DNA of 64,000 nucleotides from a virus. Its lineage: Duplodnaviria > Caudoviricetes. A program made the translations under genes and the position numbers. Below are positions 1-64,000 of this stretch, piece by piece. Under the pieces are notes generated by a model, which did no database searches, was not told the origin of the DNA, and saw only the letters and a program-made list of their open reading frames with translations. How positions within the stretch are numbered: position 1 is the stretch's first letter; each line of letters opens with the position of its first letter. The stretch is from positions 160,001 through 224,000 of IMG/VR virus record IMGVR_UViG_3300031993_000008. One strand, 5' to 3'.

Positions 1-2202
1 AAGGTTACAATTACTGCAACCAATGGTAGTAACTCATCAACCACAAAAGCAGTATCTAAGGAGGTAACCAACTCAAAGGATAGTACAAACTATTCACCTT
101 CTAATTATACAGCAAGTGTATCAATTGGTAATGGTCTTGGTCCTGGTGTAAGTAGTGCAACTGTAACAGTAAGTGGTAGTCATACAGCATATGATTACTA
201 TACTTCTGGTTATTACAATAATTCACATACTGTTACTGGTGATGGTGCAACATGGTCTATTACATCACAGACATTTAACACATCAACTACAATTACCAGG
301 TTCAGTAAATCAGGTAATACTTTGTCACATAGTAGTATGAATAATAATGTTGGTACAGATAAGGTTACAATTACTGCAACTAACTCTGTAAATAGTAGTG
401 GTACAGCAACAGCATCTAAAGAAGTAACCAACTCAAAGGATAGTACAAACTATTCACCTTCTAATTATACAGCAAGTGTATCAATTGGTAATGGATTGAC
501 TGCTGCCGGTGGTAGTGCAACTGTAACCGTAAGTGGTAGTCATACAGCATATGATTACTATACTTCTGGCTATTATGATAACTCACATACTGTTAATGAT
601 GGTGCAACATGGTCTATTACATCACAGACATTTGCTCCTGCAACTGGTGGAAGTTCATCAACCATAACCAGGTTCAGTAAATCAAGTAATACATTGTCAC
701 ATTCATCAATGGGAACAAATGCCGGTACCGACTATGTAAAGATTACAGCATCCAACTCTACAGATAGTAATGCTACTGCAATAGCAGAGAAGAGTATAAC
801 CAATGCAATTATCACAACTCAGAAATATAAGAATACAAGTGGTACAACTGGTTATAATATAACTTATGTTACACCAACTGTATCTATTGGTAATGGTTTT
901 ACTGCTGCTGGTGGTAGTGCAACAGTTACCTGTTCTGTAACTAACAACACAGATTGGTATTATAAATATGACTCTGGTAATTACACTTCACAATATACAA
1001 GTACAGAAGCAGGTACTGCAAAGTGGAGGATAACATCAAATGGTAACAGTAGGTTCTCTGAACCATCATCTGGTGGAAGTACTATAACTGTAGGTGGTTC
1101 TAATGTGACAGTTTATTCAACTGGTAGTGCTGTATCACATAGTTCTATGGGTACTTCTGCCACAACAGACAGTGTTACAGTTACAGCATATAATGTGGGT
1201 GATACAACAAAATCTGCAACAGCAAGTAAGAGTGTAACAAATTCACTTGGTTCTACCAAATATAAGAATACTTCTGGTACAGAGGGTTACAATATAACTT
1301 ATGTTGCACCAACCTGCACATTGACAAATAACCTTACTGCTGCTGGTGGTAGTGTAACTGTTACCTGTTCTGTAACCAATAACACAGACTGGTATCAAAG
1401 ATATACCTCTGGTTCATATACAGCAAAACAGACAGGTACAGAAGCAGGTACTGCAAAGTGGAGGATAACATCAAATGGTAACAGTAGGTTCTCTGAACCA
1501 TCATCTGGTGGAAGTACTATAACTGTAGGTGGTTCTAATGTGACAGTTTATTCAACTGGTACTGATGCATCACATAGTAATATGACAACCAATGCTACAA
1601 CAGACACTGTTGGTATCACAGCATATAATGTTGGTGATCCAACAAAGACAAGTGGTGAGAAGACAGTAAGTATAGGTAATGCTATTACAAATAGTAACTA
1701 TTCACCTTCTAATTATACAGCAAGTATTTCAATTGGTAATGGTTTGATTGCTGCCGGTGGTAGTGCAACTGTATCAGCAAGTGCATCACACAAGGCATAT
1801 GATCTTTATACATCAGGATCATATAACAATCAACACAATGTTAGTGATAGTGTTACTTGGGAAATAACCTCTAATGGAAATAGTAGATTCACCAAGACAA
1901 ACAATACCACCTTATCACATAGTAATATGACTACTAATGCTGTAACTGATAGTGTCACAGTAAAGGCTACAAACTCAACAGATACAACTGCAACTGCAAC
2001 TGCAAGTAAGAGTATAACCAATGCTGTGGAAAGTATTTCATTGGCAGTTAATGGAAAGACTGATGCAACTTCTGTTCCATTTGGTTCAAGTATTGCTTCT
2101 TCAAACATAGTCTTGACAGGAACATATACATCCGGTTCAACTGGAACACTTACACCAAAGGCAGTTTCATCAAGTGATACAACAGTTGCAACAGTATCAT
2201 AA
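1..2202 (+). CDS. Ser/Thr-rich repetitive Ig-like fibre protein, 5' truncated by the window; ends in an incomplete Big_2-type domain
   Basis: Frame is open from position 1 (KVTITATNGS...). Tandem ~120-145 aa beta-rich repeats (SIGNGLTAAGGSATV...SHSSM...D.VTITA.N). C-terminus is SSSDTTVATVS. Confidence 0.75.
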   Translation, partial: KVTITATNGSNSSTTKAVSKEVTNSKDSTNYSPSNYTASVSIGNGLGPGVSSATVTVSGSHTAYDYYTSGYYNNSHTVTGDGATWSITSQTFNTSTTITRFSKSGNTLSHSSMNNNVGTDKVTITATNSVNSSGTATASKEVTNSKDSTNYSPSNYTASVSIGNGLTAAGGSATVTVSGSHTAYDYYTSGYYDNSHTVNDGATWSITSQTFAPATGGSSSTITRFSKSSNTLSHSSMGTNAGTDYVKITASNSTDSNATAIAEKSITNAIITTQKYKNTSGTTGYNITYVTPTVSIGNGFTAAGGSATVTCSVTNNTDWYYKYDSGNYTSQYTSTEAGTAKWRITSNGNSRFSEPSSGGSTITVGGSNVTVYSTGSAVSHSSMGTSATTDSVTVTAYNVGDTTKSATASKSVTNSLGSTKYKNTSGTEGYNITYVAPTCTLTNNLTAAGGSVTVTCSVTNNTDWYQRYTSGSYTAKQTGTEAGTAKWRITSNGNSRFSEPSSGGSTITVGGSNVTVYSTGTDASHSNMTTNATTDTVGITAYNVGDPTKTSGEKTVSIGNAITNSNYSPSNYTASISIGNGLIAAGGSATVSASASHKAYDLYTSGSYNNQHNVSDSVTWEITSNGNSRFTKTNNTTLSHSNMTTNAVTDSVTVKATNSTDTTATATASKSITNAVESISLAVNGKTDATSVPFGSSIASSNIVLTGTYTSGSTGTLTPKAVSSSDTTVATVS
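1001..1561 (+). repeat. Intragenic direct repeat, ~126 nt identical (1001-1126 and 1436-1561)
   Basis: GTACAGAAGCAGGTACTGCAAAGTGG...TTATTCAACTGGTA occurs twice, offset 435 nt. Confidence 0.9.
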
Positions 2203-2214
2203 TGGTCAATATAT

Positions 2215-2222
2215 CATAAATA
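2215..2222 (+). promoter_or_regulatory. CATAAATA putative late promoter
   Basis: Recurring motif upstream of structural/lysis genes. Resembles the T4 late promoter TATAAATA. Confidence 0.7.
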
Positions 2223-2245
2223 ATATAAGAAAAAATATATACAAT

Positions 2246-5200
2246 ATGGCAACAATAACAGGTATAAAAGTTGGTTCAACAAACATTACTGCCACTTATG
2301 GATCTTTAACCAGTAATACAGTTGTTTTGAGTGTTACCGCTTTGAATTTGGGAACAGTTGGTACCATTTCTGGATTGTCAAATCAGACATATACAGGTAG
2401 TGCTATTAAACTTAATCCTACAGTTACGGTAACCGCAACAGGTGTTGGTACAGATGTTCCCCTTGCAAAGGATACTGACTATACTGTATCTTGGAGTAGT
2501 AGTGTAGATTCCACATCTTGTATTGCTGTTGGTACTGTTACAGTTACTGTTACAGGTAAGGGTAATTATACAGGTTCAAAAACAGCAACATACAATATTA
2601 CTGGTGCTACAATTACAGTTAAGACATCTGGTCAGTCATCTCTTATTAACCAGACTTATACATACAATGGTTCTGCCCAGGGTGTTGGTATTGTGGCAAC
2701 AACAACAAATAGTCAGACAGCAACAATCAGGTATAGAACTGCATCAAGTGGTGAATATAACTTGACATCTGCACCACAGATAACAAATGTTTCACAGTCA
2801 CCATTAACGGTTTATTATCAGGTTACAGCACCTAACCATGCTGATAAGACCGGTTCATATACAATTACTATCAATCCCGCTGGAATAACCATACCTACTC
2901 CTACTGGTATCACCAAGACATATGATGGTAGTGCTTATTCAGCATCATTTGGTTCAGTAACAGGTGCATCTATTACCAAATATCGTTATAATACTTCTGG
3001 TGCTACATCATCTTGGACTGAAACTACAACTCTTCCTTCAAGGACATCTGTTGGTACAACAACAGTTCAGGCATACTATACAGCAGATGGTAACCACAAT
3101 GGAAGTGGTTGGTCTTCAACAGCATCAATTGTTATTAATGCTGCTGACTTTACAGTAACTGCCAATAACCAATCATTTACTTGGACAGGTAATGCTCAGG
3201 GTAATGCTATTTCAGTAACTAACTTGAAGGGTAGTCAGACTGCAACAATTAAATATGGTACAACATCAGGTACATATGACTTGACATCTGCTCCAAAGAT
3301 AACCAATGTTTCACAGTCACCATTAACAGTTTATTGGCAGGTAACTGCTTCAAACCATAATACACAGACAGGTTCATATACAATCACTATCAATCCTGCT
3401 GGAATAACCATACCTACTCCTACAAGTAATGAACATATATATACAGGTACAACATATTATGCAACATTCCCTGCTGCTTCATATGCAACTATAACCAACT
3501 ATAGATATTCAACAACAGATGGTTCCGGTTGGTCTACATCAAATACAAACCCGGGTAATTCAACTGTTAGGACATTATATGTTCAGGCATACTATACAGC
3601 AGATGGTAACCACAGTGGAAGTGGTTGGTCTTCAAGTGCAACAATCACAGTAACCAATGCTACAATAACAGTAACAGCCAATAATCAGAGTTACACATAT
3701 AATGGTTCTGCCCAGGGTGCTGCTATTTCTGCATCAACAGTCAATAGTCAGACTGCAACAATTAAATATGGTACAACATCAGGTACATATGACTTGACAT
3801 CTGCTCCAAAGATAACCAATGTTGCAGATTCAAAGACTATATACTACCAGGTTACAGCACCTAACCATGCTGATAAGACCGGTTCATATACCTTGACTAT
3901 AACACCGGCAACACCTACATTCTCATTGACAGGTAGTACCAAGACATATCATGAGGGTAGTGCAGACATCAAGGCAACTGCATCTGTTGCAGGTACAGTT
4001 CATTGGGGAACAACATCCAGTGCTATGACAAGCACAAAGTCTATATCTGCTAATACTGCAACAACTGTGACAAGCAGAACTGAATCTAATGGTGTAGGTA
4101 CAACTACAATTTATGCATACTTTATACCTACAGATAATTCAAATTATAATTCAGTTGGTAGTTCATCACAATATGCACAGTCTGCTGCTGCAAAGATTAA
4201 TGCATCTGGTGATAATGATATTACTGTAAGTGTAGAAGGTACTCTTTATTATACTGGTTCTGCTCAGGTTATTGCAACCATGACTGATCGTGAAGGTGTT
4301 GCTCACTTCACATTGGGTTACAGTACAACATCAAATGGTACAGTAACTTGGGGTACTCAGGATGCAACAACAATTTCAGCTACTAATCCTGGAACATATT
4401 ATATACATTATAAGTTGACCCCAGATAGTAACCACAGTACAACAATTGAAAATAAACAAATTGATGCTACTTCAACTATCAACAATGGTACATTGACAAT
4501 CACAGTAACAGGATATAGTGCTACATATGATGGTTCTGCTCATAATATTGTTGCATCTGGACCTTCTGCAAAGAACCAGGCCAACCAGACCGTTACAGGT
4601 GTTACATATACTTATTCAACTTCTGAAAATGGAACTTATGGATCAATGCCAACACGTACTGCTGCCACTGGAACATCAGCAAATGAAAGTGCAACAGTAA
4701 CATATTGGGTAAAGGCAGATATGGATGGTTATACAACAGCCAAGAAATCATTCACAGTTTATATTGCCAGGGCTGCTAATCCTCTTACAATTTCACCTAC
4801 CACAGCAACTATTTACAATACAACAGGATATAACACAGTTCAGATTACTCCTTCAGGAGCACAGGGCAGTGTAAGTTATTCTTCAAGTGCTACTGGTAAG
4901 GCAACTGTAAATAGTTCTGGTTTGGTTACATATGTTGCTGCCGGTACAGCAACTATAACTGTAACTGCTGCTGGTAATGACAACTATAAGTCTGGTTCAA
5001 AGACCTGTGCAGTTACAACAGTTGTTGATACTGTTACCTCTTATGGTGATATTACAGGTACAATAACCATTACACAGAAGGCAAACTTCCCAGCAGGAGG
5101 TGTAACATTGACAACAAGTAATATTTCCACATATTTCAATTATACAAGTACAGCAGCACAAACAAAAACTTGGGCATCTGGAAATACAACAAGTGGAACA

Positions 5201-5548
5201 ATCACACATACATGGAGTGGTACAAATGTAAGTATTCCATCATTGGGAACATCAGAGACATCAACAGTTACTTCAAGAAACATCAGTTTCACTGTAACTG
5301 CATCTGGTGAGGGAAGCAAGACAAAGAGTGCATCAGTTTCAACAGGTAACCAGGAGGCCAACCCTGTAACTGGAATTACTTTGTCATTGGTAACTGCCGG
5401 AGATTCAACAAATACTCCTAAGACCAGTGTTGCATTTGGTTCATCCTTGAACACAAGGTTGGTGGCAACATATAAGTCTGGTTCAACAGGTGTAGTTTCA
5501 CCAAAGACTGTTACATCAAGCGATACAACTGTTGCAACAGTATCATAA
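2246..5548 (+). CDS. Ig-like repeat (MBG-like/Big_2) fibre protein that starts and ends with Big_2 half-domains
   Basis: ATG at 2246 follows a CATAAATA motif. Contains YTG..I.P.VTV...DYTVS...GT.TVTVTGKGNYTG and YTYNGSAQG repeats. One intact Big_2 (SSSATGKATVNSSGLVTYVAAGTATITVT). Ends TSSDTTVATVS. Confidence 0.8.
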   Translation: MATITGIKVGSTNITATYGSLTSNTVVLSVTALNLGTVGTISGLSNQTYTGSAIKLNPTVTVTATGVGTDVPLAKDTDYTVSWSSSVDSTSCIAVGTVTVTVTGKGNYTGSKTATYNITGATITVKTSGQSSLINQTYTYNGSAQGVGIVATTTNSQTATIRYRTASSGEYNLTSAPQITNVSQSPLTVYYQVTAPNHADKTGSYTITINPAGITIPTPTGITKTYDGSAYSASFGSVTGASITKYRYNTSGATSSWTETTTLPSRTSVGTTTVQAYYTADGNHNGSGWSSTASIVINAADFTVTANNQSFTWTGNAQGNAISVTNLKGSQTATIKYGTTSGTYDLTSAPKITNVSQSPLTVYWQVTASNHNTQTGSYTITINPAGITIPTPTSNEHIYTGTTYYATFPAASYATITNYRYSTTDGSGWSTSNTNPGNSTVRTLYVQAYYTADGNHSGSGWSSSATITVTNATITVTANNQSYTYNGSAQGAAISASTVNSQTATIKYGTTSGTYDLTSAPKITNVADSKTIYYQVTAPNHADKTGSYTLTITPATPTFSLTGSTKTYHEGSADIKATASVAGTVHWGTTSSAMTSTKSISANTATTVTSRTESNGVGTTTIYAYFIPTDNSNYNSVGSSSQYAQSAAAKINASGDNDITVSVEGTLYYTGSAQVIATMTDREGVAHFTLGYSTTSNGTVTWGTQDATTISATNPGTYYIHYKLTPDSNHSTTIENKQIDATSTINNGTLTITVTGYSATYDGSAHNIVASGPSAKNQANQTVTGVTYTYSTSENGTYGSMPTRTAATGTSANESATVTYWVKADMDGYTTAKKSFTVYIARAANPLTISPTTATIYNTTGYNTVQITPSGAQGSVSYSSSATGKATVNSSGLVTYVAAGTATITVTAAGNDNYKSGSKTCAVTTVVDTVTSYGDITGTITITQKANFPAGGVTLTTSNISTYFNYTSTAAQTKTWASGNTTSGTITHTWSGTNVSIPSLGTSETSTVTSRNISFTVTASGEGSKTKSASVSTGNQEANPVTGITLSLVTAGDSTNTPKTSVAFGSSLNTRLVATYKSGSTGVVSPKTVTSSDTTVATVS

Positions 5549-5560
5549 TCATATAAATTT

Positions 5561-5597
5561 TGTTTTCACATTCTCCATTAAGGAGGATGTGAAAACA
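5561..5597 (+). other. 16-bp intergenic stem-loop without a clear U-tract
   Basis: TGTTTTCACATTCTCC-ATTAA-GGAGGATGTGAAAACA, with one G-U pair. Confidence 0.8.
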
Positions 5598-5624
5598 TTA
5601 TAAAAACAAAGAGTTAATAGAAGT

Positions 5625-6590
5625 ATGAGTATAGTAAAGGGTATTAAGGTAGGTTATGCGGATATTACCGCAACATACGATAGTACTACTGCATTATCTG
5701 ATACTGAAGGTCTGACAGTTGTTGCTGTACCACTTGGAGGAATTGCATCTCCAAACAATACAACATATGATGGCAACCCACAGTATCCAACACCCACAGT
5801 AACTGCTACTGTGGGTGGTGAGGTTATTGTTCTTGTCAAAGACACTGATTATACATTATCATATTCAAACAATACCAATACCGGTACTGCAACAGTGACC
5901 GCAACAGGTAAGGGAAATTATAGTGGAGAAGTATCATCAACCTGGACAATCAACAGTGCTGAAATTATTGTTGATGTTTCTGATCAGGAATATACATATA
6001 ATGGTTTATCACAAGGTATTGGAGTTTCAGTATCACTTGTTTCAGGAGAACCAACAATTAAATATGGATTATCATCAGGAACATACAACCTTACAACAGC
6101 ACCACAGTTCAGGGATGTCAAGACATCAGGTACATCATATTACACAGTATATTACCAAGTCATAGCAGAGAACCATACAACCAATGAGGGTTCATATAAG
6201 GTTACAATTATACCTTTGACTGCAATACTTGAGTGGGGAGATACATCTTGGGTATATGATGGGGAACAACATTATACAACATGTGTTGTTAGTAATAAGG
6301 TATATGGTGATGATTGTGTTGTTACATTGTCTGGAAACAGTATTACCAATATTGGTTCAACAACAGTAACAGCAGTGGGATTTTCAGGAACAGATGGAAG
6401 CAATTATAAATTGCCGGTAGAACAGGTTCTTTTGGAGAGAACTCTTACTGTAAGGGCAGGTTTGTTTGTCAAGTTGTCAGGTGTCTGGACACCGGTTAAA
6501 AGAGTATATAAAAAGGTGTCTGGAAACTGGGTTGAACAGGAGATGGATTCTGCATTTAGTACTTCAAAGATGTACAAGAAAATGAATTAA
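5625..6590 (+). CDS. Ig-like repeat fibre protein, probable tip/cap subunit
   Basis: N-terminus MSIVKGIKVGYADITATY. Repeats are paralogous to the upstream gene (DTDYTLSYSNNTNTGTATVTATGKGNY). C-terminal FVKLSGVWTPVKRVYKKVSGNW is a phage-fibre-type motif. Confidence 0.7.
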   Translation: MSIVKGIKVGYADITATYDSTTALSDTEGLTVVAVPLGGIASPNNTTYDGNPQYPTPTVTATVGGEVIVLVKDTDYTLSYSNNTNTGTATVTATGKGNYSGEVSSTWTINSAEIIVDVSDQEYTYNGLSQGIGVSVSLVSGEPTIKYGLSSGTYNLTTAPQFRDVKTSGTSYYTVYYQVIAENHTTNEGSYKVTIIPLTAILEWGDTSWVYDGEQHYTTCVVSNKVYGDDCVVTLSGNSITNIGSTTVTAVGFSGTDGSNYKLPVEQVLLERTLTVRAGLFVKLSGVWTPVKRVYKKVSGNWVEQEMDSAFSTSKMYKKMN

Positions 6591-6595
6591 TGATT

Positions 6596-6603
6596 CATAA
6601 ATA
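6596..6603 (+). promoter_or_regulatory. CATAAATA putative late promoter
   Basis: Intergenic, upstream of 6639. Confidence 0.7.
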
Positions 6604-6638
6604 CATAAAGAATATACAATATAAAAACAAATAAAATT

Positions 6639-8696
6639 ATGGCAAAACGTTTAAATGATAATGATGTTTTTGGTCTTGTAGATACTGCTGCATCCAATTA
6701 TATTCAGGAAATTTATGATGGTACAAACACTCATGCTGTTGCTGTTAAAAAAGGTATAACCTTCTTTAATGGTAGTGCTGATACCACTGGTGTTGTATGG
6801 AATGGTGTTCAGGAACTTGAGGTTGTTATCCCTACACTTGCTGATATCGTTTCAAACCCTGTAGTTCTTAAGGGTGTAATTAATAACGATTCTCAGATTC
6901 CTTCAACTGCATCAAATGGTGACTTGTATTACATTGGTGCAGATGGTGTTACAATTGATGGTCAGCTCTGTGAGGCTGGAGATATGGCAGTTTATTATAA
7001 TAGTGCTTGGCATGTAATTTCTGGTGAGAATCAGGTTACTATCAACACCTCTGCCGGTACAGTTACAGGTAATGACACAGTATTCTCAATTTCAGGTACA
7101 GCAAAGACTATCCTTACAGTTGAAGGTAAGACTTTGAGTGTTGAACTTGACTATGATGATATAGCAAGTAAGGTTAATGTTTCAAAGGGTGGTTCTGCTG
7201 CTATTTCAGTTGTAAATGGTACAGTTTCTGTTGATTCTATGAATATTGCTCTCGCAAAGACAGCCGGTGTATCACAGGATATTGCAACAGAAAAGACTAT
7301 TGCTCTTCCAACAGCCCTTGCATCTGGTGCAGTTACAATCAGTGAGAGTGTTCTTATATCATCTGACTTCTCATTTACCCAGGGTTCATTCCCAACAGCA
7401 AGTGTAAATACTACTGCTATTTCTATCAATGCTTCAACAGATATTTCAGTTACAGGTACATTTGTAACATCAGTTTCAGCTGTTGGTGGTGTATCTTTTG
7501 AAGAGGGTTCAAATGTAAGTAATGACCTTGCTTTTGTAACTGGTCTTACTTCTGCTTCAGGTACAAATTTTGTAACCGGAATCCGCACATTTGTATCAGA
7601 TGGAGAAACCCCAGATGCTTCAACAGATGTTATATTTGAAATCCCAGGTGCTGTTACTGTAACAGGTACAAGTACATTTGCAACAGGTTTTGGTGCAGCT
7701 GCAGCTTCTGGTGATGTTATTTCATCAGTTTCAGTTGGTGCAGTTACTATTGGTACTGGTACAGACATTGTAACTGGTCTTACTGGTGCAGGTAATTCAG
7801 TTATTACAGGTGTTACATTTGGTGATGCTTCAACAGACAGCACAAGAGAGTGGTTCTATAGTGGTCTCACAGAGGGTAGTGATGTTGTTACTGATGTTAC
7901 TGTTGGCACAGTTTCATTTGTTAGTGGTAATGATACAGCAGGTATGACAGATTCTGCTCTTGTAACCGCTTCTGTAAGTAACCATGTTCTTTCATTCACA
8001 ACTGGTACATTTATGAAACCTGTAAGTATTTCACAGGCTTCTTCTTCAGTTAGTAAGAAGGGATTCACAAAGACAGGTATTTCACTTACTGGATTTAGTT
8101 CAACATCAGATACCTTTACAAAGGGTGGTATCAGTCAGGCTGAAACAACTGTTTCTTATAAGAGTCTTACAACTGATAGTATTAACATTGCTCTTGGTTC
8201 AGCAACCAAGTATGTAGCTGATAAGGCAGAAGATCATGCATATACAGCAACAATGGGTTATAAGAAACTTTCATTGACTGATGCAACAACCTCAACAGGT
8301 TCACCTACACTTACAGGTACAAACATTACAGCTACTATCCCAGCTGAAACAGTTGTTGTTGGACTTAATGCAGGTACACTTCCTTCATTAGAAATTGGTG
8401 CACCATCAGGTACACTCACAGGTTCTGTTGGTACTACATTGGATACATCATCTGTTTCTTGGCTTGCTGTCGCATCTGATAAGAGAAATATTGCTGGTGG
8501 TGATACATATACATTGACATCTAACAGTTCAGCAGAAGGTGTTATCTCTGGTAGTGTAATTTCTGTTGCTGCTGCTGATAACTATGATGTTACAGGTGCA
8601 ACTGTTACAATTGCTTCTGGTGTCTTTGTAACTGATGTTGAAGTAAATGGTTCTACTGCTCTGCCGGTTCCAGTTCTTCAACCAGTGCTCAACTGA
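6639..8696 (+). CDS. Putative tail fibre / virion structural protein (Ser/Thr/Gly-rich)
   Basis: 685 aa. LKGV...P...GDLYY...GDMAVY...W segment typical of phage fibres, FTQGSFPT/AGTLPSL motifs, preceded by CATAAATA. Confidence 0.6.
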   Translation: MAKRLNDNDVFGLVDTAASNYIQEIYDGTNTHAVAVKKGITFFNGSADTTGVVWNGVQELEVVIPTLADIVSNPVVLKGVINNDSQIPSTASNGDLYYIGADGVTIDGQLCEAGDMAVYYNSAWHVISGENQVTINTSAGTVTGNDTVFSISGTAKTILTVEGKTLSVELDYDDIASKVNVSKGGSAAISVVNGTVSVDSMNIALAKTAGVSQDIATEKTIALPTALASGAVTISESVLISSDFSFTQGSFPTASVNTTAISINASTDISVTGTFVTSVSAVGGVSFEEGSNVSNDLAFVTGLTSASGTNFVTGIRTFVSDGETPDASTDVIFEIPGAVTVTGTSTFATGFGAAAASGDVISSVSVGAVTIGTGTDIVTGLTGAGNSVITGVTFGDASTDSTREWFYSGLTEGSDVVTDVTVGTVSFVSGNDTAGMTDSALVTASVSNHVLSFTTGTFMKPVSISQASSSVSKKGFTKTGISLTGFSSTSDTFTKGGISQAETTVSYKSLTTDSINIALGSATKYVADKAEDHAYTATMGYKKLSLTDATTSTGSPTLTGTNITATIPAETVVVGLNAGTLPSLEIGAPSGTLTGSVGTTLDTSSVSWLAVASDKRNIAGGDTYTLTSNSSAEGVISGSVISVAAADNYDVTGATVTIASGVFVTDVEVNGSTALPVPVLQPVLN

Positions 8697-8754
8697 TTCC
8701 AGTTCTTCAACCAGAACCAAATAATGCATAATCAAAACACTTAATATATGATTG

Positions 8755-8789
8755 AAAAGGACTTGGATTTCAAGTCCTTTTCTTTTTTT
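8755..8789 (+). terminator. Intrinsic terminator
   Basis: AAAAGGACTTG-GATTT-CAAGTCCTTTT followed by a T-run. Confidence 0.8.
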
Positions 8790-8799
8790 GTTATATTTA
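8787..8799 (+). promoter_or_regulatory. TTTGTTATATTTA putative early/middle promoter
   Basis: 13-mer found intergenically 8 times, always oriented toward a start codon. Confidence 0.7.
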
Positions 8800-8822
8800 A
8801 TGTATATAAAATATCTTTTAAT

Positions 8823-9866
8823 ATGGAACATAAAAGACTTCAGTTTTTGGTTCCCCAATATAAGGAGACAGAGGATGTTATCAAGTTTCTTCTTGATTCA
8901 ATAGAATGTCAGGTTCTTATTGATAAGAAAGATATAGGTGTAATTATCTGTTCTGATGGTGGGGAATATATACTTGACAGAAATTTTCTTGACAGTTATT
9001 CTTATGATATTGACTATATCATATGTCCTCACAGGAATGTATCTTCAACCAGGAATTCTGCACTTTTATTGTCAGATGCTGATTATATTATGTTTTGTGA
9101 TGCTGATGATGGTTTCTGTAACTTATTTGGAATTAAAATCATATTTGAAAATATTGATATCAGTGACAAGACCAACACCCCATTTGATTTATTGACATCA
9201 AAGTTTTATTGTGAAAGGTCAAGTGATGAAGGACATACAGGAAGTAAAAACACTTGTTCAAAAGATATATCTTGGGGACTTACTATGGGTGATCATAACA
9301 ATATATTCATTCATGGTAGAGTTTATAAAAGAGAGTTTCTTATAAAAAATTTCCTTTATTGGAATGAAAAGATTTGGGCAAATGAAGATAGTTTCTTCAA
9401 TATATCAACAAATCTTTATGCAAAGGATAAAATAAAGGCATTGGATGTTCCTATTTATTGTTGGAGAAGTAATCCACAGTCTGTTACAAATGACCCAAAA
9501 TTTATAGTGAAGACACTTCATCAGTTGATTTATTCTAATGATAGTGTACTTGAAACAATGCTTTTATTAAAAATAAATGAAAAGGAAATTGGAAAGTGTG
9601 CTTTCGATATAATCTGTAAGGTATATCTTGATATGAACAGACCTTGTTGGTATGAGGAAGGAAATAGTGAATATAGAGATATTACACTTAAGACATTACA
9701 ATGGTTCATAAACAAAAGGGGATTATTGTGTGAATGTCTTACTGATGATGAAAAAAAGGATACTCTTCAGAATGCAAGAGGTTCACAACATTATAAAAAT
9801 ATTGAAAGTATTGCATTTAATGATTTTATAAACTTTGTAATGAATTATGGAAAAGAACAGAAATGA
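8823..9866 (+). CDS. GT2-family glycosyltransferase
   Basis: LVPQYK, IICSDG, NVSSTRN, YIMFCDADD (DxD) and NED motifs. Start moved to ATG 8823, downstream of the terminator/promoter. Confidence 0.85.
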   Translation: MEHKRLQFLVPQYKETEDVIKFLLDSIECQVLIDKKDIGVIICSDGGEYILDRNFLDSYSYDIDYIICPHRNVSSTRNSALLLSDADYIMFCDADDGFCNLFGIKIIFENIDISDKTNTPFDLLTSKFYCERSSDEGHTGSKNTCSKDISWGLTMGDHNNIFIHGRVYKREFLIKNFLYWNEKIWANEDSFFNISTNLYAKDKIKALDVPIYCWRSNPQSVTNDPKFIVKTLHQLIYSNDSVLETMLLLKINEKEIGKCAFDIICKVYLDMNRPCWYEEGNSEYRDITLKTLQWFINKRGLLCECLTDDEKKDTLQNARGSQHYKNIESIAFNDFINFVMNYGKEQK

Positions 9867-10779
9867 ATGGGTAATACATATCTGGGGTAAGAAAAGAGAA
9901 AATATGGAATTGAATGATATTGAGAAATTCCATATTCATATGTTAAGTATGTTCCAGGAACAATATAAGAAGTTTGATAAAATCCTTGTAAATATAGCAA
10001 TGGATGATATCTATGATACAAATCTTTTTGATTTCTTGAAAGAAAAGGTTGGTGAGGCTTTGAATAATGATAATGTTGAATTCAAGATGTGTCAAAACAA
10101 CCCGGAATTTGGTGAATATGTTACATTCAGGCCATATGTGTTTGACAGGATTGGTGAAGATGTCAATATATTCTATAGTCATTTCAAGGGATATGCAACA
10201 TTTGTAAAGGTACTTAAGGAATCATTTCCAACAAGAGTCATTAGTCTCTGTGAATTATTTTGGGCATATCTTATGTATCAGTATTCTTTGAATGTTGATG
10301 ATGTAAATGATAAACTCAAAGACAAATGTACATATAGTTGGTTTGTTATAAAAGACCCAGAAAGTAATTATTTTACTAATTATTTTACTGAATACCATAA
10401 TAAACTTAAAGGTGAAGATAAGAGGTTTGAGGATAGTGCAAAAGATAATTTCCATAAGTATTCTCCCGGAAGTTTTTGTTGGTATAATCTTAAGAGAATT
10501 GGTGAAAAACTGAAGGATGAACCTTGGATTACATCTGTTACAACTGATTATCTTTCAAAGGATATAAAGGAAAATGATATTAATTTATGTACACATTTTT
10601 GTGAAGCATATCTGATGCAGTTCTTGGATGTTGATGAGTGTTATTCTGTTAATAATTTTAATGAAGAAATAAAGAAAATAGAAATTCCATTCTACATAAC
10701 AATTTATCCATCAAAACTTATTGGTAGGGAATATCTGAAAGACTTTGAGAAATATTTAATTGAAAACAAGTTGATATAA
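9847..10779 (+). CDS. Hypothetical protein, possibly glycosyltransferase-like
   Basis: 310 aa, overlaps the GT2 gene. GEYVT...IFYSHFKG and YSPGSFCWYN segments resemble phage putative GTs. Confidence 0.4.
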   Translation: MEKNRNEWVIHIWGKKRENMELNDIEKFHIHMLSMFQEQYKKFDKILVNIAMDDIYDTNLFDFLKEKVGEALNNDNVEFKMCQNNPEFGEYVTFRPYVFDRIGEDVNIFYSHFKGYATFVKVLKESFPTRVISLCELFWAYLMYQYSLNVDDVNDKLKDKCTYSWFVIKDPESNYFTNYFTEYHNKLKGEDKRFEDSAKDNFHKYSPGSFCWYNLKRIGEKLKDEPWITSVTTDYLSKDIKENDINLCTHFCEAYLMQFLDVDECYSVNNFNEEIKKIEIPFYITIYPSKLIGREYLKDFEKYLIENKLI

Positions 10780-10800
10780 ACAAATAGAACCAATAAATGA

Positions 10801-10831
10801 AAGGGGAATGACCTTGGGGTCGTTCCCCTTT
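10801..10831 (+). terminator. Intrinsic terminator
   Basis: AAGGGGAATGACC-TTGG-GGTCGTTCCCCTT. Confidence 0.75.
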
Positions 10832-10833
10832 CT

Positions 10834-10841
10834 CATAAATA
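10834..10841 (+). promoter_or_regulatory. CATAAATA putative late promoter
   Basis: After a hairpin, upstream of 10846. Confidence 0.7.
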
Positions 10842-10845
10842 TAAT

Positions 10846-11793
10846 ATGGCTAATGAGATTATAGAATTTGTAAAAACAACATCAGAAAAACTTGATTATG
10901 TGTTGGAAAAGGATGGTGGAAAATATACAAAATCATTCATCCACACTCATGATGTCAATGAGAATGAAACAGCAGATGATCAGTTGTATATTGGTCCTGA
11001 CAGACTTACAGACAAGTTCAATGTAGGTAATTCAAATCTTTCAGATCCTACCAGGAAGGTTGGGGGACTTGATGCATCTACCATAGGACAACTGAAGGAC
11101 AGGAAGATAAGTGAGATACTTATGGACATCCTCAGACCTGATGTCATTGAACCGAGTGTGAGTACTCCTGCAAGTGTGAGTATTTCATATAATAATCCTA
11201 CACTTATTGAGGTGGGTTCAACACTTCCTTCCAAATCAGATATATCATCAGTTATTGATAATGGTGTTTGGTCTGATGAAACACCATATTCTGGAGGATC
11301 CGGTTCTGTTACATTGAATATGACTCCAAACAAATGGGGTACATCTTCAATTGAGGGAAAGTATATTATATCAGGAAGTGTGACATTTGAGGAAGGAGGA
11401 ATTCCAAAGGATAACTTTGGAGATGAGTATCCTGAAAAACAATACCTTGGAGGTACTGAAACATCAAATGAAATCACAATAACATCTATATATCCTATAT
11501 ATATCAATGATGGAGATGACATCACAGTTATGGTGAAACACATTGTTGATTATATTGATGGTGCTGAATTTGAGGTAACCATTCCAGCAGAGATTGAAAC
11601 ACCTGAACCTACAAAGTTTATGATCCAGGTGCCATATGAATTTACAACATTTGAGGTGAAGAAGTACAACCAATTGACAGATAAGTATGACATTGATGTC
11701 CCTATGGTATTTGATAGCAATATGTATATCAGAGAGGATAATACATATACCAATACAACAAGTACCCAATATAAAATTAAGCTGAAGAAGTAA
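10846..11793 (+). CDS. Putative virion structural protein
   Basis: 315 aa beta-rich acidic protein. First gene after a CATAAATA motif, tightly coupled to two giant genes. Confidence 0.5.
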   Translation: MANEIIEFVKTTSEKLDYVLEKDGGKYTKSFIHTHDVNENETADDQLYIGPDRLTDKFNVGNSNLSDPTRKVGGLDASTIGQLKDRKISEILMDILRPDVIEPSVSTPASVSISYNNPTLIEVGSTLPSKSDISSVIDNGVWSDETPYSGGSGSVTLNMTPNKWGTSSIEGKYIISGSVTFEEGGIPKDNFGDEYPEKQYLGGTETSNEITITSIYPIYINDGDDITVMVKHIVDYIDGAEFEVTIPAEIETPEPTKFMIQVPYEFTTFEVKKYNQLTDKYDIDVPMVFDSNMYIREDNTYTNTTSTQYKIKLKK

Positions 11794-11799
11794 TAATAT

Positions 11800-14700
11800 A
11801 TGTCAGGAAAAACATTTACCGGTGATATAAAATTCCCAAGTAACTTTGATGTCCAGACCACCAGGCCTTTGGATGTTAGGTTGGTTGTGGATTCAAAAGA
11901 AGACTTGACAAATGGTTCAATAGAAGCACCATACCAGGGTATGGTTGTAAATATCAAGGGCACTTCAGAACTCTGGATTCTTTTAACTGATGGTATTGAG
12001 AACTCAAAGAATGAAGAGAACTGGAAACTTGTGACAGGTTCAGGTGGTGGATTGTCAAAGTATTCTATCCCAGTTATGACTCCTGAAATGATGGATGAGG
12101 CAATTGCAGATCCAGATATTGAGTTTGGTGATTCAGATGAGTGTATTATTATAGATGAAAATCATAATCTGGATGATGACAATCCAGATATATTCTATAA
12201 GGGTATCATCCAGGATATGTACAGATCAATCATAGCACTTCAGGCAGAAGTGACAAGATTGAAGAATACATTTGAGTCTGGTATTGTATCATATAAGAAT
12301 AGAGATACAAGATTTGGTGATGTTGCTGGAGATACATCTGTTGATGAGGAAGAACCACTGTGGGCTGTGGAACCTGGCTATCTTTCATTGGTGAGTGACA
12401 ATCCTAACTTCATCACAACTTTGGATGTGAGAGGTAGTGCATCTTTCATACAGAGAGGTATTGAAGAAGCATCAATTGATGTGAGTGTTGATGACCAGTT
12501 GACATTTGTTGGTGGTGAATATATGTTTTATGATGGTCTGACACCGGATGCAGAACAGGCAAATCTCACACTTTATAACATCAAAGATTCAAAACTCATC
12601 ACATATCTTGTTACAGATAAACCAGATATTAAAATAGAACTTATACCTGTTGCTAATGAGTACAGTATATCTGATGTAAGAGAAGTGAATTTTGCATCAT
12701 TGTTAGGAGGTATCAGTACTACAAATAAATATGGAATCTGTATGATTCTCAGCAGAAAACAGAAGACAGATGATGAGACATACAAAGGTTTCAATTATGT
12801 ATATTTCTCAATAATAGATTACAACACAAATAAGAAGTTACGTGAGGGATATTTAAATAAGAATAGTGATACATTGTCATCTGACAGAGTTTTGTTGGAT
12901 GACAGATATGCAATACGTTCACTTGCATTTAATGGAAGACATAGTGCTGAAAGCAGTAATATGACCCTTTACAGAATGAAGTTCTATACAAAGTATGAGG
13001 ATTTCAGTTCTGGTTGGGAAGAGAGGGAAGATGAAATTATATCCAACCCACCAAGTGAATATGATACAACATATGAAGTTGCACACATTGCCATTAGGTC
13101 AGTCAAGAATTTGGAAATGCTTGATGAGATTACTGATAAACTTCTTGACAATGAGTTGATATGGAATAAGGATAACAATGCCCTTTATATCAAATCTGAT
13201 GGTAAGATTTGTAGAATTGGATCTAAGTCCAGTGATGATGATGAACATAAAAAAGATAATAATATGACAGACAAAGAAATTATAGAAGCCCTTGAGAAGA
13301 TGGGTATCATTGTGAACAATCCTGTTTACAGTGAGGATGAATATGGTGAAGATACTGTACTTGAGTCATTTGGTAACATTTCATTGAAACCAATTGCTGA
13401 TGTTACATTTGTCAACCAGGATACCAATAAGAGGTTTACATTTACTGTGGACCCGGAAGGTAATCTTGTGGGTAAGGACAAATCTGCACAGACTATTGAA
13501 GAGTATTTGAGAGAAACAGAACAATCATCCAAATATGATAATACTACTGACTATAAAGCAGTAAGAGGTTTCTCTTCTGACTATCTCTTTATGAAGACCA
13601 ATTCAAAGAATAATATATTCATGACAGATGATGCCGGCAAATTGTCAGACAGGTTGAGAATCTCATCATTCTATGCACCAATCATTACAGATGATGTACA
13701 TGGATGTACACATTCATTTGTTGAATTGGAAAATACATCTGAAGTTGATATACCATTGACAGGTGTATATCTCCATTTCTATGATGCATTTACTGATACT
13801 GCTCATCATCTTGAACTTGATGGTGTTTGTAAGGCAGGTGGAACATATCTCATCAGAGGTGCAAAACATGCTGAACTTGATGATGCTTCTGCATTTATCA
13901 AGGTGAAGACATATGATAAGGAGTGGTATGAGAATGGTGAACTTCTTTCATTTGAACAGGTTGCAGTCAAGACAGTTACTGTTGATGATGTGGAAGAAGC
14001 TGCTCCTGATAGTCCTGTAAAATTTGCATATAGATTTTGCTTGACATATGGTCTTCCCAACTTGGCACCAACTGATAGATTGGTTATGGAAAATTCAGGT
14101 TCTGAAATTGGAGGAGTCACATATGATGCTTCAACATATCCAAATCTCATTATTAATCCAAGATTTATAGATGGTTGTTCATTCTCAACAGCATCAAGTA
14201 TTGCTGGATATACAAATCCTTGGTATGCAAATGGTAAGGGTGGTGTTGGTATTCAGATCAAAAAGAATACAATGTTCAGACTTATGTTTGCATTGGATCC
14301 TGCAAAGCAGGCATTTAATGGTTTCAACGGAAAGGACAGTTCAAGAATAAGATACAATAAGGCAACAGATATCCAGGTCCTTGATTTAAATAAGGAGTTC
14401 ATAGGATATCCTCACAGTAATGAAACTATTAAGATAGATAGATATACACCAAAGGCATCCTTTGAGAATAGGAATGTAATGACAGACAAGTCACAACTCA
14501 ATAAGGAGAAACCAAATATGGTTACCTGTTCATTTGGTCTTGATGTGTATAACACAAGATGTTTCAACTGGATTTCTTGTGGTACATTTGATGAGTATGT
14601 ATGGGTAAGACCACAGGGTTCAACAGCATGGACTGGATTTCAGTCATATACAAAGGTTTCAAAAAACAATGTTGAAGATACTTCAAAATCAATACGTAGG

Positions 14701-16860
14701 AAAGAATATCTGATGGATGTGAATAATGCAGGATATGCAAGGATGATTAACAGATTCCCTGGAAACAATGTTCTTTTCACATCACATAAATGTGTCCTTG
14801 TGTTCCCGGATGCATTAGAACCAACAGTATATGAATATGTTGTTGGTAGACCTGATAAGGATGGTAAACCTGATTTTGAACATACAAACAGTATATATAC
14901 ATTTACATTGTACCCAAGGTCATATGAAGGTAGGGTATATCAGGTTACTGACCAACAGGGATTCCACTGGATTGAATACCAGGTATGGGCTGCAGCTGCA
15001 GAGTTCCTCAATACAAAGATTGCTCAGGAAATTGCTGAAATAAATTCAACAGCAACTACAAAGGTATTCCCTATCCTCATCAATACTGGTGATATGACTC
15101 AATCTGGTGCCCGTGTTAATGAGTGGTTGGATTATTACAATGGTGGTGTAAGTTTGTTTAATCATCTTGAACAAATGAACTGTGTGGGTAACAATGACCT
15201 TTGTCCTATCAACCCAAGAGATCTTGGTACTGGTAATGATAATGACAAGTCAAGTTCACACTTCTTCCATTATTTCTACTGCTTTGATGTAAGGGATACT
15301 GAAAAGTGTAATGAAGAAATTCCAGATCCAGAAAAACCAAATGAGAAGATTTATACAGGCAGTAAGTTCTTTACTGGTGAGAGTCTTGTTGTAAAAGCAC
15401 ATACTGGACAGTTTGGTAGTGGTGATGAACTTGTTGAGATAAATGTTACAGAAGATAGATTTATCCCATCATTCTATTATTTCAAGACAGGTAAGGTTCT
15501 GTATTTGATAGTTAATTCTGAAATACCTAAATCTAACTGTATGTATTGGTTTGGTCTTTGCTCAAATAATGCATATGTCAATATTTATACAGGTATTGAG
15601 ATTTCAGCAAATGGTGCATATGCTGCTACTGATAATTGTTTTACACCTCTTTATGAAACAATGTATGCATGGTTATCAGGTAATCAGACCAGTGGTGTGA
15701 ATGACAGAAAGGTTGTTGTTGCAATGCATGAGATGCCTTTCACTGTTATAACCAATGAATCTCTGTTTAAGGGAACAACAAAGAATATACCTTGTACAAG
15801 AAATTTCCCAACAAAGAAGGGAAGACTTGGTTCAAATACCAATCAGTTGGACATCAATGAGGATAGGGGTATTTTCTGGTGTTCAAGACTTCTTGAATAT
15901 TTTGGATGTAAACTTGTAATTGGTGGACATAAGCACACATATGCTCTTTCATATCCTATTAAGGAGAAATATACTTGGAAACTTGGTGATGCTGCTGCTG
16001 TAGATAGTAAGACACAAATTAAGACTATGCTTCCAACTCTTGAAGATGAGGCAGGTGTAAATCCACAGTGCTTGATTTCATGGAATATTGAAGCAACAGA
16101 TAGCAATAAGGAAGAGTATAACTTTACTGGTGATACTGCATTGAACAGTACAAAGACACCATATATTCCTAACAATCTTTACAGTGAGTATGGTAAGGAT
16201 ATAACTGATGGTTCAACAGATTTTATCCGTTGTTGTACACCTATTGATGATTATAATGAAAAATATGATGGATTTGTATCTTATTCAATGTGCCAGGCAA
16301 CTGGATATAAATTGAAGTCAAACAAGGAACTTCCTGCACCAACACAGGTATTCTCAAAGATTATACCTATGACTACATATAAAAAGAGTGATAGTAATGC
16401 ATTTACAGATTCACCAAGTGGTGACCAGTTATATCCTATGTATAGTGTCCTTGAGTTTGAATATGATAGCAATGGCAAGGTGAATGGAATCAGTGTTACT
16501 ATGAACCGTATCACAAGTATCTTCAAGGCAGATAATAAGGATAAGTTTGACCAGTTGAGTTATGGAACAAAGGCAATGAAGAGACAGTGCCTCTGTACAT
16601 TTGAAAAGGAAGATTGTAATGGATATGGAACTACCAGTCAAAGACCGGCAAATCCAGCCAATGGATATCTTTATTTTGACATCACACTTAATAAAGTAGT
16701 ACAATATCAGGTCACAACTGCTGAAAGTAAGTGGATAGAGGCCAGAATAAGAATGTATGGTAAGTGGTTGTCAGAGGCCGATGCAAAAAGTAGATTAGAT
16801 AATTACCTGGCAAATCCTACCACTGTTGCAGACAACAGATATTTACATATTAAATATTAA
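11800..16860 (+). CDS. Large protein with a lamin-tail-like domain and a calcineurin-like/purple-acid-phosphatase-type metallophosphoesterase
   Basis: HSFVELENTSEVDIPLTGVYL (LTD-like). TDQQG, NTGDMTQ, VGNNDL, MHEMPF and GGHKHTY metallophosphoesterase motifs. Confidence 0.75.
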   Translation: MSGKTFTGDIKFPSNFDVQTTRPLDVRLVVDSKEDLTNGSIEAPYQGMVVNIKGTSELWILLTDGIENSKNEENWKLVTGSGGGLSKYSIPVMTPEMMDEAIADPDIEFGDSDECIIIDENHNLDDDNPDIFYKGIIQDMYRSIIALQAEVTRLKNTFESGIVSYKNRDTRFGDVAGDTSVDEEEPLWAVEPGYLSLVSDNPNFITTLDVRGSASFIQRGIEEASIDVSVDDQLTFVGGEYMFYDGLTPDAEQANLTLYNIKDSKLITYLVTDKPDIKIELIPVANEYSISDVREVNFASLLGGISTTNKYGICMILSRKQKTDDETYKGFNYVYFSIIDYNTNKKLREGYLNKNSDTLSSDRVLLDDRYAIRSLAFNGRHSAESSNMTLYRMKFYTKYEDFSSGWEEREDEIISNPPSEYDTTYEVAHIAIRSVKNLEMLDEITDKLLDNELIWNKDNNALYIKSDGKICRIGSKSSDDDEHKKDNNMTDKEIIEALEKMGIIVNNPVYSEDEYGEDTVLESFGNISLKPIADVTFVNQDTNKRFTFTVDPEGNLVGKDKSAQTIEEYLRETEQSSKYDNTTDYKAVRGFSSDYLFMKTNSKNNIFMTDDAGKLSDRLRISSFYAPIITDDVHGCTHSFVELENTSEVDIPLTGVYLHFYDAFTDTAHHLELDGVCKAGGTYLIRGAKHAELDDASAFIKVKTYDKEWYENGELLSFEQVAVKTVTVDDVEEAAPDSPVKFAYRFCLTYGLPNLAPTDRLVMENSGSEIGGVTYDASTYPNLIINPRFIDGCSFSTASSIAGYTNPWYANGKGGVGIQIKKNTMFRLMFALDPAKQAFNGFNGKDSSRIRYNKATDIQVLDLNKEFIGYPHSNETIKIDRYTPKASFENRNVMTDKSQLNKEKPNMVTCSFGLDVYNTRCFNWISCGTFDEYVWVRPQGSTAWTGFQSYTKVSKNNVEDTSKSIRRKEYLMDVNNAGYARMINRFPGNNVLFTSHKCVLVFPDALEPTVYEYVVGRPDKDGKPDFEHTNSIYTFTLYPRSYEGRVYQVTDQQGFHWIEYQVWAAAAEFLNTKIAQEIAEINSTATTKVFPILINTGDMTQSGARVNEWLDYYNGGVSLFNHLEQMNCVGNNDLCPINPRDLGTGNDNDKSSSHFFHYFYCFDVRDTEKCNEEIPDPEKPNEKIYTGSKFFTGESLVVKAHTGQFGSGDELVEINVTEDRFIPSFYYFKTGKVLYLIVNSEIPKSNCMYWFGLCSNNAYVNIYTGIEISANGAYAATDNCFTPLYETMYAWLSGNQTSGVNDRKVVVAMHEMPFTVITNESLFKGTTKNIPCTRNFPTKKGRLGSNTNQLDINEDRGIFWCSRLLEYFGCKLVIGGHKHTYALSYPIKEKYTWKLGDAAAVDSKTQIKTMLPTLEDEAGVNPQCLISWNIEATDSNKEEYNFTGDTALNSTKTPYIPNNLYSEYGKDITDGSTDFIRCCTPIDDYNEKYDGFVSYSMCQATGYKLKSNKELPAPTQVFSKIIPMTTYKKSDSNAFTDSPSGDQLYPMYSVLEFEYDSNGKVNGISVTMNRITSIFKADNKDKFDQLSYGTKAMKRQCLCTFEKEDCNGYGTTSQRPANPANGYLYFDITLNKVVQYQVTTAESKWIEARIRMYGKWLSEADAKSRLDNYLANPTTVADNRYLHIKY

Positions 16861-16868
16861 TTGAGATT

Positions 16869-19800
16869 ATGAGAATCAAAAAGAAAGATGGAACAATACA
16901 ACCATTCATAACTGGAAAGGATGTTGTTATAACCAAAGAATCATTAAATGAGAATAAAGAAGTTACAGTTGATGATGTTTTGGATGAACATAAAAAGGAA
17001 ATAGATAAACTTAAAAGTAATGTAAAGTATATCTATGCCTATGGAGGTGTTGGAGGTAATGGTCATGGAGGTTCTGGTGGTGGATCCACTGGAAACCCCA
17101 CACTTTTTGTTTCTCTTGGAGGTCATCAGATACAGAGTGGTAGTGATAATATTATTATATTTGGTAAACCTGGTGAATATGTTTTTGAGGGTAGTTTGAG
17201 TAATGCCGGCGGTGAAATCTTTTATGTTTATGTCGGATATGGAAAGAACATCAAAAACCCAAAACAGATTACATTAGATAAGGAAAATAGGTGGATAATC
17301 AAATCAGAAACCTATAACCTGAAGGAAAATGGACAGATTACTGTAACACTCAAAGATGTGGAGGGTAGAACTCTTTCCACAGTTACACAGACATATGTTG
17401 TGAATGCACACAGTTTTGATGCAAAGTTCAAGTATGTGTTTGAGGATAGGGAGATTGAATTTTCTCCTTATGAGTATTTTATGGGTAATTATAACCAGAG
17501 AAATCCATTTATAGACATAACATTCAGTATCAACATACCTAATGTTCAGAATGTTATAGTGTCTTATAATATCAAGGGTGTTGATGGAGAGAGTGATATA
17601 CAGTATTCCGATTCAATGGGAGACATAACAACCGGTAAGGGTACTGTATCATATGGTCAGATAACCAACAGTAACTTGAGGATTTATCTTGATAATCTTA
17701 AAAGGAATGATATTCCATTCATTCATGAAAACAATACAGGTTCATATGATGTTACAATAACTCTGAATTACAGCGTTAGTGGTAGCCCTGCTGACCCAAC
17801 ACAGGTAACATTTAAGATAACATTGATTCCTAATCTTCTGTATATAAATGTAAGGAACAGTCATAATATCCTTTATGATAGTCTTGAAGAACTGAAAGAT
17901 GATTTGAGTCAGCTTGTTGAGGACCAGGATTTTGCCAAGGGTATTCCTGTTGGTTCAAACACTTCATTTTATTGTAAGGTATATGAACAGGCAATATCAT
18001 CAAATAAAAAGATATATAATATCACATTCAATGCATATGATGAAAATAAATCATCAGAAGAGACAGAGGATGATTTTGAGGATGATCCACATTATACCAT
18101 ATATAAAACAGCAGAGGAACAGGTTGAAACACCACAACCAATAAACATTTCTTTTGATAGTACTGGTATTAAGAAGTTACAGTTCATAACAACTGGTAAA
18201 AAAGATACTTCTGCTGTTTGTACAATTACAAAATACATATATGTTAAACCTAATAAAAACAAGATAGATTGGTATCCTTCTTGTTTGGTAGGTATAAATC
18301 AAGACTCATATTTTAGGGCAAATCAGGGTGAAGATACATATAAGGATTTTCCGGAGTTACCTGTTTCTAACAACCTTCCACTTGTGATGAGTGAAACAAG
18401 TACACCATTGTCTCTCACACATACAACATGGTCACATCCAACCCAGGGTTTTGATACAACCATATTGTCATTTGGTATACAGTATGGTGCTGTAAATAAT
18501 GAACATGCAGAGGTAATCAAGTTGTATAATAATAATGATCTTATTATCAATTTGCGTTCAGATACATTATTTTCAGAAGACAGTAAGAAAATTCTCCTTC
18601 CTCTTGAGAGGGATTTGAATTCATCAGACAGTTCAAAATATCATCTGGTTCAGATTGTAAGATACAGGATAGGTACAGATACAGGTGAGACAGGTACTGG
18701 TGGTTATTTGTATGGAACATATTTGTATATAGATGGAAGACTTGAATCTGATGATCCTTCAGGTACTCTTACTAACTCATTGTATATAGACAAAATTGTA
18801 CTTAATAATGTAAATGCCATTTATAACCTTATAAGTGTTCAGTATTTGAAACTGGATGAACCATTAAATGTTAAAAATATTTCACATACAGGTGAAAATA
18901 ACACAATTGATGGTATTATTTATCAGTATTATTTGGCATATAAGAGTATAATGAATGTTGGAGAAGTAACAGATTCAGAACTGAAACTGTTGGACAACAT
19001 ATCAGAAATAAAGTTTGATGGTACAAATGTTGTTGTAGATTATAACTATCTTACAAATGTTTCACAGTTTATGCCTATTCCAACTATGATGATGTCATAT
19101 GGTAATAAAGATGATACTGGTGGAAATACAATTAGTGAACAGGAAGTAAGAGATTTTTGCAATAAACTGTTTAGAGGTTATCAGAGTGGAAATACTAATA
19201 TATTTGGTGACCAAGAAATATCCCTTTATTGGTGTGAAGGAATAAAGAATGGTACATCATCAAGTACTATTTCTAAAATCAATATTCCAACATTTAATGA
19301 TGATGGATATGTATATGATGGTACCTGGCATGTTAAACTGCAGGGTACATCAACAATGAAGAACAGAATCAAGAACTTCTCTCTTTATATAAAGAAGAGA
19401 AACAGTGATTTGCAAAAATCAATATTGGTATCTCCTAATTATAATTCAGAAGATGAACATTCATTCTTACCTGAAAATGAATGGACATTGAAGGCAGATA
19501 TCGCTGACTCTGCACATGCCAACAATACAGCTGTAGGTAAGTTTGTGAATTATACATCTACACCTTTTTCTAATAATTTACCATTACCTACCAATGTTAG
19601 GAGATTTGTTAAGAATACTCTTGAAGGTTTTCCTGTATTGATGTATTTCCGTGTTGGAGATGAAATATATTACTTGGGTGTATATAACTTCAATATGGGT
19701 CGTCAGTCATATTATAATCTTGGTTATCATTCTGCTGATGATATGTTGGATATGATAAACCATATTCCTGAACACTCAAGTTCATCATTTACATTCTCTC

Positions 19801-22800
19801 TTGGTAATGGTACACCTGTGGATAATTTGATGATTGCTGAAATTCAGGAAAACTGGCCTGACTTTGATTTCCATCAGTATGATGATTCTGTATTGTTCCA
19901 GGATAGTGGTACACCAAGGACAATGTTTGGTAACCCAGAGGAAAAAATGACATATACAAATATTGACAATGCCAAAAGAACATTGAGGGAGTTTGTCAAA
20001 TCTGTTGCAAAGGCAGGAGCATATTGCTTTGCTAATATAGGAAAAATACCTGTATCTAGTTATGGAGAAGGTGGATACTGTTTAAATAAATATAATGCTA
20101 CTGACAATCCAGATGGAACTATTACAGAAACAGTTCCTGATTTGAGTTATCAGTTCTATTATGATCAGAATAATAAGAGGGTATATAGAGAACAGGATCC
20201 GCAGACCACATTTGATGTCATTAAAAGGGATCGTAATAATTTGTTGAAGTGTATTTATACCCTTGAGGATGATGATGTAACTGAAAATCATCCATATCTT
20301 AATTTCACATCCGTATCAGAATATTATACCATTTGTATGGCATGTGGTCTTATTGACTCAATCTTGAAGAATATGAACATCAAGTCCTGGGATGGTACAA
20401 CCTGTTTTACAGCATTCTATGATATGGACTGTGCATTTGGTGAAGATAATATTGGTCGTGAAAATGTATCATACCTGGCAGCAACTGACTATTGGTATTC
20501 TCCAGTGAGTGATGCTGGATATGTAGAACCTATTAAAAAGAAGTTTGACTATTGGGATCAGAATGTTGGAAAGGGATATGACTTTACATCAAGTTATCTC
20601 TTTGCAATTGCCAAATATGCCCAGGTAATCCTTAATGTTGAAAAACCTGATTTGGTATTGTTCAATTACCCACAACAGTTTTGGGCCAAATTGAGGAATG
20701 GTGAGACTGGTGAGTTGAGAAATGCTGATTATTTTATGAAGAATTATTTTTCTTCAGGAGTTACAGTTATCCCATCATATCTTGCATCATTGAACTATCA
20801 GGTCAAATATCTGTATTATGGAAGTGTAATTGATGAGACAGGTAGGGAAACAGAAAGTAGATACCTTGCGAATGAAAGTGCATTTAATGGTACCCGTTAT
20901 GAAAAGGTTAGGGAGTGGTTGAATAGAAGACTTCACTTCCTGGACTTTATGTTTAATGTACAGGGTATTGAAATTCCTATAGGTACAACATCATATAAGA
21001 TACCTACTGCAACCATAGATGTGATAGGTGATTTGAACCAAAACAATGATATTGTCATACTTAAAGATGCATTTTCAACAGATATGTATAATGGTGCCAT
21101 CATAGGTAGTGATGGTGATTTTATTGGTATTGAGGCACCTCTCAATACCCCAATTGTTGTACTTAGAGGTAAGTCTAAAGATATGTATCTTTTCACTGCC
21201 GGTATTAATAGACAGAACAATTTCAGAGTCATAGCAACACCTTCAGAAACATATAGAATCCTTGGATCTACTGAATTTGTAAATATGACTTATGTTGAAC
21301 CGGTATTGACAGAAGCATATAAGATTGAATCTGACAATTTGAGAGAAATTATATATGGTGGTAGAACAATTCAGGTAGAACATAAACTTGATATAATATC
21401 ATCTTCTGTTAAGAACATAAAGTTGAACATACCAACATGGAGTGGTCAGTTGGTAATTTCCACTGGTACCAGGTATGGTCAGGCATTACAGAGATTGGAT
21501 ATCAGTGATTCTGGTTTCTTTGGCATATGGACTGATTTAAAGAACTTGAAGTATCTTAATATATCTTCAGTTACCAACAGTACCGGTACAATAAGAATAT
21601 CAGGATGTCCTCTTTCAGGTGAGAATTGTTCTATTTCCGGAACATCAGACAAGCCAACCAAATTACTTGAATTGATAATGAATGATGTTAATGGTAGATT
21701 CACACTCAACAATACCAACATAAAGACTATTGATATATCAGCCACCCAGAATGAGGATGCTGAATTTGAAATCAATGGTGATACTGAATTGAGGAGTTTG
21801 TCACTTACTGGATTCAAGAGTATTGTAATCAAAGGTTGTCCAAGATTGGAAAAACTTATAATTTCTGAACATCCAGGTACAGATGTTTGTGAAAAGATTA
21901 TCATAGAGATACCCGAATACAATCCTATTGATGGTTCAACAATTACTGGTCTGACAAATTTCAATGATGATATAAGTGGTAGGTTTGATTTTACAAAGTA
22001 TTCTAAACTTAAAACACTTGGTCTATCTGGTTGTAAGACTGTTGAGGTAATTAAAATACCTAACCATACAGTAGAAATAGAGACATTTAAGGAAAATAGT
22101 AATCTTGAATTTATTGATACTATTGGATTTTATTCTTGTATTATGCTTACAAAGGATTCAACATTCTATAAATGTCCTCGATATAATATGAAACAAAGTT
22201 GGGCTGTAAATCCTGATGGTTCATCTAATGGTAAAAATATCAAACCCAATGAGAGTAATAGTATTCCTAGGTCTCTTGATGGTAAGGGTTATTCTTGTAC
22301 TATAAGAACCAAGATGTGTATAAAACCATTGGAAGAAAATGGTATAGGATGTGTATCATTAGCCAACACATTCTACAAACAGAATAAAGATGAGGGATCA
22401 AAATATCCAAATAAGAATACTTCATATACCAATGAATGGGGACAGTTGGTATATAATCCTGGTATGACTATGGATGATGCTGCATGGTTTATAAATAAGG
22501 TTGTTGAAGGCCAAAAGCTTGATGATGCATACATAAAAGATGATGGTACCATTGTAGATACTCAAAGAGCAGAAGATGAAAGAATATATGGTGAGGATTG
22601 TAGTAAAAATATAATATCATTACAGGGTTGTTTTGCTCAAAGAGGTTCAATAACATATAGGGGTACTCCAGGATTCACTGTTCCAAATTTGTCAAAATAT
22701 GAAAATTTGAACAACATTGCTTCAATGTATCTCAACACTGGAGTTGATTTCATATCATCAGAACTTCTCAGTTTGTATGATGGTAATAATGACAATACAG

Positions 22801-25508
22801 AAGGACATAAATTGACTTGGAATGATTTTACAAGAACTGATAAAATATATTCAGATGCACTTAAACACATTTCATATAGAATATCTGAATTGACTTCAAA
22901 TTATACAGTTTATAATCCAAGTGATAATAGTACTCCTATTTATAGTGGTGATGGAGAATTGGATGGACATGGGGGAATACTCAGATTCAATGTTGTTGAT
23001 TTGTTATGTCCAAGAGAGGGTGAATTGTTTACAAGAATCGCCTCAATCAATTATTTCTCAATTAATTCTGAACAATGGGTTGATTATAGTCATTTGTTTG
23101 AGTACTGTCCAAATGTTCAAAACATAAATGGATTCTTGAATGGTATTGATCTTTCAAGAGCAAAGATTGATGGAATATTGAAAACATGTAAAAACTTAAG
23201 GAGTGTTTCAGATTCATTTAATCATTCCGGAAATATTGATGAGTTGGATTCAGTTGATTTGTATGATTTCTTTAATTGGGCTGATATTAACAGTGAAGAA
23301 AATCTGTTTGGCATTACAAAGTTGTTCTCAACAGAAAATTCCATATCCAAAGATATGCCTGGTTTTGCAATCAAAAAACACATAACCCAGGAAAACTTTG
23401 CCAAGATTATAGGAACACTCCATAAGTATACAAATATTGAGAAACTTTCAAACATATTCAGTTATTGTACAATTAAGAATTATTCAAATTATGAGATTAA
23501 ATTAAGTGGAGATTTGGATAATGTTAAAAATCTAAACTTTTTATTCTATAATTGTAAGAGTGAAAATGGAAATCCATTGAAGATAAGGAGGTCATTCTTT
23601 GAACATCTTAAAAATGTGACAACACTTGTAAACACATTTAATGGTGTTGTGTTTGACCATATGCCTTCATATGATTTCTTCTGTAAGAGAAAACCAAAAA
23701 CAGAAAATGTATATGTCAAGGTTGAAGGAGTTATTCCGCAAAATCCTAATGCAGTTCTACACACATATGAATATACAACAGATCAGACTGATTTGTATGG
23801 ATGTTTTATGAATGCAAAGTTTTATAACTGCAAAACATGGTTTGACCTTTATGATAATTTTGGAGATATAAATAATCCTGATTATAAAAATGTATCTTTG
23901 AAACAACCAAAGGATCACATTAAAGATATCAATAATACTGATGTTTTTGATAATGTGGATACATATTACAAATATTCAGGAGGTAACTATATTGAGTATA
24001 AGATTAAAGAACCTTATGCATATACAGATATACTTAACAATATTACCAATTATGTTGATTCTATAACCATTTCTGGTGAAACAATCAACAACCATAACAT
24101 ATTTGGTGCACAAGATAGTGACTTTTCAAATTATGCCACATCTGGTTTTGGTTTACCATATTATGATGCAACAGGATATAATCATTTAAACATATATCCT
24201 ACATATTGTTGTTTGCCTCCTGACATTTTATATGGTTGTTATTATACTTGTAATTTGCAGAATGTTTTTGCAGATACAAATATTGTTGGTGTATTACCTC
24301 AACATTTGTTGGGAGATAATCGTTATGGTAGCATACTCAATAATATATTCAGGAATGTTAACATACTTCCTAATTTGGTTTATCATTGTGATAACAGAAC
24401 TTCTGAATATTCTCAGGAATATATCAATATTCTCAATGGTAATTTGGGAGATAAGAGTTATCTGATTAGTGAGGGTGGTATTCCTGTTGACAATGATACT
24501 ATCAATCCACAAGGAGAAACAAATGTTTATACTCTTCTTGGTAGTAGTAATGCTGATGCAATAGTATTATTCAGAGATAGTAATGGTGAATTGAAACGTA
24601 GGTATCATATAGATAATGAACACACTGCAACTGCTAATGGAGATTATAGTAAGAGTCAGTTTGCTTATGTCCCTCAAGGATTTACCAAAAATAAAATTCT
24701 GGATAATGCATTTACATTCAGATATAATCTTCCAAGACAAACTGATTTGTCAAGTCAGCAAATAATGTATGAAACCGGAATACAGTGGACTGCAGGAAAT
24801 TATAGTAATGAGCATAATCCCGAAAGTCATCCAGAAAAATGGCCATATTACATACAATATTTCTTCACTATGGATGAGAGTGTGTCTTGGAGTGATGTAA
24901 CTTCAATGACATCACCATTCATACTTGATGAAATGGATGTTGATTATAAAACTGGTGAAGTGAGGATTTTCTCAACAGTTGATGGTAATTATAAGAACAA
25001 ATGGTGGTGGAGACCTGAAAATGTAGGTATTGGAAGGTGGCAGGATGTAACCGGAGGAAAATTCAATGTATTCTTGGATATTTGTGGTACAAGAGATAAA
25101 AGAACAGGTTTACTTAAAGATTGTGGAGCTATGATAAGTAAATCAATTGATGCAAATAACACCTCAATAGGTTTGGATATGTTTGTTTCAGGTCCATTGG
25201 TTGTATTCTTGAATGGAAGGGTATTTGATACCGCTCTTGATGCTATTAGATTAACAAGATTGAATGGTTCAAGTATTATAAATTACAGTATGGGATTTGG
25301 TAGAAACATCATATTTCCAAGACTTGGAACAATTCCATATAGTGATATAAGTATGATTCCAAAAGTTTTGTTGTCTTTCCCAACAACATCAGATATGGTG
25401 AGATTTTATAGTTATATGTTCCCAACAGATTCACTTTCAAGGTATGATTTGATATATAATATTTCAAATAGTATTGATAGTTCAACACCTAAGTTTATAG
25501 TTATTTAA
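16869..25508 (+). CDS. Giant protein with a CotH-like kinase domain and LRR/BspA-like repeats
   Basis: QGTSTMKNRIKNF, WTLKADIADSAHANN, GFPVLMY, YLGVYNFN and DSILKN...FYDMDCAFG, followed by leucine-rich repeats (LQRLDISDS, LKYLNISS, LKTLGLSGC, LNFLFYNC). Confidence 0.7.
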   Translation: MRIKKKDGTIQPFITGKDVVITKESLNENKEVTVDDVLDEHKKEIDKLKSNVKYIYAYGGVGGNGHGGSGGGSTGNPTLFVSLGGHQIQSGSDNIIIFGKPGEYVFEGSLSNAGGEIFYVYVGYGKNIKNPKQITLDKENRWIIKSETYNLKENGQITVTLKDVEGRTLSTVTQTYVVNAHSFDAKFKYVFEDREIEFSPYEYFMGNYNQRNPFIDITFSINIPNVQNVIVSYNIKGVDGESDIQYSDSMGDITTGKGTVSYGQITNSNLRIYLDNLKRNDIPFIHENNTGSYDVTITLNYSVSGSPADPTQVTFKITLIPNLLYINVRNSHNILYDSLEELKDDLSQLVEDQDFAKGIPVGSNTSFYCKVYEQAISSNKKIYNITFNAYDENKSSEETEDDFEDDPHYTIYKTAEEQVETPQPINISFDSTGIKKLQFITTGKKDTSAVCTITKYIYVKPNKNKIDWYPSCLVGINQDSYFRANQGEDTYKDFPELPVSNNLPLVMSETSTPLSLTHTTWSHPTQGFDTTILSFGIQYGAVNNEHAEVIKLYNNNDLIINLRSDTLFSEDSKKILLPLERDLNSSDSSKYHLVQIVRYRIGTDTGETGTGGYLYGTYLYIDGRLESDDPSGTLTNSLYIDKIVLNNVNAIYNLISVQYLKLDEPLNVKNISHTGENNTIDGIIYQYYLAYKSIMNVGEVTDSELKLLDNISEIKFDGTNVVVDYNYLTNVSQFMPIPTMMMSYGNKDDTGGNTISEQEVRDFCNKLFRGYQSGNTNIFGDQEISLYWCEGIKNGTSSSTISKINIPTFNDDGYVYDGTWHVKLQGTSTMKNRIKNFSLYIKKRNSDLQKSILVSPNYNSEDEHSFLPENEWTLKADIADSAHANNTAVGKFVNYTSTPFSNNLPLPTNVRRFVKNTLEGFPVLMYFRVGDEIYYLGVYNFNMGRQSYYNLGYHSADDMLDMINHIPEHSSSSFTFSLGNGTPVDNLMIAEIQENWPDFDFHQYDDSVLFQDSGTPRTMFGNPEEKMTYTNIDNAKRTLREFVKSVAKAGAYCFANIGKIPVSSYGEGGYCLNKYNATDNPDGTITETVPDLSYQFYYDQNNKRVYREQDPQTTFDVIKRDRNNLLKCIYTLEDDDVTENHPYLNFTSVSEYYTICMACGLIDSILKNMNIKSWDGTTCFTAFYDMDCAFGEDNIGRENVSYLAATDYWYSPVSDAGYVEPIKKKFDYWDQNVGKGYDFTSSYLFAIAKYAQVILNVEKPDLVLFNYPQQFWAKLRNGETGELRNADYFMKNYFSSGVTVIPSYLASLNYQVKYLYYGSVIDETGRETESRYLANESAFNGTRYEKVREWLNRRLHFLDFMFNVQGIEIPIGTTSYKIPTATIDVIGDLNQNNDIVILKDAFSTDMYNGAIIGSDGDFIGIEAPLNTPIVVLRGKSKDMYLFTAGINRQNNFRVIATPSETYRILGSTEFVNMTYVEPVLTEAYKIESDNLREIIYGGRTIQVEHKLDIISSSVKNIKLNIPTWSGQLVISTGTRYGQALQRLDISDSGFFGIWTDLKNLKYLNISSVTNSTGTIRISGCPLSGENCSISGTSDKPTKLLELIMNDVNGRFTLNNTNIKTIDISATQNEDAEFEINGDTELRSLSLTGFKSIVIKGCPRLEKLIISEHPGTDVCEKIIIEIPEYNPIDGSTITGLTNFNDDISGRFDFTKYSKLKTLGLSGCKTVEVIKIPNHTVEIETFKENSNLEFIDTIGFYSCIMLTKDSTFYKCPRYNMKQSWAVNPDGSSNGKNIKPNESNSIPRSLDGKGYSCTIRTKMCIKPLEENGIGCVSLANTFYKQNKDEGSKYPNKNTSYTNEWGQLVYNPGMTMDDAAWFINKVVEGQKLDDAYIKDDGTIVDTQRAEDERIYGEDCSKNIISLQGCFAQRGSITYRGTPGFTVPNLSKYENLNNIASMYLNTGVDFISSELLSLYDGNNDNTEGHKLTWNDFTRTDKIYSDALKHISYRISELTSNYTVYNPSDNSTPIYSGDGELDGHGGILRFNVVDLLCPREGELFTRIASINYFSINSEQWVDYSHLFEYCPNVQNINGFLNGIDLSRAKIDGILKTCKNLRSVSDSFNHSGNIDELDSVDLYDFFNWADINSEENLFGITKLFSTENSISKDMPGFAIKKHITQENFAKIIGTLHKYTNIEKLSNIFSYCTIKNYSNYEIKLSGDLDNVKNLNFLFYNCKSENGNPLKIRRSFFEHLKNVTTLVNTFNGVVFDHMPSYDFFCKRKPKTENVYVKVEGVIPQNPNAVLHTYEYTTDQTDLYGCFMNAKFYNCKTWFDLYDNFGDINNPDYKNVSLKQPKDHIKDINNTDVFDNVDTYYKYSGGNYIEYKIKEPYAYTDILNNITNYVDSITISGETINNHNIFGAQDSDFSNYATSGFGLPYYDATGYNHLNIYPTYCCLPPDILYGCYYTCNLQNVFADTNIVGVLPQHLLGDNRYGSILNNIFRNVNILPNLVYHCDNRTSEYSQEYINILNGNLGDKSYLISEGGIPVDNDTINPQGETNVYTLLGSSNADAIVLFRDSNGELKRRYHIDNEHTATANGDYSKSQFAYVPQGFTKNKILDNAFTFRYNLPRQTDLSSQQIMYETGIQWTAGNYSNEHNPESHPEKWPYYIQYFFTMDESVSWSDVTSMTSPFILDEMDVDYKTGEVRIFSTVDGNYKNKWWWRPENVGIGRWQDVTGGKFNVFLDICGTRDKRTGLLKDCGAMISKSIDANNTSIGLDMFVSGPLVVFLNGRVFDTALDAIRLTRLNGSSIINYSMGFGRNIIFPRLGTIPYSDISMIPKVLLSFPTTSDMVRFYSYMFPTDSLSRYDLIYNISNSIDSSTPKFIVI

Positions 25509-25511
25509 CAG

Positions 25512-25542
25512 AAAACCCAGGAGCCAATCTCCTGGGTTTTTT
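25512..25542. terminator. Bidirectional terminator
   Basis: AAAACCCAGGAG-CCAAT-CTCCTGGGTTTT between convergent genes. Confidence 0.85.
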
Positions 25543-27034
25543 ACATCTTCAGTTTCTTCACTTCATAAGGGAATCCCTGACTTTCATATATCTTTATTCT
25601 TTCCCTGGCATGTGCCATCTCATAACATCCGGAATAAATGTCATCAGAGATGTCATATATGTTGACGAAATCCTTGTTTATGTTCTCATTCTTTCTCAAT
25701 CCTCTACCTATACTCTGGAGGACCGTTGAGATTGACTTGTAACTGCTGACAAAGAATATGTTGAATATCTTGTCAATACTGATACCCATTGATGATGTAC
25801 CGAAACTGGCAATAAGTATGACATCATCCTTTATCTCCATTCTCTTTCTTATCTCCTCACGGACTTTCTTGTCAATGTCACCATCAATATAGTATATCAT
25901 CTTGGTGGTGTTTTCCTTCATCCACTTGAAGAGTTTCTTACCATAGTCCTTATCCTTGAAGAGAACCATTGTGTTCTGCTTGGTGTTTGCGATGAGTTTC
26001 GTAATTATATAGAACCTCTTTTCACTTTCATTGACAAACTTGTTTTCAAGCTGAAACATATCCTTACCCTTACCTGCTTTCACAAGATTCTTCTTTGCAC
26101 CCTTGAATGCCTCTTTCTGTTTATCTGATGTGTAATCAAGTCTTACCTGGTGAATCTTACAGTTGGAAATATAACCTTCTTCCTGGAGTTGTTTTGCAGT
26201 GATGTTGACCATAATGGGTCCGAAGTTGGAGATGAGTGTAAGACCATCAGCATACTTTGTTGCCGGGATGGTACCTGACAGACCAATCCTGTATGGAAAC
26301 TTACACATATCCATAATCTTGATCTGTGATGCACAGCAGGCCTTGTGTACCTCATCTGTGAGAACTACATCAAACTGGTTGAAGAATGAAGCACATTCTT
26401 CACGGAGAGACTGATATGTTCCTATATAGATGTTGGCATTTGGTGTTGCCTTGCATCCGGAGAATATCTGCTGAATCTTGATGTCCAGTTTTCCATTGTT
26501 GTATTCTGTGAAGTCTGCTGTTGGTTGGAGTACAAGATCCACACTCGGTACAACCATCATTATCTTCTTTATATTCCTGTGTGTGAGAAGCCAGGCAAAT
26601 ATCATAAAGGCTATAAATGTCTTACCGGCAGATGTGGCAAGTTGAAGCATACATCTCCTGTACTTCAGTCCCTTATATGCAGAATCAATCTGGTAATATC
26701 TGGGTTTCTTCTTTGCATCCTTGAAGAAATCATCACACCATTCCTTGAACTCATCATAATCAATGTCATTGTCAAAGAGGGTGTCAAGACCTTCAATCTC
26801 ACAAGAGAACCCAAACTGTTCACATATACTGAAAAGGTAATTGTATGAAGTGGCAGGAAGATACTTACCCCTCATAAAATTAATCTTACCATCCCAGCTT
26901 CCAGCCTTGAACTGCGGAGACCATCTGGCATTCTTGACATCTTTGTTAAAGGAGATGCACAACTGGTCATATTCCAGCTGTGTACACTCATCAATTACAA
27001 GATATTCTTTTGTGTCATCTATGTGTAACTTCAT
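25541..27034 (-). CDS. uvsW: UvsW-like SF2 DNA helicase
   Basis: WDGKINF, PRYYQ, ATSAGKT (Walker A), DEVH, GLSGT and QSIGRGLR. Confidence 0.9.
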   Translation of the reverse strand: MKLHIDDTKEYLVIDECTQLEYDQLCISFNKDVKNARWSPQFKAGSWDGKINFMRGKYLPATSYNYLFSICEQFGFSCEIEGLDTLFDNDIDYDEFKEWCDDFFKDAKKKPRYYQIDSAYKGLKYRRCMLQLATSAGKTFIAFMIFAWLLTHRNIKKIMMVVPSVDLVLQPTADFTEYNNGKLDIKIQQIFSGCKATPNANIYIGTYQSLREECASFFNQFDVVLTDEVHKACCASQIKIMDMCKFPYRIGLSGTIPATKYADGLTLISNFGPIMVNITAKQLQEEGYISNCKIHQVRLDYTSDKQKEAFKGAKKNLVKAGKGKDMFQLENKFVNESEKRFYIITKLIANTKQNTMVLFKDKDYGKKLFKWMKENTTKMIYYIDGDIDKKVREEIRKRMEIKDDVILIASFGTSSMGISIDKIFNIFFVSSYKSISTVLQSIGRGLRKNENINKDFVNIYDISDDIYSGCYEMAHARERIKIYESQGFPYEVKKLKM

Positions 27035-27050
27035 AGGCAAATTCTTAATC

Positions 27051-27063
27051 TAAATATAACAAA
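27051..27063 (-). promoter_or_regulatory. TTTGTTATATTTA putative early/middle promoter
   Basis: Upstream of uvsW. Confidence 0.7.
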
Positions 27064-27100
27064 AAAGGTAAAATGTACTTGTTCAGAAGACATTCTACCC
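27061..27100 (-). terminator. Intrinsic terminator after the Replicase-like gene
   Basis: GGTAGAATGT...ACATTTTACC followed by a T-run on the - strand. Confidence 0.55.
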
Positions 27101-27110
27101 ATCATTGTAT

Positions 27111-28823
27111 TTATGATTTTTTTGAATTGAAATACTGTTTTCTTTCATCCAGAATCTCATTCATCCTTTGTCTTTCCTCATCTGTCAGTTCATTGGATTC
27201 AGCAATGAATCTTTTCAGACTTCCCATTGATATTGCCCTTATCCTGAGTTCTTTGAGACATCTGTTCACTTCATTCAGGAGTTCCTTCCTGGTTATCTTT
27301 GTACTGGTGTTCTTTATCTTATCCACCATAAACAGTTTTATCTCCTTCTTTTTCCATCTTGACCTCTGTGATTTTTCTCTGTCCTCATTGGTGTAGGAAA
27401 CGTTATTGATGTTCTGCATTGAATAATCCCAGGCAGAATTGAATGTCTTCTTGAACTCACCGGTTGTAAATGATGATATGTTGGTGGTTTCGGGCCAAAC
27501 TCCATCATAAAACTCATCAGTCTTCTTGAACTCCTGATAGACAATATCATAAACCTCTCTTCTGAATTTGTCAAACTGCTCATGTGAGAGTTTGTGTATA
27601 TCCTCTTTGTTCCGGTATCCATATTTCTTTGACACATCCAGAACAGCATATCTTGTAAATGAAAGTACAAATGCATTTCTGGATTTACCGAACTTCCTTA
27701 TCTTCTTGGGTTTATTTTCTATTTTATTATCCTGGCTGATTTCAGATACATCATTTGCATCCTCAATCTTCATAACTTTCTTCTCTGTGACTTTCTTCAC
27801 CAGGGGATCCATCAGTCCAGACAACTTTCCACACCATTCCTGGAAATCAGGTGCATTTTCAAAATAAAGTTTCCTTTTCTCCTTTGATGAGAATATCTCC
27901 AACATATCATTCCTTGAGAGATATTTGATTTCTCCATCAGAGTAATATGGCATTTTCAGTTCCAGGTCATATATACCCATCAATGCAGACATAGGATTCT
28001 TTGCCTTCCAGAATGTGTAGTTGGTATCACCGAACTTTTTCTTCTTGCTTATGTTACATAATGCCAAGGTGATACGTCTGTACTGTACTCCCAGTTTGGA
28101 TATTTCAGTGAAATCAACTTTCCTGTAATCAAGTTCCTTATTCTTTTCAGAGTCATTCTTCAGTTCATTGATGATACTGTTGACAACCTCCATATTGATG
28201 TTTTTGTACTGGAGGTTCTGTATCAACCATTGGAGTTGAACATGGTTTGACTGGTGGTTGAATATAAAGAAATCAGGGAGTGCATCATACTTTGCAAACA
28301 GGAGAAGGATGTTGTTGAGTTCCTCTTCATTGTCAGGTCTGGTGCAATCCACATCAATATCCATCACCATAAGGTTTCTGGTGATTCTGTTGTATCCTGT
28401 ACCTATTGCAGTGTAGTTCCTGTATTCATAGCAGAGATCCAGGAAGTTGTTTATCTTCTTGTTTTTCATCTCTCCGGCAGTGATTCTCTTTGACGGTTCA
28501 TTTTTGGTTTTGGAGATATCATTGCTCTTCACTGAATACTCCACAAGTACATTGACATATGTACTTATACTGTTCCTGTACATTGCCCTCTTTGGGTCTA
28601 CAAAATATGCATTGGTCTCATCTGCCTTGTATGCCAAAAAGAAACTGTTGTCCCTTCTGAGATATACCGGTCTGAATGTATAATCCTTGAATGACTCATC
28701 TGTCCATCTTGAATCCTCCATCTTGAATGTCCAGGTGGAAGGATCTATCTTGGATGGTTTGTCCACATGAATCTTGAAGAGATCATTACTTGTTCTTAAT
28801 ATTTCCTTTAGGGTTTTTGGCAT
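27111..28823 (-). CDS. ColE2/pAL5000-type Replicase-like protein (AEP primase + PriCT-like + possible HTH)
   Basis: LMVMDIDVD; LPDFFIFNHQSNHVQLQWLI; GDTNYTFWKAKNP; SRNAFVLSFTR; basic RSRWKKK then a helical C-terminus. Motif order matches the Replicase family. Confidence 0.65.
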   Translation of the reverse strand: MPKTLKEILRTSNDLFKIHVDKPSKIDPSTWTFKMEDSRWTDESFKDYTFRPVYLRRDNSFFLAYKADETNAYFVDPKRAMYRNSISTYVNVLVEYSVKSNDISKTKNEPSKRITAGEMKNKKINNFLDLCYEYRNYTAIGTGYNRITRNLMVMDIDVDCTRPDNEEELNNILLLFAKYDALPDFFIFNHQSNHVQLQWLIQNLQYKNINMEVVNSIINELKNDSEKNKELDYRKVDFTEISKLGVQYRRITLALCNISKKKKFGDTNYTFWKAKNPMSALMGIYDLELKMPYYSDGEIKYLSRNDMLEIFSSKEKRKLYFENAPDFQEWCGKLSGLMDPLVKKVTEKKVMKIEDANDVSEISQDNKIENKPKKIRKFGKSRNAFVLSFTRYAVLDVSKKYGYRNKEDIHKLSHEQFDKFRREVYDIVYQEFKKTDEFYDGVWPETTNISSFTTGEFKKTFNSAWDYSMQNINNVSYTNEDREKSQRSRWKKKEIKLFMVDKIKNTSTKITRKELLNEVNRCLKELRIRAISMGSLKRFIAESNELTDEERQRMNEILDERKQYFNSKKS

Positions 28824-28828
28824 AAATA
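28821..28828 (+). promoter_or_regulatory. CATAAATA putative late promoter
   Basis: Upstream of 28863. Overlaps the start codon of the divergent Replicase gene. Confidence 0.55.
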
Positions 28829-28862
28829 TTTTATATTGTAGTGTATTAAAAATAACAATAAT

Positions 28863-29615
28863 ATGAAAAAATTTGGAGAAATTTTAAATGAAGGTGCATG
28901 GGGTTATGAACCTGATGAAAATGATGGTACTCTTGACTTGAGAGGTGATATATTGTTTTCAATATGTGAACTGGTTTATGACAAGTGTTCCAATCCTACA
29001 GATACACAAGTTGCCTGGGAAAATCTCGGTGCAATTGAATCTTTCTTTGAAGAATTTACAAAAATAGAGGATTTCAGTCTTGGTGACAAGGAGTTTAACA
29101 AATACTATTACTGGTGGAGACTTATTGACAAGAAGAAGACCAAGAACATTGTCTTACTTTATGAAAAACTTCTTAATATGTGCAAGAAGGATGATAAGTG
29201 GATTGATGACTGGTCAGAACCGGATAAAATGAAGGAATCATTGAATAAGAGAGAGGAAGTCCTTGAAAGATGGAAGAAACTCCTTTCAGACAGGACAGAA
29301 TATGAGAAAGAACTGAAGAATAAAAGAAACACAACAAAACAGGCGGAAGCAACAACTGAAGTTGTTGAGGGTATCCAGGAGAGTAAAAGCAACCCCAATG
29401 ATTGGCCTGATGTAAAAACTCTTGGTAGTGGTTCATTTGAAGGTATCCTCTGGGGTCACTGTTTCCTTTACAATGAGCAGAAATATTATTCTGAAATGGG
29501 ATGGAGGAACTGTTATCCATCATACTGCAAGATGATAATTGAAAATGACAGTGTATTTCCGGAACAGGTTGATATATATCAGAGACCTAATTTAAGAAAG
29601 TTGTTTGATGAATAA
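28863..29615 (+). CDS. Putative internal head protein with a DUF4259-like N-terminal segment
   Basis: MKKFGEILNE leader followed by GAWGYEPDENDGTLD. CATAAATA upstream. Confidence 0.45.
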   Translation: MKKFGEILNEGAWGYEPDENDGTLDLRGDILFSICELVYDKCSNPTDTQVAWENLGAIESFFEEFTKIEDFSLGDKEFNKYYYWWRLIDKKKTKNIVLLYEKLLNMCKKDDKWIDDWSEPDKMKESLNKREEVLERWKKLLSDRTEYEKELKNKRNTTKQAEATTEVVEGIQESKSNPNDWPDVKTLGSGSFEGILWGHCFLYNEQKYYSEMGWRNCYPSYCKMIIENDSVFPEQVDIYQRPNLRKLFDE

Positions 29616-30177
29616 GTATGATATTCTTGAATGGTCAGACTATTTTGAGAAGGCCGGTGGAGTGGTAAATCCCAAGACAGACTTCCTGGAGAGTAACAGT
29701 ATTGTTCTCTATCCGGGAAGATTCTATGTACTTGAGTATATGGCAAAGACAAAGGAGAGGTTCAATTCCAGACCGGTCATTATCAGTATGGGTGTCAGTA
29801 AGAAAGAACCGGATTCATTCCTTTGTGTTGACCTCTGTGTGATGCCGGTCCAGGTCCGCAGAAGATTCCTTGAGATGTATTTCAACATTTACAAGAGGGA
29901 GATAATGGACAACATTGACAAATACTACCTGGTGGAAGATGCAGACAAACAGTCCTGGATGAAGAGTTTCAATTATGAGAATTTATGTAAGTCAATGCCA
30001 ATGCTTCCCATCAAGAATGCCATCAAGAGATACAAGATAGAGAACACATATAGGATTTATTCACTTCCTTTCAGTGGTGTCTATAAGGTTATTGGCAAGT
30101 TCTGTGATGAAAATTATTATGTAAATGGACACATAAAAGAAGTTCAGAAGGAATTTATTGACAAAATGAGGAAGTAA
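29608..30177 (+). CDS. T4 gp2-like DNA end protector protein
   Basis: PGRFYVLEY.AKTK..FNSRPVII...LCVDLCVMP..VRRRFLE...AIKRY pattern. Confidence 0.6.
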   Translation: MNKYDILEWSDYFEKAGGVVNPKTDFLESNSIVLYPGRFYVLEYMAKTKERFNSRPVIISMGVSKKEPDSFLCVDLCVMPVQVRRRFLEMYFNIYKREIMDNIDKYYLVEDADKQSWMKSFNYENLCKSMPMLPIKNAIKRYKIENTYRIYSLPFSGVYKVIGKFCDENYYVNGHIKEVQKEFIDKMRK

Positions 30178-30190
30178 TTTGTTATATTTA
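30178..30190 (+). promoter_or_regulatory. TTTGTTATATTTA putative early/middle promoter
   Basis: Upstream of 30195. Confidence 0.7.
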
Positions 30191-30194
30191 CAAT

Positions 30195-30488
30195 ATGACA
30201 TTCGAAGAATTAAAACAAGAGTTTATTGACAAGGGTTTCCAGGTTGATGGAGACTCTTTTGTTCATGAGTTTGAGGATCCCAACACAACCATCAATGGTG
30301 TCCATCCCAAACAGAGATTTGAGATGACCTATATCTATGAGGGTTGGATGAAAGATTCCGGTGATTCTGATTCAGATTCTGATGATGGTGAACCATTGTA
30401 TGAGTTTGCTGTATTGGGTCAGAACAAAGAACCTGCATTTATGATATGTATAGGTAGTTTTGAAGACTTCACAGAACTTGTAAGATGA
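30195..30488 (+). CDS. Hypothetical acidic protein with a DSDSDSD tract
   Basis: 97 aa ORF directly after a TTTGTTATATTTA motif. Confidence 0.7.
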   Translation: MTFEELKQEFIDKGFQVDGDSFVHEFEDPNTTINGVHPKQRFEMTYIYEGWMKDSGDSDSDSDDGEPLYEFAVLGQNKEPAFMICIGSFEDFTELVR

Positions 30489-30706
30489 AAAGGATATTCA
30501 GGTTCATAAAAGCATTGTGGAGATACATATTGTATGGTAACAGGGTTTCCTTTATGTTGTATGTATCAAGACTGGATGAATGTTGCAAGTGTAAGGACTT
30601 TGGAACAGATGACAACCCTGACAAATGGGTTTGTGGAAAGTGTGGTTGTTATGTGACAAAGAAAGCAAAGATGTCAACAGAGAGATGTCCAAAAGGCAGA
30701 TGGTGA
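30485..30706 (+). CDS. Small Cys-rich (DUF6171-like) protein
   Basis: RLDECCKC...CGKCGCYV..KAK...ERCP.GRW. ATGA overlap with the upstream gene. Confidence 0.65.
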   Translation: MKRIFRFIKALWRYILYGNRVSFMLYVSRLDECCKCKDFGTDDNPDKWVCGKCGCYVTKKAKMSTERCPKGRW

Positions 30707-30727
30707 TGAGCATTCATCACCATTTTT
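30700..30727 (+). terminator. Intrinsic terminator
   Basis: ATGGTGATGA-GCAT-TCATCACCAT followed by TTTT. Confidence 0.75.
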
Positions 30728-30735
30728 CATAAATA
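30728..30735 (+). promoter_or_regulatory. CATAAATA putative late promoter
   Basis: After a hairpin, upstream of 30756. Confidence 0.7.
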
Positions 30736-30755
30736 CCTTATAATAGTATGTACTT

Positions 30756-32861
30756 ATGAATAATATAAAGAGTTTTGATGAGTTTACAGGTCATGAACTT
30801 GAACAAATGGTTTATGAGCAGGAACTTAATGAAGGAAGTATAATGGGTAAAGGCATCAGGGGTTTCTTCAATAAGAGAGCTGCCGGTAAGGTAAGGGCAG
30901 AACTTGCTGAAGAGATTGATATGAGTAAGTCCATTATGGATGGTATCAAGCAGGGTCTTGAGGAACTGAACAAAAACTTTGATGTAATAAGAGACAAGAT
31001 TGATAAATCTGATGATAAAGTTAAGGGTGAAAAACAGAAGACTCTTGATGCCATTATGAAGATTCTTGAGGATTCTAGAAAGAACACCTGGGACTTGAAT
31101 GAACTTATTGATGAGGGTGAGATTGATTATACAGGTTTCACTGCCAATGTTGGTATTGCAACAGTAGCATATTTTGGTATTCTTCTCACTCCATTCAGGG
31201 CTGCTGTTATGGTTCATAAGGGATATAACTATTTCTTCAACATTGTTAAGAACACAATCAGAAAATCTCTTGTAATGTTACAGTTGAACTTTGACCAGTT
31301 TGAAAACCTTATTATTACACAGGGATTCAAGAGTGCCGGATATATCCAGGCTGATGATTCTGCCCAGAAGATTTCAGAATTTTATGGAAGTATCAATGCA
31401 CAACTTTTTGGTGAGAAAGGTTCATTGAAAGGTAAGAGAGGAAGTAGAGAACTGGAGATGAAACTTAAGTCTGCAAAACAGCAGTTTGATCAGCAGATGA
31501 AAGCAGATAAACAGTTCCAGCAGGCTGATAATGCATATAATTGTCTTGATATGTACAATAATACTTACACAAAGTCATTGGAGGCATTGAGACAGTATTC
31601 TGGTGATGATGTTCAGAAACATCTTGATGCAATCAAGACATCAATGACCAAACTTGCTGGTCAAGAGGTTGATTTACAAACATATGCGGAATTACTTATC
31701 GCAACCGCAGAGGAACATGCATATAAGGTATCTTCTTCAATTTATAATAAATTTGCAAAGATGACTGAAGTATTCAGTCTTCCTAATCAACAGAAACTTC
31801 TTGACTTGATTCTTGAAGCAAACAAGGAGAATGAAAGTGCAGCAAAGAAACTGAAGAAAGAAAAGAGGGAAGAAAAGAAACTCAAGGAAGCAATTGAAGA
31901 AAACAATAAGAAAGAATCAGAAGGTCTTGATGTATTCAAATCAATTGATGGGGTTGAGATTGGTGAGATAGATGATGAGACAAAGAAATATGACAAGTCA
32001 AAAATATCAAATGCCAAAGACTGGACATATGAGAAATATTCTGAACTTGATGATGACAAGAAAGAGATGCTTGGTACCTGGCTGATGATGCATCCGGAAG
32101 TCCTCAAAGAATGTGATGAGACTCTCCAGGTTGCAATAAACATACCTTTCAATGACACATCTTATATTGATTCACTCATTGATTATGTTGGACCATATAT
32201 CAAAGAGAAAGAAATCAAGAAAGTGAGAGAATCATACTTTATGAACTTTGACCAGTTTGTTTTTGAAAGCGAAGGTTCAAAGGAAGAATATGAAATGTCA
32301 GAAGATGACAAGAAGAAGTTTGATGATGAGTTTGATAAATTAGAACCAGACGATATGAATAAGGATGATTTACTCAAACTGATGTTTGGTGATGAGTATG
32401 ATGATCCCGATGACATTAAAAAAGATTCTGAAAGTAGGGTTAAATTGGATTATTTGATTGGAAAGTGTGAGAAAGTTGCAGAATTTCCTGATTCAATATT
32501 GAATGATTTGAAAAATATCAGAAAGGGTCTTGATTCCGAAGGAACAAAAAATTCAAAGTATTACATTACATTTGGAGATCTCAATGACAATCAGATTGAT
32601 GACCTCAAAGAATTGTATGAAAATGAGGAAGTTTCAATAGTAGCACTTAAAGTTATCGGTGAAAAGGTTCTCAATGATAAGACATTCAAGAAAAACAGTA
32701 AACTTATTGTAGAAACAATCAACAAGTGTATTGAGTCAAAGAGAGAGAAGATTTCACTTATGACATATAATCTTCTTAAAAAGAGTATTGAGAAGTTGGA
32801 TGATTTGAGAAATCATGATTACATATCAGTAGAAAATGAAAAAGAAAAGAGTGAGGATTAA
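30756..32861 (+). CDS. Putative internal head/ejected coiled-coil protein
   Basis: 701 aa. N-terminal IKSFDEF...ELNE and internal FMNFDQFVFES motifs, one hydrophobic stretch, CATAAATA upstream. Confidence 0.5.
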   Translation: MNNIKSFDEFTGHELEQMVYEQELNEGSIMGKGIRGFFNKRAAGKVRAELAEEIDMSKSIMDGIKQGLEELNKNFDVIRDKIDKSDDKVKGEKQKTLDAIMKILEDSRKNTWDLNELIDEGEIDYTGFTANVGIATVAYFGILLTPFRAAVMVHKGYNYFFNIVKNTIRKSLVMLQLNFDQFENLIITQGFKSAGYIQADDSAQKISEFYGSINAQLFGEKGSLKGKRGSRELEMKLKSAKQQFDQQMKADKQFQQADNAYNCLDMYNNTYTKSLEALRQYSGDDVQKHLDAIKTSMTKLAGQEVDLQTYAELLIATAEEHAYKVSSSIYNKFAKMTEVFSLPNQQKLLDLILEANKENESAAKKLKKEKREEKKLKEAIEENNKKESEGLDVFKSIDGVEIGEIDDETKKYDKSKISNAKDWTYEKYSELDDDKKEMLGTWLMMHPEVLKECDETLQVAINIPFNDTSYIDSLIDYVGPYIKEKEIKKVRESYFMNFDQFVFESEGSKEEYEMSEDDKKKFDDEFDKLEPDDMNKDDLLKLMFGDEYDDPDDIKKDSESRVKLDYLIGKCEKVAEFPDSILNDLKNIRKGLDSEGTKNSKYYITFGDLNDNQIDDLKELYENEEVSIVALKVIGEKVLNDKTFKKNSKLIVETINKCIESKREKISLMTYNLLKKSIEKLDDLRNHDYISVENEKEKSED

Positions 32862-32876
32862 ACCTCACTCTTTTTT
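32847..32876. terminator. Bidirectional terminator
   Basis: AAGAGTGAGG-ATTAAA-CCTCACTCTT. Confidence 0.8.
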
Positions 32877-33603
32877 ATTCAATATCAAACATGTCTTTCA
32901 GTTTCTGTACAAATTCAGGTTTCCTCATACTTGAATTGTAATAACCTACCCATCTCTTGTCGCCCCAGTATGTTTCTCCGGATGTACAATGATACTCATC
33001 AAAATTGGGAACACCCTTTTCATTTATGAAGTTGTAATACAGATCATAGATGGTGATACCTGTCTCTGTCTTGTATGGGAACTTGTTACACATCCTGATG
33101 AACTTGTACTTATTCATTGGACTTGGGATATGTGGATTGAAGAATCTGCATCCTATTCCTTCCCTGGGAAATCTGTTGAAACACTTCACAAGTCTCTTAT
33201 ACCATATCCTGTTCTTTGCCATACTGAGAAACCAGGGAAGTGTTGATTCATTGTAGATCTTCATATACCTTGGTGTTGTGTCTGACCATTCTGTATCCTT
33301 GGTTATGAACTGGTCATCACTCCACATAATGAAATCATCACTCAAATCTGGAACCTTCTCAATTGCTGCCCTCACCTTCTCAATGATGTTTGCATCTTTG
33401 TCGTGTTTATATATATCATCCTGATACACCCACACAATATCATCACCCAGTTCTTTTATAGGTTCAATTTGGGTGACAATAATAATCCTCTTTAAACACT
33501 TGAAATACTTCTTGATACTTGCAACTGCAACCTTGATTTCAAAGTTGTCATCATTGTAACTTTTAACTCCAAGAGGTATTACAACATCATGCTTTTCCTC
33601 CAT
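32875..33603 (-). CDS. Stealth-family-like (sugar-1-phosphate transferase) protein
   Basis: DVVIPL...NFEIKVAVASIKKY...RIIIV and LSDDFIMWSDDQFI (CR1/CR2-like). Confidence 0.65.
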   Translation of the reverse strand: MEEKHDVVIPLGVKSYNDDNFEIKVAVASIKKYFKCLKRIIIVTQIEPIKELGDDIVWVYQDDIYKHDKDANIIEKVRAAIEKVPDLSDDFIMWSDDQFITKDTEWSDTTPRYMKIYNESTLPWFLSMAKNRIWYKRLVKCFNRFPREGIGCRFFNPHIPSPMNKYKFIRMCNKFPYKTETGITIYDLYYNFINEKGVPNFDEYHCTSGETYWGDKRWVGYYNSSMRKPEFVQKLKDMFDIE

Positions 33604-33620
33604 AAAATATCTATATTAAA

Positions 33621-33645
33621 CATAAATAATGTATACATATTTATG
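33621..33645. promoter_or_regulatory. Face-to-face pair of CATAAATA motifs (+ 33621-33628, - 33638-33645)
   Basis: Between the divergent Stealth-like and amidase genes. Confidence 0.7.
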
Positions 33646-33663
33646 AATAATATTGGTTAGAGC

Positions 33664-34548
33664 ATGCCCAGTATAACAATTCTCAATCATACACAGAATA
33701 TGACTCCGAGAAAATCCGGGGAAATAAAATACATCATTCTGCACTATACAGCATCAACAACTTCAGGTTCCGGTGCTGCAAGGAACTGTGTGACCACATT
33801 GGATTCAAGGGGTTATTCAACAGACTTTGTTGTTGATGATTTTGAAATACTCCAGTTTGCCGATGACCCAAAGAGATGGGCAAGCAAGGCCTGCCAACCC
33901 TGGAACAGCAGTGGAACAGTGGCAGGAAAAAATGCTAATAATAACAATTCGGTTTCCATTGAAATGTCATCAACACTTGTTGGTGGAAAAAAATCAGACT
34001 GGGAGGCCAACAACCCAAACTTCAAGTTCACAAATGAGGTTCTTGAAAATACTGCATATCTTTGCAGGATGTTGATTTCCAAATACAACATACCCCAGTC
34101 AAACATCATCAGACACTTTGATATAATGGGTAAGAGTTGTCCTGGTATTATAGGATGGAATACTGGTGAAGGATCCAACAATGATATTCTGTTCCATTCT
34201 TTTGTTGAATCCCTTTATAAGAATCTTGACCCGGCATTAGCACAGGCTGATTATAAATATGATAATTACAAGCCCTTGAAACCCCAGGGTGTTTCATATG
34301 TCAATGATAATGGTGAGACTGTTAATATACCCAATGTTCCAAACAAGGTGTCAATGCTTGCTTCTGCAAAAAAGGCAAATGATAATGTCCTGAAACAGGA
34401 TGATTCAAGGAAAGCAGAATTTGAATCATTGAGAAATACTATGGCAACAAACTCTCCACAGATGGGAAGGGAGATACTCATCACTTCAGAACTGTATGAT
34501 TCAAACATATTGAAGGGAAAACCAGAAACAAAAAAAGAGAGGTTGTAA
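33664..34548 (+). CDS. N-acetylmuramoyl-L-alanine amidase (Amidase_2) with a C-terminal extension
   Basis: YIILHYTA, SVSIEM and IIRHFDIMGKSCPG zinc-amidase motifs. Confidence 0.85.
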   Translation: MPSITILNHTQNMTPRKSGEIKYIILHYTASTTSGSGAARNCVTTLDSRGYSTDFVVDDFEILQFADDPKRWASKACQPWNSSGTVAGKNANNNNSVSIEMSSTLVGGKKSDWEANNPNFKFTNEVLENTAYLCRMLISKYNIPQSNIIRHFDIMGKSCPGIIGWNTGEGSNNDILFHSFVESLYKNLDPALAQADYKYDNYKPLKPQGVSYVNDNGETVNIPNVPNKVSMLASAKKANDNVLKQDDSRKAEFESLRNTMATNSPQMGREILITSELYDSNILKGKPETKKERL

Positions 34549-34563
34549 CCTCTCTTTTCTTTT
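34534..34563. terminator. Bidirectional terminator
   Basis: AAAGAGAGGTT-GT-AACCTCTCTTT. Confidence 0.8.
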
Positions 34564-35017
34564 ATACCAACTGTTGTGAAAGTATTTCCAGTTTGTTTCT
34601 CACTGCAAATCCGAAATTGTCCAGGGTCTTGACACATTCCTCAAAATAAGTAATCTGTGTTCTTATCATATTGACCTGCTGTTTCAAGGCAACACAATCT
34701 GCACTTACAAATGAGTTTTTTTCAGCTGAACTGAGTTTGATGTCATAACTCAAACAGTAATCTCTGAATCTCGATGTCATCTGGGTTTCCAATTTTCCCT
34801 GTCTCTTGTCAAGGAGGATTCTGTAGTCTGCCAGTTTTTCCTGAACCTGCTGACGGTATGACAACTGGAATACCTGAGCTTCTGAAAGTTTCCTGTTATC
34901 CTTCATCATATCTATGAGTTCAATAACCTTGGTCTTCCAGTTATCTCTTTCCTTTTTCAAATCATCTTCCAGTTTTGTATTCTGTTCAACTGTCTTCTTA
35001 TCATCCAATGGTTTCAT
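34562..35017 (-). CDS. uvsY: UvsY-like recombination mediator
   Basis: 151 aa helical protein. C-terminal FVSAD...LKQQV...QITYFEECVKTLDNFGFAVRNKLE follows the UvsY pattern. uvsW is present nearby. Confidence 0.55.
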   Translation of the reverse strand: MKPLDDKKTVEQNTKLEDDLKKERDNWKTKVIELIDMMKDNRKLSEAQVFQLSYRQQVQEKLADYRILLDKRQGKLETQMTSRFRDYCLSYDIKLSSAEKNSFVSADCVALKQQVNMIRTQITYFEECVKTLDNFGFAVRNKLEILSQQLV

Positions 35018-35160
35018 AATAACCTTCTAAATAATTGCTTTAATGTAGTTCTTGACACGGTAGTGTCCATACCTTCCCACCAATTTTCAAATCCTTTCTT
35101 TGGATGACAATCCCTCTTGTGTGGAAAATGGACAGTCTTTATTCTACCATATGGTTTCAT
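35014..35160 (-). CDS. Small hypothetical protein (48 aa, not in the ORF track)
   Basis: MKPYGRIKTVHFPHKRDCHPKKGFENWWEGMDTTVSRTTLKQLFRRLL. ATGA overlaps at both ends. Confidence 0.7.
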   Translation of the reverse strand: MKPYGRIKTVHFPHKRDCHPKKGFENWWEGMDTTVSRTTLKQLFRRLL

Positions 35161-35306
35161 AATGTAATCTTCTTATTTTTCAATTCTTTCAGTTCATCTT
35201 CCAGATTCTCATCCAGTTCAAACTTTGAAATCAGTTTCAGTTTCTTGTTTCTCAGTTTCAAGTCCTGTTGAAACTCTTCAAATTCTTTATTTATCTCGTC
35301 TCCCAT
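35157..35306 (-). CDS. Small coiled-coil protein (49 aa, not in the ORF track)
   Basis: MGDEINKEFEEFQQDLKLRNKKLKLISKFELDENLEDELKELKNKKITL. Starts just after a promoter motif, ATGA overlap downstream. Confidence 0.7.
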   Translation of the reverse strand: MGDEINKEFEEFQQDLKLRNKKLKLISKFELDENLEDELKELKNKKITL

Positions 35307-35311
35307 ATAAC

Positions 35312-35324
35312 TAAATATAACAAA
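35312..35324 (-). promoter_or_regulatory. TTTGTTATATTTA putative early/middle promoter
   Basis: Upstream of the uvsY-like operon. Confidence 0.7.
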
Positions 35325-35358
35325 AAGAGGCAGGAGTTGATGAGTCCTGCCATCTTTT
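35322..35358 (-). terminator. Intrinsic terminator after the endolysin
   Basis: GGCAGGA...TCCTGCC followed by a T-run. Confidence 0.7.
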
Positions 35359-35372
35359 AATGATATAATAAT

Positions 35373-36260
35373 TTAAAGAGTAAGAATCATATCAATGAGT
35401 TCAGGTTGTGGGAAGACATCAAACTTATCCTTCCTGATTGATCCATGACTCAACAATCCCTTGACCTTACCTTTGTAAGCATCAGGGTGCATCTCAAATG
35501 CCTTGAACTCTCCTTCCTTCTTTATCCATTCATAAAGACCTGAATGGAGGTCGATGTTGTCCCTGTTGGCAACATAGAGAAGAAGATCATGAAGTACATT
35601 CAACTGTTTGTCAGAATATCTGTGCCAGTCCTTGTATCCTCTGAATTTTTCTTTGAGAGTTACAATCTGTTCAGGCATCACAGCGGTGTTCACATATGTT
35701 CTGTTATTCTTGATGTAACCCATATTACAGAGTTCAATACCTACTGAATGGGTGTTCATATAAGATGAACCTGATGAACCTATGTGGTATCCCTGGTTTC
35801 CTGCCGGATATGACCTGATGAGTTTTCCATCATAGGTACTTCTACTGTCAGTTGTCCTCTGTCCACCTATCACAAACTCTGTTGCAACTTTACCAAGACT
35901 GTCCTTTGCCCAACTGTCAACAACCTGCTTGGGGTTATCCCAACCGGCAGTGTGGTGAAGGATGATGTAACTGTTCAGGTATTCACCATTCAGGTATTCC
36001 TTTTTGGGAAGATGATACTCCTCAATGTCAACAAATGTCGGAGGTGTTATGATTGGTGTCAGGTCTGTATCAAATTGAGGTATGAGTTTCTCAAAGGTCT
36101 TCTTTCCCACAATACCATCAGCCAAAAGACCATTTGCTTCCTGGAATTTTTTAACAGCTGCTTCTGTTCCCTTTCCGAAAATACCATCAGCTGTGATATC
36201 AAGAGCTTTTTGAATTTGCTTTACCTCTTCTCCTTTACTTCCTACTTTATATACAGACAT
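35373..36260 (-). CDS. Endolysin: peptidoglycan-binding domain + Amidase_2
   Basis: GSKGEEVKQIQKAL..ADGIFGKGTEAAVKKFQ..NGL.ADGIVG, then IILHHTAG, SVGIELCN and SHGSIRKDKFD. Confidence 0.9.
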   Translation of the reverse strand: MSVYKVGSKGEEVKQIQKALDITADGIFGKGTEAAVKKFQEANGLLADGIVGKKTFEKLIPQFDTDLTPIITPPTFVDIEEYHLPKKEYLNGEYLNSYIILHHTAGWDNPKQVVDSWAKDSLGKVATEFVIGGQRTTDSRSTYDGKLIRSYPAGNQGYHIGSSGSSYMNTHSVGIELCNMGYIKNNRTYVNTAVMPEQIVTLKEKFRGYKDWHRYSDKQLNVLHDLLLYVANRDNIDLHSGLYEWIKKEGEFKAFEMHPDAYKGKVKGLLSHGSIRKDKFDVFPQPELIDMILTL

Positions 36261-36284
36261 AATTTAACTATTTATTGTATAATT

Positions 36285-36310
36285 TATTTATGAGGAGATT
36301 ACCATAAATA
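36285..36310. promoter_or_regulatory. Back-to-back pair of CATAAATA motifs (- 36285-36292, + 36303-36310)
   Basis: Between the divergent endolysin and structural genes. Confidence 0.7.
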
Positions 36311-36346
36311 CATTATATATAGTGTTTAACAAAAAAATAGACATTT

Positions 36347-39300
36347 ATGAAAATTAAGAATTCCTTAAGCACATATCTTGAGCAGGCAATGGTTATGACC
36401 GGAAACAGTCTGGAGACCATTGATAAAATCAGTGATGCAGTTGTATCATCAGAAGACAGTGTTAAGCTGGTTTTGACAGATCCAAATGACCCAAAGAAAT
36501 CAGTGGAATATACCATTCCATCACTCCAGTATTTAAAATCAGAGATTGACAGACTTTCTGCCAGTTTCAACACTATGACCAACATTACAGATGGTGCTGG
36601 AAGTAAGGTGAGATTGTCCGATGGTTCATACAGGAAGATTATTGCAAGTAAGGTACCAAGTGAAGCACCAACCATTACAAGTGTGAAAGGTATCACCAAT
36701 TTCAATTTCAAGTCAAATTGGTTCTTTGAGGATATGCTCAATCCTCTATTGTATGTGACATGGGATATGTCAAGTCAAATCAGTCCTGACACTGAAAAGG
36801 TGATGATTCAAAGATGGATATTGAAGTGTGACACTCAAGCAAAGATTGATACTTTCAATAAAGATATTAAGGGAAGGAATGACATTAATTACAAAGAGTT
36901 CTTAACTTTCATTAAAGATAATCAAATTAAATATACACTTGATGATGAGATTAAGGATCTTCCACCAAGGTCAAGAAGATATTATGGAACATTTTCAGTA
37001 ATAAGGGTTGAGACTGAAAAGGATTCAAATGGAAATAATGTAAGAAGATATATTCTTGACAGTCTTGAATTTACAGATTCAAGAAGTGGTTTTGAGAATA
37101 CAAGAGTACTTACACCTGGTGATTTTGTTGAGGTCAATACAAATCCTGTAACTACCAGGTATGAAGTAATATATGTTGAAGCATCAGAGAATAAGATTGG
37201 TCTCAAATGTATTGAAGGAAGTGAACCAATAAAGATTGGTGCAGATGTATTGAAAATAAGTGCATCACAGGATACAATTGTTTCTGTTGATGTTCCTGTT
37301 GGTTATAATGAGAGACAGGTTATCTTTGTCAAATCTATTGACCCAGATTCTCATATGCCTTCAACCAGGTGGTCACCGGGTGTTGGATTCTATACCAATG
37401 AATTGACATATAAAGATAATAATGGTACAACACAGACTCTTCAGAAGTTCTATCAGAAGAATGTTGTTGACTTTGGTCAGGTTCTGCTTTCATATGCTAC
37501 TGATTATTATCCTTCAATCAGGGAAGGTATCAAACCAAATGCACCTGTCTTGAATTATGCAAATGGTGAAGGTGATTTTAAGATTGTTCAGATAAACACT
37601 CAACTTACAGAAACTGCTGATGATGAAACATTCAGAAGTGACATTTCTGATAAAGTCAGAATCCAGAGTGAACTTGATAATATGGCAGATGAGATTGCTA
37701 AAAAGAAAGAACTCATACAATCTTCACAGTATGCAAATACAGATGAACTGATGAAGGCTCAATCAGATTTGAGTACACTCATAAACAATCAGTCAATAAA
37801 GGTTGCAGAATATAATGCTGTTGTAAATAAGATTAAGGCCAGGGCAGAATCAGGTAATATTGTGACACCTAAATATCGTGTTCGTGGTTTCTGGAATATA
37901 CCTGATTCAAAAATAAGTCCTTCTTCAGGAGAACAGAAGATTATCAAATTCAAAATCAGATATAGATATTTGAGTGAATATGGTAATACAAACAAAGAGG
38001 AAGAGTTTACATATAAATCAGGAAATGTAAATGTTACAGGTAGGTTCTCTAACTGGAATGAAATTGAAACAAAAACAAGAAGGAGAGTAAAAAACGAAAA
38101 TACAGGTTATTGGGAATGGGAGAAAATAGATACAGCAGATCCAGATGAGGTAAATATCAATCAGTTGGATATTCCTATTAATCCTGATGAACAGGTTGAA
38201 ATTCAGGTGAAGTCTGTCAGTGAAGCAGGTTGGCCAGCCAATCCAATGGAGTCAGACTGGTCTGAACCTATTACTGTGGCATTTTCAGAGTTTGGTGAAC
38301 TCCAGGCAGATGATGTGACAGAACTTGTTGCACAGAATAGGGTGGATGCTGCTGTTGCCAATGTGACAAAGATGTTCAGTGAAAGTGCTGCACATATGAA
38401 CACCAGTTTCTACACCAATGATAAGTATTTTGCCCATACTGCTGAAAGTATAACATCTGGTTTCCTGTCACCTGAACAGACACCTATCACATTGTATGAT
38501 AAACTCCAGGAACTTCAGAACCAGATTACAGAGATTATTGAAAGAATCAACAGTGAGGTTGGAGACATTACAGTCAATCTTTATGATGATTCTGATGAAC
38601 ATAAGGTATATACACTTACAGAAGGTGGTACAACATATATCTATGCTGGTGATTATATGTCTGCTGTTAAAAATGTAACAGACCAGAATGGTGCAATTAT
38701 CACAAAGAAATACTATATTGATATTTCAACAGATACACAGAGTGGTTTGTTCCTTCTCAGTAAACTGACAGGTAACAGGTTGTCAATGTGTCCAAATACT
38801 ATTATAAGTGAAGGTGAGACTGTTGTAGATTCAGTAGAAGATGGTAATGATTATGCAATGTATGATAATGTCATTACACCAACTACTGCAAGTGGATTGT
38901 ATTATAAGGAACAGGGAAGATATGATTTGGTTCCAATTAATCTGACAAATTCAGATATGGTTGATTTACAGATTGCTTCTCCAAGTATGTATCAGTCTGC
39001 ACAGTGTAGGGGTCAGTTTATTTATTCACGTTTCAGAAATATAGGTGACACTTTTGATATGTATGCCAACTGTTTGGAAAATGCAGAATCTGGAACAACT
39101 ACTACAACATCAAATGAAGAAGAATCAACAGTTCCACCAACATTTAAGTATAATGCAAAATTTGTAGATGGAGAAAAAACATACAGTTATAGTTCTGCTG
39201 CAAGTATTACCCAAGAAAATATTTTGAAGGAATATAATTTATTAACAGGTTCTAATGTACCATTAAACACTACTATACCTGATGGTGTGTATAAAATTAT

Positions 39301-40075
39301 AAATAGACTTCCAAAAACATGGACAAAGGCAGAAACTGCTGTTGGTAATATCCTTAAAGATAAGAAGACAGTAATAAGACTCTCCAAATCAAAAGGATTA
39401 GATGAGTCAACATTAAAGACTGTCAACAAAATGAATATAAGGTTATCAAAACTTTTATCTCAGGAAATGCCTAATACATATACTGTTATACCAAAGATAC
39501 AGACAGCATATGGATTTACTGATTTGGGTAAAATTTATAATGATGAACTTGGAGAAATTGATGAAGATACAACATTTGTAACAACCCATAAGATTGGATA
39601 TGAAGATAAGGATAAGTATGGTAAGGGTCCAGAAACTTGTGATTCATTTTTGTTCTTGAGTCCTGTTAGTCATACTGATATTCAGGTTGATGGAGATACA
39701 TTTGATTCAAGTAAGAAACTGAAGAGTGGTGAATCATTAAGAGTTCCTGTTATTTATCAGTATAGAATGACAGATTATGAGGGTAAGATTTTTGGTACAT
39801 ATGAGAATAATACAGATCCAATTATTGTAAATACAAAATATGCCAACATCATAGGTATTGACATCTGGACAGACAGGAATGCACAGAGACCAAAACAGTA
39901 TGATATCATTGTTTATTCTACTTATGGTACTACAACAAATACCAACACAAGTACTACAAAGACTTCATCACAGCAGACTTTGATAAATGTTGGTAATAAG
40001 ATTGCCAAGAATCTTAATAACTTGATTACATCCAGCAAGACTGTTCCAAAACTTAAAAGAAATTTGAAAAAGTAA
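36347..40075 (+). CDS. Large putative virion structural protein (beta-rich, central coiled coil, FN3-like segment)
   Basis: 1242 aa. CATAAATA upstream. KIRYRY...EIQVKSVSEAGWP...SDWSEPI is FN3-like. Confidence 0.55.
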   Translation: MKIKNSLSTYLEQAMVMTGNSLETIDKISDAVVSSEDSVKLVLTDPNDPKKSVEYTIPSLQYLKSEIDRLSASFNTMTNITDGAGSKVRLSDGSYRKIIASKVPSEAPTITSVKGITNFNFKSNWFFEDMLNPLLYVTWDMSSQISPDTEKVMIQRWILKCDTQAKIDTFNKDIKGRNDINYKEFLTFIKDNQIKYTLDDEIKDLPPRSRRYYGTFSVIRVETEKDSNGNNVRRYILDSLEFTDSRSGFENTRVLTPGDFVEVNTNPVTTRYEVIYVEASENKIGLKCIEGSEPIKIGADVLKISASQDTIVSVDVPVGYNERQVIFVKSIDPDSHMPSTRWSPGVGFYTNELTYKDNNGTTQTLQKFYQKNVVDFGQVLLSYATDYYPSIREGIKPNAPVLNYANGEGDFKIVQINTQLTETADDETFRSDISDKVRIQSELDNMADEIAKKKELIQSSQYANTDELMKAQSDLSTLINNQSIKVAEYNAVVNKIKARAESGNIVTPKYRVRGFWNIPDSKISPSSGEQKIIKFKIRYRYLSEYGNTNKEEEFTYKSGNVNVTGRFSNWNEIETKTRRRVKNENTGYWEWEKIDTADPDEVNINQLDIPINPDEQVEIQVKSVSEAGWPANPMESDWSEPITVAFSEFGELQADDVTELVAQNRVDAAVANVTKMFSESAAHMNTSFYTNDKYFAHTAESITSGFLSPEQTPITLYDKLQELQNQITEIIERINSEVGDITVNLYDDSDEHKVYTLTEGGTTYIYAGDYMSAVKNVTDQNGAIITKKYYIDISTDTQSGLFLLSKLTGNRLSMCPNTIISEGETVVDSVEDGNDYAMYDNVITPTTASGLYYKEQGRYDLVPINLTNSDMVDLQIASPSMYQSAQCRGQFIYSRFRNIGDTFDMYANCLENAESGTTTTTSNEEESTVPPTFKYNAKFVDGEKTYSYSSAASITQENILKEYNLLTGSNVPLNTTIPDGVYKIINRLPKTWTKAETAVGNILKDKKTVIRLSKSKGLDESTLKTVNKMNIRLSKLLSQEMPNTYTVIPKIQTAYGFTDLGKIYNDELGEIDEDTTFVTTHKIGYEDKDKYGKGPETCDSFLFLSPVSHTDIQVDGDTFDSSKKLKSGESLRVPVIYQYRMTDYEGKIFGTYENNTDPIIVNTKYANIIGIDIWTDRNAQRPKQYDIIVYSTYGTTTNTNTSTTKTSSQQTLINVGNKIAKNLNNLITSSKTVPKLKRNLKK

Positions 40076-40081
40076 TATTGA

Positions 40082-40120
40082 AAATGGGAGAAATTAATGA
40101 TATTTCTCCCATTTGCTTTT
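40082..40120 (+). terminator. Intrinsic terminator
   Basis: AAATGGGAGAAAT...ATTTCTCCCATTT. Confidence 0.75.
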
Positions 40121-40128
40121 CATAAATA
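40121..40128 (+). promoter_or_regulatory. CATAAATA putative late promoter
   Basis: After a hairpin, upstream of 40160. Confidence 0.7.
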
Positions 40129-40159
40129 ATATATAAGAAACAACCATAAAAACAATAAT

Positions 40160-41605
40160 ATGAAAAAGAATTACAATTACAACTATGTAAATAGAACAAC
40201 TGTTAAAAAACCAGCAGTAGAGTATGGTAATGTTGAAGTTGCTTCTTGTACATCTTCAAAGTTGAAGGATGAGGCCATTTCTAATGGTATAGTATGGCAT
40301 ACAACAGATACCAATGAGTTCTATTATGATTGGAATGGTAAGAGAATTAAATTGAGTCTTACTGGTGACAATGCAAGTATGGCAGCAGAAATCAATAAGA
40401 TCAAATCAGATGTTGCCAAACTGAATCCTGAAAATTTGGATGCCCTTGAAACCAAAGTTAATACAGCTGTTTCAAAAGTTAACACAATGTCTACAAGAGT
40501 TAACAATGCTGTTTCTACTGCACAGAGTGCAGCACAGGCAGCACAGGATGCTGCATCACAGGTTGAAGGTAAAGTCAATGCATCTGATTTAGCAGAAGTT
40601 GCCACAAGTGGTAGTTACAATGACTTGTCTGATAAACCAAATCTCAATAATTATGCAACAAAGAGTGAGATTCCTTCAGTTGAAGGTCTTGCATCAGAGT
40701 CTTGGGTAGAAGGTAAGGGTTATCTTACTGAACACCAGTCATTGAGTGCATATGCAAAGAAGACAGATATTCCAGATGTTAGTAATCTTGCAACAAAGAG
40801 TGAGATTCCTTCAGTTGAAGGTCTTGCATCAGAGTCTTGGGTAGAAGGTAAGGGTTATCTTACTTCACACCAGGATATTTCTGGTAAGGCAGATAAGGCA
40901 GAACTTCCTACAAAGGTCAGTGATTTGACAAATGATGCCGGTTACCTCAAGGAGGAAGACCTTCCTGATTTCTTGACTGACAGTGACCTTCCAGATATGA
41001 CAGAAGGTTCATTCCCAACTGGTGATGATGTTGAACATGCAAGTGCTGATGCTGATGGTCTTGCAACAGTCCAGGATGTAATGGACTATGTCCGTGCATA
41101 CTTTGAAAAAAAAAAGGATGAGTTAGAACCAGAAGGTTCAGAAGTTCCTGTTGCAATACCTTATCTTTATACCAATGGTTATAAGAGGGGTGACACAGCA
41201 ACTGAACTGACAGACCCTCTTAATGCATATGAGATTGAACTTGATGGTAATGGTGAGTTTGTAATTGAACTCCTCCACAAGGATGAGTCAGATGGTTACT
41301 TTGATCCAGAAGGTGACCCAGCAGATAATGATCCTGGTATATATTTCAAGGTTATTCTTCCTACCGGATATAATATGACAGTTTATTCTTGGAATCCAGA
41401 AGCAACAGGTGATGATAAATATGAATTGGCTTCAACAAATGATCCAGGATCTAATTTGGTTGCCTATGATGTAACACCAGATAATACAACATATTATTAC
41501 AGTGTTGTTGCTATTAAATATTTGTGGGGTGGAGGTAAAGGTGTAGAGAATTCTATTAATACATATGGTCATCTTCTCAAAGTAGTTGTTACAAAGAATA
41601 TTTAA
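40160..41605 (+). CDS. Tail-fibre-like protein with short repeats
   Basis: Coiled coil followed by VATSGSYNDLSDKP, GYLTEHQSL and PTKVSDLTNDAGYL repeats. Confidence 0.7.
   Translation: MKKNYNYNYVNRTTVKKPAVEYGNVEVASCTSSKLKDEAISNGIVWHTTDTNEFYYDWNGKRIKLSLTGDNASMAAEINKIKSDVAKLNPENLDALETKVNTAVSKVNTMSTRVNNAVSTAQSAAQAAQDAASQVEGKVNASDLAEVATSGSYNDLSDKPNLNNYATKSEIPSVEGLASESWVEGKGYLTEHQSLSAYAKKTDIPDVSNLATKSEIPSVEGLASESWVEGKGYLTSHQDISGKADKAELPTKVSDLTNDAGYLKEEDLPDFLTDSDLPDMTEGSFPTGDDVEHASADADGLATVQDVMDYVRAYFEKKKDELEPEGSEVPVAIPYLYTNGYKRGDTATELTDPLNAYEIELDGNGEFVIELLHKDESDGYFDPEGDPADNDPGIYFKVILPTGYNMTVYSWNPEATGDDKYELASTNDPGSNLVAYDVTPDNTTYYYSVVAIKYLWGGGKGVENSINTYGHLLKVVVTKNI
40654..40864 (+). repeat. 76-nt identical intragenic direct repeat (40654-40729, 40789-40864)
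   Basis: TGCAACAAAGAGTGAG...GGTTATCTTACT occurs twice. Confidence 0.9.
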
Positions 41606-41624
41606 AATAAACACATAATAAGAT

Positions 41625-43916
41625 ATGGGAAAAATTTATGATGGTAGTGCTCCATTATCAAAAGTGTATGATGTAAGTATCAATGCACCTCTTGATAATA
41701 GAATTGCAGTCAGATATGTTGCGGACTTGACTACTGGTGAGAATGGAGGTATTGCTGCTCAAGTTTATAAAGGTATGATTGTATATGTACAGGAAGATAA
41801 CTCTTTGTACATTTATACTGGTCAGTCTAATAATAAATGGAAAACATCAACAGGTAAACTTGTAAATGGCGGTGATATAAACAACTGGAAGAAAGTTGAC
41901 TCATTCCTTGATCCTTCAGTTAACCTTCAGTACTATGCAGAAAAGATTGGTGCCAAAATCTTTGAGACTGAAGATGAACTGACAGGTACAATTGATTCAG
42001 CATATCGTGGAATGTTCGCTGTTGTTACTGGAGATTCAGATGAAACAACAGTTGAAGAAACAGGTTTGTATATTCTCCTTGATGATGACAATACCAACAT
42101 TGCTAACTGGATGAAGATTGATTCAGGTAATGGTGATTATGTCACAAGAGATGAACTTGATGAATATCTCAAGAAGAATGAACTTCCTGATTTCCTGACA
42201 GACAGTGACCTTGACGGTTATGTAAAGGTTGAAGATCTTGATGGTTATTTGAAACCAGAGGATATTGCAGACCTTGCTTCAAAATCAGATCTTGATGGTT
42301 ATGTGAAGGTTCAGGATGCACTTGATTTCCTGACAGACAGTGACCTTGACGGTTATGCAACAGAACAATGGGTAGAAAACCAGGGTTACCTTAAAGAACA
42401 CCAGTCACTTGACGGTTATGCAACAGAACAATGGGTAGAAAATAAAGGTTATCTTACAGAACATCAGGATTTGAGTGACTATGCAAAGCATGTTGATCTC
42501 ATTGACTTCCTTACAAATGAAGACCTTGGTGACTATGTAAAGAGAGAGGAACTCACACCTTATCTTACAGCAGAAGATATTGAAGACCTTGCTGCAAAGT
42601 CAGACCTTGATGGTTATGTAAAGAAAGAGGATGCTCTTGAATATCTTACAGCAAGTGACCTTGACATATATGCTACCAAGAGTTATGTTGACAAGAAGAT
42701 TACTGACCTTGTTGGTGGTGCCCCAGAAACACTTGACACATTGAAAGAAATAGCAGAAGCACTTGAGGATAATGCCACAATGCAGATGGTTTCAGATGCC
42801 ATCTCAACAAAGGCCAACAGTGCTGATGTATATAAGAAGAATGAGGTTTATACCAAGGCTGAGGTTGATGTAAAGATTGATGCACTTCCTGATGAGGGTA
42901 CATTCCCGGAGATTGGAGACAGTGAAGCAGAGTTCAATGATGGTCTTGCAACTGTTGGAGGTGTTATAGATTATGTTGCTGATGCAATTTCAGAAGCAGC
43001 ACCAGACTTGAGTGGTTTTGCAGAGAAGTCTGAAATTCCAACCAAAGTGAGTGACCTTGCAAATGATGCAGGTTATATTACAGAACACCAGGATTTGAGT
43101 GACTATGCCACAAAGGATGAGATTCCTACTGTTCCTGAAAATGTAAGTGAGTTCACAAATGATGCTGGTTACCTTACCGAACATCAGTCACTTGAAGACT
43201 ATGCTACCAAGGATTATGTTGATATTGCCATAGCAACTGTTCCTGAACATTCAGAGGTTATAACAACAGATGGTACACAGCCAACATCAGGTAGTGGTAT
43301 TTCTGTTTCAGATAATTCAGAGAATGCATTTGTTGAAGAGGTTTATGTTGATGATTATCTCCATGCTGGCATTTACTACACAAGTAAGGGTATTGCCAGT
43401 TCAGATAAGAATGGAGGCAGTGAACTTGAAGGTGTAGGACATATTGTATTATCCAATGGTGGAAATTCTTGGATTAAGATAAATTCAAGAGGTGTAATGA
43501 CTGTACTTATTGAAGATGATTCACTTGGATTCAATGCAGAAAATATTGTTGGTCTTATTTCAAATGATCATGAATATATAAATCCTTATGAAGGACATGC
43601 ATATCCAGGTTCTCGTCTTACATTCTCTCTTGGTGGTGGTGATATGATCAAGTTTAATATTGATGTTGACTTCACTGGATTTACTGAAGTAAGGGATGAT
43701 GAGTCAGAGGAATACATCTTTGGTCAGACAGGTAGTAACTATGAAGACATTGACTTCTATTCAGTAAATGTTCTACCAACAGTAAATGCTTATGTGGATG
43801 GTGTTTCCACCAGAGTATTGACTGAGGGTGACAAGCTTGAACTTGCTAATATGATTGATGAGAAATCATCAATTCAACCAATTTCCAACCAGGAAATTTT
43901 GAATTTGTTTATTTAA
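41625..43916 (+). CDS. Tail-fibre-like protein with short repeats
   Basis: N-terminal APLDNR...YKGMIVYV. DLDGYATEQWVENQGYLKEHQSL repeats. LVGGAPETLDTLKEIAEAL fibre motif. Confidence 0.75.
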   Translation: MGKIYDGSAPLSKVYDVSINAPLDNRIAVRYVADLTTGENGGIAAQVYKGMIVYVQEDNSLYIYTGQSNNKWKTSTGKLVNGGDINNWKKVDSFLDPSVNLQYYAEKIGAKIFETEDELTGTIDSAYRGMFAVVTGDSDETTVEETGLYILLDDDNTNIANWMKIDSGNGDYVTRDELDEYLKKNELPDFLTDSDLDGYVKVEDLDGYLKPEDIADLASKSDLDGYVKVQDALDFLTDSDLDGYATEQWVENQGYLKEHQSLDGYATEQWVENKGYLTEHQDLSDYAKHVDLIDFLTNEDLGDYVKREELTPYLTAEDIEDLAAKSDLDGYVKKEDALEYLTASDLDIYATKSYVDKKITDLVGGAPETLDTLKEIAEALEDNATMQMVSDAISTKANSADVYKKNEVYTKAEVDVKIDALPDEGTFPEIGDSEAEFNDGLATVGGVIDYVADAISEAAPDLSGFAEKSEIPTKVSDLANDAGYITEHQDLSDYATKDEIPTVPENVSEFTNDAGYLTEHQSLEDYATKDYVDIAIATVPEHSEVITTDGTQPTSGSGISVSDNSENAFVEEVYVDDYLHAGIYYTSKGIASSDKNGGSELEGVGHIVLSNGGNSWIKINSRGVMTVLIEDDSLGFNAENIVGLISNDHEYINPYEGHAYPGSRLTFSLGGGDMIKFNIDVDFTGFTEVRDDESEEYIFGQTGSNYEDIDFYSVNVLPTVNAYVDGVSTRVLTEGDKLELANMIDEKSSIQPISNQEILNLFI

Positions 43917-43940
43917 GAAAAAATAAATTGAGTAAATATA

Positions 43941-44309
43941 ATGGACAACGCAGAAAAATATTTGAGTTATGAGGGTCTTGCTACTTATCAGGATGAATTG
44001 ATAAGAAGATTGACAGACCTTGATTATGACCCTAACAGAATGTTTGCAGACAAGACAGAGTTATTCTCATTGGAGAAATGGGGTGTAAACAGGTTTGGTA
44101 GAGTTGTAGGATTGAAGGAAGGTTTGATGATCACCATTGATGGTCAAATCTGGCAGCTTGAAGATCCTGTGGTGTTCAATGGTATTCTTTCCGGAAGTCA
44201 ACCTGTGGAACAAAAGGTTCTTATTCCTATGGAAGATTTGGGTTGGAAAATTGTTGGCAACACTGTGGATTTTAATATCAATAACCATACTTTGGAATTG
44301 ACAAAATAA
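43941..44309 (+). CDS. Small fibre-associated protein
   Basis: KYLSYEGLATY N-terminus. Last gene before a terminator. Confidence 0.55.
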   Translation: MDNAEKYLSYEGLATYQDELIRRLTDLDYDPNRMFADKTELFSLEKWGVNRFGRVVGLKEGLMITIDGQIWQLEDPVVFNGILSGSQPVEQKVLIPMEDLGWKIVGNTVDFNINNHTLELTK

Positions 44310-44327
44310 GTTGACATAATAAGTATT

Positions 44328-44364
44328 AAATGTTGGTCAGAAGGTATTCTGACCAACATTTTTT
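44328..44364 (+). terminator. Intrinsic terminator
   Basis: AAATGTTGGTCAGAA-GGTA-TTCTGACCAACATTT followed by a T-run. Confidence 0.8.
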
Positions 44365-44371
44365 ATTATTT

Positions 44372-44379
44372 CATAAATA
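44372..44379 (+). promoter_or_regulatory. CATAAATA putative late promoter
   Basis: Upstream of the glycosyltransferase cluster. Confidence 0.7.
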
Positions 44380-44411
44380 TCTTGAAGGTTTAATCTTTAA
44401 TAACTTTATAA

Positions 44412-45137
44412 ATGATTGTAGTTACATTGACATCCTGGACAAAGAGAATCAAAAATGTCAAGGTTGTTGTAGAAAGTATAATGAACAATACTGTCCAACC
44501 AGACAGGGTATATCTTAATTTAAGTCAGACAGAGTTTGAGGGAATTGAATTACCCAAGGACCTGGTTGACTATTTTAATTCAGATGAGAGACTCATCATC
44601 AACTGGGTTCCAGGACCAAATACCAAGTCAATGAAGAAAATATTTCCAATCCTGAAATATCTTCAGGATGATGATATTATTATTGATGCTGATGATGATA
44701 TTCTGTTTCCAAAGGATTTGATTGAAAGCAGACTGAAAGACTTTGAAGACAATGGCAGAAAATTCTGCATCACTTCCAATACACACAGAAGTGTAGGTTT
44801 CGAGGGAAAGATGTTGGTTGTATCTGCAATATCCCTGTTCCAGAAAAAGATGTTGAACCACTGGCAGAAATTTGTGAACCAGGTTATATTGAATACAAAC
44901 AATGATGACAGGACATACCTTCATCTTATCTGGTTGAATGGATATCTCAACAGGGGTTGTACAAAATGGGATATACAAACCTTACTTGAGAAGTATGATA
45001 TGAATGTTGGATTCACCTTGGGTTCTGTGGTGGGGACAGGGTTCAAGACAGGAAGAATATATGACAGGATTGCCCAGAGGGAATTCAATAAGATTGCAGA
45101 AAGAGAAGTATATAAATCATTTGGTTTTTGGAAATAA
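44412..45137 (+). CDS. GT-A fold glycosyltransferase
   Basis: IVVTLTSW..RI, PDRVYLNLS, KKIFP.LK, IIIDADDDILFP and DD motifs. Confidence 0.8.
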   Translation: MIVVTLTSWTKRIKNVKVVVESIMNNTVQPDRVYLNLSQTEFEGIELPKDLVDYFNSDERLIINWVPGPNTKSMKKIFPILKYLQDDDIIIDADDDILFPKDLIESRLKDFEDNGRKFCITSNTHRSVGFEGKMLVVSAISLFQKKMLNHWQKFVNQVILNTNNDDRTYLHLIWLNGYLNRGCTKWDIQTLLEKYDMNVGFTLGSVVGTGFKTGRIYDRIAQREFNKIAEREVYKSFGFWK

Positions 45138-45138
45138 T

Positions 45139-46827
45139 ATGTTACACACACTGATAATCTGGCCTAATGCCATGAATAAGGAACAGTTCATCCTGGATGA
45201 TGTAAGGAAGTCATTCAAGATAAAGAGACTGTTTCATATGAACTGGACACAACAGGATTTCCTGAAGAATCTTTATGTGTTCTATGCCAGTATGGATGCT
45301 GCAAAGTTGGACACCACAGCATACAAGAATATGATTGTCAATAAGGTCAAGGTAAATGGTACCGGTAAGTTTGATGTTCTTGTTGTGGAGGATCCCAATC
45401 CGAAGATTGAACACACAAAGACCATAGGTGGTGAATGTGATGCCAATACCAACATATATGAGAAGAAGACATATTACAGGTCATTGACAAAACCTGGATA
45501 CAAGATTCATTCAAGTAACAACACCCAGGAAACCACCAGGGATTTGTTATCTTTATTCAACCTGACAGTGGATGAGTTTGAAAAGAAATACCAGGGTTAT
45601 GATGAGACACCTATTGAATATACAGAGAAGTCAAGGGGAGTCAAGGGTGGGTTTGACACCATATATGATTTCTTCAAGACTCTGAACAATAATATCAGGT
45701 ATTGTGTGTTGAGAGGATTCGAGAATCTTCCTGATGAGTATCCAGTTGATGGTGGTGACATTGATATCCTGGTTGAAGACAAGAGATTCTTCAAGTATCT
45801 GACTGATGGAAGGAAAGTTTATCCTGAAGTTTACAGAGTCCAGTATGAAGTGAATATTGCCAGTAAACCTGTGAAGGTTGATGTGAGGAATGTGGGAGAC
45901 AACTATTACTGCAAGAAATGGGAGGAAGATATTCTGGAGAGGAGATTGTTTGTGAACGGTATCTATATTCCTTGCAACAATGACTACAAGTATTCACTTC
46001 TGTATCATTGTCTTCTCCAGAAGAAAGAGATAAGTCCAAAATATAAGGACATCTTTGTATCATTCAATCTCATAGGAAGTAAGGAACATTTCCTTGATGA
46101 GTTGTCAGCATATATGATCAACAATATGTATGAGTATATCGCACCGTCAGACATCAGGGTATATTCCAATACAGAAAACATTGATGCTCTTACAGGAAAG
46201 AAGATTAAGAAACTTGGTGGAATATTGAATGGAACAATGTATCCTCTAATTGATTATGTGTATGAGAGAAAGAACAGTTTCATCAAGTATGGTATAAAGG
46301 AGGTCATTGATAATGAGAAGAAAGTTCTTTCAGGTATGTGGAGTCCTCATTTTCCAAGAGTCCTGGCATATGGTACGGATGGAAAATTCTCCAAGTTTGA
46401 GATGACAAGGGTTGATGGTGTGAGACTGGATAAGTTAAAGAGTTCACCCAACTTCCTCTCTGTCAATGGAGACAAGATATTCAATGGTCTTCTTGATGTC
46501 CTGATTGATCTGCTTGACAACAACATCATCCACAGGGATATCATAGGACATAATCTCCTGGTCAATACAACCACATTCAATATAGGTCTGATTGATTTCG
46601 GTTGGGGAGAATATATAACCAGTATGGACAAAGGTCTTCATCCTACACCATTGAAGAAATACAGACCGGATGATGGATTCTCCGACCCATATGCTATGGG
46701 TGTTGTCATTGATGAGATATTTGGTAACAGGTATAAAAACAAGACAGATATTCTGAAGACCATACATCATAAGGATTATAAGGATCCAAGCAGAATTAAG
46801 GAAATAATAAGATTATTATACATATGA
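45139..46827 (+). CDS. Fusion of a nucleotidyltransferase-like domain and a protein-kinase-like domain
   Basis: YCVLRGFENLP...GGDIDILV (NTase). IIHRDIIGHNLL...LIDFGW (kinase fold). Start at ATG 45139, right after the upstream stop. Confidence 0.7.
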   Translation: MLHTLIIWPNAMNKEQFILDDVRKSFKIKRLFHMNWTQQDFLKNLYVFYASMDAAKLDTTAYKNMIVNKVKVNGTGKFDVLVVEDPNPKIEHTKTIGGECDANTNIYEKKTYYRSLTKPGYKIHSSNNTQETTRDLLSLFNLTVDEFEKKYQGYDETPIEYTEKSRGVKGGFDTIYDFFKTLNNNIRYCVLRGFENLPDEYPVDGGDIDILVEDKRFFKYLTDGRKVYPEVYRVQYEVNIASKPVKVDVRNVGDNYYCKKWEEDILERRLFVNGIYIPCNNDYKYSLLYHCLLQKKEISPKYKDIFVSFNLIGSKEHFLDELSAYMINNMYEYIAPSDIRVYSNTENIDALTGKKIKKLGGILNGTMYPLIDYVYERKNSFIKYGIKEVIDNEKKVLSGMWSPHFPRVLAYGTDGKFSKFEMTRVDGVRLDKLKSSPNFLSVNGDKIFNGLLDVLIDLLDNNIIHRDIIGHNLLVNTTTFNIGLIDFGWGEYITSMDKGLHPTPLKKYRPDDGFSDPYAMGVVIDEIFGNRYKNKTDILKTIHHKDYKDPSRIKEIIRLLYI

Positions 46828-48500
46828 ACCCTAAAGTAATAGTAACACTGACATCTTATCCATATAGGTTCAAGAAACCCGAAATGATAACCTGTCTGAA
46901 ATCGTTGGTGAATCAGGAGACGGATGTACCATACAAGATTGTCTTCAACATATATGAGGGTGACATCAAGGAGATGCCTATCGAATTGTTCAAGTATGTT
47001 GAGAATAATAACATAGAACTTTACAGATGTCCCCTGGATCTCAGGTCACACAAGAAATACTACTATGTTATGCAGAAGTACAGAAACCTTCCAATCATAA
47101 CTGTGGATGATGACATTGTGTATTCAAAACACCTTGTCAATGATTTGTACTCATCATATATGAAGTATTCAAAGTGTGTATCTGCCTGTTACCTTTACAG
47201 GATGACATTTGATGCCAATGACAAACTCATATGTTCATTCAAGAAATGGGATAAGAAATATGACAAGTATGAACCTTCATTCAGGAACTCATTTGGTTCA
47301 GGAGGAGGTACATTGTTCCCTCCAGGATGTCTTGACATCTCTGAAAAGAGGATGCCTATGATAAAGAGTTATATTACCGATGATGAACTTCTTCTGAAGA
47401 AATGGTTGAATGATGCCGGCATTCCTGTTGTAAAATGCAGATATGACTGGACAGATGAGTCACATGGTGCAAAGAGTAAATGTGGTTCATATCTTGAGGC
47501 TGCCACATATGCCACAGACAACAACAGTCTCTGGAGGTCAGGAAACAATGTCAATATGGATAAACATATGAAGGAACTCCTGAGTATGTATAACTACAAG
47601 AAACTTGATGACACCATCAAACCTGATGTGGTGGTGACAATGACATCCTGGAAGAAAAGGATTGACAATGTGATGAAGACCATTGAGTCCTGCAACAACC
47701 AGACCAGGATCCCGGATAAGATATACCTGAACCTCTCAATAGAAGAGTTTCCTGGAATGAACAATGACATTCCTGAAAGTATTGTAAAGTATGAGGAGAG
47801 TCATAAGAACTTCATCATCAACTGGGTTGACGGTCCGAACACCAAACCATTCAAGAAGATGTTTCCAATTCTCAAGTATTGCAGATACAATGACATCATC
47901 ATAACTGTAGATGATGATATGATAATCCCGGAGGATTTTGTGGAAAACAGAGTCAATGATTTTGAGAAATACAGACAACCCATAACATCAGCAATATCTG
48001 TTGACAGACTGTTGGGATGTAACAAGATAAATGCGGGAAGTCTTTTCACCAAAAAGATGTTGTGGAACTGGGACAGGGTTCTGACAGACAAGGTGATAGA
48101 GACTTGTAATGATGACAGGACATACCTTTATATACTTTATCTGAATGGTTATATCCCAAGACTTGCATCAACATATGACATCAGGGACATATTCAAGTAT
48201 ATGCTTAATGAAGGTGCAGACAACAAATTGAGTAGTGTTGCATCAACATACAAATTCGGAAGACATTATGATGAGCATGTCAAGGATGTGATTATGAAGT
48301 TGACAGGGAAACCCATTGAGAAGTCATTCGGATATTTCAACAACAATAATTCCCAGAACCCATCCTGTGTTCCTTCATTTGTGAAACCTGAACCTGTAAA
48401 GAAGATGAATAAGATCCAGTCCTTGAGAAGGGACATTGAAGCAGGAAGGGTAGTGAGAGTTCCTGTTGTGGGAGGATTTGTCTGGAAGAGAGTTAAATAA
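46824..48500 (+). CDS. Tandem (two-domain) GT-A glycosyltransferase
   Basis: Two copies of V.VT.TS...R...IITVDDD. The second domain is paralogous to 44412-45137. Confidence 0.8.
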   Translation: MNPKVIVTLTSYPYRFKKPEMITCLKSLVNQETDVPYKIVFNIYEGDIKEMPIELFKYVENNNIELYRCPLDLRSHKKYYYVMQKYRNLPIITVDDDIVYSKHLVNDLYSSYMKYSKCVSACYLYRMTFDANDKLICSFKKWDKKYDKYEPSFRNSFGSGGGTLFPPGCLDISEKRMPMIKSYITDDELLLKKWLNDAGIPVVKCRYDWTDESHGAKSKCGSYLEAATYATDNNSLWRSGNNVNMDKHMKELLSMYNYKKLDDTIKPDVVVTMTSWKKRIDNVMKTIESCNNQTRIPDKIYLNLSIEEFPGMNNDIPESIVKYEESHKNFIINWVDGPNTKPFKKMFPILKYCRYNDIIITVDDDMIIPEDFVENRVNDFEKYRQPITSAISVDRLLGCNKINAGSLFTKKMLWNWDRVLTDKVIETCNDDRTYLYILYLNGYIPRLASTYDIRDIFKYMLNEGADNKLSSVASTYKFGRHYDEHVKDVIMKLTGKPIEKSFGYFNNNNSQNPSCVPSFVKPEPVKKMNKIQSLRRDIEAGRVVRVPVVGGFVWKRVK

Positions 48501-48501
48501 T

Positions 48502-48514
48502 TTTGTTATATTTA
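48502..48514 (+). promoter_or_regulatory. TTTGTTATATTTA putative early/middle promoter
   Basis: Upstream of 48539. Confidence 0.7.
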
Positions 48515-48538
48515 CAATAACCAATTAAATTATATTAT

Positions 48539-48868
48539 ATGTTTGGATTAAAAATAGTTAAGAGTCAGGATTATGCTGATTTGCAATATCAGCTTCAGCA
48601 GGCACTGGAAATCATCACAGAGGATAGTAAGAAGATTGATGACCTGAATGATACCATCAGAAAGCAAAATGAGTTGCTCAAGAAGTACAGGTCAGAATCC
48701 AAGAAGTCTTCAAAGACTACCAAGAGTGATGTAATTCTCCTCACTGATGTTGCAGAGACTCCATTGGTTGAAGAAACAAACTCAAATGGAAAACCAAAGA
48801 GGGTTATCAAGAAGACAGGTAATTCAAAACCTCATAGGAGAGTTATTCACAAGACTACAGAAAAGTAA
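48539..48868 (+). CDS. Hypothetical protein (coiled coil, basic tail)
   Basis: 109 aa ORF between a promoter motif and a terminator. Confidence 0.7.
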   Translation: MFGLKIVKSQDYADLQYQLQQALEIITEDSKKIDDLNDTIRKQNELLKKYRSESKKSSKTTKSDVILLTDVAETPLVEETNSNGKPKRVIKKTGNSKPHRRVIHKTTEK

Positions 48869-48871
48869 AAA

Positions 48872-48898
48872 GAAAGTCACCAAATTGGTGACTTTTTT
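48872..48898 (+). terminator. Intrinsic terminator
   Basis: AAAGTCACCAA-A-TTGGTGACTTT followed by a T-run. Confidence 0.75.
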
Positions 48899-48908
48899 GT
48901 TATATTTA
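48896..48908 (+). promoter_or_regulatory. TTTGTTATATTTA putative early/middle promoter
   Basis: Upstream of 48932. Confidence 0.7.
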
Positions 48909-48931
48909 TTATATATAAAACATTTATAGAT

Positions 48932-49630
48932 ATGAGAAAGTTTGTAGGTTATGTAAATGGGAAATCCTATACTGATGAAGAGGATTTCAACAAAGCCGCA
49001 CAGGAGGCTATCAAAAAGAATGAGGATAATCTTTCCATCACTTCATATTACAAGTACACAAGTGACAAGAAAGAAAACAATGAGGATGAAAAGAAGGAAC
49101 TGCCTAATTATGTTTCCATAAATGAGTGCTTCCTTGGAGAAAGAAAACCAGATCAGGTTTCAAAACTGAATCCTGAGGAGGTAGGTAATTCAGGTTACAC
49201 AAATGTTGTATATGAGGTATCACCAGAACTGGAGGCAAAACTGAAGACCGCAGTAAACAAGGACAACCTTAAGGAAAGTATTGAATACCATATCAATAAA
49301 CTTGTCAATAACATTCAGAAATATAGGAGTGATTTGAAGAATACTGAAGACAAGATTGAAGCACTCCAGAATAAATTGAGTGATCAGCAGGGATTGTTGT
49401 TGGACCAGGAAGGAAGGAGAAAGTATTACAACAATCTTATTGACATTCTTGAAAAATCAATTTCAGCTGAAAAGTCAGAAGATGAGCAGAAGATAGAATC
49501 CAAAGATGAGCAGAAGGTTGAGATTCCTGTCATATCTCCAAAGGTAAAAGAGGATATCAGGAAGCTTCTCAATATTGATGAGAATACAAGTCTCTTTGAC
49601 ATATTAAGACAAGTAGGAGTATTGAAGTGA
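48932..49630 (+). CDS. Hypothetical coiled-coil protein
   Basis: 232 aa ORF after a promoter motif. Confidence 0.7.
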   Translation: MRKFVGYVNGKSYTDEEDFNKAAQEAIKKNEDNLSITSYYKYTSDKKENNEDEKKELPNYVSINECFLGERKPDQVSKLNPEEVGNSGYTNVVYEVSPELEAKLKTAVNKDNLKESIEYHINKLVNNIQKYRSDLKNTEDKIEALQNKLSDQQGLLLDQEGRRKYYNNLIDILEKSISAEKSEDEQKIESKDEQKVEIPVISPKVKEDIRKLLNIDENTSLFDILRQVGVLK

Positions 49631-49631
49631 T

Positions 49632-50159
49632 ATGGTAATAAAAGGTATTGAAAGAGGAGATAAGGATCTAAGACATTTCACCTTTGATGATGGTGATTAT
49701 GTTGTTAGAGGAGGCAAGTATTACTATAAGGTCAATTATGGTAAGAATAAACTTGAAGGTGAATATGCTGAAGATGAGATATCCTTTGTTGAGTGTACCA
49801 GGGTAATTCCCCTTGGTGGAAAGAAACCCAAACCAATTCCTGAATTGGTTGCAAAGATGACACCGGAAGTACAAACTTCAACCCCTGAAGTTCCAGTCCA
49901 GGAGCCGAAGAAAAGGGGAAGAAAGGCAAAGGTTGAAAGTTCTGGTGATATTGGACCTGAAGCAGGTGTTTATCTCCAGGTTACACCAGGCATATTTGAG
50001 TACACAGTAAACCAGTTCAATTTCAATGATATTGAAAAGTTACAGTCCAAATTGAATGAGATGGGTGAACAGGGATGGGAAATGTGTGGATTTAGTCCTT
50101 ACAGACCATTGTTTGGCGATACGCATATAGTCGCAGTATTCAAAAGAAAAAGAGGTTGA
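49632..50159 (+). CDS. Hypothetical protein with a C-terminal DUF4177-like domain
   Basis: FEYTV...LQSKLNEMGEQGWEMCG...VFKRK. Confidence 0.6.
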   Translation: MVIKGIERGDKDLRHFTFDDGDYVVRGGKYYYKVNYGKNKLEGEYAEDEISFVECTRVIPLGGKKPKPIPELVAKMTPEVQTSTPEVPVQEPKKRGRKAKVESSGDIGPEAGVYLQVTPGIFEYTVNQFNFNDIEKLQSKLNEMGEQGWEMCGFSPYRPLFGDTHIVAVFKRKRG

Positions 50160-50177
50160 GAAATCAACCTCTTTTTT
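50147..50177. terminator. Bidirectional terminator
   Basis: AAAAGAGGTTGA-GAAA-TCAACCTCTTTT. Confidence 0.85.
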
Positions 50178-50178
50178 A

Positions 50179-50616
50179 TTAGTAACCTCTTTTCCTTAAG
50201 TTCTCAATATATGCTTTCCTGTTCACACCACCATTCTTGTCTGCTGACTTTTCCCAGGGTTGGTTGTAATACCATTCGCAGGAATCACTGTATTTCCAAT
50301 TACTGTGGAATATCCTGTCATATATATTACCGAGAAGACTTGGAAGACCTATAACAATAAGATATAGAGGTCCCAGTCTTCTGGAGTCAACAGAATGACC
50401 ATATTCATGACACATTGTCTCACCCCAGTCTTCCTTCTTTATGATGATGTAGTTTCCAAGACTGATTCCGGAAACCATCTCATCTGTATAATAGAATGTC
50501 CTACCATTTAATTTGTGGTATGCCTTATCCTTTTTGTAGAAAAGAAGCAACATCAATCCAAGAATGTTCTGTGGGAGTTGCCAAATATAGAGAAGAATTT
50601 CTGTAAATGTTTTCAT
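50179..50616 (-). CDS. Small membrane-associated zincin-like (HExGH) protein
   Basis: WQLPQNILG, GISLG, HEYGH, LGPLYL.VIGLPS and WEKSAD. Confidence 0.7.
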   Translation of the reverse strand: MKTFTEILLYIWQLPQNILGLMLLLFYKKDKAYHKLNGRTFYYTDEMVSGISLGNYIIIKKEDWGETMCHEYGHSVDSRRLGPLYLIVIGLPSLLGNIYDRIFHSNWKYSDSCEWYYNQPWEKSADKNGGVNRKAYIENLRKRGY

Positions 50617-50639
50617 ATTGTATACTGTTAGGTATTAGA

Positions 50640-50647
50640 TATTTATG
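50640..50647 (-). promoter_or_regulatory. CATAAATA putative late promoter
   Basis: Upstream of 50616. Confidence 0.65.
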
Positions 50648-50660
50648 AAAAAAGCGGGGA

Positions 50661-51080
50661 TTACTCATCCTCGCTTTCTCCATTATCTTCCTCATTATCA
50701 CCATCATCTGTTTCTGTCTGGAATAACTTGTCTATGTTTTTCTTGACATCATCAACAATAGTCCTCATTTCATTTTGGTATTCTTCAATGGTTGTCATAT
50801 CACCGGTAATATTGGGTATGTAACTTTTATCAGTCTGTATCCATTCCATAAGACTGATGTCATTTTCCTTTTTTGACTTTATCCATTGATCATACACATC
50901 ATTGGGAAAATCACTGATAATATCAAATATGACATCATTGATGCTTATGACATCACCATTCTCAAAAACAATGTCTGACATATAATCATCAGACGGAACA
51001 GGTGATGAGTATTTGACTTTTATCTTTCCAGAAAGGTTATGCTTTCTGAAGAATGTTTCCAGATATTCTATATTTTTCAT
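50661..51080 (-). CDS. Hypothetical protein
   Basis: 139 aa ORF directly after a promoter motif. Confidence 0.7.
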   Translation of the reverse strand: MKNIEYLETFFRKHNLSGKIKVKYSSPVPSDDYMSDIVFENGDVISINDVIFDIISDFPNDVYDQWIKSKKENDISLMEWIQTDKSYIPNITGDMTTIEEYQNEMRTIVDDVKKNIDKLFQTETDDGDNEEDNGESEDE

Positions 51081-51084
51081 ACAT

Positions 51085-51097
51085 TAAATATAACAAA
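51085..51097 (-). promoter_or_regulatory. TTTGTTATATTTA putative early/middle promoter
   Basis: Upstream of 51080. Confidence 0.7.
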
Positions 51098-51121
51098 AAG
51101 GGAAGGATTTCTCCTTCCCTT
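51095..51121 (-). terminator. Intrinsic terminator
   Basis: AAGGGAAGGA-GAAA-TCCTTCCCTT followed by a T-run on the - strand. Confidence 0.8.
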
Positions 51122-51220
51122 GTTTTTACCACTTTTTTGCCCTCTGTGAGACTTTATGGTATTTGGATGACCAAGTTATCACATTTGGAATAAAAGTGTC
51201 TTATATGTCATCTTTTGGGG

Positions 51221-52795
51221 TTATGACTCAAGTGCATTCCCAATTACCTGGTATCTTTCACTATCAAGTACTGACTTCAGTGCAGTCCAGGGATCTGTCT
51301 CTCCAGAGAGGATCATCTTGACATTGTTCACAGAGAATCCTGAAACAAGGATGACTCCTGCCTCATTAGAGGTTACAGGGATTGTCTGTGTCCTGGAGTT
51401 GACATTCCAGAATACAATGTTAGGCATTGTGTAACCGGCATCAGTCCACCTCTGCTTGATTGTCTCAAAGAGAGACTTGTACTTATCCATTATCTCGGTA
51501 TGAGAAGTCCTATACCCGGCATATTCACAAGCCCCATCAAACTCCATATCAGAGACAATGAGGATTCTCTGAGGAACCTCAGACTGTGGTATGTTGTTTG
51601 TAATTGCTGTCTCCAGGAGAAGGTCAAACACAAGCTGAAGATTGGTGTTTGAACAATCATCAAACTTGTTCATCTTGTTGTACTTCTCAACAAGAGAGTG
51701 GCAGTCAGACAGGTCAATGTACCTTGGAGATGCTGAGAACTCAACAACCTTATCCTTATACTCACCTGTATTCCTCTCAGAGAAGAATATAGAGAGTGAC
51801 CTTGACACATCAATGGCCATTATATTGTTGGTACCCTTGATGTAAGACTCCATAGAGCCGGAACCATCACATACCACCATAGTGTTACCGGTAGTAGGAA
51901 TGTCCTTAAGGTTTGCCCACAGAGCCTCAATACCCTGGTCAAATTCAGCAGTATAATGACGGAGGTTATATGGACGACCATTATTATACTTTGCATATAC
52001 CTCATGAGGATAGAGGTTGGAAGCATGCATCACTGCACCTGTCTTTTCAGGTGAGTTGAGAGCATCCAGGTATGCCTTTCTTCTCTCTGGGTCATGCTTC
52101 ATAAATGCCTTGACATAACGGGCATTGGCATTAGATGAGACCTTGTTGTAGTCAATCTCATTCCACCTGTCAGAACAGGTCTTAATCTCTGTCACATCAA
52201 TGTAACTGCGGAGAGCAGAAAGCATCTTACGATACTCCATACTGCACAGTTCCATCTTACGGGCAATGAAGAGAGCAGTCCTTCTGGCCTTCTTTGAGGC
52301 ATTGATTGAAGGTAACCACTTTGCAAGAAGTGATATTTTCTTTTCCTCCTTCATATTGATGAGGTCCTCCTTTATCTGCTCACTGATAAGAGTACAGATG
52401 CTTTCGGCCAAGTAATTACCCTCACCTGTATAGGAGAGAATGTCAATGAGATCCTTCCAACGGCCAAACTCCGGGATGAGAGGAATGAGTTTCAGAGCAG
52501 CATCAATGTTATATGCACTGAATGCCAAGAACAGGGTTACAAAGGAGTCTCTCTCACCGAGTCCCTCACGGACATCACGGAGATAGAACAACCACTTTGC
52601 AGCGGTCACCATATCATCCTGCAAGGCACTTACAAATGAATGTACATCCTCACCCTTCACATTGTTGTGATTGGAAGGGATACGGAAGTTGAGGTCAACC
52701 AAGGGATTACCTGAAGTTGAATAACCTACTGCGCCATTCTCTGTTCTCTGAATTGAATTGACCATATCAAGGGTCTTCTGATACTCATTCATCAT
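51221..52795 (-). CDS. DUF2828 (TROVE/Ro-like + vWA) protein
   Basis: TENGA...S.NPLVDL, LFYLRDVREGLGER, EFGRWKDL, AKWLPS, CDGSGSM (MIDAS), SDMEFD, IVFWNV and LVSGFS. Confidence 0.9.
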   Translation of the reverse strand: MMNEYQKTLDMVNSIQRTENGAVGYSTSGNPLVDLNFRIPSNHNNVKGEDVHSFVSALQDDMVTAAKWLFYLRDVREGLGERDSFVTLFLAFSAYNIDAALKLIPLIPEFGRWKDLIDILSYTGEGNYLAESICTLISEQIKEDLINMKEEKKISLLAKWLPSINASKKARRTALFIARKMELCSMEYRKMLSALRSYIDVTEIKTCSDRWNEIDYNKVSSNANARYVKAFMKHDPERRKAYLDALNSPEKTGAVMHASNLYPHEVYAKYNNGRPYNLRHYTAEFDQGIEALWANLKDIPTTGNTMVVCDGSGSMESYIKGTNNIMAIDVSRSLSIFFSERNTGEYKDKVVEFSASPRYIDLSDCHSLVEKYNKMNKFDDCSNTNLQLVFDLLLETAITNNIPQSEVPQRILIVSDMEFDGACEYAGYRTSHTEIMDKYKSLFETIKQRWTDAGYTMPNIVFWNVNSRTQTIPVTSNEAGVILVSGFSVNNVKMILSGETDPWTALKSVLDSERYQVIGNALES

Positions 52796-52823
52796 ATGTG
52801 TGTTGTTTTAAGGTTTAACTATA

Positions 52824-52836
52824 CAAATATAACAAA
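52824..52836 (-). promoter_or_regulatory. TTTGTTATATTTG, Bacteroidota host-type (-7 TAnnTTTG) promoter
   Basis: Upstream of the DUF2828 gene. Exact TAnnTTTG match. Confidence 0.65.
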
Positions 52837-52859
52837 TTATTCCGGATTTTCCAATTTTT

Positions 52860-53315
52860 TCACTCAATATTTTTCATTTCCCTGTCCAAATCCCTCTCCT
52901 TTATGGTCTGGGACTTGTCATAAGTGTGTTTACCTTTCGCAATCGCAATCGTAAGTTTCACATAACCAGACTCATTGATGAACATATTGACAGGGACAAT
53001 GGTGATACCCTTTGTCTTTACTTCATTCTGGAGTTTGTTGAGTTCTCTCCTTTTGAGAAGGAGTTTCCTGTCTCTCTTGGGGTCATAGTTCTGGTAAGCA
53101 AACCCGGAGTTCTTATAGGGGGAGATGTGTAAGTTCTTGATATACAGTTCATTATTATCAAATGAACAATAAGAGTCAGACATATTCACCTTACTCTCCC
53201 TGATGGATTTTATCTCACAACCCTTCAAGACAATACCTGCAACATACTTATCCAGGAGGAAGTAGTTGAAGTTTGCCTTTCGGTTGTCAATGAATATGTC
53301 CGGTTTCTTTTCCAT
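52860..53315 (-). CDS. smpB: SsrA-binding protein SmpB
   Basis: NRKANFNY, AGIVLKGCEIKSIR, HISPY, RDRKLLL, GITIVP and AKGKHTYDK. Confidence 0.95.
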   Translation of the reverse strand: MEKKPDIFIDNRKANFNYFLLDKYVAGIVLKGCEIKSIRESKVNMSDSYCSFDNNELYIKNLHISPYKNSGFAYQNYDPKRDRKLLLKRRELNKLQNEVKTKGITIVPVNMFINESGYVKLTIAIAKGKHTYDKSQTIKERDLDREMKNIE

Positions 53316-53334
53316 TTTATAATCTGTTTATGAA

Positions 53335-53619
53335 TTAACTACACCATCCACAAGTACCGACATACAAGATGTCTTCCAGGAGATCACATATCTCCAGATA
53401 GTCATCAAAGTCTATGCCATACTCTTCCAGTACTGATGGTTTCTCGGTTCTGTCTGCCTCAAACTTATGACACCCGCAACCATAGTCAGGTGCATGTTCT
53501 ATATCATCATCAAAACCTCTTCCAAAATCACTCTTGTCTGCATCCTTACCATTTATTGTGAATACACATAACTCACAAGGTAATGCATCATATGGTTCTG
53601 CTATAACTTTTGCTTTCAT
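53335..53619 (-). CDS. Hypothetical Cys-containing protein
   Basis: 94 aa. YGCGC and a C-terminal CGWC. Confidence 0.7.
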   Translation of the reverse strand: MKAKVIAEPYDALPCELCVFTINGKDADKSDFGRGFDDDIEHAPDYGCGCHKFEADRTEKPSVLEEYGIDFDDYLEICDLLEDILYVGTCGWCS

Positions 53620-53626
53620 TTTATGT

Positions 53627-53878
53627 TTATTTTTTCATAAAGTTTTTAAAACCATCAATGAACTCTTCCTTCTTGACAAATCCACCACATACACCATATT
53701 CATTGTCACCATCATAGTGATCATATATATTGTTTTCAATATATTCTAATGCCTTCTCAATAAAGGCATCAGTACGGATGTATTCAATAAAAGAAATGTC
53801 ACCCTTACCAATTAACCATGTTCTATTTTCGATATTTGGGTTTATGTAAATCTTCTCTGGTGCTTCGTTTTCTTTCAT
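53627..53878 (-). CDS. Hypothetical protein
   Basis: APEKIY...IEYIRTDAFIEKA...FI.GFKNFM small phage protein, tightly packed. Confidence 0.7.
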   Translation of the reverse strand: MKENEAPEKIYINPNIENRTWLIGKGDISFIEYIRTDAFIEKALEYIENNIYDHYDGDNEYGVCGGFVKKEEFIDGFKNFMKK

Positions 53879-53881
53879 AAA

Positions 53882-54175
53882 TCAATCTTCAAAATATATA
53901 GGTTCAACAGATACAATGCCACTACATTTCTCCAAATGTGTTTCATCTTTCCATGCCTTTATGTAAAAACATATTTGGTCACCTGACCTTGTTCTTATTA
54001 AATTCTCGGGTTCAATTTGTAATGATGGGTCTTGTAAATTACACCAAGATACTATATCACCCAACACTGATTCCATTCTATTTTTTGCCTTTTCTTCTGA
54101 ATGATAATAAAATGGTCCCCAGGTAAGCATATGTTCATCGGGAAAGACTATATTTCCTTCTATCTTATAATCCAT
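53882..54175 (-). CDS. Hypothetical protein
   Basis: Start moved to MDYKIEG (54175), just after the upstream stop. Confidence 0.65.
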   Translation of the reverse strand: MDYKIEGNIVFPDEHMLTWGPFYYHSEEKAKNRMESVLGDIVSWCNLQDPSLQIEPENLIRTRSGDQICFYIKAWKDETHLEKCSGIVSVEPIYFED

Positions 54176-54182
54176 ATATTTT

Positions 54183-54818
54183 TTATTCCTTACAATTATA
54201 ATACAGCAAGGTGGGGTTGTTATCGTGCACATCAATTTGCTTGTTGTACAACTGTGAGAACTTCTGCTTGTTGAAAGGTCTGGTGATGAGGTGATAACCA
54301 TGAAGGGTGGGAATGGTTGCAACAATCTTATCCACACCGAAAGGTTCACACTGGTCAATCACACTCTTGAGAACATCCAGTTCAGAAGTCTCCTTGGTGT
54401 CGACATCAACAACCCAGGTCTTATTCTTGTCACAGGCACCGGTCTGACCACAGGCAGAATCAATGATGGTCTTTACACCTCTCCACTCATCAGGATTACC
54501 CTCTGCCCTCTCAATGATTCCAGCCAGAATACTGAGAGTCTTCAAGGAGATCTGTCTCCATGACTTTCTGTTGAGGTTGATGTATGCCCTGGCATTGAAC
54601 AACTCACACAAATCTCTAATCTCCGGCATCTTGTATTCAAGATATTCCGGTGAAGAGATGTAGTAGGTCTTCACAGTCTGCTGTGAGATCTTCTTATCAT
54701 CCGGTTCATAAGGAGTCTTACCATCCTTTGCCCTGTGGATAATCTGGAGCATATAAAACTCATCCTTGCCACAACCGGCAATGATATTCTTAATCAGTTC
54801 TGTGTTATCTATAATCAT
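54183..54818 (-). CDS. Small AEP (primase-polymerase)-like protein
   Basis: NARAYINLN, WVVDVD (DxD), PTLHGYHLIT and DVH motifs. ATGA overlap at the start. Confidence 0.5.
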   Translation of the reverse strand: MIIDNTELIKNIIAGCGKDEFYMLQIIHRAKDGKTPYEPDDKKISQQTVKTYYISSPEYLEYKMPEIRDLCELFNARAYINLNRKSWRQISLKTLSILAGIIERAEGNPDEWRGVKTIIDSACGQTGACDKNKTWVVDVDTKETSELDVLKSVIDQCEPFGVDKIVATIPTLHGYHLITRPFNKQKFSQLYNKQIDVHDNNPTLLYYNCKE

Positions 54819-55078
54819 AATTCCTTTTTGTATAAAATTTCCCAATCTGTTACTCTCTCATTCCACATATCCTCATAGTCATAGTACATATAACCATTAA
54901 TTGTGAATAAGTCACCATTGGTACATTTGTGTCTCTCAATAAGAAGAAATCTCTTCTTCTCCATAGGGATGTCCTCGTGCCTTACTGAACTATATTCTGT
55001 ATGTTTATATGTGACAAGACAGACCATACATCCACCCTCCTTTGGGGTTTCTTTATCTAAAAATTCTCTGTATGTCAT
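54815..55078 (-). CDS. Hypothetical protein
   Basis: MTYREF start with ATGA overlaps on both sides. Confidence 0.65.
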   Translation of the reverse strand: MTYREFLDKETPKEGGCMVCLVTYKHTEYSSVRHEDIPMEKKRFLLIERHKCTNGDLFTINGYMYYDYEDMWNERVTDWEILYKKEL

Positions 55079-56004
55079 TTTCCTACCATATAATACTTCC
55101 ACTTACTTGGAGTCATTTTTCTATATTCTACAACTGTACCATTTGGAAGTCTGGTTACAGGTGTAAATATGTCAATACTCTTCAACCATCTTACATATTC
55201 ATCAATGTTTATGTCATTGATTCTCTCATTTACCTCAACCTCTGCACAGTTGTATTCCGGATAAATGGATGGAGTAATTACACCAGGATGATAGAATCTT
55301 GACATATCATATTCCACCTTATGGATTATATTATTCATATCTTCCTTTGTTGGTTTCTTCCCATACTCTCTCCTGAACTTTTTTCTTTCATAATCAATAT
55401 TCTTGAGTCTGTCTTCCTGATATTGTTTTGGAAATTCCACATCATAATATTGATGTTCCATTTCCTTGAAATCAGAATCATTATTAGGCATACTGTAACC
55501 AAGTATGTGTAGAAGTCCACCAATTGAAATATCAGTTGTATTCAGTTCAGTTGTCAGAACTTTTGAATAACAATTTGTAGGATACTTCTCATATGGGTTG
55601 AATTTATGAAGAAAATCACAACTAAGTTTGGCATTCTTATGGGTTATGATGTCAAGATATATATCAAAGATACGTTTCATACCAAGTGCCCAATACTGTT
55701 GTTCCTTGGATTCATTTGATGAAAAATCCTTGTCAAAGTATTTCCTTCCATCTTTTGTGATGGTATATCTCTTGAAGTCTTCAGTAAGGGGTGCTTCATA
55801 GTCTCCCTCACCATAACCTATACACTCACATTTGGCAATAGCGGTTGATCTTCCACCAAGAAGGGCATTATACATATTAACCACATCCTTTTTTGAGAAG
55901 CATGCATCCATAATAATATCCTTATGGATGTTGCAGTCCATCGGACTATCATAATCACTGAATCCGGAATATGCATCAATGTGCCATACTTTAAACTTTT
56001 TCAT
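55075..56004 (-). CDS. Hypothetical protein
   Basis: 309 aa ORF after a TATATTTG promoter. Confidence 0.7.
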   Translation of the reverse strand: MKKFKVWHIDAYSGFSDYDSPMDCNIHKDIIMDACFSKKDVVNMYNALLGGRSTAIAKCECIGYGEGDYEAPLTEDFKRYTITKDGRKYFDKDFSSNESKEQQYWALGMKRIFDIYLDIITHKNAKLSCDFLHKFNPYEKYPTNCYSKVLTTELNTTDISIGGLLHILGYSMPNNDSDFKEMEHQYYDVEFPKQYQEDRLKNIDYERKKFRREYGKKPTKEDMNNIIHKVEYDMSRFYHPGVITPSIYPEYNCAEVEVNERINDINIDEYVRWLKSIDIFTPVTRLPNGTVVEYRKMTPSKWKYYMVGK

Positions 56005-56023
56005 ATCTTGTCGATTTACACTA

Positions 56024-56055
56024 CAAATATAATGGATTTTTTTAACAAAACCAAA
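56024..56055 (-). promoter_or_regulatory. Bacteroidota host-type promoter (TTTG ... TATATTTG)
   Basis: Upstream of 56004. Confidence 0.6.
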
Positions 56056-56091
56056 AAAGGCAGGTATTTTTTGTAAAGTTACCCGCCTTTT
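56053..56091 (-). terminator. Intrinsic terminator
   Basis: AAAAGGCGGGTA...TACCTGCCTTTTTT on the - strand. Confidence 0.7.
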
Positions 56092-56231
56092 CCATATTTT
56101 TCTCTGTATTCTTTCAGTTCAATCAACCAGTCCCTCAACTGTATGTGTTCATTCATACACCCAATCTTGTTACAGGACTTCTGTTCTGAAATCACATCAT
56201 CACAATGTGAAATTGCTTCATCAAGAGTCAT
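56079..56231 (-). CDS. Small hypothetical protein (50 aa, not in the ORF track)
   Basis: MTLDEAISHCDDVISEQKSCNKIGCMNEHIQLRDWLIELKEYREKYGKGG. Confidence 0.75.
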   Translation of the reverse strand: MTLDEAISHCDDVISEQKSCNKIGCMNEHIQLRDWLIELKEYREKYGKGG

Positions 56232-56237
56232 AACCAA

Positions 56238-56543
56238 TCAGTCATAAAAATGTTTTATTGCTTCTTCCCTGAGATTATCATATATCTGATATATTGCAGC
56301 TCTTGCTTCAGGGTCATCCTCCTTATGATACTGACAATAGACAAATGTACCAATCTTCTTAAAACTCAATCTATAATCATCTGGTGCCTCATAGAATCTC
56401 TTCCATCCCTGGTAATATGGACAACCCTTACAGAAAACTCCTATTGTAGTATTGCTTTCAGGATTGACATCACAGTCTCCCCATACCTTTTTGAGAACGA
56501 AATCTCTTTTTATTTCTCCGGATGTATAATCATAACTTAACAT
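56238..56543 (-). CDS. Hypothetical protein with CxxC
   Basis: 101 aa. CKGCPY. Confidence 0.65.
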   Translation of the reverse strand: MLSYDYTSGEIKRDFVLKKVWGDCDVNPESNTTIGVFCKGCPYYQGWKRFYEAPDDYRLSFKKIGTFVYCQYHKEDDPEARAAIYQIYDNLREEAIKHFYD

Positions 56544-56546
56544 AGA

Positions 56547-56681
56547 TCAATATTTATAAAGATTAACATCATCTATTTCTAAATCATACCTATGAACTGC
56601 ATCCATCAATAAATCATATGGATAACTGCAATCATAATTATCAGGAACATTTATCCTTACTTTGAGTTCAACACACTTCAT
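56547..56681 (-). CDS. Small hypothetical protein (44 aa, not in the ORF track)
   Basis: MKCVELKVRINVPDNYDCSYPYDLLMDAVHRYDLEIDDVNLYKY fills the gap between its neighbours exactly. Confidence 0.6.
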   Translation of the reverse strand: MKCVELKVRINVPDNYDCSYPYDLLMDAVHRYDLEIDDVNLYKY

Positions 56682-56682
56682 A

Positions 56683-57321
56683 TCACATGCACTCTACATA
56701 TTCCTCATATATTCCGTCAGTGTGGTTCATCAGTCCCATATATCCGTCTGATGAACATACCCACTTACCATACTTACAACTTTCACAGAGACAATCCAGA
56801 CCGAAAGTGAACATATTCCAGTCATTGGGGATGTTCTTTCCATGACTCTCAATGAATGTGGAGACAATCTCAAAGAGGGCATCTCTGCACTTCTCAAACT
56901 TTTTGAGTTTCTTTTCGTCTTCCTCCTTGACTATTTCAGGATATTTTCCTTCAGGTTGGGTTATGGACATCTCAAAGAAGGGGAAATAGACATTCTCACC
57001 ATTCTCCACACCTCTCCTGAGTCTGAAATCAAAAGACCACAGGTCTTTCCAATCGACATTTTCAACACACCAGTCAACCAGAGCCTGGCCAAGCATTGAG
57101 AACAATATACCCCATTCACTGTTCAGGACATTTGTTCCGTTCTTGAACAATGAGGAATCATTCTTCTCATCAATTGTGAGAAACTTGACAGTCTCAATAT
57201 AGTCACCCTTTGGTTCAAGATCATCTTGACTTCCTCTTTTCCACCATTCACTCTTCTGTCTTGATTTCCATTCAAGGTGTTCCCTCATTCCGAAATCATA
57301 GTATTCCTTGTATGTTTTCAT
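56683..57321 (-). CDS. Hypothetical protein
   Basis: 212 aa ORF with a 1-nt stop/start overlap. Confidence 0.7.
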   Translation of the reverse strand: MKTYKEYYDFGMREHLEWKSRQKSEWWKRGSQDDLEPKGDYIETVKFLTIDEKNDSSLFKNGTNVLNSEWGILFSMLGQALVDWCVENVDWKDLWSFDFRLRRGVENGENVYFPFFEMSITQPEGKYPEIVKEEDEKKLKKFEKCRDALFEIVSTFIESHGKNIPNDWNMFTFGLDCLCESCKYGKWVCSSDGYMGLMNHTDGIYEEYVECM

Positions 57322-57599
57322 TATCTTCTATAATTTATTGAATCATAATTCTGGATTTTGAACATAAACTGCCTAATCTCATCGTCTGTCGCAAGTCGCA
57401 CATCACCACCCCAACAGAAATTGCCTCTACCAGTACTGTGTACCAGTTTTCCATCTTCCCAACCAATCAGCATTCCATAACCATCACCATCTATGTGACC
57501 ATCATAGATAAACACCCTCTGATCTTCCGGGTTATACTTTGCAGATTCTTCACTTGAGGGGATTCCATAAAGAAATGAACCCATTTTAATATTCTCCAT
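57321..57599 (-). CDS. Hypothetical protein
   Basis: Probable start MENIKMG. VRLATDDE motif. Confidence 0.65.
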   Translation of the reverse strand: MENIKMGSFLYGIPSSEESAKYNPEDQRVFIYDGHIDGDGYGMLIGWEDGKLVHSTGRGNFCWGGDVRLATDDEIRQFMFKIQNYDSINYRR

Positions 57600-57660
57600 A
57601 TTCTTGTTTATTATCATAATCAATTTATTTAATATATTTCACAACATTAATGTTGACAAA

Positions 57661-57843
57661 TTACATAAAATATTTTCCACAATTTGGACATCTATACAGT
57701 TCCTTCCATTCTGACTGGATACTGAATTGTCCATTTTCAATATGGTGGGCATCTTTTTCACCAAGAAGATTGGTCTCATCATCTATATATTCTGCAATGT
57801 CCTCACCACAATAGGGACATTTCTCATAATCACACTCTTTCAT
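57661..57843 (-). CDS. Zinc-ribbon protein
   Basis: CPYCG...CPNCG. Confidence 0.7.
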   Translation of the reverse strand: MKECDYEKCPYCGEDIAEYIDDETNLLGEKDAHHIENGQFSIQSEWKELYRCPNCGKYFM

Positions 57844-57844
57844 A

Positions 57845-58183
57845 TTAATCCTTGAAATAGTTTATCAATGGTGAGTTGTATTTTCCCTGTGCAATCTCCC
57901 TCAAATTTTCAATAGGGGTTTCAACCCTTAATCTTGTATAGAAATCCTTCATATCCCTTTCACTGTTGAAACATAGGAAAGCATCTATGACTTCATCCCA
58001 ACAATGGACAATCCCTTCTTTCTCCAGGAGTTTATCCATATTTCCAATCTTCTCATCATTCCAGTTCAATGTCCACAGATTACAGGAGAAATTCCCGGCA
58101 GCAAGTTTCTGCTTGATTATCTTAACACTGATTTCAGGAGACAGATTAACACTAACTTCTTTATTATCAGGATTTTCCATCAT
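57845..58183 (-). CDS. Hypothetical protein
   Basis: 112 aa, ATGA overlap. Confidence 0.7.
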   Translation of the reverse strand: MMENPDNKEVSVNLSPEISVKIIKQKLAAGNFSCNLWTLNWNDEKIGNMDKLLEKEGIVHCWDEVIDAFLCFNSERDMKDFYTRLRVETPIENLREIAQGKYNSPLINYFKD

Positions 58184-58989
58184 CTAAAATCTCTTTCCCT
58201 TTCCATTCTCTTGATACATTCCATAGGTGTCTCATTTTCCAGGAGGTCATAACTGCAACCTATACAACCACCCTTCCAACTTCCTTTTCTTGAACCTACT
58301 TCATTGTTGAATACAATTTCTATATATTTTTTGACATGCTTCCACCTTCCTGTCCAGGTCAGCCATTTAGGTCTCCATTCCCTCTCCTCTATCCAGAATG
58401 TACAAGGGATTACCTCACCATCATATTTGTCGGTGTAGTCATAGAAATACCTGTCAACCATTTCATTCTTTTCCAGGGGGAGATATTTTCCATCCTTTTC
58501 CTTTCCAATACTATCATAAGGTATGAGTTTCTTCTCACCATCAATGTTACACGTCACTTCGTGTCTCATATGTATCATTGTCCAGAAGGGAATATCCCAA
58601 GTCCACCACTTGGTTCCACCTCCCATATTTCCGTTTCCACCTCTATATATCCAGAATGTATTGTTATGTATGGCAATACCCCACTTTGGTGCATCACAAT
58701 CACCATAGGGAAATTTTTTGCTCTTCCAGGGAAGTCTGAAAGTACTATGCCAACCCAGGATACTTATATTGAGTTCACCATTGGCAGTTTCATAACCACA
58801 TGCCTCATAGGAAATGTCAAATTTCCAAGAGTGCCAACCGGCATACCAATCATCAGCATCCCAATGATCTCCTTTGATTGGTTTCAGCAGATAGAAACAA
58901 TTACCATTTTTCTTGGCGATTGGTCTATTAAACATAAACCAATATTTCACACCATTACCATAATCTAATTTTCTGAATATCTTTCCCAT
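58180..58989 (-). CDS. Trp-rich hypothetical protein
   Basis: 269 aa. EEREWRPKW and FNNEVGSRKGSWKGG. First gene after a promoter motif. Confidence 0.7.
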   Translation of the reverse strand: MGKIFRKLDYGNGVKYWFMFNRPIAKKNGNCFYLLKPIKGDHWDADDWYAGWHSWKFDISYEACGYETANGELNISILGWHSTFRLPWKSKKFPYGDCDAPKWGIAIHNNTFWIYRGGNGNMGGGTKWWTWDIPFWTMIHMRHEVTCNIDGEKKLIPYDSIGKEKDGKYLPLEKNEMVDRYFYDYTDKYDGEVIPCTFWIEEREWRPKWLTWTGRWKHVKKYIEIVFNNEVGSRKGSWKGGCIGCSYDLLENETPMECIKRMERERDFR

Positions 58990-59013
58990 ATTTCAATTTA
59001 TCAATTACCACAT

Positions 59014-59026
59014 TAAATATAACAAA
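59014..59026 (-). promoter_or_regulatory. TTTGTTATATTTA putative early/middle promoter
   Basis: Upstream of 58989. Confidence 0.7.
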
Positions 59027-59040
59027 CCCCCTCAAAAAAT

Positions 59041-59048
59041 CATAAATA
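59041..59048 (+). promoter_or_regulatory. CATAAATA putative late promoter
   Basis: Upstream of the GH2 gene. Confidence 0.7.
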
Positions 59049-59082
59049 TCTTATAATTATTTTTCAAAAAATATCATAAATT

Positions 59083-62000
59083 ATGCCTGAAATTCCTTCA
59101 ATTTCCTATATCAGGATAGGTGAGGTTGATCACCCAATAGATGCAGTAACACTTAATGGACAAACACTTCCGGATGATTCAAAATATCTTCCAACAGTAT
59201 CAAATACTGAAGATGGACAGATGTTGGGAGTTGATACCGGAGAATGGTCTTTGTTTGATCCGGCAGATATGTATGAGGATATAAACGGTCTTCCTGTAGG
59301 TGGTGACATATCAGGTGACAGTGACAGTGATACTGGTGACAGTGACAGTGACAGTGATGAACCAGTTCATGACTACTCACTTGACTATCTCACCTTTGAA
59401 ATACTCGGAAATGGTACAATAGGTTGGAAGAATAATGGTACAGGTTCTGCTAAGACAATCCAATATTCAATCAATGACGGTACCTGGACTTCAATTACCG
59501 CCGGTTCAGATACAATCAATGTGTCACAGGGTGACATAATCAGGTTCAAGGGTACAAACAATGCATATGCAATAGACAATAGTAATTTCTCTGGATTCGG
59601 AAATATTGGTACTGCCACTTTCAATGTGTCAGGTAATATTATGAGTCTTATCTATGGTGACAACTTTGCAAACCAGACCACACTTCCTACCTCCCATACA
59701 TTCCAGAGTCTGTTTGACCATTCAAATATAGTCAATGCAGAGAACCTCATACTTCCTGCAACAACATTGACAGGTCACTGTTACAGGGCAATGTTCGCAA
59801 ACTGTTCATTATTGAGAACAGCACCTCAACTTCCTGCCACCACAATGGCTGACAGTTGTTATAGGTTTATGTTCCAGGGTTGTGTACTTATGACAACAGC
59901 TCCTAACCTTCCTGCAACAACATTGATAACCAACTGTTATTATGGTATGTTCTCCGGTACATCATCACTTAATTATATCAGGTGTCTTGCAACCAATCCA
60001 AGTTCCACATATACGTCATCATGGACATCAGGTGTTGCAACATCAGGTACATTTGTGAAAGACATCAATGCACAATGGGACACCAACACTGCTGATGGTA
60101 TTCCAAGAGGTTGGACTACCATTGATGAGGGAACACAGATAGTGGCAGCCCCAACCATACATTGTGTAAACAATATAATCACCTTTGGTTGTGATACACC
60201 CAATGCAACCATTTATTACAGATTGGGTGGTTCAGGACAATATCTCATCTATGACAACCCTATTGAGATTCTTGAGGATACTCTTGTAGAGGTTTATGCA
60301 TCAAAGAATGGTTCTGACAGTACAGTGACATCACAGACTTGTATATATGTTGAACCTGAAATTCCTGGAGATAGTGATTCAGAATCAGAAGAGGGAGAGC
60401 ACAATTATACATATGATTACCTTACACTTGATATTATCACAGGAGGTAATCTTCTTTGGAAAGCAAATGGAACAAATGCCACCAAGACTATTCAGTATTC
60501 TATAAATGATGGAGAATGGACTTCCATCACATCAACAACATCAGGTGTGACCATTCCTGTTTCAGCGGGTGATAGTGTCAGATTTAAAGGAACAAACACC
60601 AGGTATTGTGAACAGAACAAGGCAAACTATTCTGGATTTGAAGCTGGTTCAGCCACATTCAATATATCAGGTAACATATTGAGTCTTATCTATGGTGACA
60701 ACTTCATTGGTCAGGACATTGTTAATACATGGGCATTCACTCAGTTTTTCAAAAACTCAAAACCGGTATCAGCAGAGAATATGATACTCCTTGCACCATC
60801 TGTTCCTAATTCTGGTTACCGTGCGATGTTCAGTAAGTGTTCAACCCTGTTGGTTGCTCCAAAGGAACTTCCGGCAACCACATTGGGACAAAATGCATAT
60901 TATTATATGTTTGAGGATTGTGCCTTCACTAATGCACCAGTCCTTCCTGCTGCTTCCAGGTCATCTGCCTGTTATCAGTATATGTTCACCAACTGTAACA
61001 ACCTTAATTATATCAAGTGTCTTGACACCAATCCCCAGTCGGGTTATTACACAGGTTGGACAACCAATGTTGCCGCTGTGGGTACATTTGTCAAGGCAGA
61101 CAATGTTTCTTGGACAACAGGTGTAAATGGTATTCCTACAACATGGGTACAGGTCAACCAGAGTGATGAAGGAAGTGGTCAGGGTGGTCAGGATGAACCT
61201 GAAGAATATGATGGTTCAGATGCACCTGTTCTCCTGGGTTGGAAATATGCCGGTAATGACATCACTCTTCCTTATTCAGTCAATGCCATCAACGGACATA
61301 CAAACTCTTATTCAAAGGGAACATATGTATTTACTTCAAAGATTGCATTGGATGAACTCAATCCTACATACCTTTGGTTTAACCAGGCATCACAGTCTGC
61401 TGAGATTTATATTGACAACTCAAAGGTGACCACACACTGGGGAGGTTACAACTCTTTCTGTGTCGACATTACCAACTATGTACATACAGGTATCAACAAT
61501 CTGATGGTTGCACTGAACAACACAACAAGGAACACCCTTGCTCCATGTTCAGGTGACTTCAACTTCAATGCAACCCTGGGTGAGGTGAGACTTCTTTCAT
61601 CTCCTGTTGTTCCAGATCCATCATTTGGTTATGACGGATTCCATATATCAGCAAATGTGACAGATGCATCAGCAGCCCTGACAATAAGTACATCTGTTCC
61701 AAACACTGCCACTGTTGTACTTACAATAGATGACGGTACATATCATTATACAGATACAGCGACAGGTACAGGTGCAATCACATTCACACATACCATAACA
61801 AATCCACATCTTTGGCATGGAAGGACAGACCCACATCTTTATAACATAACACTGGAGTTCTATCATGATAATACACTTTATCATACCTTCACAAGACCTT
61901 ATGGATTAAGATACTTCTCTTATGTGTATAATGATGCAAATGTAATTCCAAACCAGACTTACACAGGATTTCTGCTCAATGGACAACCTTATTACTTGAG

Positions 62001-63168
62001 GGGAGTCTGCATGCACCAGGATATTGAAGGAAAGGCAAATGCATTAAGTTACCAGGATATTCAGAATGACTTCAACATCATCAATGAACTGAACTGTAAC
62101 TTCATCCGTACTGCCCACTATCCTCATCCAAAGGAGTTCTATGATTTGTGTGACCAGTATGGTGTGATTGTTCAGACAGAGGTACCTTGGGTAAACAAGG
62201 CACAGTCATCAATGCCTGCCGATTATTATACTCACCTTGAAGGTCAGTTCAGGGATATGGTGAATGAACATTACAACCATCCATCTATTCTCTTCTGGGG
62301 TCTTGCCAATGAGATTTCAACAGACGATGCATCGTTCGCACAGACAAAGATAAACGGTTTTGTTACTATCATCAAGAATATAGATCCTTCAAGATGGGTT
62401 GGTTATGTGGTGTCACACTCATACCCCAATGGTCTGGGAACATTCAATTACCCCAATGTGGACTGGATTGGTCAGAACCTTTATGTGGGTTGGTATCTTG
62501 ACAAGACTTCAAACAATCCTTCATCAAGGCTCAACACCTGTCTTAATAATGCCAACAACCGTTCAACTCCTATGGCATATTCTGAATACGGTTGCGGTGG
62601 TAACATATTGTGTCACTCTGATGACCCATTGACAACAACTACAACAGGTAATAACCCCCGTCATGACATTGAGTTCCAGATGTGGCTTCATGAAGGACAT
62701 ATCCAGTGTATCAAGAATTATCCCCAGCTTCTTTTCTCAGCCCAGTGGGTACTCTTTGATTTCGCGGTATCAACAAGAAATGAAGGTTACATCACCTGTC
62801 TTGATGGTGTGAATGAGGGACCCAATGATGACACCAACAGGTATCTGAATGACAAGGGTCTGGTCAAGAGAGATCACATCACAAAGAAGGACACCTTCTA
62901 TCTCTACAAGGCATGGTGGAATCAGACAGACATATTCATACACATATGTCAGAAGAACTATCAGAAACTTTCAGACAGGGTGTTCAAGTGTTATACCAAT
63001 GATGTCGGTCCTTACAAAATCTATGTCAACGGAACCCTGATGGAGACAATACAGACAGATACAACAAACTATATTGTTGAGTTCACCCAGGACACCTATC
63101 AGACAGGAGATGTCATCAGGGTGGAAAGTGCCAATGCATATGACACCTTCCAGCTTGTCTTCTCATAA
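59083..63168 (+). CDS. Modular protein: two BspA-like LRR modules + GH2 glycoside hydrolase (beta-galactosidase-like)
   Basis: LPATTL..CY..MF..C..L..AP repeats. HLWHGRTDPHLY, GFLLNGQPYYLRGVCMHQD, RTAHYPH, WGLANE (acid/base), SEYG (nucleophile) and NDKGLV.RD...KKD.FY.YKAWW. Confidence 0.9.
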   Translation: MPEIPSISYIRIGEVDHPIDAVTLNGQTLPDDSKYLPTVSNTEDGQMLGVDTGEWSLFDPADMYEDINGLPVGGDISGDSDSDTGDSDSDSDEPVHDYSLDYLTFEILGNGTIGWKNNGTGSAKTIQYSINDGTWTSITAGSDTINVSQGDIIRFKGTNNAYAIDNSNFSGFGNIGTATFNVSGNIMSLIYGDNFANQTTLPTSHTFQSLFDHSNIVNAENLILPATTLTGHCYRAMFANCSLLRTAPQLPATTMADSCYRFMFQGCVLMTTAPNLPATTLITNCYYGMFSGTSSLNYIRCLATNPSSTYTSSWTSGVATSGTFVKDINAQWDTNTADGIPRGWTTIDEGTQIVAAPTIHCVNNIITFGCDTPNATIYYRLGGSGQYLIYDNPIEILEDTLVEVYASKNGSDSTVTSQTCIYVEPEIPGDSDSESEEGEHNYTYDYLTLDIITGGNLLWKANGTNATKTIQYSINDGEWTSITSTTSGVTIPVSAGDSVRFKGTNTRYCEQNKANYSGFEAGSATFNISGNILSLIYGDNFIGQDIVNTWAFTQFFKNSKPVSAENMILLAPSVPNSGYRAMFSKCSTLLVAPKELPATTLGQNAYYYMFEDCAFTNAPVLPAASRSSACYQYMFTNCNNLNYIKCLDTNPQSGYYTGWTTNVAAVGTFVKADNVSWTTGVNGIPTTWVQVNQSDEGSGQGGQDEPEEYDGSDAPVLLGWKYAGNDITLPYSVNAINGHTNSYSKGTYVFTSKIALDELNPTYLWFNQASQSAEIYIDNSKVTTHWGGYNSFCVDITNYVHTGINNLMVALNNTTRNTLAPCSGDFNFNATLGEVRLLSSPVVPDPSFGYDGFHISANVTDASAALTISTSVPNTATVVLTIDDGTYHYTDTATGTGAITFTHTITNPHLWHGRTDPHLYNITLEFYHDNTLYHTFTRPYGLRYFSYVYNDANVIPNQTYTGFLLNGQPYYLRGVCMHQDIEGKANALSYQDIQNDFNIINELNCNFIRTAHYPHPKEFYDLCDQYGVIVQTEVPWVNKAQSSMPADYYTHLEGQFRDMVNEHYNHPSILFWGLANEISTDDASFAQTKINGFVTIIKNIDPSRWVGYVVSHSYPNGLGTFNYPNVDWIGQNLYVGWYLDKTSNNPSSRLNTCLNNANNRSTPMAYSEYGCGGNILCHSDDPLTTTTTGNNPRHDIEFQMWLHEGHIQCIKNYPQLLFSAQWVLFDFAVSTRNEGYITCLDGVNEGPNDDTNRYLNDKGLVKRDHITKKDTFYLYKAWWNQTDIFIHICQKNYQKLSDRVFKCYTNDVGPYKIYVNGTLMETIQTDTTNYIVEFTQDTYQTGDVIRVESANAYDTFQLVFS

Positions 63169-63192
63169 AACCCCAAAGACACATAAACAACG

Positions 63193-63227
63193 AATCCCAA
63201 CCCTAATAAGAGTTGGGATTTTTATTT
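63193..63227. terminator. Terminator between convergent genes
   Basis: AATCCCAAC...GTTGGGATT followed by a T-run. Confidence 0.75.
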
Positions 63228-63575
63228 TCAGTAAAGTGATCCTAAACTGGTAAACAGTTCCGGAAAATAAATGCCTGCCTTTTGTACACTGTTCATCCTC
63301 TTTGCATGGATTGAACTGTCTTCCTCTATATAGACCAGAATGTCTTCACCTGGATCTGCCGGATCCGCAGGATTCGTGTCAAACCACCAGCATTTGTACA
63401 TCTTATCCAAATCAGGAGTCCATTTCTTGTCTTTCAATTCTTGGGGAATCCCCTCATTCCAGGGTTTATGATCATAGAATTTATTCTTTACTTCCTGACC
63501 GGTTAAATAACTGATTTTGTAATCGTTATCCTTACTAAACCCCCGGGGGGTTTTCATTATCTTTTCCTTCTTCAT
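63228..63575 (-). CDS. Hypothetical protein
   Basis: ORF ends at the convergent terminator. The start could be the second Met (MKTPRG). Confidence 0.6.
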   Translation of the reverse strand: MKKEKIMKTPRGFSKDNDYKISYLTGQEVKNKFYDHKPWNEGIPQELKDKKWTPDLDKMYKCWWFDTNPADPADPGEDILVYIEEDSSIHAKRMNSVQKAGIYFPELFTSLGSLY

Positions 63576-64000
63576 CTTCTTCTGTTTCTATCTTCCTGAT
63601 GAATTTTATCTCCTTTGCACAAATGGTATCATTATATTCCAGACCTTCATAATATTCTACTCCCACCGGAATCTCACATTCAAATATGGTAAGATTTCTG
63701 AATTCTTTATATGCCTCAACATATTCTTCATATGCTCCAAAATATTCTTTATATTCTTTTTTTGCTTTCTTTACTTTCTGAATATTGGTAAAACAATGAA
63801 TATATCCTCCTTTTATCTGATATAAATCTCCTTCTCCATAGGGATTATGTGTCTTCTCTATTGTATGGAGTCTTCCGAAAGCATCCTTATCGGGAGCCTT
63901 GAAATTTCTCTTACCTTCTATAATATCATCAACTACAGTCCACCCCATAAAAGGAGTTTCATAACCATACTTTCCTTTCAGAATCTTGTAACAGGTTATA
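63535..64000 (-). CDS. Hypothetical phage protein, 5' truncated by the window
   Basis: Frame is open to the window end (ITCYKILKGKYGYETPFMG...). GYIHCF and ECEIPVGVEYY. Confidence 0.7.
   Translation of the reverse strand, partial: ITCYKILKGKYGYETPFMGWTVVDDIIEGKRNFKAPDKDAFGRLHTIEKTHNPYGEGDLYQIKGGYIHCFTNIQKVKKAKKEYKEYFGAYEEYVEAYKEFRNLTIFECEIPVGVEYYEGLEYNDTICAKEIKFIRKIETEEDEEGKDNENPPGV

Follow-up and report, generated by a model that had tools for sequence, protein, structure and literature searches.

In a 248-kb T4-like jumbo phage from the cattle gut, the genome of which includes a tail sheath gene, five adjoining genes (X, Y, A, B and C) are each interrupted partway through an immunoglobulin-like (Ig-like) domain, leaving half-domains on each protein. 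The reading that we favour, and hold to be probable if not secure, is that the separately made proteins are chained by a Big_2 domain rebuilt in trans, in the order head – A – B – C, with C at the base. The five would be late proteins, each translated on its own and then assembled into a single long, bead-like fibre, the C-terminal half-domain of one protein (the ‘socket’) taking up the N-terminal half-domain of the next (the ‘plug’). The window analysed here is a stretch of 64,000 nucleotides; genes X and Y lie a short way upstream of it, and the 5′ end of gene A, which encodes an N-terminal plug of a second class (type II, see below), also lies outside it. The relevant features of the window are:

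1–2202, + strand: gene A, 3′ part (full gene encodes 1918 aa, genome positions 156446–162202)
2026–2199, + strand: socket of A, first two-thirds of a Lig-type Big_2 domain, up to the stop codon
2203–2245, + strand: spacer 1, 43 nt, AT-rich and unstructured, with the late-promoter motif CATAAATA at 2215–2222
2246–5548, + strand: gene B (1100 aa), a shaft segment bearing both plug and socket
2246–2344, + strand: plug of B, last third of Big_2 (short strand plus hairpin)
4781–4972, + strand: intact Big_2 within B (Pfam PF02368, residues 846–909, E 1.4e-7)
5363–5545, + strand: socket of B (relatives-only socket profile, E 4e-16)
5549–5624, + strand: spacer 2, 76 nt, with a 16-pair RNA hairpin at 5561–5597
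5625–6590, + strand: gene C, 321 aa, with a plug followed by beta-sandwich domains and a C-terminal beta domain that contains Trp
5625–5726, + strand: plug of C (relatives-only plug profile, E 2e-8)
6453–6587, + strand: C-terminal domain of C, in which two Trp are invariant; putative virion anchor

Socket and plug profiles built from relatives, with the present genome left out, picked only the genes of this one cluster out of 564 ORFs: sockets in X, Y, A and B, and plugs in A, B and C (E 3e-8 and 1e-12 for the socket of A and the plug of B, respectively). At both A|B and B|C a Big_2 domain of the Leptospira Lig type is cut at the identical loop, confirming what a preliminary description of this DNA had proposed from the two junctions and their spacers of 43 and 76 nt. 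The socket (~60–80 aa) makes up the first two-thirds of the domain and the plug (~33 aa) the rest. The plug had been described as carrying the strands that the socket lacks, which holds in that it is the last third of the domain, but it consists of a short strand and a hairpin, not of one strand; the intact Big_2 copy pointed to within B is likewise present, although it is of another subtype than the split domain. The sockets of A and B are 64% identical over 47 aa (78% over 100 nt of DNA), and the plugs at the N-termini of B and C are homologous. The gene A protein, also a shaft segment, has many beta-rich repeats along with an intact Big_2, and ends in a type I socket. The chain appears to be longer than A–B–C: a third joint, Y|A, belongs to a class of its own (type II), the sockets of which form a separate tree branch (100/98), and in three phages a type II socket is followed by a type II plug. 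X and Y would be paralogous socket-only heads competing for the type II plug of A, the joints of A to B and of B to C being of type I.

On a local profile of intact Big_2 domains, the A–B fusion scored 19.1 bits as compared to 11.8 for the socket, 6.8 for the plug and 10.1 for the halves in swapped order, and the B–C fusion 18.9 bits as compared to 11.4, 7.0 and 9.8, respectively; these direct fusions were scored on the local profile only. For Y|A and X|A, fusing the halves brought no gain on this profile. A fusion scores roughly what its two halves add up to, and in several relatives the better half does at least as well. The comparison of fusions with halves suggested at the outset came out as expected for A–B and B–C on the local profile. 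Pfam Big_2 passes the intact copies of A and B at its curated cut-off and matches neither the halves nor in-frame read-throughs with linkers of 8–18 aa. Comparison with known structures points to a whole domain: positions 5–109 of the joined profile align end to end with LigB 5–96 (E 0.002), the joined profile matches teneurin-like Big_2 repeats with E 7e-15, and the socket profile matches LigA/LigB up to the cut loop and stops there. A model of the Y|A read-through (pLDDT 71.6) has LigA as its best fold match (Z 7.4, rmsd 2.7, 96 residues aligned) and aligns with LigB over its whole length, both halves included (Z 7.0, 95/95); the alignment behind the model included type I rows, and both Z values are under 8. 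Complex prediction for the B socket with the C plug gave a score of 0.58 (best control 0.00), with at least 96% of contacts agreeing between runs and a partner pLDDT of at least 79. Of 80 solved complexes, 58 reached the mark set for such predictions, as did 2 of 110 mismatched pairs, and scores of 0.60 or lower among those reaching it came from 7 of the 80 solved complexes and from both mismatches; the prediction lends the joint weak, model-based support. Likeness can carry the halves of a known fold through such a prediction. Together, the two halves of Big_2 are predicted to form a beta-sandwich, and the head-to-tail linkage through a split Ig domain put forward in the preliminary description is supported by the profiles, the fusions, the Y|A model and, weakly, the complex prediction.

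Sixteen phage loci preserve this cut, at 28 junctions in all; a search of other phages for the same breakpoint had been suggested at the outset. Since profiles made from relatives alone select just these genes, and since the junctions recur in this number, the split is not a matter of chance. Contigs of three other studies span the junctions with the layout unchanged, which, with the recurrence in 16 loci, bears out the earlier argument against a sequencing error; the sequencing runs listed as holding this DNA included no RNA run, and the best-matching DNA run was not counted as independent, as it may be the source sample. The relatives obey a common gene grammar: socket-only genes, zero to two plug-and-socket genes, and exactly one gene with a plug and the Trp-containing domain. 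The last of these is gene C, of which we found 227 homologues; 119 of the best 120 start with the plug. Single-sequence scans of viral contigs and of GenBank phages returned no relatives of C, and bacterial surface proteins overwhelmed a search for longer forms in which C is fused.

C had been proposed to cap the tip of the fibre; we conclude instead that it is probably the base, because it is conserved and its Trp-containing domain is found once in each locus, invariably on the protein that ends the chain, whereas the socket-only proteins are variable, with several per genome, and would make poor anchors. C, which has a plug only, would probably attach the fibre to the virion through this last domain, as judged by its conservation and position. 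The model of C (pLDDT 91) forms the plug hairpin from strands 10–18 and 24–32. The last domain has no relative in Pfam, among named PHROGs or in the PDB; two unnamed PHROGs match it weakly, by their N-termini. We considered an anchor akin to T-even gp38, the attachment domain of which is a bundle of three helices, each apex bearing a Trp (PMC6851490), and rejected it: the domain of C is all beta in the model, and the supporting Atlas row is weak (TM 0.56 over 38 residues). The head domain of Y gives only weak jelly-roll leads (scores ~0.8, TM under 0.45), so that a carbohydrate-binding tip is no more than conceivable.

The same joint could serve a different architecture, in which B self-polymerises as a tunable, pilus-like extender and/or C caps the distal tip. 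Self-polymerisation is possible on the sequences: the A and B sockets are not only similar but sisters in the tree within the present genome, so there is no obvious enforcement of the A–B–C order, and the B socket with the B plug scores 19.8 bits on the local profile, on par with the cognate pairs. Regulation might also favour B: the gene has a late promoter to itself and is followed by a conserved hairpin, which could yield more B than C. The late-promoter motif noted early on in spacer 1 is indeed there: 49 of the 62 genome copies of CATAAATA precede a same-strand ORF start by no more than 80 nt, and 9 of 11 spacers of the A|B type carry it. The hairpin of spacer 2 (z-score −6.7) recurs in 13 of the 14 spacers that precede gene C, with changes on both sides at all 11 consensus pairs. 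As an intrinsic terminator it was rejected, no U-run following it and the terminator scan having failed to detect it. Stem-loops of this kind are reported to set subunit ratios in other operons (PMC4423207). Against a B polymer, relatives vary the length genetically, with shafts of 619–1996 aa, zero to two shaft genes and, in one case, a single chain of 3375 aa. The nearest neighbour of a plug is also one from the same position (in all 14 of the C-type and all 11 of the B-type), a pattern that orthology by itself could produce. We regard the polymer or C-tip arrangement as unlikely, and infer a chain of defined order.

Could the genes be pieces of a once-continuous gene, the halves no longer binding and the proteins working apart or via other surfaces? 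Ig-like repeats are commonly shuffled in phages, single-chain forms do exist (L091, L014 and L018), and Pfam is blind to the halves. A joined-profile search of the family turned up no cleanly unsplit copy, only one protein (P0149) in which a socket is followed by the first plug strand in the same chain. Yet both halves are kept across phages whose C proteins share only 44–81% identity, and this holds for both classes of joint and for several junctions within a genome. The plug presumably needs a partner, because a third of a domain would otherwise not be retained on nearly all of the best C homologues. We therefore deem left-over halves improbable.

A single polypeptide running through the junctions, by way of translational bypassing, frameshifting or splicing, would fit with the cut losing no residues relative to the intact domain, with the B frame being open through spacer 1 and with the strong hairpin in spacer 2. 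The spacers, however, span 24–95 nt (many of them 24–43 nt and unstructured) and fall into all three frames (12, 8 and 8 of the 28 junctions), and indels in strains from other studies change the frame, all of which makes error, frameshifting and splicing unlikely. Furthermore, the downstream frame holds stops in 27 of the 28 junctions, a promoter sits inside the spacer, socket ends are ragged, and sockets also occur far from plug genes (X; L091 and L116). No Rfam intron was matched in the locus, which speaks against a self-splicing group I or II element, and the matched take-off and landing codons of a T4 gene 60-type bypass were seen at 3 of the 28 junctions (all AAA) and at none in the present genome. 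Read-across of this kind is highly improbable. Thin fibres under load often carry covalent locks, as in Gram-positive pili, but docking followed by protein ligation or an isopeptide bond is scarcely credible here, the sockets having no invariant residue, the ends no intein or sortase signature, and the C-terminal overhangs being variable.

If the favoured chain of head – A – B – C is correct, with the proteins present in the virion and probably serving adhesion, it would explain how very long jumbo-phage Ig-repeat fibres are built of swappable segments, and heads could vary within one burst. A bolder version, possible though doubtful, is a programmable, chaperone-free pilus-like fibre, in which orthogonal joints would fix base, shaft and head, repeats of B would tune length, promoter and hairpin would set the B:C ratio, and several heads per genome would be available with no change in DNA. 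On the favoured reading, gene-by-gene annotation leaves whole domains hidden at protein ends, and the joints (~60 + 33 residues, at least two classes) are candidate natural protein couplers.

Strand exchange also underlies the type V pili of Bacteroidia, which are made from lipoprotein precursors, activated by a protease and joined by a C-terminal donor strand. In the jumbo phage, by contrast, the putative donor is N-terminal, begins at the start codon, and shows no lipoprotein leader. The principle of such a joint, in the singular, is already known from a solved phage structure: in the BppU–BppA joint of the baseplate tripod of Lactococcus phage Tuc2009, a beta-hairpin of one separately encoded virion protein completes a sheet of the C-terminal beta-sandwich of the other, the composite resembling a titin Ig domain and attaching an accessory carbohydrate-binding protein (PMC4742702). 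The jumbo phage is predicted to be alike in this, but the Tuc2009 joint is a single one, its hairpin being C-terminal and borne by a trimeric baseplate protein, whereas here the plug is N-terminal, the domain a Lig-type Big_2, and three serial joints of two classes would lead to two alternative heads; neither BppU nor BppA was among the matches of our profile or fold searches. No paper on fibres with split-Ig joints in series turned up in a literature search reaching few subscription journals. In chaperone-usher pili, the next subunit supplies an N-terminal extension that completes an otherwise incomplete Ig fold, and the adhesin caps the filament via its own incomplete Ig domain (PMC10104325). 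Completion by an N-terminal extension would be shared in kind, with the socket-only subunit at the tip, but those pili use one strand of ~13 residues and single-domain pilins, as compared to a plug of ~33 residues, segments of 321–1918 aa and another Ig family here; and they are homopolymers of a major subunit, to which B-on-B assembly, scoring like the cognate pairs on the local profile, would be a putative counterpart. B and C start with the plug and have no signal peptide, and no Pfam family of chaperone, usher or secreted pilin was found in the scanned neighbours. Podophages A1002, GP4 and VP1 carry chain-like multi-protein fibres held by added beta-strands, but these are small dimers arranged along a rope protein by sheet augmentation, with no domain cut across genes (PMC13730344). 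The nearest intact forms, by profile and fold, are the Big_2 domains of Leptospira LigA/LigB (PDB 8gyr, 2mog, 2mqg) and bacterial teneurin-like Big_2 repeats (9ifo), in which the domain is continuous in one chain.

The 3' part of gene A, then genes B and C lie consecutively at the start of the window, and X and Y just upstream of it; the coordinates previously assigned to the end of A, to B, to C and to both spacers were all confirmed.

Gene X: upstream of the window, 723 aa
Gene Y: upstream of the window, 662 aa
Gene A: after X and Y, 1918 aa, stop at window 2202
Spacer between A and B: 43 nt
Gene B: window 2246-5548
Spacer between B and C: 76 nt
Gene C: window 5625-6590

A and B have homologous C-termini (64% identity over 47 aa), and B and C homologous N-termini. 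Intact internal Big_2 domains in B and in A pass Pfam; the domain halves on their own – the C-terminal 'socket' (first two thirds of the domain) and the N-terminal 'plug' (last third, ~33 aa) – have no match in Pfam. When 42 sockets were combined into a profile, it matched the LigA/LigB domains of Leptospira and the Big_2 repeats in a bacterial teneurin-like protein, the match ending at the loop that the gene boundary interrupts; a joined-halves profile spans LigB residues 5-96. By these profile matches the split domain appears to be of the Lig subtype of Big_2 and not of the subtype of B's intact copy, which the preliminary description had taken as its in-window control. Scored with a local profile built from 29 intact bacterial Big_2 domains (84 positions), both fusions modestly outscore their halves: A-B reaches 19.1 bits over positions 15-82 (socket 11.8, plug 6.8, swapped order 10.1) and B-C 18.9 bits (11.4, 7.0 and 9.8, respectively). 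The gain is additive, as expected of collinear halves. The predicted structure of gene C shows the plug as a loose N-terminal segment followed by a two-strand hairpin, together about one third of the domain. A strain in run X4 lacks ~1040 bases of the internal repeats of B (window 2688-3731), which is shaft length variation through repeat loss.

The proposed complementation between subunits received weak support from complex prediction: B socket with C plug scored 0.58 (best control 0.00), with contact agreement of at least 96% and partner pLDDT of at least 79 across runs. The mark used is reached by 58 of 80 solved complexes and 2 of 110 mismatched pairs, but at 0.60 or below by only 7 of the 80 and by both mismatches, and likeness alone can bring the halves of a known fold to this mark. 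An in-frame Y|A read-through, constructed solely for folding, gave a model (pLDDT 71.6) that aligns with LigA (Z 7.4, rmsd 2.7, 96 aligned) and LigB (Z 7.0, all 95 residues), both halves being covered in each case. We consider it likely that socket and plug bind in trans; the split itself is real and conserved, and the joints probably form a serial split-Ig system. Among solved structures the nearest parallel comes from Tuc2009: there a BppU hairpin of 25 residues complements domain 2 of BppA, giving a titin-like fold (PMC4742702).

Could the cuts be artefacts, or be repaired into one chain? Sequencing error, already discounted in the preliminary description, is disfavoured by the recurrence of the cut at 28 junctions in 16 loci and by contigs of three other studies that bridge the junctions. 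Bypassing or splicing into a single chain is disfavoured as well: spacers of 24-95 nt fall in all three frames (12/8/8), stops interrupt the downstream frame in 27 of the 28, and the bridging contigs change spacer length by -2, +1 and +1 bases, whereas a 6-base loss within A keeps the frame. Sockets also occur apart from plug genes (X in this genome; L091 and L116 among relatives). Finally, nine of the 11 A|B-type spacers contain CATAAATA, which, with 49 of its 62 genomic copies just upstream of an ORF, behaves like a late promoter across the genome; B can therefore be transcribed without A's socket. Together, these observations argue for separate proteins.

The spacers before C carry a further element: 13 of 14 fold at -21 to -32 kcal/mol, while none of the other 14 folds below -6 kcal/mol. 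In this genome the hairpin has a z of -6.7; two-sided changes affect all 11 consensus pairs, and the hairpin has no U-run. It may reasonably be read as a processing or stabilising element setting the B:C ratio, for which PMC4423207 offers an analogue.

With this genome left out of their construction, the profiles recovered from 564 ORFs a socket at the end of four (B, X, A, Y) and a plug at the start of three (B, C and, weakly, A, E 0.014); no other notable match came up. X and Y are paralogues (35% identity) whose sockets branch apart together with two relatives (support 100/98, long branches), in both of which the following gene starts with an A-like plug. Given also the Y|A fold match, two socket-only 'heads', X and Y, therefore face the single plug of A. 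A 72-aa gene before X (genome 151986-152204) is conserved at the cluster head in relatives; its N-terminal motif resembles those of the 685-aa gene after C (window 6639-8696) and a 1361-aa gene (window 59083-63168), and is maybe a second docking peptide.

Of 227 homologues of gene C, the best 120 include 119 with a plug at the start. Loci in relatives share a common layout: one or more socket-only genes come first, up to two plug-and-socket genes may follow, and a single gene combining a plug with a Trp-containing end domain comes last. In one phage a single chain of 3375 aa starts with a plug and ends with the Trp-containing domain. Heads range from 72 to over 2000 aa, have unrelated N-termini and are often several per genome, while C is a conserved, single-copy member. 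Because an anchor has to match a conserved site on the virion, we favour a basal position for C and a tip position for the socket-only proteins, reversing the earlier suggestion that C caps the tip; a defined head-A-B-C chain on such a base is, slightly more cautiously, our preferred arrangement. At ~4 nm per 100-residue domain, its roughly 4000 residues would extend on the order of 150 nm. In this genome the sockets of A and B form a sister pair (support 100/97), while plugs group by position in the chain. B could conceivably accept its own plug; in relatives, length changes through gene change.

The proposed chain shares its head-to-tail logic with pili (PMC10104325), and its favoured polarity with chaperone-usher pili, where the adhesin caps the filament. 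However, pili have a chaperone, usher and signal peptides; none was seen for the chain, which would thus work like a pilus without being one. The chain-like fibre of A1002 is built differently.

The socket-ended fibre proteins P0135 and P0138 begin with 4Fe-4S ferredoxin-like motifs (Pfam Fer4, residues 1-90), which would be unusual as the head of a virion fibre. In L006:2-3976, L008:2-2314 and P0149 one plug-like strand and then another domain of ~130 aa come after the socket within one chain, a hint that this domain may also be cut at a second position. Stand-alone 72-78 aa genes (L010:12017-12235, L116:15490-15708, L118:2108-2344; two of the three ~4.5 kb downstream of gene C) encode a socket with a short Trp-rich tail. 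They may serve to cap free plugs, and the first short strand of the plug may come from their own tail.

The window spans bases 160001-224000 of a virus record that comprises 248,382 bases (67% complete by CheckV) and whose genes for the major head protein, portal and tail sheath are T4-like. The capsid protein shares 44.5% identity with that of an uncultured phage of 462 kb and 33% with those of Prevotella Lak phages, from which a Bacteroidota host might be guessed; the best-matching sequencing run is a bovine gut metagenome, which may be the sample of origin. Two amidase/endolysin-like genes lie on opposite strands (window 33664-34548 and 35373-36260), and a stand-alone intein-like gene (Pfam Intein_splicing, genome 143124-143795; also in L123 and L124) adjoins nrdD. 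Directly after the fibre cluster, most relatives keep a glycosyltransferase family 2-like gene (window 8748-9866), which could glycosylate the Ser/Thr-rich fibre. The gene at window 10846-11793 lacks Big_2, and its homologues L004:15407-16750 and L008:15256-16518 have it intact. A 1686-aa protein (window 11800-16860) with weak lamin-tail and metallophosphoesterase matches is also kept by relatives, downstream of their fibre clusters.
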